DNA of 58,879 nt, counting the filler, from Dugesia japonica (lineage: Eukaryota): assembly GCA_001938525.1 (NCBI GenBank). It is 6 parts of 6 records of this genome, joined end to end, with 100 filler letters (N's around TTAATTAATTAA, not from the genome) between each part and the next. Parts side by side here need not be neighbours in the genome. Positions count along the whole stretch, not along the records: positions 10,711 to 19,369 come from MQRL01646551.1; positions 19,470 to 28,552 come from MQRL01646512.1; 4 more parts are not named here. One strand, given 5' to 3'. The position numbers were made by a program, and so were the translations under genes. Shown one piece after another: positions 1 to 58,879 of the stretch. Under the pieces are notes generated by a model. It was not told the DNA's origin and ran no database searches. It worked only from the letters and a program-made list of their open reading frames with translations. Every line of letters begins with the position of its first letter. Within the stretch, counting starts at the first letter, position 1.

Positions 1-76
1 AAGATACTGTAACATGCTGTTAAGTAGGTAGATACTGACGCATTGACACAAATACATCCCCCGGGGGGAAAATCTA

Positions 77-325
77 TAGTGGTGTAAGAAATTTACATGT
101 ATTTAGTGAAAAATAAAAACAGATAACCGTGCATGTGATAACGTAATAGTGGTGTAAGAATTATACGTGTATTTAAAGGGACGAAAAAATTTATAAGAGG
201 TTTGTATTTGATTACGTAGTAGTGGCATGAAAAATTGTATGTATTTAATGGGACAATAAAAATATATATGAGATGTGCATAGGATTGATTAATAGAGGTA
301 TTGAAAATTTACATGTATTTAGCGG
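77..325 (+). repeat. Four degenerate ~70-bp tandem repeats upstream of the gypsy gag (possible LTR/5'UTR repeats)
   Basis: Core ATAGTGGTGTAAGAAATTTACATGTATTTA recurs at ~77, ~147, ~219 and ~291 with variation. Confidence 0.7.
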
Positions 326-417
326 GAACGATGTGATTATGTAACTTTTGCTCGTATTTCGTTTGTGTACCTAGTTTATCTTTATATTACTTTGAGTTAA
401 AAGCTACCGATTATAAA

Positions 418-1779
418 ATGGATCTACAAGGGTAAGCCCCATAAAAATAATTGAAAGTTGTAATACAACGCAGAATCACAAAATCAACAATGAAAGCAAT
501 TAATCTCAGTACATATCTTCATCAAAAAGCTGTCAGAAATGAAACAATGTTTTAAAATTATTGAGCCACATGAAAATTAAGCAACTTCTTACATTTTGAG
601 ACTGATGTTTTTGGACTTCCTACCAAAGTACATGCGACATCAGCAACATGCGTAATGAGATCGAAGTCAAACAAGGAGAAATAATGGATAAGATATTGTT
701 AAACAAAAAGATATGCTACTTCAACAGAAAATTTGGCAAAAATGCCAATAGCCTTAAAGTTTCAAATTGGGAAAACACTATGGATCTCATTGAAATCAAT
801 TATTAAAATCCCTGTCAAACCCAAACAGTTGGTAGAAGTACAATCAAATTTCACATCCTTAGGTTGCTCAAATAACAATCAATATCAATTCTTAATTGAC
901 TAAGGCGCAGATATCAGCATCCTGTCATATCGAATGTTCATCCCAGACAGCACCTGTGTCAAACTCATTATTAACTGCAAATAGAAGCGAAATTATAGTT
1001 TATGGTGAAAGGACAATCTCACTTTACATACCAAGTGTTCCAGCCACATTTCAATGTACGTTTACAGTAGCAGATAACAAGCATCTAATATTGGGATCGG
1101 GGTTTTTGTCAAAACATTGACTTTTAATATATTGTAACAGCAATCGGATATTTTAAAGACAAAAATATTTTTTTAATTTTAAACTCTGAATGCTTAACGG
1201 TGCTGCAAATAGACAACGACGGCTTACCAGTTCTTTAACCTGCTCGAAAATTGGGACCATCAATTATTAAGCATATCAAACTTGAATTTGAAGAATTTAT
1301 TAAACAAGACATCATTCAACCAAGAAGAAGTGAGTGAGAATCTCTAATGGTAGTAGTCAGGAAAAAAGATGGAACATTTCGACCATATGGAGATTACTGA
1401 ATGTTGTACTCAATAACCAAGCCAGACAGATATCCACTTCCCAGAATGAGTGATATACTAAACAAAATCAATAGATATAATATTTTCTCCACGCCGGATC
1501 TAACGAAAGTCCACAGCTAAATTTAAATCCAAGAATCAGACAGGCACAAAATCGCAATAATCACACCGTTTAGCCTAGTTGAATACAAAAATAAGCAATT
1601 CGTATTGAAACATGCATCACAAAAATTTCAAAGACATATTGACAAGTGTCTAAACCGTTGTCAAGCTTTTGCTTTTGCTAATATTGATGACATCCTAATC
1701 TATTCCAAAGATGACAAAGAATACAAAATTCATTTAAAACAAGTCAGGTTGGAGCTTGAAAAACAAGGACTGATCAACT
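418..1779 (+). mobile_element. Degenerate Ty3/gypsy LTR retrotransposon, 5' part (gag remnant, protease, reverse transcriptase)
   Basis: Protease motif YQFLID*GADISIL (~884-925); RT motifs VVVRKKDGTFRPYGDY, YPLPRMSDIL, KIAIITPF, FANIDDILIYS; many stops and frameshifts. Confidence 0.92.
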
Positions 1780-2899
1780 CTAACCCTTTTTTCAATGGGT
1801 CAGCACGGCCACAGTTTTTTTCAATATGAGAGCAGGGGCAAAGTTTTTATTTTAAATGTAGCACACGGGCACAGTATTTTTAAAACCGGCCCGCACTGGT
1901 AGTTAATTTTTATTTCTTGTTTAAATGGATCAAATTTCATAATTTTGTTTAAATTAAGTAAAATTAACGATTTTATTTATTTATTTTTCTTTTAAGTATA
2001 TTTTCCAGAGCAATATTAACATTAAATATTCCCTGAACAATATTAACATTAAATATTTCCTGGGCAATATTAACATTAACATTAAATATTCCCTGGGCAA
2101 TATTAACATTAACATTAAATATTCCCTGGCAATATTAACATAAATATTCAATTTTCCACGGGCAATATTAATACTAATTTAAAATTTTAAGGGAAATATT
2201 AATATTAACATTAAATTTCACAGTTCCATTAATATAAGCTGTTCCACAAAAAAACGATTACTATCCCAAGGAAAATGACTCTTAATATTTATATGTTTAA
2301 AATTATTCTGTCTTAGTATAATTAATGAAATCAGTATATTATTTGCATTTCAATTAAAATAAAATAAAATTTCCCACTCTGCAATAGTCTTCTCTTATAT
2401 TTACTAATTTTCTTTCATTTTTCACAATCACTTATTAACCTTTTTCCACACCACATAACACAATAGAACTATCTCTCTTCAATGAAATTATCCTACATAC
2501 CCAATGAGTNTTCTTTCACTCTCAATTATCACACTGTAACTGACTTTCTCTCACTCTATCTAACATCATTTGAGAACATCATGATCCAAATATTAGTCAA
2601 TGGAAATTAACATTGATATAGCTTTAGTGATATTAACATTGCCATTGATATTATCATTAATATTGTCTGGGGATATAAACATTAAATCTATATTAATATT
2701 GCCCGGGGATGTAAATAATAACATTAATATTAATATTGTCCAGGGAAACATCTAATATTATAGGAAAAGTAATGTTAANGGTTATATAATGTTAAGGATT
2801 TTCTCTGGTTTTATAAGTGTTTTATAGTTAGAAATGTCTACGTTTTAAAGAGTTATACATAATCTTTAGGGTTAATGTAAACTTTACATTCAGTCATAT

Positions 2900-5060
2900 A
2901 AGTGTTAAAGTCAATACATAAAAACCATAATACCTCACATTAAAATTGCATTTTTAATCACACAAAATGTCTAAGTAAACTCATGAAAATTTATAATTCA
3001 TTCCAAAAATTATAATCCATCACACAAAATCTTAACTCAACTCACGAAAATTAAAACTCAACATATGAAAATTACATAGAAGTCATTAAAACGTTTCATA
3101 GGTTACATAGAAGTAATCAATAACTTTCAAAATTATCAAAACATTACATAAAAGTCAATAAAACCTTTCAAAGATTTACTAGAAGTCAGTGAAAGTCTTG
3201 AAATATTACAAATAAGTCATTAAAATTATCATTCATTATACAAAATTGCATTCCGTCAAACAAAAATTAACACTCAACATGTAATGACTTAAGCCAACAC
3301 ACAAAATTACATTTCATCACATAAAATTATAATCAATTCTATTAAAATAAAATAGAAGTCATGAGAAATTATCAAAAATTCATGAAAGTTAAGTAAAGCT
3401 TTCAAAAATTAAATAAAATCTTTTAAAAACTTTCATAAATTACAAAGAAGTTAATAAAATTTCCAAGTCAACACAAAAATTCTAACCAATCAGATAAATT
3501 AATAATCAATCACACTAAACTATANNNNNNNNNNNNNNNNNNNNNNNNNNNNNNNNNNNNNNNNNNNNNNNNNNNNACGTTTCTTAGTCAAAATATAAAA
3601 CTCTTAACCAACAAGTTGAACTTATAATCTGACACACATCGACATTTCTAAATCACAGCTTTAAAATTTCGATCCATCTAACAAAAGTATAATCTAACTC
3701 ATAAAATTAACATTAAACAAGTAAAACTTTAGGCTTTAACGCATAAAATTTCGAAGTCAACACATAAATGTTATGATCTATCACACTAAAATTACATTCT
3801 ATCACACTAAAACCGTAATCCAACACAATAAAATTATATTTCATTACACAAGTTATAAGTCAACACAAAACAATTGTAATCCATGAACTAAAATTACTTC
3901 AATCACACAGATTTCTAAGACTTCTAAGCCAACGCATAAAATGTTTAAGTGAGCACATGATTTTTAGTTTGTTACAAAGAATTTCTTATTCAACAGATAA
4001 AAATTCTAACCAACAAGTTAAACTTATATTCTGTAACACTAAAAATATAGTTCATCACATTGAAATTTCTAAGTCAACGCTTTAAAATTATATTCCATGT
4101 CACAAATTCTAATCTAACTTATAAAAATTAACACTAAACAAGTAAAATTCTAAGTCAACACAAATAATTTTTAAGCCAACATACAAATTTATAATCTATC
4201 ACACAAATATTACAATCCATCACAGTAAATATCTAAGTAGTCACAGAAAATCTCTAAACCAGCAAATAAAAATTATAATTCAGTGCTAAAGTTATATAGA
4301 AGTCATTGAAAATATTTAAAAATACATATAAGTCAATAAGTCTAATTTGATTCATAAAATTAACACTGAACAAGTAAATTTCTAAGCCAATACATAAAAA
4401 AGTATAATTTATCACACTTAAATTACAATCCATCACACAGAATTGTAACACATTACACTAAATTACATTCTCACAAAAATTTCATTCAATCACAGTAACA
4501 TTTTAAGTAGTCACATAACACTTCTAAACCATTACATAAAANNNNNNNNNNNNNNNNNNNNNNNNNNNNNNNNNTCATTAAAATAATTTAAAAAATACAC
4601 AAAAGGCAATAAAACATTTCAAACATTGTATATTTTTATTAAAAGGTTTTATAAATTACACAGAGATATTCAATAACATTCAAAGAATACATAGTAAATA
4701 ATGAAATTTATAAGTCAGCAGATAAAAATTCAAACCAACTAGTGAAACTAAATTTCATTACATTGAAATTTCTAAGTCATCCTTTTAAAAGTAAATTTCA
4801 TCACATAAAATTCTAAAACAACACATAAAATTCTGAGTCACCATGAAATATTTAATATTCATAATTTAAAATAAACATTTCAACATGAATATAAACACTT
4901 TGTCATGAAGAATTATAATTTCATCACAAAACATAGACACTTCATCATAGAATATACATGTATCATCATGAAAAATACACGAGTAATCATTGAAAATTAG
5001 AGACAAATACATAGTAATTATAGAATTAGTCATTGAAAATTCAACTTTCATCATAATTCT
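2900..5060 (+). repeat. Highly degenerate ~21-22 bp tandem repeat array
   Basis: Recurrent AAAATTACATAGAAGTCATT / AAAATTCTAAGTCAACACAT / AAAATTACATTCCATCACAC-type units. Confidence 0.75.
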
Positions 5061-5099
5061 TTAAATTCATAAGATTTTATGATAAGGATTTATCTTTTT

Positions 5100-5280
5100 A
5101 AATTTAATAATAATCAAATTTTATTAGTTTAAAATTCATAAAGAATCAAAATTTAACAGTTTAGAATAAATACAAATAAAAATTTAACAGCTTGAAATTA
5201 ATATAAATCAAAATTTAACAGCTTAAATTTCTTTGAATTTAAAATTTACCATCTTAAAATTGATCAGTTAAAATTAATGT
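5100..5280 (+). repeat. ~31-bp tandem repeats
   Basis: Units like AACAGCTTGAAATTAATATAAATCAAAATTT; same family as 9380-9880. Confidence 0.75.
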
Positions 5281-7042
5281 TTTTTAAAATTATAATTAAT
5301 GTTATTTAAAATTGATTTTTGTTTATACATATTAATTAAAATATGTCAAACAATTATTAATTATTAAATAATTTTGTTTTAACATATTACTTAAATATGA
5401 CCGGAATGGAATAATTTCATATTATTCCATCATTATTCCGACATTTTAAAAATATCAAGTAACATTTTTATTTAATTTGCTATATTAATAATTTTATTTT
5501 AGATTATTTAGGAAAACTTATTATGATTTGTCTTAGATGTAATATGACAATTTATTATGGTCAATGTTAATTAATCTTATTTTGATAAAGGTTGCTATAA
5601 ATTTGATAAAGTATGACAATAAGTAAGGATTTATTTTATTTAAATTAAACGGTAATGATTTTCTTAAATTGTAATAATTTTCGTACTGATTTTATTTTAA
5701 GGTAAAGGTTTAGAGTTTAATGTTTTAAAATTATGAATTTCTTTTCAATTAATAAATTGATTTTTCAGATATTAATTGTTATGAATTCTTAATGTTATGA
5801 TAAAAGTTATTAAAAATATGGTAACTTATTACAAATTATGATCTTTGTTATTTGACAATAAGTAAGGATTTTTTTTTTATGTAAATTAAATGGTAATAAT
5901 TTATTTAAATGGTAATGTCTTTCTTAAATGATTTAACTTAATNAATTTTTACTAATGCTTTTCTTTAATGATAATAAGTAATAATTTTTTGTAATGATTT
6001 AAGTTAAAGAATTATTTACCATTTTGCGGATCTGAGTCTAGCCAAATATTGGCGTTGACGACTAAATAATTGTTTCTTATAAAGGTTATACAGTTTTATC
6101 AATGTATATTTGAGACCGGATGTGAACAGTCGAAAGCATTGCTGCCAGAGATGCACATAATGTAGTCAAGCTTAGTCTAGGTAAAATTACATAAGCTGAT
6201 AGATAAGTTCGATTATGAACGGACTCGATTGGATGCTAACGGACCTTGATGGATTCGGTCCGTCGGACTGTACATGCTAGAGAAGGTAATGTAATGGTAT
6301 GGAATTCAATCAAAACTGTTATTGAAACCATGTGTGAAAATAATTTTTAATGATTTTATTGATAATAATTTTGCAAATTCAAATAATATACTGATTTTAT
6401 TAATTAAGACAGAACAATTTTACTCAAACAAATAAATATTAAGATTGATTTTTCTTAGTGAGCACCTTATATTAATGGAACTGTGAACATCTTATTTTAA
6501 GAGCATTGAATGTCGGGATCATCTAATGTCGGTTACAGCCAAGAGTCCGTACCCATAGAAATCTCATAGTTTGTACCCTTTAACAACTAATGTTTCCAAC
6601 AAACATCTTGTAATATGAACACTGAAACATCAATAAGTATGAAACCTGAGCCCTTAATGTAAATATTATCCAGGGAACATTAAATATTAATATTGCACGG
6701 AGAAATGTAATGTTAATATTAATATTGCCGTGGAATAATTAATGTTAATGTTAATATTGCTCTGGAAAATATACTTTAAAAAAAATTAAATTAAAGTCGT
6801 TAATTTTACTTAATTTAAACAAATAATGAATAATTTGATCCATTTAAACAAGAAATAAAAAACTACCATTGCGGACCTATTAAAAAAAGTGCCCCTGCGC
6901 TCCTATTGAAACAATAACTGTGCCCTTGCGCTCCTATTGAAAAACCACTGTGCTCGTGCGGACCCATTGAAAAAAATGGGAGAAAGAAGGATAAGGAAGA
7001 TAGCTGATTGCACTGTGCTTATGCGCTCCTATCTACCTTCTA

Positions 7043-8340
7043 TAATCAACTTAGACACTTTTCAAATCAATAAAAATCAGTGGAAAATTCAGGATTCTTG
7101 ATATCCAGGAAAGGCATCATTTCCATCAATGAACAAATACTAGCTATCATAAAGTTATCAGCATCAAGGAATAAAAAACCCAAGGAGACTCTTAGGTATT
7201 ATGACATTCTATCAATGGATGATTCCACGAATATCAGACCACAAAATATACGATTGCGGTACATTAAAAGCAAAAAAAATGTAGTTGCAGATTTTTCATT
7301 AACGCAATCTCATGTCCACAATGAAAGAATCATGCAGGAGATCAGTCACGTATCGATAACAGATATATTAAAAAACCGACAGGATGATCAATTATTGATG
7401 CTAAAACTGCACAGAACCAAAGAATGGACATTGGTTAAAAATCAAAGACAAATATCAAAATTGTACTCCTAGAACAATGAGAGCTAAAATCCGCAATTAG
7501 TGTGAACACTCTCTTAAATGTCAAACAAGTAAAGTTTCAAGGCACACAAAGGCACCAATTAGTACACTACTAAACTTAGAAAAATTCAAAGTAGTACATT
7601 TAGATGAAGTAGGACATCTAGCCCCTATCAAAAGTTAAAATTATTTTATCATGATTGATAGAGAAACCTCGTGGACTAAAGTGGCTTCACTGAGAGAACT
7701 AACTACATCAAGCATAGTTACAGCAATGATAAAAGACTGTATAACACGTTTTTGAGCACCATAAATCAAAGTAACAGATACTAGACGACAATTTGTTTTA
7801 GGAGAGTTCATCATATTCTGTGATACATTTAAAATTGATCACAGGAGGTCTACACCATTTCATTCCCAATACAATAGGAATATGGAAAGATTTCATACAA
7901 CTCTCAAAAATGCATTGTGGACACTGGAGAAAATTGCAGAACGTGAATTTCTTGATAATATACCAATGACTATTATGGAATTACGTAATATGGCTAGCTA
8001 GGAAACTGAACCATAACAAGTAGTTTTTAGAACAACAGTGAGGTAGCCAGTCAACATCATCATTCCATCATATTCCAACCATCAAAAAGTGATATCGATA
8101 GAATTTCGAAATAATTAGTTAAGGTTTAAAGAAATTGTTCATGACAAAGATAAAAATATACAAACGTGATTGAATCAAAAGTGAAAACAGAAGAGCACTT
8201 TACCTAATATATAAAGCANNNNNNNNNNNNNNNNNTCAAGACAGTGATGATAAGGTACTAGAAATAATGAGAAAAAGTAAACATGAAAGAGTTTCAGTTG
8301 ATAAGACACACCCAGCATTCATTCTCAAGAAGCATGCAGA
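7043..8340 (+). mobile_element. Degenerate Ty3/gypsy retrotransposon, 3' part (RT end, truncated RNase H, integrase)
   Basis: SVENSGFLISRKGII (RT end), LRYIKSKKNVVADF (RNase H end), CQTSKVSRHTKAPI, VVHLDEVG, STPFHSQYNRNMERFHTTLKN (integrase core). Confidence 0.9.
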
Positions 8341-8439
8341 TTAGAGATGGTATTAATATATAATAATATTGTTATACTAATAAACAAATAAATTTATGTG
8401 TTTAAATTTTGTGATTGGAATAAATATTACCAATTCAAA

Positions 8440-10175
8440 AAGTTAGTATTATGGCTAAGTTATAATTTACAATTAACAATACCGATAAAATTTGAATTAT
8501 ATTAAATTTAAATTGATAAATATCTATTCGTATTAATTATAAGCTGCTAAACTTTGATTCATATTGAGTTTAACCAGATTAATTTGATTTCATATTAATT
8601 TTAAAGTAAACAAGTTTATTTCATATTGAATTGTAAGCTGTTAAATTTTGATTGATATGAATTCAAGACAAATAATTTCTTAGTCATCATGTAAAGAATA
8701 ATAGACAACATATACAGCCTCTTAGCTAACATGTTAACATTATAATTACATAGGATTACGTATAAGACATTAAAAATTGTCATTAATTACATAAAAGTCA
8801 TTATAAAATATCAAACATTACAAGAAATATATGTAACGGAAATATTTCTAAAGTTTACCAATAGTATAAGAACTTAAACAGAAATTTACTAGAAATATTT
8901 GAAAATGATTACAATACACGTGTAAGAAGAGTGCATTACATATGCAACAGAACAAGTATTCACTGAATAGTAAACAAGATCAAAGTATACCAGAGGAATA
9001 ATTACAATAATTTAATTACTTCAACATAGAAAATACACTTTATCATGGAAACGTATACCCTTCATAATATAAAATATTGGATTCATCACAAAACATTGAA
9101 AATAAGCATTTCCGACATTTTAAATATACACTTCATCTCAGAAATAATAGGGTCCATCTTTGACAATGCACGAGTCATCATAGCAAATAACGGATTCAGC
9201 ATTAAAAATCCAACACACATCATTAAAAGTACAGCATTCTTGCCAGATTATATAGTATTTTTCACAGATTAAACATGTTTAGTCATTGTAAATTCACATT
9301 TTACCATAGAAAAATACAGCTTTCATAATAAAACTCAAATAAATAACATAAAATATACAACAAATAAGTTTAGACAATTCAAATTTTTGTGCTTTGATAT
9401 TGTAATTTAAAGTTTATAAGCTTAAAATATAAAAATTAACTGCTTGAATTTGATATGAATCAAAATTTATCAACGTAAAACTAATATGAAATAAACTTTA
9501 TCAGCTTGAAATTAATATGAATCAAAGTTTAGCAGCTTATAATTAATAAAAATCTAATTTTTATCAGTTTAAATTTAATATAAATTAAATTTTATTGGCA
9601 TAAAAGTTAATATGAATCAAAATTAAACAGCTTGAAATTAATATGAATCAAAATTTAATATCTTCAAATTAATATGATATAAAATTTTATTGCTTAAAAT
9701 TAATATGAAATAAAATTTATCAACTTGAACTTAATGACTCAAAATTTAACATCTTTAAATTAATATGATACAAAATTTAACTGTTTAAAGTTCATAAGAA
9801 TTAAACTTTATCAACTTAAAAATAATATGAAATAAAATTTATCAGTTTGAACTTAATATGAATCAAAATTCATCTTAAAATTGATTAGTTTAGAAATAAT
9901 TAACTTATAATTGAAGTTAAAATTGATTTTTGTTTTATCATATTAATTAAAATATGTCAGACAATTATTTATTATTGAATAATTTTGTTTTAACATAATA
10001 ATTAAATAATACCGGAATGGATTAATTTCATTATTATTGGAAGGATTGCTGGTCGATAAGTTCAATTATGAACGGACTCGATTGGATGCTAACCTTGGTG
10101 GATTCAATCCGTTGGACTGTACATGTTGGAAGAGTTAATGTAAATGTATGGAATTCAAACTAAACTGTTAAAGCC
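8440..10175. repeat. Second copy of the modular repeat element found inside the long-TIR element
   Basis: 31-bp repeats in inverted (8440-8670) and direct (9380-9880) orientation; 9918-10035 matches 5308-5425; 10048-10170 matches 6195-6320. Confidence 0.75.
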
Positions 10176-10610
10176 AATGAGGGCTTTTTTGTAGGCTATA
10201 GCTAGAGCGATTCAAAGTTAGAAAATTGTAATTTTAAAAAGTAGTATTTGTAAATTTAAAAAATAAATTGGTGTCCATCAAGTTTATTCAACCGTTAAAA
10301 CATCGAAAATTAGCGAAACTAAATAATATACGCATTGAACAACATAAAATATAATTAATATCTAAGATTCTTTTAATTTTTTCAATTTAAATTTATGTTT
10401 TTCAGACAATTATGGAATTTGCATATTACTAAAATTTCATTTACAAAAATAAAAAAAGTAGCAAATTGTTATAAAAATCGCCCTAGTTATAACAACAAAT
10501 GAAAAAAAAAATTTAATTAGTGTCTTTTAAAAGTTGTTGTAAATCTTTTAGAATATTATCTAAAAATAACTTTTTAAAAATCAATTTTAATTTTTACTTA
10601 AATTAATACT

Positions 10611-10710
10611 NNNNNNNNNNNNNNNNNNNNNNNNNNNNNNNNNNNNNNNNNNNNTTAATTAATTAANNNNNNNNNNNNNNNNNNNNNNNNNNNNNNNNNN
10701 NNNNNNNNNN
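10611..10710. other. Artificial 100-bp scaffold-joining spacer
   Basis: 44 N + TTAATTAATTAA (stops in all six frames) + 44 N. Confidence 0.97.
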
Positions 10711-13700
10711 TTAAATAAAGTTTTACCAAAAGATATCAGAATTTTAGCCTGGAGTCCTGTTGATGAAGATTTTAGTGCTAGGTTATATTTCTGATTGTTA
10801 TTGTTTGTATGGATTTTCCTAATAGATTTAATTCTATAGGGCGATCATATAAGTATTTCTTCCCAAAATCTGATCTTTCAATTGAAGTAAATAGAATTTC
10901 AAATTGTAGTTTACTAATCAATAAAATTAGTCGATGAATGCAGCTGGGAAAAAACTCATAGGTTCACATGATTTTAGAAATTTTTGTTCAATGCAAATCA
11001 GTCAGGGTGTAACACATTTCGTACGGAATATATTCGATGTAACAGTCGAGCCTTATGATGAATTGTAGAGATTTATTGCAGATATTTATTGATTGATTTA
11101 TTTTACGGATAATTTCAGAGAAAAAGAAAGTGAACATAAAATATATGTAATAAACATTAGTGCTAGCTCATTTATTTATCATCAAATAAGATGCACTGTA
11201 GCAATATTGTTGATGATTGGACAGGGTAAAGAAGATATTGATGTTATCGACCATCTTCTTGATATTGAAGGGGTTGGAGGATTAGGAAAACCTTTCTATC
11301 AAATGGCTTCNNNNNNNNNNNNNNNNNNNNNNNNNNNNNNNNNNNNNNNNNNNNNNNNNNNNNNNNNNNNNNNNNNNNNNNNNNNNNNNNNNNNNNNNNN
11401 NNNNNNNNNNNNNNNNNNNNNNNNNNNNNNNNNNNNNNNNNNNNNNNNNNNNNNNNNNNNNNNNNNNNNNNNNNNNNNNNNNNNNNNNNNNNNNNNNNNN
11501 NNNTAATTTTTTTATTATAAATTTTATTTTTTAATAGTCTTTTTATTATTTATAATTACAAGAAGTATTGTGAGATTAATTTTGGGATTTGTGCCATTGA
11601 TCGCATTTAAGTTTCTATCAAAATAAAATGTATTTTTATAGAAAATCATTTTATTTTGATCATAGCTTTTTATTTTAATGAAATTTTTATTTTTTTATAT
11701 ATTTTTATTATTTATTTTATTATTAATTCAATTTTTTAATATTTAATTATTTTATTTTTTAATATTTTTTTTATTATTTAATTATTTTTTTATATTCTAT
11801 TAATTAAAAATTTTAAAAAAGATCTTTCCAATCAATTAAATAAATATAATTAAAACATTAAATGCACCGTGATTATTAGACAATTTTTTTNAAAAAAAAG
11901 TATAAATAACATTTTATTTTATATTATAAATTCGAGATTTTTTTTACTGTCCGAAAATTTAGGAATCAATTGGAAAAATCCATAAATCAATATTTAGAAA
12001 AAATATTCCATACAAATTAACCAATTCGTCTATTGGCAAAACATTTTAATAAATATTTTTCGACCTCATAATATAAGAACTTCACTGTGTTTAAATTAAT
12101 GAGTATTAATTTAAGTTTAAGACTAAAACAAGCATAAAAAAAATCAACGTAAAGAGATTTTTCAATTCATAAATTTGTCTCTCCACAAAAAATAGTTTAA
12201 ATAGCATTGAAGATCATCTTTAATTTCCATAGATTTTTTGCTTCGAATCTTATTTAAACCAATGGTAACATATTGAGCAATATACTCTCAAATTTTCACG
12301 TAATTATTGTACCAGGAAACAACATATCTTATATAATTGGCATAATGTTGTAGTTTTTCTAACCGACACAATATACATATACGGAATAAATCCAAACATT
12401 TCTATATTTTTTTATTATTTATTATATTTTTTTCAATTATTATTCTTAATTAAATTCAAATGACATTTACTTACTAAAGAAGGTCTCAAGAAAATACTTG
12501 TATTGGACAGTAAAATCATCAAAATTACAAGTACAAAAACTCTTCATAGTTATTTTAAGAAAACATAATCGAATCAAACTTAAGTAAAAAAATTTATTTA
12601 ATTCGATAATCTCATTATACGCGATGAGATATGATTCGAAAGAATTACCTTTTTTAGTAAAATGCAAAAGATAAACAAGTAAAATTTTACAATATTCAAT
12701 TAATTGATTTCTTTGACATCCGATTCGATTGAGTAATGCTCAATTACATTTTATTTTTGCAAAATAATTTTCAAAATTTCATAGTTGGATTACAAAAGAA
12801 AAATAGTTAAAGAAAAATTGATAATCGATTCAATTAAGGAGAATTCGTTGAAACATTACAATTTTTCGTATTCGCAAAATAATTTATATACTCCGATATA
12901 CAATAGCTGACTCGATATCAAATATTTTTATATTATTTCTCGTTAGTGTTATGTATCATGCGCATTTTGTACCGTGAACGTTATGCCTGTGTAGCGTTAT
13001 GTCGAATTAGTGTTGTCCGTTTATGTTTTATCGTGACACAGTGGGAATTTATTAGTCAAAACTCAAAGAATATCTTGTCCCCACTATAATTCATTACTTG
13101 TCTTTTGCTGAATTCGACAAATTTTCAAACCCGCTGAAATCAGAAATTTTTTGATGTTCTTATTACATAAAAAGTATCCAAAAGTAAGTTTTCATTTAGG
13201 CTAGATTTTTTGTAAATGTGAAATAATGTGTGATTCTTTGATTATTTGAAGGCTTATCATTGGCAGGGCCATTATAAGGCTCTCCTCTCAAAATAGGTAC
13301 ATTTTGACGAGCTTTATTAACTTTTAAATTGTGTATAGAGCACTTTTGTAGAACCACCAAACATTTTTCAGATTAATCCACAAAATCTTACATTTTGCTG
13401 TTTTCTTCTCGACTAAGTTCAATTAATGAGGCCACACTGAATTCGTATCTCCATTTATGATTGTACAGACTTTTTTTTGACGGTATTTTTTATAAGTAAT
13501 CTCACGAACATATATTATTTTACAATTACAAGAATTATTGCGAGAATAATTATTGAACGTAACCATTTATCGTTTTTCAGAATTCATTAAAAAAAGGTTA
13601 GTTAAAATTTTTTTTGTTTTTGATAATAATTCTAATTTTCGACTTTGTCTTCGTCAGGAAGTGACTTTTTGAAAAGTAAATTCCTGACGAAGACAAAGTC

Positions 13701-15217
13701 GAAAATTAGAATTATTATAAAACAAAACAAAAATATTTGATCGAAGCTTTCATTTTAATGAAATATATTATTTTACAATTGAAATTATTGTGGGAATAAT
13801 TGTTGGACTTAACCATTGATCGTTTTATAGAATTCATTTAAAATAAAAGCTTCGATCAAAATTTTTGTTTTATTTTTATTGATATTTGATAACAACTCGA
13901 TATTTCGACCTTGTCTTCGTCAGGAAGTGACTTTTTGAAAAGTAAATTCCTGACGAAGACAAGGTCGAAATATCGAATTGTTATCAAATATCAATAAAAA
14001 TAAAACAAAAATCTTGATCGAAGCTTTCATTTTAATGAAATATATTATTTTACAATTGAAATTATTGTGGGAATACTAGTTGGACATAACCATTGATCGT
14101 TTTATAGAATTCATTTAAAATAAAAGTTTCGATAAAAATTTTTGTTTTATTTTTATTGATATTTTATAATAATTCGATATTTCGACCTTGTCTTGAAAAA
14201 GTAAATTCCTGACGAAGACAAGGTGTAAATATCGAATTGTTATCAAATATCAATAAAAATAAAACAAAATTTTTGATCGAAGGTTTTATTGGAAATATTA
14301 TATTTAAAACGTAAAATAATTTTGAGAAATTTTTATTGAAATTTAAAATTGATTAAAAAAAAGAATTCATTTAAAATAAAAAGTGAAATATATTATTTTA
14401 CAATTGAAATTATTGTGGGAATAATTGTTGGACTTAACCATTGATCGTTTTATAGAATTCATTTAAAATAAAAGCTTCGATCAAAATTTTTGTTTTATTT
14501 TTATTGATATTTGAATTTATCAAAGACTAAGTCGAAATATCGAATTGTTATCAAATATCAATAAAAATAAAACAAAATTTTTGATCGAAGGTTTTATTGG
14601 AAATAATTATATTTTAAACGTAAAATAATTTTGAGAAATTTTTATTGAAATTTAAAATTGATTATAATTCCGAAAATGCCGGAGTTTTCGCGACCAAAAT
14701 TCGACCAGAATTGCAATCCTTACACATAAAATAAAAAATTTCAATTTTCGCTGTCGTATTTTTTCCTCTTTTCGTTGCAATTAATATCGACTTGGGAATG
14801 ATTTTAGATTTACCATTGGTTTTCTACGAAGCTTCATATGACGANATGGATTGGCAAACCAGTAAAGAAGCGGTCAATGATTATGTTGAAGATATCCAGA
14901 ACCTTTGGGTTTCTTATCAAACAAAGTTCACCACTTTGCTCTATATTTCCACATAAAATTATTCTATTTCAGACAGACAATATTGAAATTATTCTTGGAC
15001 GAAATCAATCTGAAACACTCCTCAGGTAAAATGATTTGGAATGAAAGAAAAATTTACAAAATTTCCAGATATCGAAAAAGTTTCTCTAGTCAATGCTATT
15101 AGCACTGATATTAAAGCTGACAAATGGAAGCCTCTTCTCAAAAGACCGAAAGAACTCACACTAAAAGAGAAATTAAACAATCACAGTAATAAAAAGCTGA
15201 AAGATTTTAATGAATAA
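10711..15217 (+). CDS. PUS3: tRNA pseudouridine(38/39) synthase, TruA family (5'-partial); exons 10711-10781, 10826-10886, 10931-11064, 11119->11310 (runs into gap), 14808-14925, 14973-15025, 15069-15217
   Basis: Spliced translation LNKVLPKDIRILAWSPVDEDFSARFNSIGRSYKYFFP...LIGSHDFRNFC...SSFIYHQIRC...KPFYQMA..DLPLVFYEASYD.MDW...KWKPLLKRPKE; GT-AG introns of 44, 44, 54, 47 and 43 bp keep frame; ~3.5-kb intron after exon 4. Confidence 0.92.
13628..13662 (-). ncRNA. Minimal type-I hammerhead ribozyme
   Basis: Minus strand acUUC-CUGACGA-A-GAC aaa GUC-GAA-AAUU-A^GAAuu; stem I only 3 contiguous bp. Confidence 0.72.
13679..13713 (+). ncRNA. Minimal type-I hammerhead ribozyme
   Basis: AAUUC-CUGACGA-A-GAC aaa GUC-GAA-AAUU-A^GAAUU: 5-bp stem I, 3-bp stem II, palindromic helix III, predicted cut after 13708. 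Confidence 0.82.
13894..13928 (-). ncRNA. Minimal type-I hammerhead ribozyme
   Basis: Minus strand acUUC-CUGACGA-A-GAC aag GUC-GAA-AUAU-C^GAGuu. Confidence 0.7.
13945..13979 (+). ncRNA. Minimal type-I hammerhead ribozyme
   Basis: AAUUC-CUGACGA-A-GAC aag GUC-GAA-AUAU-C^GAAUU; predicted cut after 13974 (AUC triplet). Confidence 0.85.
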
Positions 15218-15450
15218 ATTTTGACTTAATTTTTATTGTAATTAATTAATTAGAATTTTTTAATTAAATTTTTTTTTCATTATTTTAATAATTAAATTCA
15301 TAATTTTTTAAAAATTTTGTATTTAAATTTTTTAAATTTACATTCAAAAAATTTTAAAAAAAGCATTATTTTTGAAAAACACATTTTCTGTGAGGTTTAG
15401 TAATCTTAATCTTACTTATTAATTATCAATTTATTAAATTTCCTTTTACA

Positions 15451-15647
15451 CCTCTTCTCAAAAGACCGAAAGAACTCACTAAAAGAGAAATTAAACAATC
15501 ACAGTAATAAAAAGCTGAAAGATATTTATGAATAAATTTTGACTTAATTTTTATTGTAATTAATTAATTATAATTTTTTTCATTATTTTAATAATTAAAT
15601 TCATAATTTTTTAAAAATTTTGTTTTTAAATTTTTTAAATTTACATT
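15451..15647 (+). repeat. Local duplication of the PUS3 last-exon end and 3'UTR
   Basis: Near-identical to 15131-15345, with a 2-nt deletion (GAACTCACACTAAAAG vs GAACTCACTAAAAG). Confidence 0.9.
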
Positions 15648-15802
15648 NNNNNNNNNNNNNNNNNNNNNNNNNNNNNNNNNNNNNNNNNNNNNNNNNNNNN
15701 NNNNNNNNNNNNNNNNNNNNNNNNNNNNNNNNNNNNNNNNNNNNNNNNNNNNNNNNNNNNNNNNNNNNNNNNNNNNNNNNNNNNNNNNNNNNNNNNNNNN
15801 NN

Positions 15803-17105
15803 TAATTAATTAAAATTTTTTTCATTATTTTAACACTTAAATTCATAGTTTTACATTTAAAAAAATTAATTATGCTTTCTATTCTATACACTGTGACACA
15901 TTTCCTATCAGGTTTAGGGTATTTCCACTGAAACCGTTGAAATAATTTTTAAAAATCATGTAGCACATCTTTTACACCAGAGGTGCGCAACTTAGTAATT
16001 TTTTAATAAAATTTTTTTTCATTATTTTACCATTTAAATTCGTAATTTTTAAAAAAAAATTTTGTTTAAAATTTACATTAAAAAATAAATGATGCACTCT
16101 ATTGGTGGAAATAAGCATACGCTGTTACACATTTTTCTACGAGATTTAGTTTAGGTAACTCCCACTAGGACCGCTGAAGTAATTTTTAAAAATCATGTAG
16201 CTCATGTTACACTAGGTGTTCACAACTTAAGCTATTTTTTGTAATTAATTAAAATTTTTTTCATTATTTTAACTCTTAAATTCATAATTTTTCATTTTAC
16301 ATTAAAAAAATTAATTATGCTTTCTATTCTAATCATGTAGCTCATGTTAACACCAGGTGTTCGCAACTTTAGCTATTTTTTGTAATTAATTAATTTTCAT
16401 TATTTTAACACTTAAATTCATAATTTTTTATTTTACATTAAAAAATAAATGATGCTTTCTATTCGGGGAAATAAACATTGTGAAATCGCTTTGACACATA
16501 TCCTACCAGGTTTAGTTTAGGGTATTTCCACTGAAACTTGAAATAATTTTTAAAAATCATGTAGCACATATTTTACACCAGAAGTGCGCAACTTAGTTAT
16601 TTTTTATAATTTTTTAACTAAAATGTTTTTCATTATTTTAACACTTAAATTCGTAATTTTTAAAAAAAATTTTAATTTCAAATTTACATTAAAAACTAAA
16701 TGATGCACTCTATTGGTGGAAATAAACATACGCTGTTACACATTTTTCTACGAGGTTTAGTTTAGGTAATTCCCACTAGCACCCCTAAAATAATTTTTAA
16801 AAATCATGTAGCTCATGTTACAGTAGGTGTTCACAACTTAAGCTATTTTTTGTAATTAATTAATTAGAATTTTTTCATTATGTTGATGTTTGAATGCACG
16901 ATTCTTTCCTTTTACTTTAAAAATAAACGGTGGGTTTCTATTGCATATATCATTTAATTTCACCAAAAGTTCATATAACTGATGCCGTCTATTTGTGAAA
17001 TACTGGAAAAAAAACACTACATACGCTGTTACACATTTTCTACGGGGTTTAAGTAAGATAACTCCCACTACATCTACTGAAATAATTTGTAAAAACCATG
17101 TAGTA
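15803..17105 (+). repeat. Tandem array of ~140-245 bp units in two subtypes
   Basis: About six units sharing TTTTCATTATTTTAACACTTAAATTCATAATTTT...AAAAATCATGTAGC...CAACTTA. Confidence 0.85.
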
Positions 17106-17554
17106 ACTTTAGCTAATGACGACAGCATAGAATAATTTTTTTTACAACAGCTATAGTATTACAGCATATATGAATTATTAATTGTATCTAATCTAATCTT
17201 ATTTCAATTGTGAATTCATTTCTAATTATTTCAATGTTTAAAATTGTCAATGGTTTTCATGTTAAAAATGATTTTACATATTTTCTGTGGACGTGTTCAG
17301 TGTAGTTTTATTTGTTTTTACAAAATTATTTTCAGATTTTTCCTGATTATTTCTATAACATTTAACTATTCAGAGGTTTCTCAACCTTTATACGTTGTTT
17401 TATTAAAGTTTCTTTGTCATTTTGATGTGTTGATTGGTTAAAATGTTTTTTTACTAGATTTATTTTATTTGCCTGGAGTGTGAGAATAGTTTCCAAATGT
17501 TTAATGTTTAAAAAGTTATAATGTTCCTTGGCTTTTATAAATGATAAAATGAAA

Positions 17555-17950
17555 TGATATTAGATGCTAGTTTTGAGCCATTAGAGTAGTTTTAAGCCAA
17601 GTTTAAACGACAGGTTAAAACGAGCAATAGCTTATGGTTCTCACAAGTTAAATGATCACAAAAAAAATATTGTGTAACTTCCAAAGACATTTTGGCATTG
17701 CTCTATTTCATAGAGTATTAAAAGCATTATACCCGAAAAAAATTAGAGCAAGAACAGATCATAAAACTCTGACATTTATGACGAAGACGAGTGAGCATAT
17801 TACTTCGCTATTCTAAACAAGGATTACAAATTTAGTAGAATTTAATTTTGATCTAGAATTCAGAAAACAAGCAGCGTATGGGAATGTTGATGGACTTACA
17901 AGAATAGGCGAAAGCTGCTGTTCAGAATTACAGACGTCAAGATGCTAAGG
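17555..17950 (+). mobile_element. Ty3/gypsy RNase H remnant
   Basis: LDASF, RAIAYGSHKL...YCVTSKDILAL, RTDHKTLTFM, FDLEFRKQAAYGNVDGLTR across frameshifts. Confidence 0.85.
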
Positions 17951-18184
17951 TGTAAACGGAAATCTAATAAATTGATAATTAATAAGTAAGATTTAAATTA
18001 GGCGAGTATCATGTGAAACGAACCCGAACCAAAGGGTTGCGAGTCTGTACTCGAGCTACGAGTCAAGGGCTTCATCCCGAAGATCTGAATTTTTTGGGGA
18101 CACCAGATTAAATTCTTCGAGGGGTTTTATTTGGACAACTACCCTAGATTTTGTCTACTCACTTAGATAAAATCCCAACAATTA

Positions 18185-18390
18185 TAATTTAAAATAAAAG
18201 CTTTGATCAAAATTTTTTGTTTTTATTTTTATTGATATTTGATAACAATTTGATTTTTCGAATTGTTATTAAATATCAATAAAAATAAAACAAAAAATTT
18301 TGATCGAAGCTTTTATTTTAAATGAATTCTGTAAAACGATCAATGGTTATGTCCAACAATTATTCTCACAATAATTGCAATTGTAAAAAA
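18185..18390. mobile_element. Palindromic PLE pLTR pair lacking the hammerhead core
   Basis: Inverted repeat centred at ~18259; same family as 13511-14660. Confidence 0.85.
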
Positions 18391-18599
18391 TAATAATAAT
18401 AAAATTAATAATAATAGTTAGGATAGAAGATTCTTCCATAATACTTATTTATTAAAATTCAAAAACAACATACCTGAATAAACTAATTTTTACAATTAAA
18501 ATAATATTAATAATTTTCTCAATTATTAAAATGAAATTATATGCATGAATATAAGTGATTTATATCTACTTTCCTCTCTTCAAATTTTGAATTTCAATC

Positions 18600-19150
18600 T
18601 CCTTCAGCCATTCAAATTTTCTGGGTTTGGGCTTCCTTGCATGATCTATAAACATCTGTTATGAAGTTATGAATTTTGTTATTTGATATGGGTCTTCAGA
18701 TCTGAAACTGTCTTTCTTCAGCTTGTGTGAATCAACTTTTACAAATACTTCCTTCCCATCACTAAATTNTCTATATGTTCGTCTGACATATTCATATTTG
18801 CGTAATCTTTTAGCTGGTTCTTGTAAATTTCCCTTTTCTACTTGCTTAATTTTTACCATCTAAATTTTTTAGTTGTGGTAGCCCATGTAAAACTCTATTT
18901 CTTTCAAAGATTTTTTCGAAAGGAAATAATCCAGATTATTTCTGTAATGTCAAATTCATAGTAAATTGTATTTGAGATATTAATTTGTGGCAGTTTACTT
19001 CCGAGCATTCATCTTTTCTTGTTGTTACGACATTTATCAAATTTTTTTTATCTAATATTGTTTCTTTTAAACCAAACTCGTTTTCTCTTGGCATCTTGAC
19101 TATGTTTTTGTTACATCTAAATGCTTCGCTTTCTTTTCTGACGACAATTT
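18600..19150 (-). mobile_element. Probable Ty3/gypsy integrase C-terminal remnant
   Basis: FSDGKEVFVKVD...FRSEDPYQITKFIT resembles the GPY/F module; heavily decayed. Confidence 0.5.
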
Positions 19151-19369
19151 TTCAACTTCGAGTCTACTTGTCGCCATTTTTAATTTCAGTACCCAGTGTT
19201 TCACCCCAACAGTATTATAGTTTTTAAAATATTATCTGAGAAGACCATAGAAGAACAGAGAACAACCCATGAAAAATTATTTGAAATAATTGACCAAAGA
19301 GAAACGTTCTACAAGCAGGTAACAGATCATCAACAGAACTGGAAAACCAGAGCAGATGGAAATCTAAAT

Positions 19370-19469
19370 NNNNNNNNNNNNNNNNNNNNNNNNNNNNNNN
19401 NNNNNNNNNNNNNTTAATTAATTAANNNNNNNNNNNNNNNNNNNNNNNNNNNNNNNNNNNNNNNNNNNN
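19370..19469. other. Artificial 100-bp scaffold-joining spacer
   Basis: 44 N + TTAATTAATTAA + 44 N. Confidence 0.97.
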
Positions 19470-20439
19470 ATTTCAATTATTTTTATCATTGTTTTACCAT
19501 TGTCATATTTTCTGCAAATATGTAGGTGAATCTTATTTGTGACTGATTAATTTTTTATCGATGTAGCAATTGTATTATTCATTAAGGGCGTGAAGTTCAA
19601 TTAATTAAAAATATTTAAATTTTAAATTTTATTTATTTAAATTTATTTTAATTAATATAATTAATATAAACCACAATTATTTTGAGTTCACCCTCTTTGA
19701 TCGAAATGTTTTCATGGTTCTTCCTGTGAAGTGTCAAACGATAGCCTGTTTCTAATTATCATAAAAATATTTCTTTTATTTATGTGAGATTTACAAATTT
19801 AAATATAATATATAGAATTTTAATTAGTTTCAAAAATAATAATTTAATGATTTGAAATAAAAAATAGTTTAGATAAATTTCGAATATTGCATTTTACGTA
19901 TGATGAATCAATTTATCAGAAGATGACAAAATCCTTAAATCAATGTGTTGTTTCATTATTGTAATTTTTGTTTTTTCTTGTGTGAATTCTTTAAATAGAT
20001 ATATTTATCGGAAATTGGTTTTTCAATGAATTCTTTAAATCTAAGAAATAATAATTCTAACAATTTATAAACCTTATATTTCAATGAAATCTCAAATGTG
20101 ATCAGTAGTTAAGTCCAGTAATTATTCCAGCAATAATTGTAATTTGTAAAATAGATTTAACTCAATAAATATATTGATTTCAATCATATTCATAAAACGT
20201 CTATTACAAATATTTAGAATTCTTTCAAAGAGCTAAACTTTCGTTAAAAATTACAATTATTTCGCGAATAATTGTTTAATTTAGCTCATTTTTAAAATTT
20301 CATTAAAATTAAAATGCATTAATTAAAAATAATTATTAATGATTTTTAAAAATAGAAATTAATTCTAGACTATATTTTAATTTAATTAATAAGTTTAATT
20401 ACAAATCATATTTCCAATTCAAACTTGACTTTAGAATGA

Positions 20440-21120
20440 GACAAACAAGGTAACTGTATAAGCCCCGCACATTCAAGGGATTTCAAGATTAACAAAAATT
20501 ATTTTTAATAATTTTCTTCTCATAAATTATTCAACACGACTAAATCCAAAATAACAGCTTTCTAACATCATGTTCAATAGATGATTACAAGAAGTTTTTT
20601 GTTGATGAAAGTGATTTTAATCTTTATATACGAAGGAACTATAAAATAAAATGTTTGTAGAACAAATGTGCAGCATATAGTTCACACTATTACAAGACTT
20701 AATATTATTATTAATGGCAATTAATGAAGTTTCAGTGTTACATTTTAGGATTTCTGTCGATGAATGCAATAGTGAGAATCTTTCTCAATTGCTGATTAAA
20801 TTACATAGTAAGACGATTAAAGAATTTAAGATTGCTGACGATATAATCTTTACAAGTGATGTTAGAGTTTACAGGCACTGCTTATGAAACGAAGCAAAGC
20901 CTTTGAAACAGGACATGCTTAATGTCTCCATGTTAAATCCAATTGGATATTCCTTTAGTAAAATCTAAACATCATTCAGGAGTTTACTAGAACAACATTT
21001 TAATGATCCTGTTTAATGAATACCTGCAGAAATATCACCTATCACGTTAGAAAATTGGTCTACGAGGTAGATGTTAATTAGAAGCGATTGTGACTAATAT
21101 AGAATTACATTAATGTGTTC
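20440..21120 (+). mobile_element. Tc1/IS630-like transposase remnant
   Basis: FFVDESDFNLYIRRNY (first catalytic D region) and SPMLNPIGYSFSKI (SPxLNPIE motif); many stops. Confidence 0.78.
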
Positions 21121-22140
21121 AAATGTTTCATAAATAACTATTTTGTTATATTATTTATTTATTGAATAATTACTAGGTTTTTCTCAATATTTAAATACAA
21201 TAAAAATCCAAGTGACGAAAGAAAACATTTATTTTCATTTTATATTATTTAACTGAAGTCATTTTAATCATGAATAAAAACGTAATTTAATTTATAATAT
21301 TCATTGGTTTTACTATTAATATCTTACAAAAAATTTTATTTTTTTGATTATTAAAAAAGATTACGGTTTGATATTTAATGCCAAAATATCAATGTCGATT
21401 GTTGGACGTAAAATCAATGAGTTCACCTTAATTTTGTAATAAGACCCATTTTGAGACAAAATCTTGTTTGACAAAGCATAAATTAAATTATCACTCACCT
21501 AGAAAATATTTTCAATCGTAAAATATTGAAATTTCATTTTTTATTTAATTATTTAAACGGAAATGATATTTTGTTTGTTTCTTAATATTAATTTTCGATT
21601 TGTCGAAAGATTTTAAATAGAAATGCAAACTTAATTTTTTTTAGTCAAAAGTTATCAATCTATCTATTTATATATTTATACAAAACAGATTTAGATATTA
21701 TTTCCAGGTGTTTAATCGTTTTTGCAATAATTTTCTCAGGTGTCTAAAAACGGTTGAATACAAAATAAATACCAATGTATTTATATGGATTTGTATCAAT
21801 CAACTTTAGAATATCTTCACCCTTGATGCTGATCTGAACAAGGGAATGATTCTCAGAACACTAGGGATAAGAAAATTTGTCTATGCAAAAGTCCATGACG
21901 ACCAGCTAGCAACTGTCACTGCGACATCAAGCATATACTAAAATGCAGCTTCGGATGATGCAACAAGAGCGACATTTCTTACTCAACTTTGTAAGCTCTA
22001 TCCGTTGATATAGTTTTGACAGATTATTTAAAATTTATTGTATTTTCTTCAGACCATTTTGTAAATTTTAGAATACAAAAATCATTTACAAACCGTTATA
22101 TTTGACAGTTGATACCTAGTTGTACTTATAATAATTATAC

Positions 22141-22201
<61 letters not shown>

Positions 22202-22274
22202 NNNNNNNNNNNNNNNNNNNNNNNNNNNNNNNNNNNNNNNNNNNNNNNNNNNNNNNNNNNNNNNNNNNNNNNNN

Positions 22275-22342
<68 letters not shown>
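22141..22342 (+). repeat. (ATT)n microsatellite with gap
   Basis: Pure ATT runs either side of Ns. Confidence 0.98.
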
Positions 22343-22344
<2 letters not shown>

Positions 22345-23324
22345 GGTGGTTTCGAAATCTAAATAAAAACAGTTTAAAAAAGTTAGTCATAAATATTTAT
22401 TAACATGATTTATTTATTTACATATGCAAAATCTTTGTTTAATTATAAATTATAAAAATGAATTATTTTTAAAAAGTATGCGAAATAACCAGTGACGTAT
22501 GTAAAAGCACATCATAATTCCATTATAAATATTTTAACCAGATTTTCGCATTTCTACAGAATAAATGTATTCGTTATTAAAGATTATAATAAAACATTAA
22601 GCCAATTACTAAAATAAGTTAATATTCAAATGATAAATAATAACAAATAATAACTAATAACAAATGAATAATAAATAACAAAAAATAAAAAAATATTCAT
22701 TAAATATCAAAATTGAATATTTATAAAATCTCTTATCTAGTAGCATAAAAATTATTTAAATCCATAAAAAACACTACAGCTGGATTTAGTTTTTTTATTA
22801 TCTTTTTAGAGATTTCACGATATTGATTAGTATGTCATCAAAATCTGAGTTATTGTTAAATAATTTAGAATTTTTGAAATTAATGCAAAGACCACGTGGT
22901 GAAAATAAAATACCGTGTACTTCTTATGATTAAAAACAATTAATTTAATTTTATTATCAATTAATATTTATTAATTTATTTTTAGTTAACTCACAAATTA
23001 AACTAAATATTACAGTTAAACAAAGGAAACTATTAAGCAAATAATTTATCATGAATAATATGATAACACACATAATAGATAAAACATTAAATCTAATTAA
23101 ATATGCCAAATTTATTGCATTTTTTTGTAAAACTACAAAAATAGAAGAAACCTCAATAACTATTTAAAAAATATTTCGCTATGGCTGCATTTCTATACTT
23201 AACAAAAAGCTTACTTAAATTATTTTTAAAAATAAAATTGTCATAGTTTAAAAATTCTCATTATAATCACATATGTAATTAATTAGTAATTAAAATTCTA
23301 AACTAATCAATATATTTCATTAGA

Positions 23325-24080
23325 TTAAAAGCATCGATCAAAATTTTGTTTTGTTTCTTTTTATTTCTTTTTTGGTAGTTATCCAAATTTTCGAAAATTT
23401 TCTTCTTCAGGGACTTTTTGATTGATTAGAATAATTAACAAAATAATAATTATATCCAAAACGCAAGCACATTTGGGTATCCAATTACAGAAACCAAGAC
23501 AAAACTTTTTTGGTCCCAAATGCATTTGTGATGGTAGAAATATATACAATAAGACAAATATCATTTATAAAATACACGCACCTTATGTAAGGATACATAA
23601 ATAGGTGAAACATGCAGAACCATTCAAACAAAAATTAAGGAACATCTCAAACAGAAAGAAAGTCTTCAAACATTTTTAACACACAAAAAATTTCATCAGA
23701 ACAACATCACATACCATGAAAAACATTAACAGTCTACATCTCTACAATTCGCAGGAAGAAACAAGAAGAAATTTTAATCAAAGAAGTAAATCTAAAATCA
23801 ATGTGGTTTATAATAATTATAATAATTATAATAATTAAAATAAATTATTCTAAATTATCCAAAAGAATTTCAATAAAATTAAAATAAGTTTGTGAATTAT
23901 TCTAATAATGGTTAAATTAATCAAAAAAATAAAGACAATAGTCGAAAATTCAAATAACTAACACAAATAAAATAAAATATAAACAAAACAACATTTTGGT
24001 CGAAGCTATTAATTTAATAATATCTGAAATGTGATCATTAGTTAGGTCCAACAATTATTCTCACAATAATTGTAGTTGCA
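23325..24080 (+). mobile_element. 5'-truncated Penelope-like element: inverted 5' pLTR + GIY-YIG endonuclease remnant + 3' pLTR
   Basis: KTNIIYKI/RTLCKDT*IGETCRTIQTKIKEHLKQKES (~23550-23665); decayed direct pLTR at ~23930-24080; inverted pLTR with hammerhead at 23325-23414. Confidence 0.88.
23381..23414 (-). ncRNA. Minimal hammerhead ribozyme, divergent variant
   Basis: Minus strand GUCC-CUGAAGA-A-GAA aauu UUC-GAA-AAUU-U^GGAU; stems I and II differ in sequence from the other copies but still pair. Confidence 0.7.
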
Positions 24081-27000
24081 TTGAATATATTATAAAAAAT
24101 ATTTTTCTGAAATCAATAAAATAAATTTTATTATTATAAAACATAGTATTCATTAAAACACTGATAAAATTGACAATATTTCATCGAAAAATTTAATTAA
24201 TGAAAGCTAAAATTTCAATTCTTAATAATTATTATATCGTCAAAATTTTCAGCAGATTAAATAACCAAAAAAAAATACTAATTTTCAATTTAAAAATATT
24301 TATTTTATTTTTATTCTATGTTGTAAATAATAAAATTCATCAATTTGAAAAATTTAATTTTATTTTGGCTTATGAAAATAAGAAGATTAAAATATTATAT
24401 TATTAAAAATGTTGTCTTCATGCCAGACAATGTAATATTTGAGAGCAAGTTGACAGAAACTTATAGAAAATCGTTGCATCTATTATGAGATTTTCTATTA
24501 TTTAAATATTTCAATAAGAAAAACTAGAAATACCTATTTCTAAATGTTTATAATAATGTTATTAAATATTAATTTTCCAGTATTTATAGGTCTCCAACTT
24601 ATGTCTCTGGTATTCCATCACAATAAATATTAGTAAACATTAAGTAAAATTTGTTTTTTTATAATTCAAAAACATTAAATTATTTTGATTTTAAAAAATA
24701 ATATATTAAATAAAAAGAATTGTCAGTTTGTTCAGAAAATGGATGAATTTCCAGATATTTAATATAATTTGTCAAATAATTTTGAAGTAACATTGTGTAG
24801 AAAATTAGAGGGACATTTTAAGATCACAAAATAAATTTTAATTAAAAATTTAATTACAACAATTAATTTAATTTATTAATATTAAAGAATCAAATCAAAA
24901 AATTCTTTCTTATGTTTATTAAAATAANNNNNNNNNNNNNNNNNNNNNNNNNNNNNNNNNAGCTGTTTATCTTTTAAATAAAATAAAACTGATAAATGAC
25001 TTTCTGATAATTCAAAAGGATAAAAGATCTTTGCTACAAAATTCTTAATCTTTTATCGAAATTTTATTGGTTTATTTAGTAAGGTTTTTATTTTTAAATC
25101 TCAAAAAATCTTTTTTTTATTATTTTGTATTAAATAAAAACATTTTATTAAATAAAACATACATTTTATTTTAATCGACGTTTCTTCTTTATTTTAATAA
25201 AATACTTTTTTATTATTAAAAATTCGTTATTAAATTATTAAATTCTTTTTTTCTAAAAAAATTAAATTCAAANATTTTTCCAATCAATTATTTTTTTATT
25301 TCAAATGAAAAATCAATAAAGACGGTTTACATATTTTTTATTTCAAATATTATGTTTTAAACAAATCATTTATTTATAATATGAAAAATAAAACTGGTTA
25401 AAGTTTAAATTGGAAAATGTTTTTGTTTTCTTGTTTAAATTTTTTTATTAAGCTAATTTACAGATATTTTTTTAAAGTTTTTAATTAAATGATATTAGAA
25501 ACATATAAATTTAAAATAGTTTGTGGATTATTTATTTCTAGAAAACTGAAGTTCTGATAAAATATAAAACTTCCATTTTATTGGTTTTTGACGCGAAAAT
25601 TAAATTAAAATTTAATACTTTTACTCTAGCATTTCAAATAAAAAGAATTTCAAAATCTACAAAAAATACATTAAATTATTCAAGTTATAAAAATCAAAGT
25701 TTCTTTGTTTTTGAAAATTTCTCCAGAATATTTAACATTTTAACTTCAAAAAAATATTTATTATTCATCCGCATTTAAATAGAATAAATACTATCTCAAA
25801 CCTTTTGACTGCAGTCAAATAAACGTTTATCTAATTAATTGTTGCACTAATTTTTAATTTTTTTATCTAAACTTCTAATATATATATATATATATAATTT
25901 TTTGCCATCTTTTAATAATAATTTAAAATGGATGGTGTGATAGCCTCAGTACAAGTTTTTGGGGATAGTCAATTAAATTAAAAGATCGTCACTAAATTGA
26001 TGCTAGTCTTTTTGGCCGATTCTCAGAATGTTTGATGGCTATCCTCTTAGCATTTCAATGGTCCTCATCGACTTTGTTCGGTAAACTAGAGTGGTCAATA
26101 TCTCAAAATTTGAATCTCACAGAAAGACTTTGAAATTTAATAAAAAAACCTTTATAATACTCCAAAGCAANGCATCTTTTGCGTACTCCACAAAAATATC
26201 TTGAACCGCTTTTGCAACTTTTAGACATCAATTTAAAACGAATAAAAGTAGATGTTTAAATTTTTGTTTTTTTCTCTACTTGGCATTGCATTTCTAAAAG
26301 CTCTAAGGTTTAATAAAATTTACTTACATAATAAAAAAATTAACAAGATAAATAAATGTTGAACATATTACAATTAAAAATAAAATCACGAAGATTATAT
26401 TACAACCCAATATATATTCTGCACACACCCACCCACACCCACACATCAAACACCATAGCTATTTCTTTGCAAAATAATTGAGATAGAAAACTAGGTGAGT
26501 ATGTAATATAAAGTTTGTGCTTCCAATCAAGACTTCAATAATGTTAAATATTATCCAAATTTTGATTTTAATTAAATCTATTTAAATGTTTAGAAAACTT
26601 TATTGAATAATTTTGCTTTTAAAACAAAAATATTAATTAATCATCTTAATGTAACAGGTTAAAAAAGTTTTTAAATAATGTCAAAATTAAGAGAATATTT
26701 GATGCAAGTTATAAATTATTCATATGACCTCACAAGTAACCGAGAATTTTAATTAAAATAATTACTTTGCTAATGAATCGAAAAAAAAGTAATCAAATTC
26801 ATTTATTTCTATGCCGATAGAATGATAAAGAAATTTTACTTGAAAAATCACTGATTAATGGTGACACTTTTAAAAATAAAAACATAATATAGATTTAATC
26901 TTGACAATTCCATCAACGAAAAAACAACTCATTTCTTCAATTTATCCACATTGAGCTTGTCATTTCTATCAAGTATCGGCAATTGAAAAATAAACGAAAA

Positions 27001-27189
27001 TTGTAAGCTTGTAATGGTAGAAACAATGGAATTGATTAAATTACAAATATATTTCTATTTCCTGTTTTGCATATCATTATGTCAATTGGAAACCAAAAAA
27101 TAAATGCATTAGAATATTACAAATGAATATTGTGAAAATTGCATGATATAAAGTCGTAACAAAGTTTGAAAATCTAAATAAAAATATAC

Positions 27190-27503
27190 CTGCATACTGT
27201 CAGCACAATGAGTGGTATTCATGGCTACATGTGCTACCATGCATGTCCTGCAAGATAAACTACTCATGGCTTCTCTAAGTAGCTGAGACAGTTTACTAGT
27301 TCTATAAGGAATATGTCTCTGTCCATTAACTAGAGCTAACAAAACCGCAGCTGTCGCCGATAATGATAATGCAGTAGAATTCGATGGAAAATCTGATTTG
27401 GCAGAGTCAGTGGGAGTAATTTCTTTATTACTCAGGTCTGGTTGTGATAGAATTTTTCCAGATCCAAAATCTAACATATGTAAGCGACTTCGTCCACCAG
27501 CAA
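27190..27503 (-). CDS. KIF26: Internal exon of a kinesin-11 (KIF26/VAB-8-like) motor domain
   Basis: VAGGRSRLHMLDFGSG...LSLSATAAVLLALVNGQRHIPYRTSKLSQLLREAMSSLSCRTCMVAHV; flanked by TTTTCAG and GTATAT on the minus strand. Confidence 0.92.
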
Positions 27504-28552
27504 CTGAAAAATACATCAATAAATACAANNNNNNNNNNNNNNNNNNNNNNNNNNNNNNNNNNNNNNNNNNNNNNNNNNAATGTACGGTTTTTTAAAATTG
27601 ATTTTTAAAAATAATTAAAATTTTAGTGATTATTTTATTAATCTAAAGATATAAATATTATTATTATTATTATTAATAATACTAATAATAAAATTCTTGT
27701 CAAGTAATAAATAAAATTTGTGCTTGATTAATATGTAAAATACTTTAAAAAGAAAAATAATTAATTAATAAAATTAAAATAATCAAATTAATAATATAAT
27801 TAGTAAAACATTAAAAATAATAATAATTGAGGACGATTATTTTTCAATTACGTCATTGATGTTTAATTCATGTAAATATTCTTTCTTTAACATATTTATG
27901 AAAATAATTGAATAAATTTTATTACGATAATAAACATAAATTGAGTTATAAATTTTAAAGTTAATTACTTATGATTCTTTTTTCAAAAAAATCTAGTTTT
28001 GTTTGATATTTCTGATTTTAAAAATGAACTTCAAAGGTTTAATTTACAATTACTACTTGCGGAAATTTGAAAATTTCAGAGTGAATAAAATCAATCATTT
28101 NNNNNNNNNNNNNNNNNNNNNNNNNNNNNNNNNNNNNNNNNNNNNNNNNNNNNNNNNNNNNNNNNNNNNNNNNNNNNNNNNNNNNNNNNNNNNNNNNNNN
28201 NNNNNNNNNNNNNNNNNNNNNNNNNNNNNNNNNNNNNNNNNNNNNNNNTTCGATTAATTCTCTTCGAATAATTCATTCGATGATTCATAATTAATGTCTA
28301 CAGAGATTTGATTATTGTAATACTTGCAAAGTTTATTTGTATGATTTTATTATTTGCAGATGATTATTATTGTCATACTTTTGTTCAACTAAATAATATT
28401 ATAATTAATAATATCAATAATTAATAATTTGAAATTAAATCTAATTGAAAGATTAATTTTTGTTGATTATTCGATAATTACCTGATAATAATAACAATAA
28501 TAAATAATTCTTATGAAAACAAATAATAATAACTTAATAATAATAATAATAA

Positions 28553-28652
28553 NNNNNNNNNNNNNNNNNNNNNNNNNNNNNNNNNNNNNNNNNNNNTTAA
28601 TTAATTAANNNNNNNNNNNNNNNNNNNNNNNNNNNNNNNNNNNNNNNNNNNN
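28553..28652. other. Artificial 100-bp scaffold-joining spacer
   Basis: 44 N + TTAATTAATTAA + 44 N. Confidence 0.97.
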
Positions 28653-29869
28653 ATTTACAAAACACATTTAAATAAAGTATTCATAAAAAATCCGCACTGA
28701 CTTAGTTGCCAACTTAATATTATTTGACATTTATTTATTGTAAAGATAAGAAAATAAATAATTATATTTATACGGAGGAAAAATGTTTATTGGAATTTTC
28801 ATTAATTATTTGAAATTTAAATTAATTAAAATTATTTTAACTAGGAAAAATATTCGTAGAAGTGTTCTTATTGAAAATCTTTTCTATTCTGACGATTTTT
28901 TCAATTTTTATTTGTCTTTTAAGAATTATACATTTATAATATATTTTGATTGATTTGATCAGACACAATTTTTTCCCTAAAATTTAGATTTACGCATTGC
29001 TTTTATCAGAATATTTATATGCTCTCCAATATATGAAAATTTTGTGCACCAGTCATAGAAATTATTAAAAATATATTATTAAAGAAATACTGATTAATTT
29101 TGCTGAAGTGGTTTGGGGAAACAGAAGAAATATGATAAGATCAGAGATCAATAATAATCTAACAGGCTTTTGACTACTTCAAATCAATATAAGATGAAAA
29201 ATCAAAATTTGACTCTTATGAAACATTTAAATTTTGCTACCATTTTTTTNNNNNNNNNNNNNNNNNNNNNNNNNNNNNNNNGCTTTAATCGAAGGTGGAA
29301 GTAGAGGATTGGCACATGTAATTATTTGTGATATTAAATATATCTTTATTATAATTTTGATGACAAAAACTAATAATTAATTGACTAAATAAATTATAGA
29401 TATAAATGGAAATAAATTTGCAAATAAATATGAAAATCTTAAAATAGCTCAAGGCAGTAAATCCGTATTTTTATTTTTATCTAGTAGAGGACAATTAATC
29501 TAATCATAGTGTCGGAAAAGATAAGTGAATACCTAGGAAATACAAGTAACTTCAAGTTTAATAAAAACTCGTTCAAGTAAATATTTGACAGAATTGTTTC
29601 AGCGGTTTTTTAAAGGTAAATGTACGCATTTAGAATTTTTTAATTATGTTAATTCTTAAAATAATTATTGTAAACAATATATTTTTTAGATTTTTCCATA
29701 AATACTTTTAAAAATATTTTAGAATTTTAAATTTCTAAAAGCGGTAAAATCTTGTATAAATAATTAATTAAATAATTATTAAGTTGTAAAGAAATAAATG
29801 ACGGTTTTTAATCTTTGATTTTAAATGAACAGCTTAAACAAAATTTTATTAATCAAAATAAAAACCAAT

Positions 29870-30560
29870 ACTATGTACACATTTCTCCCAATAAGTTACA
29901 AGTTTCTTTATTCCAATAGAATAGAAATCTGGAATTTTGGAAGCAAGAAAACATTCGAAAACAAGTTAAGTGCAAAAGGTAGTTCTCCTTTTTACTTTCC
30001 TTCACATTCAACCCTTACAAAACATACATAAGTCCGTTGATTCCTCAAATTGTATTAAATAAAGTTTTGAATTTTGTACCAACAACTGGATTTTCAATAT
30101 CTGTAGTCATATCTTCAATTCTGCGCATGATAGTGTTAGCAGCTATAGGAATTGGTTTCAGTCTCTGAGGAACCTGTTTTCCCAAAACCTCATCACAGGC
30201 GTGTAACATGCAAGGCCTTATTAAACCTTCTCTTATTATATATAGCTTTTTATTTTGTGCGATCTAAAGTGCTATTAAAAAAATGCCTTTAATAAGGGCT
30301 TATATTCATAAGTCATTTTTGTTAAAGCATTCATTTGTTTTTGCATATTTTTACGCAATCTTTAAAAATATTCAAGTGATTTCTTAGCTGCATCCTGATG
30401 TTTTTCTTTCAAATATCTTCTGAGTTTTGATGGTTTCATGACATCATTTGACAAACTCTCAAAACCTACAACGCAAAGTGGGCGTGGACCCATTTCATTA
30501 CCAGGTTCTTAATAAATATAAATTCCAAGTATCTTAAATCGTATTTTCCTGATACTTTTG
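29870..30560 (-). mobile_element. hAT Buster/Charlie-type (ZBED5-like) transposase remnant
   Basis: PRPLCVVGFESLSNDVMKPSKLRRYLKEKH, EGLIRPCMLHACDEVLG, LKPIPIAANTIMRRIEDMTTDIE, IQFEESTD. Confidence 0.88.
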
Positions 30561-33467
30561 TTGGGCTGAAACAGCTCCGTTAAAATAATAATTGTGTGTA
30601 AACTAAGGAAATGAGAGAGAAAGAACTCTGAGTGCGTTGGTAGATGATTAAAATCAGAAACTAAAAGGATATAAAAGAAATAAATACTAATAAATCATTT
30701 CCGAATTAATCGATAAACAATAAAAAGAAATATTAATAAATGAACGTACAAATTGAAACTGAAATTAGAAACGAGAAGTGATANNNNNNNNNNNNNNNNN
30801 NNNNNNNCTCATTCAAAAAATAAAGTTGTAATTAGAACAACGATGCTCTAAGAAATACTTATTAAAAACAATAAATAATTAAATAAAATAATCGTAAGAA
30901 ATGTTAATGCGGTAATAATAAGAAAAGACAGAAATGACTAAAGTTGGAAGAATTAAATAAATAAAAGATGAACAAATTGCCAAATTACAATAACAATTGA
31001 AGAGTAAATTAAATTAGAGGCGAATAAACTGCTAAAATAAAATGTCAAAGAAAAGTGAATAAATAACAATGCTCAAGAAAATAATAATAATCGAATTAAA
31101 GCTCAGAAACCGCAACAATAAAAGTTAGAAATAAAAATGATCTAATTCCGTAATAAGTGATCGACTTGAAGATCGAAAGAAATGTTGAAGATATATTATT
31201 ATTTACAATTTATATGATTGTTATATAAGTAGAATTATAAAGAAATAATTATTATAATATAAAGATTATCATAGAAAGTAGAATTAAAACAAAATAATCG
31301 TTATCAAAGGAGTTATTAAATTAAACGAAAAATTTAGAAAAGAGATCGGTAATAAATTAGTATTATCATTATATTATAATATAAATAGAAAATATATTAT
31401 TCGTAAAATAATGTACTAAATATTTAAAATGTAAAAGATATTATTATCTTGTAATTATTAATTTTATTATTATTAGTTAAATATTATTATTTGTAAAGAA
31501 AAATAGGAATTTCGGGAAGAAAGTTTTATATAGTGAAAAGGAATAGAAATTAAATTAGAATTAAATATTTGTAGCAAATAATTTATATTTATTTATGGAA
31601 ATATCGGTAATTAAATCTGTAAAACAGAGTTTTCAGAATTATTATTTTAAGTGATAAATATTATTAAAATTATTATTATTCAAAAAATATTATGAAATTT
31701 GATGAAAGAAATAGAGTTTGGTAATAAAAATTATATGATAAGAAAGAGGAATCAATTTTATGTAAAAATTAATTAAGGATATTTGATTATTTGTATTTGT
31801 TCATGTAGTTATTTGGATTTATAAATCGATAACAAGTTTTCTAAAATTATTATTTTAGTCAAAAATATTATTTTTGATTCCTGCAGTACACGTTTCAACA
31901 AGAAACGATAGAATTAGTTTATTGGCATTTAAATTAGATTTTCTATGTGTCGGGAATTATATGAGAATTATATGAAAATGAGAATTATATGTATCAGGTG
32001 AGCACCGCACATTACAATGACATTTGCAGTTATATTTGTCAGGTGAGCACCCCACTGTGATACAGAGTATGATTCTGATAGAAATCTATGATGCAGAGTA
32101 AGCACCGGTATTGATATACAGATTAAGATTATTGTATATAGAAGGTGAGCAGTTAAATGAAAATAAAATAATGACAAAATATAGCACCGCACGATTCTGC
32201 AAATATTTGAAGTGGACACCCACAAACTTGTCAGTCTGTGATGATAGAAAAATTACTATAAAAGAGAATGCAAAATTCAGACAATAATCTCATTTTTTTA
32301 TAATCTTATATATCATCACATTTATCTCTTAAACAGTACGCTTATTTACTTATTGTAAGTAATAAATCGTAAATGTTTTAAAATTGTCAAAAGGAATCGT
32401 GAAAAAGTAATTTTTCTATTATTATTGATAAAATATATGAACGGAAGACTGGGATGATGTTTATCGTTGACGAGCGACACTTGCAACAATGAGCATCAGG
32501 GCTCAGAGATCCGTATAATGTGAGATTATCCACCAACATAGAAATCTGATGATAAGAGATATACGAATATGATAGTTAAATATAATGATAAGAGATATGG
32601 AGATGCGAAATAAATGAAATGTCAAATATTCATATGAGATGAAAGTCACCATGAGAAATGTAATAAGGAGAAATAATGAATTATGAGAGACAGATGATTG
32701 CGAAATAAGTAATAACTGATTATGAGAGGTGCTTTGATAGAAAGTTGTATGATTTCGAGTAGATAATATATATGCGAGAGGAAAATAAAAGAGCTATGAT
32801 GAGTTGTTGAATGAAAAAGACGATGGTAGTTAGAGAAATAAAGAGCAATCATGAATAATTGTTGATAGTATTATAGTTAACATAGTTAATGTATATACAT
32901 ATGAAAGAGATGTGTAAGAGGTAGTGTGAGATGATGTATGGACGATAGTGTTGATGGTTGAATCCTTTCGAGATAATTTGGTTTTCCCTAATGATTTATT
33001 TGTGTATACAGTTTTGACAAGATTGTAAATGTGGTGCAGATATTAATTTATTTTAAAATTATGAATGCCTTTTATTTCGTTTATGTATCTTTAAATTATT
33101 AATTAACATATAACAAAATTCTTAGGTGTTTTACCTTTAGAACTCTAAAAGTTAATGCCAATCGCAGTAGGACAATCTGTCAGTTGGTGGTATATGGATC
33201 GTCAAATGAATTAAAAAATTGTTTGAACAATTGGGTAGAAAGTTTGATCCCATCGAAATGATCATTGTGATGATTTGCTATTAAGTATAGGAAAAATTGA
33301 AGAACAATGAGACGGTCAAAGATGAAAGCAAATGAAAAGATGATCCACTTCCATCCATGCCTGTTCTATAAAAAAGATATCTTCGTAAATATTATTTGAT
33401 AATAGTTTATATTGAAATTTTGTTATATTCTTAACTAACATGTAGTATTAGTTGTATTTTCATCTAG

Positions 33468-34366
33468 GTGACTAAACAAATTACCAAACTAGAAGCGATG
33501 CAATCCTTAGAACCAGCTGGTTGTACATTTAAGACAAATTTATGCAATGGCATGCCACGACTTTGGGATTCAGTGAGCACCGAAGGAACACATAGCGATT
33601 CTTGGGGGATCACTCAAGATCAACTACGGATAAAAAACCAAGAGATAAGAGAAATGCGCGAGGAGATAATCAGGCAGCTCCAGCAATTCTCTGAACAAAT
33701 CCAACGGATAAATAAACTGCAAATCCGAAGCAAAGTAGAAGCGGTGCTACAACAGGTGTTTGTGCCATTGGACGAAACAAACATTGTAGAAACTGCGGTG
33801 TGATAAATTCTTGTGTTAAAACCAATAAAGTTTTCTACTTCTAAGTTATTTTAATTCTTTAATGTGTCAAATTCTAATGTAATATTCATGCACATTTTTA
33901 TAATCAATTGCAACTGATAGTACTACAATAATAATTAAAAACATGGCTCTATGCTAAAGTAAACTAAAATGAATAATTGAGTTGTCAATATTAAACATAA
34001 AGATCTTTTATTATACATCATAATGAAATGAATTACATTTTACGTTAATAAAATGTTTACTCTAATTAATTGCAGTGTCTGGTGCAAAACAACTAACTGA
34101 TACCTCGACATCTTACTGACGGCGGATCTTCGAGCAAAATGGTGTTCTATGCAAAAGAAATTAAAGAATGAAATTATGGAGCTCCAACATAAGAACGCTC
34201 AACTTCGGAACAAAGTAAATACACTTAAAGAATGAGATCTTGCGTTGTCCAAAGCTTGTCGCGCCATGGCGGATATCAACAAGGCGTACGCGGACAGGGA
34301 AAGCGTGTTGATTCCGACTGTACGGACATTAATAAAGGCAGTAAAACCAACGTCAAAAGTAGTCTG
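33468..34366 (+). pseudogene. Two GC-richer coiled-coil coding-like blocks of unknown family, probably decayed or transposon-borne
   Basis: 111-aa open block after a TTTCATCTAG acceptor; second block ...MQKKLKNEIMELQHKNAQLRNKVNTLKE*DLALSKACRAMADINK... with an internal stop. Confidence 0.35.
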
Positions 34367-35349
34367 AGGAAAGCCAAAGTAAATTATCGAATTGGATGAG
34401 TAACAGACATTGGAAGAGTGATAACCATTGATTCGTATAAAATTTTGTACAGAATGTATTTTGAATTTTTGATTATAACATAAGCTAATATCGATTAATA
34501 ATGTTTTATTTTAAAAAGAGCCAGATCAAAATGAAATTGAAACCTAAGACGGGATATAGCATAGTCCCGCTGAATCCGGGAATGGGAGATCGTGTTGCCA
34601 GAGAGTGCAAAGCAAATTTCTGTGGTTACTTGGTATCATCCCCCAGACAGAAACGATACTTAAGAAAAGAAAGAATGGTGATCGAAAGATGAATATTAAA
34701 GACCAGTAGAAACAATATTAGAACAATATCAAAAAGCCTAGTAACCCAACACTTTATGAGTTTTATTTTTTCTATTTCCAGTTTTATTATTCTTCTTAAT
34801 AATGCCGTTGATCAGCTCTGAGTTACAAAAAATACACATTTCTATTGCTACCGTTGTCATTTATTACAATACCTTTTGGATTACTAAAGAAATGCAAAAT
34901 ATTGCTTTGGTTTTTTTTTCACTCATTTGGGGTGAAATAATTGTAGAATATAAAATATAATAAATACCTTGTAAATTCAATACTAAATAATTTTAATGTA
35001 AATTTTATTATTAATTAACAATAAAAAATATATAAAACATTTTTAAATATTACAATTTTTTGACATTCGATCAAATAGCAATACAAATTAAAATCTAGGG
35101 TTTACAATAGTTAGTTACGTATATATTAATTTCCTTAAAATTTAATAAAACATTTTATATTTATCATGAAAAAATGGATATAATCTCATATTTTATTTAA
35201 TAAAATATGTAAATATTTCTATTTATTATATGGTCCAATTTGTAAATTTATTTAACAGCTGAAGTTTATTTAAAGTTAAAACCTTACACATGAAAACTTA
35301 AACAGACGAAATAAAATATAAAATGATTTATATGATAATATTTGTTGGT

Positions 35350-35960
35350 AATTAATAAATAATTCTTTATTTGTTACTAATTTCAACTACCCAAAATTCT
35401 GGAACATTTACAGAATTATCCAATGAAAAGTACGGCGAAGCGCCAACAGCTTATGATAAATATTTAACATAGCTTTTTCCGAGAATATAACGATATTTTT
35501 TAAAAATTTCAACTAGGTCAAAATGATTTAAATATAACATTTTTTATAAATATTTTCCAGGAGCACTAGTTGACGACCACTAATCTAGTAAATTTGAATT
35601 TTCCATATCCTGTGATGATATGGACAATATGTTTTTTCTTTATCCTTCTCTGAAATAGGTACCTGATAATAACCACTGAAAAGATACAATGGTGAAAAAT
35701 GCTGATCCACTAACTCTATCGGAAATCTGTTCTGATGATAGTATTGGCAATATTGGTCAGGCTATATTTGCGTAAAATGCCCTGTAGTAAACCTCTATTC
35801 ATTTTCTTTACTCCCGCAACCGAAAGATTTCAATGTTTGACGTATAACATCTTCCAACATCTCATTTATGATTTTATCCACAGCTTGTTCCAAGCCTCCG
35901 GGAAATCTTTTGGGTTTATATGCTATTGTTGTATTATTTTCTGAATGAATCTGGTGTACG
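35350..35960 (-). mobile_element. Ty3/gypsy reverse transcriptase remnant
   Basis: NEMLED.., FSPLYLFSGYYQVPISEKDKEKT / ITGYGKFKFTRL across frameshifts. Confidence 0.85.
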
Positions 35961-36498
35961 ATTAAATTGGTTTATGCATTGTAAATTTTCTTATTATTTT
36001 TTATATTTAAAATAATTTTACAGAAATTTTATTTTAAATTTAGAATTTAGATCTTGCTACATTGGTTTAAATTTTAACCTAGAAACATANTGGAAATTTT
36101 AAGTATAATTTTAAAATGCTATAATAATTTATACAATATAAAATTTAAAAATTTCACATAGTACAAACTAATTCTTACAATAAGAAATCACTGAGAATTA
36201 CAACATCTGTCAAGTATTTTTAAAGCAATTAATAATTTCACATTTTAGTTCATTCATCACAACATTTTCAAAGTACATTTACTAGAAGAAACTCAAAACA
36301 AATCTAAATGTATTAAATATAAATTTTAAAAATAATAATGATATCATCAAATTTAATTAAACAAAATCAGAAACAGAATCAATAGTTGGATTTTATTGCT
36401 GACCTATAAGCTCAGCTTGATTTCATTTAATCGGGAGAAAATATCAATTTAATTAAGTAATCTGATTTTTCCTGTTTTGGTGCATAAATTCACTGGGA

Positions 36499-36504
36499 TA
36501 TAAA
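36499..36504 (+). promoter_or_regulatory. Candidate TATA box of the DM9 gene
   Basis: GGGA-TATAAA-TA ~75 bp upstream of the ATG; AATAAA at 37157 downstream of the stop. Confidence 0.4.
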
Positions 36505-36575
36505 TATGCTAGAATTTCAGATTAATTAGTTGAATGGGAAATTTGATTTAATTTTCTAAAATTACTATTTCAATA

Positions 36576-37089
36576 ATGTCTGCACCAATTAATACCGAAT
36601 CGAAACTTGGATGGAAATCAACAAAAGATGGCGATATTCCTCCGAATGCTGTTGAAGTCGGTGAAAATTGTTATGTAGCAAGAGCTATACATAAAGGTGA
36701 AATGATTCCCGGAAAAATTTATAAAGGCCATAGCACTTGTTATGTTTCCTATGGCGGTGAGGAAATAGGAGTCAAAGAATATGAAGTAAATTTAAAAACT
36801 TAAGTTATTTGAAATTAAATATTTTTATTAGGTTCTTGTTGAAATGGATAAAGATCAACTTCCAGGTGAATCTTACCAATGGATTCTTACCAATGAAAAA
36901 AACGTTCCCCAAGGTGCTTTAATAGCTGGTTCAACATCTGGTGATCCTTTATATGTAGCTAGGGCATTTATTGAAGGTGATATTTGCTCCGGAAAATATT
37001 ATCCTCCAGCACAGTGCGCATATTTTCCATATGATGGTAAAGAAGTACCAAAATGTGATTTCGAAGTTTTGTGTTGCAAACCAAAATGA
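36576..37089 (+). CDS. DM9-repeat protein (two DM9 repeats, lectin-like), 155 aa; exons 36576-36785 and 36832-37089
   Basis: W...GDIPPNAV..G...YVARA.H.GEMIPGK....CYVSYGGEE....YEVL occurs twice; 46-bp GT-AG intron joins KEYE|VLVE in frame. Confidence 0.93.
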
Positions 37090-37549
37090 AATTCAAAAGC
37101 CTTGTAGAACACTATTGATTATTATTATTATTATTAATTATATTAATTTTATCTTCAATAAATAAAAAATTTAGTTAAATTATTTAATGAATTCTAATAA
37201 TTTCATAATTGGTAAAAAAATATTTTTTTATTATAAAATTTATTTGCCAGTCAAAATACTATTTTCTCACTGTATTATCGAAATTGCTTATTTTTCTGAT
37301 TAATACACAAATAATAAGAAACAGTACTTATGGACTAGCCCCATAATCAGGCGCCACGTGTAAATTGATTGTTTAGCACGCTTTCAGTCATTGTCTAAAG
37401 TAAAATGTCACCGGATTTTGAGGTTCCAAATTCTGAGATTCTGAATTTTTTATTGGATATTTTAAATAATATAATATATTAGTAGTGGGTAAAAGACGAA
37501 TAGAACTCAGNNNNNNNNNNNNNNNNNNNNNNNNNNNNNNNNNNNNNNN

Positions 37550-37860
37550 TAAAAATGTAAATCGAAAAATGTAAAATGTAAAAATCTCCTGAGAAAAAAT
37601 GTCAAATGTAAAAATGTAAAATGTAAAATGTAAAAATGTAAAATGAAAAATGAAAAATGTCAAATGTAAAATGTAAAAATGTAAAACGAAAAATGTAAAA
37701 TGTAAAAATGTAAAACGAAAAATGNNNNNNNNNNNNNNNNNNNNNNNNNNNNNNNNNNNNNNNNNNNNNNNNNNNNNNNNNNNNNNNNNNNNAAATGTAA
37801 AAATGTAAAACCATAAATGTGAAACTATAAATGTCAAACCATAAATGTAAAAATGTAAAT
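37550..37860 (+). repeat. (AAAATGT/AAAAATGT)n minisatellite
   Basis: Direct inspection. Confidence 0.95.
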
Positions 37861-38020
37861 ATGTTATTTTTTTTGAATCTGTTTTGAGTGAAAAAATGCG
37901 CGAGACTTTTGAGAGGAATCATAAAAGAGGAAACACGAAAGAGGAAAAATCATAATGTAAAAATATAAAATCGATTACACTCTTTTTAGTGGGTGTATGA
38001 TTAAATTAATTTTATAGATA

Positions 38021-38497
38021 ATGAGTGCCATAATAAGATGTGAAAACTGTGGAAAGATCTTTAAAAATAAAGCGGGTTTATCAAGTCATGTAAAATCTCG
38101 AACTTGTTTCAGACAAGAAATAAGATTTCGATGTGAAAAATGTCATCGATCATTTAGAACAGAAAATGGTTTGCGAGAACATTTAAATTCAACAGTTTGT
38201 GGAAATCCAAATATTGTACCCTTAACATGTTTAATTTGTAATAAAACATTTAAATTACAAAATCATGCAAAAGCACATTTTAATTCTGACAAATACAAAG
38301 AAAATGTTAATAGAGTTTTATTTGGAGAATTACGTGGTGAAGAAGTAGTTGATTACAATCCAGAAATTAGAGATATTTTCAGACAATACAAAGATTATGA
38401 AATTGAATATTTTAAAGAAAGTAAAGGGGTTATGAAAAAAAATGTGGAAGAATTATTCGAAGAACCAATTAGAGATATTAACACATTTCAAAATTAA
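38021..38497 (+). CDS. Intronless triple zinc-finger ORF (two C2HC fingers plus one degenerate finger)
   Basis: CENC-x12-H-x5-C, CEKC-x12-H-x5-C, CLIC-x12-H-x5-Y; frame stays open after the TAA to the scaffold end. Confidence 0.7.
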   Translation: MSAIIRCENCGKIFKNKAGLSSHVKSRTCFRQEIRFRCEKCHRSFRTENGLREHLNSTVCGNPNIVPLTCLICNKTFKLQNHAKAHFNSDKYKENVNRVLFGELRGEEVVDYNPEIRDIFRQYKDYEIEYFKESKGVMKKNVEELFEEPIRDINTFQN

Positions 38498-38553
38498 GTT
38501 AAAGAAATTATTACAAAGTATTTTAAATATGGAAAAAAGATTATTATAAGTAT

Positions 38554-38653
38554 NNNNNNNNNNNNNNNNNNNNNNNNNNNNNNNNNNNNNNNNNNNNTTA
38601 ATTAATTAANNNNNNNNNNNNNNNNNNNNNNNNNNNNNNNNNNNNNNNNNNNN
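38554..38653. other. Artificial 100-bp scaffold-joining spacer
   Basis: 44 N + TTAATTAATTAA + 44 N. Confidence 0.97.
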
Positions 38654-38735
38654 GTACTATTGATTTGGGTAATGCATATTATCAAGTTCCGTTACATAAA
38701 GATTCACAAAAGAAAACAGCATTTTCTGCGGAAAA
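38654..38735 (+). mobile_element. Short Ty3/gypsy RT fragment
   Basis: TIDLGNAYYQVPLHKDSQKKTAFS. Confidence 0.85.
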
Positions 38736-41001
38736 AGTGATAAATTATTTAAAAAACAAATATGATATGGAAGATTTGAAATCTTGTTTGTTTAAAAGAA
38801 AGATTTAAATTATTGATTGCAAATTTAAATAAAAAATTTTTGATATATTAAAATTTTTAAAGTGAACGAAAATTTTGTCTAAAATTTTAAATGATAATTA
38901 AGTAAATAAATAAAATGTTTTAAATAAATTAAATTAAATTAATTTTACATAAATAAAATTTTAGATTTTAAAAATTAAAATTTTCGATTTTAAATATTAA
39001 AATGACGATTGAATAGTTAAGTAAATATTTTTTAAATGACTTAAAATAAATTTTAAAAAATTGATCACCAATTAAAACATGGATTTTAATTTGTTTGAAT
39101 AAACAAATAGTATTAATATAGTTTAGTTTTAATAAAGTTTCTAAGTAATTGAATTTTGATATTGATGATCCGATGAGTACTCCAAACTCATTTAACAATA
39201 ATAATTATAAAAGACATTTAAGTTTGTGAATAATAAAATTGCTAATATATACTTTTTTTCATCAAAATATAAAGCATTTAATAAAACATCAAATTAGTTT
39301 TCGGTCATAGTGACTTTAAAAATTATACGTGGGTGGTTTGAAAAGTTTTGAAAACGACAGGGTTAATTTAACAATATAACAAAAGCTTATGACATTTTAA
39401 TATTTCACCTTTAATACTAACATATTTATAATTTAAATAGATATATACAACTCAATTTAAACTAAATTATATTAAACGAATTAAATTAATTAAAACAAAA
39501 TAATTTTGATAGTTTATAAAAAACGTGATTATTTGTTAGAAAAGAAAATTAATAAAGTTTAAAACAAAATCGGATCGGATTAAATTCAATAACTTAATTC
39601 ATACAAATTAATTACATAAATGTTTTTGATAAGAAAAGAAGAACAACATATTTATCTTTATTGATGATTTTTTTATGAGTATATCTTTCAGTTTGTTTGG
39701 AAGTTTTATTAATATTATTTTACTCCCCCTTTACTTGCTCTTTTCTTTACTATCAATTATTCGTGAACGTATTCCATTCTCCTGACTCAATACATCATTT
39801 AATTTCATTGTTATTAATTCATCATTTCCACTTTTCATTGTGTTTTCATTTTTGATGTAATTAGCATTCCAACATCGATAATTTCACATTAACTCATTAT
39901 TTTATTATTAATTTTTAAATTAACATATACAAGTTTTTGAANGATTAAATTTCTTTTCCATTGCTTCGTTGAGAAACCAATTTTAACAAAATTTATTATT
40001 CTTCAATATCATATTTTTCTTCTTTTATCAATTCTTCGAAACTCATTGATTCAAAACAATCATACAACTCGTCTGTTGTTTTTATTTCAATCATTTTTCT
40101 TTTCTCACTTTTCATTATTGAACACATTTCATTATTTTTTTTCATCAAGAATTTCAATTTCAAACAAATTTAATTTTTCATTAATTATTGATTTAGATGT
40201 CATATTGAAATGTTTATGTGAATCATTTTCGTACATTTCTGATAATAATTATTCATTTGTGTTTATACCGTAATTTTCTAGGTATTTTAATTGATTTAGC
40301 GATTTAATAGTCTCTTTGAATTTATTTTCTATCATTACATTTATCGATACATTTTCTATTGTGAAATTATTTAATCCATTACCAATATTTCATATCTAAC
40401 ATCAAATAAATTTTAATTTACTAGTGCATCAATTATCTCTTTTGCTATTGAATGTTCACCGATTTCTTTTAATTTCAAATATAAATAGTAATTTATTTTC
40501 TGTTGTATTAATTATACATTTTTAATTTGTTATTCTTTTCATTTAGTTTTAATTTTCCATGAAAATGTATCTTACTGGAATTTATTGAATTTACTTTTAC
40601 CACAAATTTTATTTTATCATTTACATCCGGTAAAATATGTACAACAGTTTAATATCATTTTAAAATTAATTATAAATTTGATGTTAATTGAATAATCATT
40701 GACATTTAAAATAAATATTTATATTAATTATATTAGATTAATTATTAAAATTAAAAAATTTTATTATTTAATATTTTTAGTAATATTCAGTAGTTTCTTT
40801 TTAATTTGAATTGAATTAATTATATTATTAATTTTTTTGCAATTTTTAAAAATCGTAAAATAAATAATGAATTAGATCTCTTCAAAATTTTATTTTCTTT
40901 ATTGAATAAACAATAGTGATTAAAATCATTCAGTTAGAAATCAATATTTCCACAACAAATCCTATATTCGTCACGCTATGAACTTCATTCCATGTTTGTA
41001 T

Positions 41002-41746
41002 TTATCGCCACGGTTCGTAGTTTTTCAAAGATGTTTCCAAATGACTTATCAATTCATTTTTTTCTGTTAATTCTTGGCGTAGTCGTTGGATTTCTTGTTT
41101 TTGGTCCAAAAATGCCATATGCAACTAATTAGAAATAAAATCAAAAATAATAAATTTAAATAGTGAAGGAAAATCTTAAAAACAAAACAATTTTTCTATT
41201 ATAAAACTAACAGATAATATTGCAGACAATTATTGCATTTAAACAAATAATTATTTGAATTATCGTATTATCGGCATAGAGAATTGCTTAATTTTTATTT
41301 TAAAAACAAAAAAAGTAAAATTAGCACAGTAAGAAGTTAGTGCAAATTTATCAAAGCAAATAATAACTACAAACAACAATATTTTTTTAGGAAATTCATA
41401 TAAATCAAAGGGTAAACTATAAACAATTCAATAATCTATAATAGAATTAAATATTACTAAAAGCATCAAAGATTGGAAAAAATTAATTTACTAATTTAAT
41501 TAACAGGTTTTTGCAGAAATACATTTGAAAAGTTTCAAAATATATTCAAAAAAATAATCTTGTAAGAAGTAAGATAAATAAAAGTTTTATTTTATGAATC
41601 ATATCATCTTTTTTTATGATACAACAATGAAAACATATCAAAAGTCAACTATGTAGTTAAAACCTTGTAATGGAGCATTTTATCAAAATTTTTTGATAAA
41701 CATTCAATATTCCAATGAAAATAAACAATGCAACAAAACCAAATAC

Positions 41747-41803
<57 letters not shown>

Positions 41804-41869
41804 NNNNNNNNNNNNNNNNNNNNNNNNNNNNNNNNNNNNNNNNNNNNNNNNNNNNNNNNNNNNNNNNNN

Positions 41870-41936
<67 letters not shown>

Positions 41937-44900
41937 TTTCATAAATTTTCATAAATTCATTACCTTTTGAAAATCTGAGGGCATGTTAGCAACTGATTTC
42001 CCTTTAATTGTATTTGTCATGTTCTAAATATTAATTATAATAATAATACCAATTTGTATAACTCATTTACTAATGTTAATTTTCTCAATGTATATTAATA
42101 TATAATTTATTATTTAGTAATATCTTTACAAAAAAAGTTTTCAACGGAATTCAGAATAATTTTGATGTTAATATATAAAAATGTTTAATAATTTTGAAAA
42201 TATTTCCCACACTTTCATAAAATATTATTAAAAAAATTTTATGTTTGATAATAAATTATTTATAATCAGTCAATAGTTTTCAAATGGTTTTTGTTTTTGA
42301 CTTTCCAAACTTGTAAATGAAAAAATATTATTATTAGATATTTTCAGTTAATTTTTTAGATTTTTTTCTAAACCGTAATAAATTTCTGAACAAATCAACG
42401 AACCTTCAACAATTTATAATTGTTTTAATTAATAAACTAGTGTGTATTTTAAATTAAAATTATTTAATAATTTAATTATTTTAAAAATAATTAATCAAAA
42501 TATATTTTTGTATTCTACATTTTAGAATTATAATTAAAATTAGACAGTAATATACAAAAAAATTTTCATAAACAAAATAACAGGATTTACTTAAACAATT
42601 GTAAATGTCAAGTCATCAAAAATGTAACAGTTGAAGAAATATGCAGTTAGGAAAATTATTCGAAATACAAATAATTAAATCAAAATAAATATAAGAACAA
42701 CAAAATTTTTTAAAGAATGCTTCTTTTATTATGAAAAATATATTTTAATAAATACTATGATAAGTTGAAGTACAAAACAATTTCCATATTATTTTTAATA
42801 CAATCAAAAAGTCTCTGGTTTCTGTTTTATTAATAAAAGCAAGCGTATTTGCATTGCAAGATGATTTGAAAAAGAAGAATATTTTAAGAAGAAAAGTGCA
42901 ATGAAAGATTAATGATTTTCTAATAAAAAAATAATGATGTTGTGGAGATATCTTTTATTGTATATGTTATTGTGTAATGTTTATTAAAATATATCTAAAA
43001 AGCAAATATTCTTTTAATAAAACATAAGTAACCCCATTTAAAATAAAACTTTATTGTTATATATTTCGACGGATTAACCGTCCTCATCAGACAAAAAATG
43101 AAAACAAAAATGATTTTATTCATTCTGTATTATTCAAACAAAGATTAATGCGATTATATTGAATATAAGACGGCTATAATAATTAATTTTTAAATAAAAT
43201 TCTTAATTTTTAAATTGTTTATCAACCTTTCAATAAAAAATTAATTTATATAATAATATTTTATTATTGTTACCTATAAAATCGAAGAGGTTTTGTCAAA
43301 ATTCTTTTAATATAGTTTATTTATATTATTTATAAAAAATAAATTTTATAGAAAACAAAACTTCAGGTTATAACGAACTTAAATTTCGGAACCCTTGAAA
43401 GTTCGGTTTAAGCGGATTTCACTGTATATTCAAATTTAGAATATGTTTTTTAGATAATAAGGCTCTCAATATAATATTAACAAGTGTCATTGTTTTGATC
43501 AGTTTAATTCTATTTGGTTAAAAATTTTAAATGAATAAAAGTAAGTTACAACTAATTTGTTTTTGTTTACGAAGTTTTCAGTGTAAAAAACCTTTTTAGG
43601 ACGAACTTATATTTACTATAATTTATTTATTTAACAATTTATTTATAATGTTAAAGAAGAAAAGTCTATAACTATATATAATAGATAATGATGGGTTTTT
43701 ATATAAAATTTTATATTACTCCGATAGCGTTTGTTTAATAAATAAGACGTTTTATTTAGTTTTTAAATGTTTTATGTAGTTGCAAATGAGCTTTTTGCGC
43801 TGATTACGAATATGTAAACCATTGTACGGTAGGCTTTTAAAAAATTAGATAATTTTTAATTGGAAATTTTAAAAGAAATGTAAAAAATTCATTTTTTAGG
43901 CAAACCGAAAATTATTACAATCTACGGCAGACCTTTTGAAATTTAAAGTATCACTCCTTATAATATAGACGATTTTCTATAACTAACAATGAAAATCTTA
44001 TGTAAAACTCTAAAAACCAAAAAATTGTCTATTTCTGAAAATGACTGTAGCACTTATATTACGTAAATAAAAAAAGCCTCCGACTATATTAAAACAGTTT
44101 TAATACCCGGAAATTGTATTTTTTAAATCATTTTAATAAATGATGTGAAGTTAATCATTTTTATACCACATTATTTTCATGAAATTGTTTTCAAATTAGG
44201 CTTTAAACGCATTTAACAGTTCTGTATGATTTATATACCTTATCATAGGATTTTGTAAAAGTTTCCACAGATTTGCAATGTGATATGTTTTTCTTAACCA
44301 TTTTAAACATTCTTTCTGGAATTTCGTTTTTAGATTGAAGTCTTCTCTATCTAACAAACTGTATTTGATAAGAATTTCTTTAGATTTTTGGGAAATGCTT
44401 TATAACTTTTACCAGTCTGAGTGATTTCGAACACCAAACCAAACTGAAGACCATTCATAACTTATAAAACTATTTAGGCTTTTAATATATATACATATAA
44501 TCGATGATTTAATATAACAGGTTACGTAATATAATAATTTTCAATTCCGATTGTTACCTAACATAAAGAAATAATCTTTTGAAAATATTAAATGTAGGAA
44601 TTATTTGACACCAATATATAAATAAATATATAAAAATACTTAAATTATTTGAATTAATTAATCAAATTTTTATTAAAATAAAACATTTTGATCGAAGCTT
44701 TTATTTTAATGAATTCTGAAAAACGATCTATGGTTATGTCCAACAATTGGTCTCGCAATAATTGTAATTGTAAAATAATCGAATTTTGATATTTATTTAC
44801 AGTTATTCTGTAAAGCTACTGTAACTGCAAGAAACAAATTAATGAAATCATTTTATAAGAGACACAATAGTTCCTTTGGAACTTCTAGGAATAATTTCAT

Positions 44901-47900
44901 AGTTTAATGAAATAAATCAATGGAAACATTTTGGAAAATCCAATAAACTTTGTAAAAACTCTATGAATTATCAGTCAATCAATAAAGTTCACATAATATT
45001 TTTCATTGACAGAAATCCAAATTGTATGCAAACAAATTTAAATTATGTTATAAATAAAACTCAAGACTGAAAGAAATCATTTCATTCAGNNNNNNNNNNN
45101 NNNNNNNNNNNNNNNNNNNNNNNNNNNNNNNNNNNNNNNNNNNNNNNTTTTAAAAGGCTGATTTGTTTATTGGAGAAAAATAATTATTCATCACAATTGA
45201 TTTTTCCTTTATATTTACTTTCCGCCTTGATTTTATAACATGATTTTAATTGAAAAATATGATTTTTTAAATCAAAATTAATTTATATTTAATAAGATTT
45301 TATTTAATGTAACCTCAATCTGAGAAAATATCATTATCAGCGCATGTCAGGTGTCCGGAACTTAAACTCAAATCTCCCCTCAAAAACTGTCAAACTATCC
45401 CTTAACCTTATTGGTGTGNNNNNNNNNTGATTCAAAAACATCAAACAAATTTTTAGTTGTCAAAAATGCATTACTACCTTACTGGAACTCGTATAACATA
45501 TAGTGTCACAAATACTTTTCGTTATATATTTGAATCTAAATTTAAGGAGGTATTGTGTGTATTATTTGAAAGTACAGGTGTATATTTGAGTGCACTCTAT
45601 ATGATGATGGATGAATTGTGCTAAAAGATATGTGTGCAAAATTGCAATCATTTCCACTGTGCAGCTATTGATTTCCACTTTTATAGAGGGTAGGGTGATA
45701 TAGTTCTGGTGGAACGAAAGTTTTGTCTATACATTATCTAAAGGTATTTTTGGTGTAAAGTGCTTCTGGGCAATGAAGGATGGTAGCGTACTGGCTCATC
45801 TGATGAGTTTTTGTAAATTATTTCTTAAAATCCTTTTAGTTTTGGAAATATAAGATGGATTTTAATGATTTGTGAATTGTTGAAAATATAATGTAAGGGT
45901 AAATATGATGGTGACAGTTATGTGTTAATTTAATAAATTATTGATCGATAATCTGATTAATCTTATAATAAGGATATAAGGGGTGTGTTAGTGCGATACT
46001 ATCTACATATTGTATTCTTATTAATAGGGTGTTCAAAAGTAAGATGGTGTTTTAAATAAACCACAAACTATTAATTTACTTATTCAAATTTCTTTTGTCT
46101 TCTTTAAAGTAATGCCTTACGGTTGCCACGTAATTAATCTATCGTTGAATTCAATCGTGAAATTTTCATTAGCATATTCTTTTATTTCTGTTTAATCGAT
46201 TCCACTGACTCAAATCGGATTCCTTGAAGTGGTTTCTCTAATTGACTGAACAAGAAGCATTGCATTGAAACATTTATTGAGAATAAATTGTTTGCGGAGA
46301 AATAGTTTTTGAATAGTTGGCTAGAAACTGTCGGGTGATAATTGCAATATAAACACATGCGTTATGATTGTTCTTAAAACATCCGGTAAAATTAAATCTT
46401 CTGAAACTGTTGATATGCCAACATCTTTAGTAATTTCTCACAGAGTCAAATAACGATTTTCCATTACCTTGCTTTTAATTTCTTTTATATTTTCTTCAAT
46501 GATTGATTTTGATAGAATGATGTAGTTCTTCTATTAATTCATAACGTTTTCTAACGAGTTTATGCCACTTGAATACAGTTTTTCTCACCAGATTCTTCTT
46601 GATTTATTTTAATTGTTTCTCAATCATTAATTTTATTTTTCAAACAAAATTTGATGAAAACTTCTTTGTTCAAATAAATCATCCATTTAACAATTCGAAT
46701 AAAATCAAAATATTGATGTAAATCAAAACAGAAACTATATATATCAAAGGTAAGCATATTAAATTGAAATTAATAGTAAATGTAACTAAAGGTTGGACCA
46801 TGATTTTCGGATATGATTTTAAAATTAACAGTAATATATTTGACTTAATTCTCACATTATATACAAAAGTAATACTACAGTTGAACACTCGACAATATTA
46901 TCAAATCTGTTTGGCTGGGAAAAAAATAAATCTAAAATTAAATTAAAGTTTCATTAAAGACTTAAAATTTTTATTTCATTATAAATTACTAATTAAATGC
47001 TTTTGGAAATAAATTATAACAAACTATAAATATTTTTTTAAATAAATTTTATGAGTAGTATAATATTTTCCAATTAAATTTTAATATATTTCCAGATTAT
47101 CTGAGAAATGGAATCAAATGGGTTTATTAAATCAAAATTTCTAACATCCTGTTTGAAATTATTCTTTTGACAAAATGAATGACACTGTCAAACGTAATTT
47201 GACAAATATTTTTGGAAATAAAAAAAATATGATGTAATTTACTTTATATTTCATTTTCATGATTTAGTTTTTACCTTTTTATATAATCCTGACATTCTTT
47301 TCGGTGTCGATGTTAAAATATCACTATTTGTGACTGAATTGTTAGAATTTTCAAGATTTCGTTGACTGCCAGTTCGGTAATTAAGTAAAATCGGGGGCTT
47401 TTCATGAGTTATATTCAATGATTTTGACATAATATTTTTGTCTGATTGATTGTTTAACGCTTCGACTTTGGAAATGATTTCTTGTACGGACGGCAGAGGC
47501 TCAAAATTTAAATCATCTTCACTATTCTAAAAATCAAAAATATTTGAATGTTATTTCATATTCATAGAAATAATTACGAGTTCTATTTTTGGATGAAAGA
47601 ATGTGTAAATAAATAAATCTTTAATTGAAAATAAATATCTTACGGTGGTTTTTTAGAGTATTTCTGTTGGTATTTGATCAAAGAATGAAAATGAGAGCAA
47701 TTTATATTGTTTAAATAATCAAAAAATAATCACAATACTTTAATAAACGGTTTTTAATGTAATTTCAAAATATATTTTACATGTTTCAACAGAAAATCTG
47801 TCATTTTCAGAAATATTTTGTTGACAGAAATTAATTAACTTAAATTAATATGTCCATCCAAATACAAAGCATTGCTTTGTTTCCGTGGGTATTGTATTTT

Positions 47901-47942
47901 AGAGTCAGTACTGTTGGTTGACCTTGGTTCACCCATCACCAT
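41002..47942 (-). CDS. Uncharacterised 178-aa protein with C-terminal coiled coil; predicted exons 47942-47866, 47663-47644, 47582-47578, 47526-47275, 42023-41964, 41124-41002
   Basis: All junctions GT-AG and phase-compatible: MVMGEPRSTNSTDSKIQYPRKQSNALNTLKNHQLNSEDDLNFEPLPSVQEIISKVEALNN...FQKLHMAFLDQKQEIQRLRQELTEKNELISHLETSLKNYEPWR*; extra exons in the 5-kb intron cannot be excluded. Confidence 0.72.
41748..41934 (+). repeat. (AAT)n microsatellite with gap
   Basis: Pure AAT runs. Confidence 0.98.
43051..43097 (-). ncRNA. Minimal type-I hammerhead ribozyme of a second family
   Basis: Minus strand UUGU-CUGAUGA-G-GACGG uuaau CCGUC-GAA-AUAUAU-A^ACAA, followed immediately by AAUAAA. Confidence 0.85.
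43362..43426. mobile_element. pogo/Tigger-like terminal inverted repeat fragment
   Basis: GTTATAACGAAC...GTTCGGTTTAAGCGGATTTCACTG|TA, typical ...CACTG-TA end. Confidence 0.5.
44675..44780 (+). mobile_element. Solo fragment of the PLE pLTR (no ribozyme core)
   Basis: TTTTGATCGAAGCTTTTATTTTAATGAATTCTGAAAAACGATC...GGTTATGTCCAACAATT; related fragments at ~11555-11690 and ~20070-20150. Confidence 0.8.
46025..46893 (-). mobile_element. Decayed mariner element
   Basis: TA-GGGTGTTCAAAAGTAAG end; minus-strand LFSQLEKPLQGIRFESVESIK and KSKVMENRYLT..ITKDVGIS; weak partner TIR TTGAACACTC at 46881. Confidence 0.75.
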
Positions 47943-48124
47943 TTGTATTTTGTGTTATCGAATTAGATTGATTTTTCATCCACAGTTATTATTCACGACA
48001 TAAAACTCTTTTTTTTGTTGTCTGGCAAACTNTAATACTGACGTGTTAAAACTGTTCTCAATTGAACTTTATTAAATAATATGGAATCCAGTTTCTTTCA
48101 TTTCGAAATTTCCCGAACCGATTT

Positions 48125-48240
48125 TCGACCAATCAAATTCAAAATAATTTTCTACTGAAATATATCAACCAATCAAAATGCCACATTTTTCCAAACACTT
48201 TGTTGGGGGGGAGGTGCTTTGATGCGCTTCTATAAATCTA
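48125..48240. promoter_or_regulatory. Candidate promoter with two CCAAT boxes upstream of the 178-aa gene
   Basis: GACCAATCA (~48127) and AACCAATCA (~48167), ~190-230 bp upstream of the minus-strand ATG; G-run and TATAAA nearby. Confidence 0.45.
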
Positions 48241-48789
48241 CTTTACTCAACTAAGGTATATTTGACCTTAGATATTGAATATTTTTTTAACAGCAAAATT
48301 AGGTAATAGACAAATTATATTGAGAAAGGCTATTTCTATGTTAATTTAACAAAGAAATATTTTAATTAGAACAATCACAATACCAATGGTATTATAATTG
48401 GTCAGAATTCTTTTCTGAGCAGGAATAAATTAGATGTGGTTCACAAAATATAAGCAATGAAACAAACGTCATAAAAGTATTAGTATTAGAAAATTTATTT
48501 GAAGATGATTTATTTTAATAATGAAATTTAATGAAAGATCATATATGATGTGAATTAAACATAGTTGATAACCGTTGAATCATAAATTAAACAATCGTTG
48601 GTAACTTCTTAAAGTGTATGCATGATTTGCTAAAATGTAATATAAATTAGTCAACTTCTGTTTTTCTTTAAACATTTGTTGAAGTTTTAAGAATTCATCA
48701 TCAGTATGAGAGTAGATGAACTAATTATTGTTTCTTTTATAGCTTATAAATTCTTTTAAATAATAATAATAATAATATTAATAATAAAA

Positions 48790-49019
48790 ATTCATTTAAA
48801 ATAAAAGCTTAGATCAAAAATTCTTTTTTATTGTTTTCTTGAGATTGATTCGATATTTCCATTTTGTCTTCGTCAGGAATTGACTTTTTCTGACGAAGAC
48901 AAAGTCGAAATATCGAATCAATCTCAAAAAACAATAAAAAAATATTTTTGATCGAAGCTTTTATTTTAATTGAATTCTGAAAAACGATCAATGGTTATGT
49001 CCAACAATTATTCTCGCAA
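48790..49019. mobile_element. Palindromic PLE pLTR pair with head-to-head hammerhead cores
   Basis: Plus copy CUGACGA-A-GAC aaa GUC-GAA-AUAU-C^GAAU (48886-48918); minus copy has a damaged stem II. Confidence 0.85.
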
Positions 49020-49119
49020 NNNNNNNNNNNNNNNNNNNNNNNNNNNNNNNNNNNNNNNNNNNNTTAATTAATTAANNNNNNNNNNNNNNNNNNNNNNNNN
49101 NNNNNNNNNNNNNNNNNNN
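49020..49119. other. Artificial 100-bp scaffold-joining spacer
   Basis: 44 N + TTAATTAATTAA + 44 N. Confidence 0.97.
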
Positions 49120-49311
49120 AAATTTAAAAATGTAAATAAAATATAATGATAAAAATTAAAATCTTTAGAAGCTAAATATATTTTTTTGATATTTTAAAAA
49201 TATATTTAACATAATAATCTATTTGTTTGACTAAGCTAAATTCAGTTAAATAATTAACAGCCAATAGTTGAATTGTTTATTTTTTATCTTAATCGAATGT
49301 GATTTATTAAA

Positions 49312-58879: not shown

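Follow-up and report, generated by a model that had tools for sequence, protein, structure and literature searches.

The hammerhead motifs in the window (the whole stretch of Dugesia japonica DNA analysed, 58,879 nucleotides including filler) are real, minimal type I hammerheads, and the AAUU/AUAU difference in helix III of their main family is a genuine split which extends far beyond the window. We consider it probable that three things hold jointly: the motifs lie in pseudo-LTR stubs of a Penelope-like retroelement, the split marks two subfamilies, and the additional stem I and stem II changes seen in one old copy, at 23410(-), originated at the level of DNA.

A strict descriptor, requiring the core, an NUH triplet and at least 3 bp in both stem I and stem II, gave seven matches in the window and none in each of 60 first-order Markov simulations. 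All seven contain the CUGANGA and GAAA core with an NUH cleavage triplet (H17 being A, C or U), an extra base between positions 9 and 10.1 together with a G10.1-C11.1 pair, a palindromic helix III (complementary 15.2-16.2) and a stem I of three to five contiguous pairs that closes the motif. Stem I has just three pairs in three motifs; the five-pair form is limited to plus-strand arms, minus-strand arms having three contiguous pairs.

Two pairs of these motifs belong to a tandem array (13516..14604, period about 277) of head-to-head fold-back units, each composed of a long and a short repeat. In unit 1 the short right arm carries a motif at 13679..13713 (+; helix III AAUU at 13704-13707, H17 = A, predicted cut after 13708), and its mirror at 13630..13660 (-; AAUU, stem I of 3 bp) heads the long left arm, which extends to about 13516. 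Unit 2 is built alike, with a motif in the short right arm at 13945..13979 (+; helix III AUAU at 13970-13973, H17 = C) and a mirror motif at 13896..13926 (-; AUAU) heading a long left arm to about 13773. A separate fold-back pair at 48789..49019, both arms of which read AUAU, has an intact core in its plus arm (48890) and a broken stem II and G12 in its minus arm. The fold-back remnant at 18187..18384 is truncated within the hammerhead, and its left arm contributes AAAU, the sole non-palindromic helix III among 12 readable main-family copies. An unrelated family is represented by the motif at 43054..43094 (-), with a stem II of 5 bp, the 6-base palindrome AUAUAU as helix III and a stem I of 4 bp. 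The original prediction, which compared the copies at 13704, 13970 and 23386(-), quoted their letters correctly (helix III AAUU, AUAU and AAUU, the last at 23389-23386; stem II GAC/GUC or GAA/UUC; stem I AAUUC/GAAUU or GUCC/GGAU). It did not include the mirror motifs 13657(-) and 13923(-), the 48890(+) copy, the 43090(-) motif of a second family or the additional base that follows CUGANGA.

Other searches added little to this inventory. Rfam at gathering thresholds gave no match in the window, as would be expected for minimal forms without a closed helix III, and a relaxed descriptor allowing a U3-A8 core variant found no further motif there. A covariance model trained on nine window copies and searched in the window at E up to 1 returned 14 matches, comprising the nine training copies, three known broken copies of the family and two at E 0.5-1 which we treated as chance; the 43090(-) family was not recovered by this model. 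A CUGAGGA site at 34364 was dropped, its GAAA being broken and neither blastn nor nhmmer linking it to the family. A metagenome scan with the core plus stem II pattern gave 65 matches, none family-like beyond the pattern itself, and these served solely as background.

The family is another member of a published class, the minimal hammerheads (min-HHR) of metazoan Penelope-like element pseudo-LTRs, in which Cervera and De la Pena had already described covariation together with the additional core base and the palindromic helix III in 2014 (PMC4209133). In the available text and figures of that source the shared features are type I topology, CUGANGA with one extra base, the G10.1-C11.1 pair, GAAA-N-N'-U-H with complementary 15.2-16.2, a short stem I, U-rich 5' and A-rich 3' flanks, opposite-strand pairs 100-700 bases apart and covariation within a genome. 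A change of the AAUU/AUAU type was also described there, Fig. S3 containing AUAU (five rows), AAUU (one row) and the 6-base AUAUAU (Drosophila rows). Stem II in the present family (3 bp, loop of 3-4 bases) falls at the short end of the published set, and the Schmidtea example in the same figure has other stems, so that our family differs from the Schmidtea one; in the parts of PMC4209133 available to us we found no report of a single family in which two helix III states coexist at about 60:40. The Penelope hammerhead variants of Lunse, Weinberg and Breaker (as described in PMC6765202) likewise have a very short palindromic stem III and a type I fold; those variants cleave as dimers, as is predicted for the present family. 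If the explanation we favour holds, the result is one more family in the published class and little else, except that the AAUU/AUAU pair, differing at two bases inside one family, would allow the dimer model to be tested with natural variants.

Placement of the motifs in pseudo-LTR stubs of a Penelope-like retroelement is likely from the layout of the repeats. The 23410(-) copy and its partner repeat at 23930 flank a broken GIY-YIG endonuclease remnant (23449..23720, +), which has a frameshift and a stop, is preceded by a Cys-rich linker and lies about 200 bases upstream of this partner, the direct pseudo-LTR at 23915..24088 (+). The best GIY-YIG relative, P0003 (PF01541, E 1.1e-6), matches 23449-23720 by tblastn in two frames (E 4.5e-9 and 1.5e-8), although scanning both remnant frames directly against Pfam gave no GIY-YIG match. 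The top library match, P0002, was set aside as a tandemly repetitive protein with no GIY-YIG Pfam match. Direct and inverted pseudo-LTRs with a hammerhead occur as long plus short head-to-head copies, and four of five translated copies have a short open frame that begins at a shared ATG (one has an early stop); this frame probably represents the start of the element's ORF. The Cys-rich linker suggests a clade of Neptune/Nematis-like type. No reverse transcriptase of this element was found in the window, the insertion being truncated upstream of the linker; an RVT_1 fragment at 1527-1826 lies 22 kb away and was not linked to it.

The arrangement of inverted repeat, endonuclease end and direct repeat is known from the accessible descriptions in PMC8557442 and PMC3846280. 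As in Adineta Pen2/Pen2a (PMC3846280), the scheme of PMC8557442 and the Anolis element PAc (PMC11167929), so far as these sources describe them, a short inverted head-to-head repeat accompanies a longer direct one, the repeat enters the first ORF codons, the C-terminal GIY-YIG lies beside the 3' repeat and the junctions are palindromic. Unlike in these systems as described there, most units here have no body between the arms, and we found no clear target-site duplication, a feature that is optional in this class: only AT-rich matches of 7-10 bases occur at three loci, and nothing convincing joins the 23410 and 23930 repeats. These two repeats are merely 77% alike, which counts against a single insertion.

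It is highly improbable that the fold-back unit, instead of being a dead stub, is a non-autonomous, retrozyme-like element in its own right with ribozymes for processing its own RNA. Such an element could account for a motif present in thousands of contigs, for long copies that terminate at about the same place and for a tandem array with a period near 277. However, internal priming should produce fixed 3' ends within the start of the ORF, as described in the accessible part of PMC11167929; fold-back joints vary among contigs, and the same repeat ends the endonuclease-bearing insertion. Non-LTR retrozymes consist of head-to-tail monomers with one same-sense hammerhead each and a circular RNA, while the units here are head-to-head fold-backs. 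The cores of array units 3 and 4 (2 of 4 units) are broken or deleted, and the array copies are predicted to be inactive, since a transcript through a unit would fold into one long hairpin (-62 and -78 kcal/mol for the modelled fold-backs) in which the motif is buried.

The split in helix III involves only one variable pair (15.2-16.2), the outer A and U of the 4-mer being the invariant A15.1 and U16.1. Among the 12 readable copies in the window, four read AAUU, seven AUAU and one AAAU, so that helix III is palindromic in 11 of 12; the earlier statement that it is always self-complementary thus stands for the seven intact motifs and fails for the AAAU copy. With 13672-13766 as reference, three runs yielded 7745 contigs, 6979 contigs and 652 RNA reads at least 80% alike to it, and in these 15.2 A>U accounts for 38.8, 40.1 and 42.2% of depth or reads and 16.2 U>A for 40.0, 41.6 and 44.4%. 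None of the listed runs that contain the stretch itself is recorded as RNA, which says nothing for or against its transcription. Linkage of the two positions across the genome is inferred only from the matching shares of these two letters, which equal numbers of AUUU and AAAU would also yield; independence would give 48-49% non-palindromic copies. The cleanest X24 read with a change at 15.2 or 16.2 has one other difference, and some reads differ by H17 A>C or by G12>A alone. Association of 15.2 with 16.2 is significant on the 12 window copies (Fisher p = 0.010) and not on the five insertion units (p = 0.40).

The AAUU/AUAU swap needs just one historical event, and it likely marks two abundant subfamilies whose masters were selected for a self-complementary helix III. 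A neutral origin, in which a double change arose by chance in one master lineage, in an AT-rich genome, and was amplified without RNA selection, appears unlikely to us, though several observations fit it: a single event suffices, 124 of 372 GAAA-NN-T-H sites (33%) in the AT-rich window are complementary by composition, and G12>A, a change that should abolish hammerhead catalysis, reaches 7.4% of X1 depth and 33 of 493 X24 reads. RNA read ends show no pile-up at the predicted cut in 652 and 15 reads, such libraries being insensitive to cleavage. In the Anolis element, moreover, hammerhead mutants were without effect on insertion in vitro (available text of PMC11167929), so that the hammerhead was dispensable there and it is not established for Penelope-like elements in general that cleavage is under selection. 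Against neutrality, the second, unrelated window family at 43090 is also palindromic, over 6 bases, and three independent complementary states have a probability of about 0.04 at window background. By our count by eye, 40 of 41 minimal motifs in the published alignment (PMC4209133, as far as accessible) are complementary, with all four pair types, whereas metagenome core matches followed by NN-U-H are complementary in 0 of 7. As had been proposed, the palindrome is likely to result from selection, in active lineages, for a hammerhead that forms dimers, but the three copies on which that proposal was based cannot show it, because two are non-independent arms, the association has p = 0.40 on five units, and the stem I and stem II changes come from the third, decayed copy. 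The 13704 and 13970 copies are not independent since they are arms of one tandem fold-back array, between which blocks have been exchanged.

On the selective reading, a tandem transcript of an intact element would present two identical hammerheads, which would pair through A15.1-N-N'-U16.1, complete helix III and be cut after H17; a lineage would tolerate a joint swap at 15.2 and 16.2, and not a single change. Reverse transcription would start inside the first ORF codons, 5' truncation and inversion would give long-plus-short fold-back stubs, and the stubs would decay once inserted. A template switch was considered as source of the AAUU/AUAU swap and rejected, as we found no inversion that yields it (reasoned by hand). 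We regard as very doubtful a stronger version in which the AAUU (about 60%) and AUAU (40%) subfamilies have mutually incompatible palindromes that form a self/non-self code; each ribozyme would then cleave only with its own kind, because an AAUU-AUAU heteroduplex retains two of four pairs. If true, a new lineage would, through the swap, escape trans-pairing with old copies that are transcribed in their thousands.

Stem I and stem II give a different picture. In the nine-copy alignment three of ten pairs changed on both sides, and two of these three derive from the 23410 copy alone, a short inverted pseudo-LTR of an older subfamily (23315..23418, -; motif 23414-23381) with stem II GAA/UUC, stem I GUCC/GGAU, helix III AAUU and H17 = U. 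Of the paired changes originally claimed, the one in helix III is shared by many copies, whereas those in stems I and II come from one old copy. It is possible, if fairly unlikely, that all three changes are truly compensatory and that this copy came from a separate master subfamily with selected GAA/UUC and GUCC/GGAU. It keeps the core and three helices though only 60-71% like the main family, published families are described as rich in compensatory changes (PMC4209133, in the sections available), and the whole-structure covariation score (0.242 vs 0.110 +/- 0.029, inflated by related rows) is reached by none of 500 shuffles. Yet pair-count and pair-type measures do not beat shuffles (55 and 132 of 500), and among the rows listed for the main family (copies at least 80% alike) no variant of stem II reaches 3%. 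The stem I difference is a 4-base gap immediately before the core, seen on alignment to two other copies, so that the 5' strands are not column-homologous and there is no paired substitution. The closest relative of the 23410 copy, moreover, retains GAC/GUC: this is the long direct pseudo-LTR at 23915..24088, which has lost its core and has AAUU in helix III, the two being mutual closest relatives (77% vs 60-73%). That repeat is heavily decayed, and its GAC/GUC and 1.2 base could be reversions.

We conclude that the changes in stems I and II are likely to have originated as DNA-level events in this one dead insertion; the gap and a probable template switch explain them without RNA selection. 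The loop base is altered along with the stem II pair exactly as a fold-back copy predicts, and all three stem II and loop differences fit a single DNA fold-back copying event, in which a replication template switch around C11.1|G12 would convert GAC-AAUA-GUC to the GAA/UUC form in one step. In this copy 16 bases around C11.1|G12 as centre form a perfect DNA palindrome, compared with 4 bases in five other copies; in simulated point decay (12%), stem II changed on both sides and stayed complementary in 5% of cases, and the 16-base palindrome arose in 0.02%. The palindrome test was conceived only after the sequence had been seen. The core is intact and four stem I pairs remain despite the gap, which selection would explain too. 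The 23410 copy cautions that duplication, arm-to-arm exchange, gaps and DNA template switches, rather than RNA selection, can produce the covariation counted across genomic retroelement copies. Template switching can create apparent compensatory changes, as the accessible part of a study of rRNA genes describes (bioRxiv 10.1101/2021.04.15.439925), and there too neighbouring changes perfect a reverse-complement repeat in one step; unlike the cases described there, ours is one probable event in a dead retroelement copy, centred outside the loop of the RNA stem.

Seven intact CUGANGA...CGAAA motifs were recovered by a core search, three on the plus strand (cores at 13684, 13950 and 48890) and four on the minus strand (13657, 13923, 23410 and 43090). 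A strict descriptor (core, stem II, NUH triplet and stem I) retained all seven and gave no match in any of 60 first-order Markov simulations. In every motif CUGANGA is followed directly by an extra base, G10.1 pairs with C11.1 and helix III is palindromic; the extra base, the G10.1-C11.1 pair and a palindromic 15.2-16.2 are described as marks of minimal hammerheads by Cervera and De la Pena (2014, PMC4209133), where covariation within genomes is given as a further mark. These are real motifs of a class already known, and Rfam at gathering thresholds returned no match in the window. Six of the seven belong to a single repeat family, of which nhmmer found 18 pieces in the window (E <= 1e-3), including two without a hammerhead (20074-20144 and 44675-44774); the 20074-20144 piece has characters in common with the older subfamily of the copies at 23410 and 23930. 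The remaining motif, at 43054-43094(-), is well formed and represents a separate family, in which stem II has 5 bp and helix III reads AUAUAU, the form also seen in the Drosophila Penelope rows of Fig. S3 in PMC4209133; the window contained neither a second copy of this family nor an endonuclease motif nearby. The sole metagenome match with the full appearance of a minimal hammerhead, L038:401-440, has a 6-base palindromic helix III and a 4-bp stem I, on a contig of 33% G+C.

The family unit of about 160 bases runs from the hammerhead through an A-rich tract to a short open frame whose ATG is common to the copies, and long copies stop at roughly one common point. Copies occur as head-to-head pairs in which one arm is long and the other short. 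About 500 bases separate the two arms at 23315-24088, and within them lies a GIY-YIG-like motif that a frameshift and a stop disrupt; when both remnant frames were scanned directly against Pfam, no GIY-YIG match resulted. A library search with a 50-residue piece of the remnant returned two proteins, one of which, the GIY-YIG protein P0003 (PF01541, E 1.1e-6), has model features that resemble eukaryotic GIY-YIG clusters and aligns to 23449-23720 in two frames (E 4.5e-9 and 1.5e-8), Cys-rich linker included. An inverted repeat, an endonuclease end and a direct repeat form the standard truncated Penelope-like insertion as outlined in PMC8557442 and PMC3846280, and the layout at 23315-24088 matches that scheme. 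Since the window contains no reverse transcriptase belonging to the hammerhead element, its placement among Penelope-like elements is based on the endonuclease and the architecture. No target-site duplication was found to confirm the two arms as a single insertion.

The original prediction was that paired positions change together across the copies at 13679-23414, and the helix III, stem I and stem II letters it quoted are all present where it placed them. On a nine-copy alignment three of ten pairs vary on both sides, namely 15.2-16.2 (UA in five, AU in four) and a single pair in each of stems I and II, these last two changes being confined to the 23410 copy. The overall covariation score, which related rows inflate, was 0.242 against 0.110 for shuffled alignments and beat 500/500 shuffles, as did percent paired; pair-count and pair-type measures failed to beat them (55/500 and 132/500).

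The 23410 copy, a short inverted pseudo-LTR at 23315-23418(-), has as its nearest relative the long direct pseudo-LTR across the endonuclease, the 23930 repeat at 23915-24088(+) (77%, compared to 60-73% for every other pair with either). The 23930 repeat retains stem II GAC/GUC, and the three stem II and loop II differences between the two are exactly those expected if the 8 bases that follow C11.1 had served as template for their own reverse complement, an event that leaves a perfect palindrome of 16 bases where five other copies have 4. Replication template switching reportedly yields apparent compensatory changes in RNA genes (bioRxiv 10.1101/2021.04.15.439925), and it explains stem II and loop II of the 23410 copy in one step, the palindrome test being post hoc. 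In simulations of AT-biased point decay, 5% of copies acquired a complementary double change in stem II when decay was 12%, and 14% did so at 20%, but the 16-base palindrome arose in 0.02-0.05%. In stem I, GUCC and AAUUC do not occupy the same columns because a 4-base gap precedes the core in the 23410 copy when it is aligned to two other copies; ungapped, its 5' strand matches at 8/16 and 6/13. As aligned, the stem I change reads as this gap plus one 3'-strand substitution, and the surviving pairing could reflect selection within an older subfamily. Both stem covariations rest on one old copy and can be explained at the DNA level.

Helix III has a single pair free to vary, 15.2-16.2; base composition makes this pair complementary at 124 of the window's 372 GAAA-NN-T-H sites. 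Of 14 aligned arms (an arm being one of two head-to-head repeats in a fold-back unit), 12 were readable once two overlapping a fold-back junction were dropped: four are AAUU, seven AUAU and one AAAU. Fisher's test for 15.2-16.2 gave p = 0.010 on copies vs 0.40 on five insertion units. Two of the copies quoted in the original prediction, 13704 and 13970, lie in one tandem array (13607-14290, period 277) built of fold-back units reaching about 14604. Three central substitution sites sort the four arms of units 1-2 by side, while five, within and just past the hammerhead (loop II, 15.2, 16.2, H17 and one downstream), sort them by unit; 20 further by-side columns, merely the ends of two rows, were left out of the count. 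The array units share common ancestry and the hammerhead block was swapped between arms, so that 13704 and 13970 represent two haplotypes of the family within a single array and not independent samples. The mosaic arms of 13516-14604 suggest that arms exchanged sequence across a giant palindrome, or possibly reflect an assembly artefact. In the fold-back at 18240-18265 the two arms overlap on TCGA, which occurs at C11.1-G12 and, in C17 copies, across the predicted cut site; this overlap is possibly a microhomology junction.

Beyond the window, four runs were matched to 13672-13766 at 80% likeness, placing 7745 and 6979 contigs and 652 and 15 RNA reads, the 15-read run being too thin to count at 15.2 and 16.2. 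The A>U share at 15.2 (38.8% and 40.1% of contigs, 172/408 reads) and the U>A share at 16.2 (40.0%, 41.6% and 180/405) agree to 1-2 points, contig depth not being equal to copy number. Loose-end consensus sequences start with the AUAU form in the three larger runs, and in the RNA read run X24 the cleanest read carrying either change has one other difference. These data fit AAUU and AUAU as two linked haplotypes, matching shares alone being no proof of linkage. One loose-end group of five reads in another run, X23, has the wobble form AUGU. Other common variants fall at loop II (29% in the contig run X1) and H17, both tolerated positions, and no stem II variant was among the variant rows listed. 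G12>A (window 13701) stands at about 7% in both contig runs and in the RNA reads, well above the 0.2-1% of other core positions in contigs; many copies are therefore dead, perhaps as an amplified dead subfamily. Read ends piled up at no position in the 652 and 15 RNA reads.

Among the 56 rows of Fig. S3 in PMC4209133, 41 have a 4-base helix III (15 longer ones were set aside), and 40 of these are complementary (counted by eye as CG 29, GC 5, UA 5 and AU 1), the remaining row being CA. The helix III covariation is probably genuine, but it is already published and amounts to a single event. In an intact element's tandem transcript, two identical motifs would pair with each other to close helix III and would cut after H17; self-complementarity would be the constraint, which AAUU and AUAU could each satisfy, and a mixed pair keeps two of four pairs. 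Dimers are reported to cleave weakly and monomers not at all (PMC4209133), and a review (PMC6765202) restates the dimer model, citing an RNA Biol dimer-cleavage paper; among the titles listed by one literature search, none concerned heterodimer specificity of Penelope hammerhead palindromes, a topic that the RNA Biol paper may cover. The available text of a 2026 preprint on animal retrozymes does not mention planarians. By prediction, a transcript running through a fold-back unit buries the motif in a hairpin (-62 or -78 kcal/mol), compared to -3 to -4 kcal/mol for the free motif. Internal priming inside the ORF start may produce the fixed 3' ends of copies, as demonstrated in vitro for an Anolis element (PMC11167929). 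In that study hammerhead mutations left insertion in vitro unaffected and RNA-seq showed no ends at the site of cutting, which makes the role of cleavage a putative one.

The animal DNA of the window is AT-rich (15-32% G+C per 2 kb; 3277 N), with numerous AAT microsatellites. It includes host exons of a tRNA pseudouridine synthase (11093-11305, +), a kinesin motor (27109-27591, -) and an EF-hand and coiled-coil gene (49383-55118, +). A weak RVT_1 fragment (1527-1826(+), E 4e-4) has no link to the hammerhead family; by eye, the nearby frame 7074-7472 resembles a further LTR-retrotransposon pol remnant. An open frame at 38018-38497(+) encodes three C2H2 zinc fingers and, beyond these, unrelated acidic sequence, and stops at a gap. 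A 31-base minisatellite occurs at 5097-5258 and 9431-9874, and several copies of a dispersed repeat from a family different from the hammerhead repeat lie at 15233-16863.

Follow-up and report, generated by a model that had tools for sequence, protein, structure and literature searches.

The window analyzed here, a joined stretch of 58,879 nucleotides of Dugesia japonica DNA, contains in its piece from positions 10,711 to 19,369 a gene encoding PUS3, a member of the TruA family, together with five palindromic repeats, four of which form an array of units. Homologous PUS3 proteins continue from residue 287 (window 11308) to residue 291 (window 14813) and, along with the Pfam PF01416 match, support the placement of the array within a PUS3 intron given in the initial annotation, with the donor end probably lying at or in the N gap. 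The features of the locus are as follows.

10711..11310, plus strand: upstream exons of PUS3 (TruA family; Pfam PF01416), truncated at the piece edge and by an N gap
13518..13669, minus strand: unit 1 long arm, pLTR-like, hammerhead-sense on the minus strand, with a 3' extension
13637-13657, minus strand: complete core of the unit 1 long arm, N17 at 13633, helix I only 3 bp
13663..13678, no strand: unit 1 junction, an imperfect palindrome with asymmetric mismatches at 13661 and 13678, both also in unit 2
13672..13760, plus strand: unit 1 short inverted arm, complete core 13684-13704, helix III AAUU, N17 at 13708, helix I 5 bp
13768..13935, minus strand: unit 2 long arm, complete core 13903-13923 (minus strand), helix III AUAU, N17 at 13899, helix I 3 bp
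13938..14037, plus strand: unit 2 short arm, complete core 13950-13970, N17 at 13974
14045..14289, no strand: unit 3, its left core removed by a deletion and its right one broken at 14225-14226
14290..14356, plus strand: low-copy flank, with a second copy at 14598-14666 (97%)
14393..14597, no strand: unit 4, both cores gone through a central deletion
14799..15217, plus strand: three downstream exons of PUS3, with stranded, spliced coverage in poly(A) RNA
18187..18391, no strand: fifth palindrome, dispersed and core-less, in the opposite orientation, ending at an AAT run

RNA depth ranges from 9 to 25 over the PUS3 exons, on one strand, and is near 0 over the intron flanks; the reads over the array reflect low two-way passenger transcription, and the PUS3 mRNA is spliced. 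The four complete hammerhead cores, which lie exactly where the initial annotation had placed them, form two head-to-head pairs (units 1 and 2) followed by the damaged units 3 and 4, and the full descriptor of the motif matched four times in the piece against none in 3000 dinucleotide shuffles. Each complete core consists of CUGACGA, one extra A, a helix II of 3 bp (GAC/GUC) with a 3-nt loop, and GAAA, with a helix I of 5 bp in the right arms and 3 bp in the left arms. The spacer of about 16 nt and the loopless helix III palindrome described earlier were both confirmed: the 16-nt spacer between paired cores is identical in units 1 and 2, and helix III reads AAUU in unit 1 and AUAU in unit 2, the two arms of each unit agreeing. 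Consecutive complete cores on the same strand are spaced 266 nt apart, the array period according to TRF is 277 bp (2.6 copies), and the unit start-to-start spacings are 250, 277, and 348. Within units the arms are unequal, a long arm of ~150 to 170 nt facing a short inverted arm of ~95 nt, and their identity is imperfect (89% and 95%); the two arms of unit 2 form a 98-bp hairpin that is 95% complementary. Contig starts place the family boundary near 13518.

Units 3 and 4 were known to be damaged, and the change of GAAA to TAAA reported for them was found in unit 3 (G12 to U at 14226), but the damage is wider than had been described, since unit 3 also carries C11.1 changed to G at 14225 and has lost its left core, while unit 4 has lost both cores. 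The cleavage-site half of the unit 3 right core is intact (N17 at 14233). The extension of unit 4 is identical to that of unit 2 at 75 of 75 positions, and the low-copy flank, present twice, indicates on sequence evidence that unit 3 and its flank were duplicated locally. In the fifth palindrome a central deletion, which fits a 4-nt microhomology, removed both cores. Central sequence is thereby lost in three of the five palindromes of the piece, and palindromes of this kind would lose their centers over time; what the array locus displays is ordinary repeat decay.

The cores were compared with the minimal hammerheads of Penelope-like elements, whose hallmarks are an extra base between positions 9 and 10.1, the pair G10.1-C11.1, and a palindromic 15.2-16.2 (PMC4209133). 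All of these, along with helices I and II, are present here, the palindrome with compensatory variation, so that the assignment to Penelope-type minimal type-I hammerheads agrees with the diagnostic features of that work; the short helix I and the thousands of dispersed copies are shared as well. A canonical loop 1-loop 2 hammerhead would be a poor description, given the 3-bp helix II and the lack of a closed loop 1, and Rfam returned no hammerhead family match up to E 10, the matches to generic hairpins (miRNA) lying far below the cut-offs. Pairs of minimal hammerheads on opposite strands, 100 to 700 bp apart, were reported in Schistosoma in 2014 (Cervera and de la Pena, PMC4209133), whereas the opposite-strand cores here are 26 nt apart with no linked ORF seen, and helix II has 3 bp instead of the 7 to 8 bp of the Schistosoma families.

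The head-to-head layout is already known and not new: Penelope elements typically have inverted pLTRs joined at a palindrome, one of the two arms carrying a tail (PMC3846280, PMC8557442). With the Penelope/Poseidon pLTR junctions of Adineta vaga (PMC3846280) and of Craig et al. 2021 (PMC8557442) the array shares head-to-head repeats, a junction palindrome, AT-rich sites, one shorter arm with the extension on the other, and complex tandem and inverted insertions; it differs from them in having neither an ORF nor a third (direct) pLTR, and in that the pair is locally repeated four times. The high-copy, dispersed repeat with its hammerhead and its shorter head-to-head copy is what a pLTR looks like. 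Against a pLTR reading, the one-arm extension of ~75 nt exceeds the tail of 30 to 40 nt, overlapping the ORF start, described for Penelope elements, and no convincing target-site duplication, a variable and optional feature of these elements, was detected, only AT-rich matches of 6 to 7 nt.

The repeat family is present genome-wide in at least thousands of copies, which are known from depth, variant, and joint tables rather than as full loci. Across two contig sets of genome scale, each of 36,000 contigs, the summed contig depth is 1e5 to 1e6 in the arms compared with 12 in the flanks and ~120 in the low-copy flank 14290..14356, and the number of family cores is estimated at 1,600 to 60,000, depending on the overlap correction used. 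Loose ends with mixed flanks occur at the palindrome centers (13938 and 13670), and contig joints link the start of the right arm to a left arm that has been shortened; both fit single arms and 5'-truncated inverted partners, and many family copies appear to be single arms starting at the palindrome center. The differences between units 1 and 2 retain the motif, including the compensatory helix III change AAUU/AUAU, while five random changes retain it in 0.03% of trials, so that selection for the fold has acted in the evolution of the family. The non-autonomous nature ascribed to the unit is supported. An RT plus GIY-YIG ORF is absent from the piece, and scanning metagenome, viral, and prokaryote collections for exact patterns yielded no hit. 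No autonomous Penelope-like ORF with this arm was found, so that it is the motif and the layout that assign the family to these elements.

According to our analysis, the array is probably a small, locally duplicated, decaying cluster of pLTRs from a Penelope-like family that lacks an ORF and is high in copy number. One arm of ~170 nt, beginning 12 nt ahead of a minimal type-I hammerhead, would be the basic element, and insertion by an autonomous Penelope-like protein, itself unseen, would have left a full arm head-to-head with a shorter inverted copy. Two units of different subfamilies lie side by side, and unequal exchange would have copied the second into units 3 and 4, as the shared variants and the duplicated flank suggest. 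On either strand, transcription of a head-to-head pair always reaches the antisense arm ahead of the ribozyme; in PUS3 pre-mRNA, each ribozyme would accordingly be preceded by its own antisense and be zipped into a hairpin of 66 to 98 bp, in which it is computed not to cleave, and the array-bearing intron is spliced out. The long silent hairpins proposed earlier are borne out by the computed fold energy of unit 2 (−126 to −136 kcal/mol, with tertiary contacts and proteins left aside, as in all our folding energies), and the array RNA is predicted to be locked in hairpins and silent. The ribozyme may matter to the source elements of the family, where direct-repeat cores of the same sequence can dimerize, rather than at this locus. 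The family seems to represent an abundant Penelope-derived repeat with a hammerhead, no earlier description of which was found in the literature for a planarian-like host, and its thousands of 100-bp intronic hairpins could possibly feed small-RNA pathways.

How inverted pLTRs form is listed as unexplained (PMC8557442), and a further reading, which we hold to be unlikely, is that the high-copy, Penelope-derived, ORF-less two-hammerhead palindrome is itself the replicating entity: an RNA containing the long arm and the junction palindrome would fold back at its 3' end and prime a new short arm, so that the junction is inherited at each insertion and the second arm rebuilt. Units 1 and 2 have in common the two asymmetric junction mismatches, one of whose letters accounts for ~1% of the family depth, and with family-majority letters the unit 1 junction would be a perfect palindrome; five outer substitutions are symmetric within each unit and different between units, and both arms of unit 1 are shorter in the outer region. 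An asymmetric junction with symmetric arms is the pattern expected under the self-priming hypothesis (PMC3846280). However, the informative units are only two, DNA template switching likewise homogenizes inverted arms (PMC8604942), ectopic conversion from thousands of donors could provide the subfamily variants, and there are the many copies that seem to be single arms. Self-priming refines the decaying pLTR cluster more than it replaces it. If true, the priming point would be mapped by the copies to arm positions 10 to 25, and they would provide the first population-scale test of Penelope inverted-repeat formation. Comparing the inherited junction mismatches with the symmetric arm variants allows the self-priming hypothesis put forward in 2013 for inverted pLTRs to be tested from sequence alone. 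A primer made by hammerhead cleavage at N17 was rejected: arm positions to 37 would be inherited on the short arm, leaving the symmetry at 26 to 37 unexplained.

The initial annotation had instead viewed the array as a bidirectional, retrozyme-like unit whose RNA, including PUS3 pre-mRNA, switches from hairpins to a double hammerhead and releases monomers or circles of ~270 nt from either strand, which we deem very improbable. Animal non-LTR retrozymes (PMC7229834, bioRxiv 10.64898/2026.07.22.740005) are likewise non-coding tandem arrays of similar size with type-I hammerheads; pLTR-derived local amplification has been proposed for them, and ~43% of the Xenopus copies are intronic (bioRxiv 10.64898/2026.07.22.740005). 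The two consecutive complete cores per strand formally agree with the working definition given in the same report, and family RNA occurs in either orientation, the sense one being mildly in excess (173:104). Against this, the two intact cores on each strand could form only two of four helix III pairs with each other (AAUU versus AUAU), and with palindromes this incompatible no cis dimer of units 1 and 2 can release a 270-nt monomer. Nor is the switch favored energetically, as the active fold costs a computed 54 to 97 kcal/mol in the array, where the antisense arm comes first, compared with 5 to 18 for free arms. A full helix III is available in one cis combination only, the unit 2 right core with the site of unit 3 or 4, and this is still 54 to 62 kcal/mol uphill, or 14 to 25 if transcription starts at the unit 2 center. 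In the retrozymes of PMC7229834 the hammerheads are canonical, cleave efficiently, and stand in direct repeats, and circular RNA is formed, whereas the array has a minimal motif, every copy of which faces its own antisense, and neighboring cores are dimer-incompatible. Minimal hammerheads cleave poorly even as dimers (PMC4209133), and eight of nine predicted dimers were without cleavage, as published. In partly read oligo-dT and cDNA libraries, we detected neither RNA end hotspots nor abundant monomeric linear or circular RNA, although circles would escape these libraries. The editing mapping suggested along with the switch gave no clear A-to-I excess (A>G plus T>C at 24 of 155 RNA variant places compared with 8 of 71 in contigs), and the sole RNA-enriched T>C (13995) is present on both strands.

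MITEs and foldback elements are short, palindromic, high in copy number, and intronic. That the array is such a DNA element, derived from a hammerhead palindrome and now mobilized by a DNA transposase that carries the ribozyme along as a passenger, is suggested by a repeat that is short, AT-rich, hairpin-forming, and of very high copy number, by the core-less palindrome at 18187-18391, and by contig joints pointing to center-deleted copies elsewhere; we nevertheless find it highly unlikely. The fixed boundary here is at the center, where many copies start, with unequal arms the outer ends do not qualify as terminal inverted repeats, no clear fixed-length target duplication accompanies them, and the variation between subfamilies preserves the ribozyme and its RNA fold. 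That the palindromes or their tandem arrangement are fold-back or assembly artifacts is scarcely credible, for although the assembly is gapped, the array is nowhere spanned in full by a contig, and none among the contigs listed crosses the center of unit 1 or unit 2, the arms are imperfect copies of each other, single-copy-depth contigs of run X1, which may be the source sample, agree without any difference with the inner junctions 14240-14355 and 14326-14413, and the left edge of the array is crossed by a contig of run X4, a run that departs from the window sequence at exon positions.

Two reading frames were also inspected. The long-arm extension opens with a short ATG-led frame of 22 to 25 codons that is open in three of five copies, but it was rejected as coding since it shows no constraint and the family variants are mostly non-synonymous. 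A broken minus-strand frame at 18560-19176 was rejected as a Penelope N terminus, its unbroken pieces being without a homologue; the Atlas points weakly to the SH3 tail of an LTR-retrotransposon integrase.

The four complete hammerhead cores that the initial annotation had claimed for units 1 and 2 of the palindromic array (about 13511-14660) are all present at the positions proposed. Each is ordered as helix I, CUGACGA, one extra A, a 3-bp helix II closed by G10.1-C11.1, GAAA, a loopless palindromic helix III and UH, the same features being listed for minimal hammerheads of Penelope-like elements (PLEs) (PMC4209133). A descriptor with these features matched four times in the piece (window 10,711 to 19,369, record MQRL01646551.1) and in none of 3000 shuffles. 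Five positions among the arm's first 47 nt separate units 1 and 2. Two are the central bases of helix III (AAUU in unit 1, AUAU in unit 2); the other three are one in the helix II loop, N17 (either A or C) and a base past the 5-bp helix I. Since no shuffle matched and the motif survives five random changes in 1.3% of trials, or 0.03% with a compensatory helix III change, the motif is real and was under selection during the family's history.

Arms of the palindromic units
Long arm of each unit: 150-170 nt, hammerhead-sense on the minus strand
Short arm of each unit: about 95 nt, on the plus strand and head to head with the long arm

The apparent linker between palindromes is an extension of the long arm. 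Since these extensions are 96-100% identical among units 2, 3 and 4 (unit 1 versus those, 82-85%) and a 67-nt low-copy flank is present after both unit 3 and unit 4 (97% alike), the array would fit two adjacent units from distinct subfamilies, with local duplication afterwards, the order of duplications being one that we infer. Decay of the palindromes is evident: as initially annotated, the cores of units 3 and 4 are damaged, unit 3 having lost its left core and carrying two changes in its right core, and unit 4 having lost both. In a fifth copy (18187-18391), both cores are gone via a central deletion compatible with 4-nt microhomology. The long-arm extension (13768-13837 (-) and equivalents) opens with ATG and stays free of stops for 22-25 codons in three of the five copies; no coding constraint was seen on this ATG-led frame, which could be the ORF start usually overlapped by the tails of PLE terminal repeats (pLTRs).

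The piece is very AT-rich and holds the 3' half of a PUS3/TruA gene, with a PF01416 match on the exons upstream of the array; of 150 homologues, the one matching best overall comes from the tapeworm Taenia crassiceps. Because fetched homologues are colinear to window 11308 and their alignment restarts at 14798-14813 with almost no residues lost, flanking the array on both sides, the array lies within a single PUS3 intron of about 3.5 kb, its donor end at or in an N gap, which bears out the intronic location initially assigned. At the other end of this intron, beside the N gap, 11528-11587 is a diverged long-arm extension fragment (72-76%) and represents an older family copy. Stranded oligo-dT reads cover the PUS3 exons at a depth of 9-25 on one strand only, against about 0 on unique intron flanks; the gene is spliced. 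The 1,351 RNA reads aligned to the array are mostly 90-95% alike, and 92% of them continue into other sequence. Both orientations occur at the cores (173 sense versus 104 antisense, reads not being independent), and RNA reads, from libraries that would miss circles and small RNAs, showed no pile-up of starts or ends at any array position. Such RNA stems from other copies transcribed as passengers, and the array may be absent from the animals sampled.

The family is present in high copy. Genomic runs gave 0.76-0.93 Gb of contigs each. In each of two contig sets, taken from separate studies, some 36,000 contigs fall on the array, with a summed depth of 1e5-1e6 versus 12 on the flanks. Summed contig depth is not copy number; when it is divided by the depth on the flanks, either uncorrected or with a 31-fold correction for overlap, the estimate is 1,600-60,000 cores and 6,000-230,000 extensions. 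Loose ends with mixed sequence gather at the palindrome centre (13938 in runs X1, X4 and X22; 13670 in X22); many copies are thus probably lone arms whose 5' start is fixed at 12 nt ahead of the core. Some contig joints link a shortened left arm to the start of the right arm and others bridge deleted centres, which suggests that inverted partners cut short and palindromes lacking their centre exist elsewhere. Family-majority letters at 13661/13927 and 13678/13944 would give a perfect junction palindrome and bring helix I of the unit-2 type to 6 bp; both are weaker in the array copies.

The initial annotation had envisaged a hairpin array switching to a cleaving dimer. Of the four pairs that helix III needs, units 1 and 2 can make just two between them, so a matched cis dimer cannot make the proposed cuts at 13708 and 13974. 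Whichever strand is transcribed, a head-to-head pair puts the antisense arm ahead of the ribozyme, and in our folding computation the intact cores are >99% paired in the array ensemble. Forcing one active site takes 96-97 kcal/mol for unit 1-unit 2 combinations and 54-62 kcal/mol for the unit 2 right core on a unit 3 or 4 site, versus 5-18 kcal/mol for two free arms in the same model; a transcript begun at the unit 2 centre is still 14-25 kcal/mol uphill. The cores are computed to be locked by antisense, with units 1 and 2 predicted to be dimer-incompatible. Minimal hammerheads, even as dimers, show weak cleavage (PMC4209133).

Minimal hammerhead pairs on opposite strands, 100-700 bp apart, have already been noted (PMC4209133). 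A typical Penelope insertion has a second, inverted pLTR lying next to the direct one and shorter than it, with a tail on one copy and palindromes where the two meet head to head (PMC3846280), and the same layout occurs in other clades (PMC8557442). The array shows both this motif and this layout, which point to a probable Penelope origin, and it works like a solo inverted-pLTR pair. A 2026 preprint proposes that animal tandem retrozymes, many of them intronic, arose from pLTRs by local amplification (bioRxiv 10.64898/2026.07.22.740005); unlike retrozymes, the array has neither a canonical ribozyme nor compatible consecutive units.

As to the inverted arm, self-priming on an antisense template has been proposed for inverted pLTRs (PMC3846280). 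The arms of units 1 and 2 carry different subfamily variants, symmetric within each unit, and both asymmetric junction mismatches are common to the two units, one being a rare letter (about 1% of family depth). Self-priming beginning between arm positions 10 and 25 would directly give the shared junction and symmetric arms, although we consider this origin improbable; DNA template switching (PMC8604942), together with conversion from other copies, could also make this pattern in the two units. That the palindromes or their tandem order are an assembly artefact is argued against by contigs at single-copy depth that agree with the inner junctions of units 3-4 and with the left edge, although no contig in the sets spans the whole array.

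Other repeats lie in the piece. A second AT-rich family (15803-17110; spacings of 136, 237 and 611 nt; up to 93% identity over 257 nt) gave no hammerhead match with the descriptor. The broken reading frames at 17590-18010 (+), with several stops and frame changes, presumably resemble the RNase H region of a Ty3/gypsy-type retrotransposon. At 18560-19176 (-) is a broken frame of about 200 codons, for which a word search found no homologue; for one part, the Atlas pointed weakly to the SH3 tail of an LTR-retrotransposon integrase. Sequence covering the end of the final PUS3 coding exon, its stop codon and the stretch after it (15159-15261) recurs 318 nt downstream at 15477-15579 (97%), and a 53-nt inverted match (92%) links 15401-15453 in the PUS3 3' region with 17948-18000 in the retrotransposon-like remnant.
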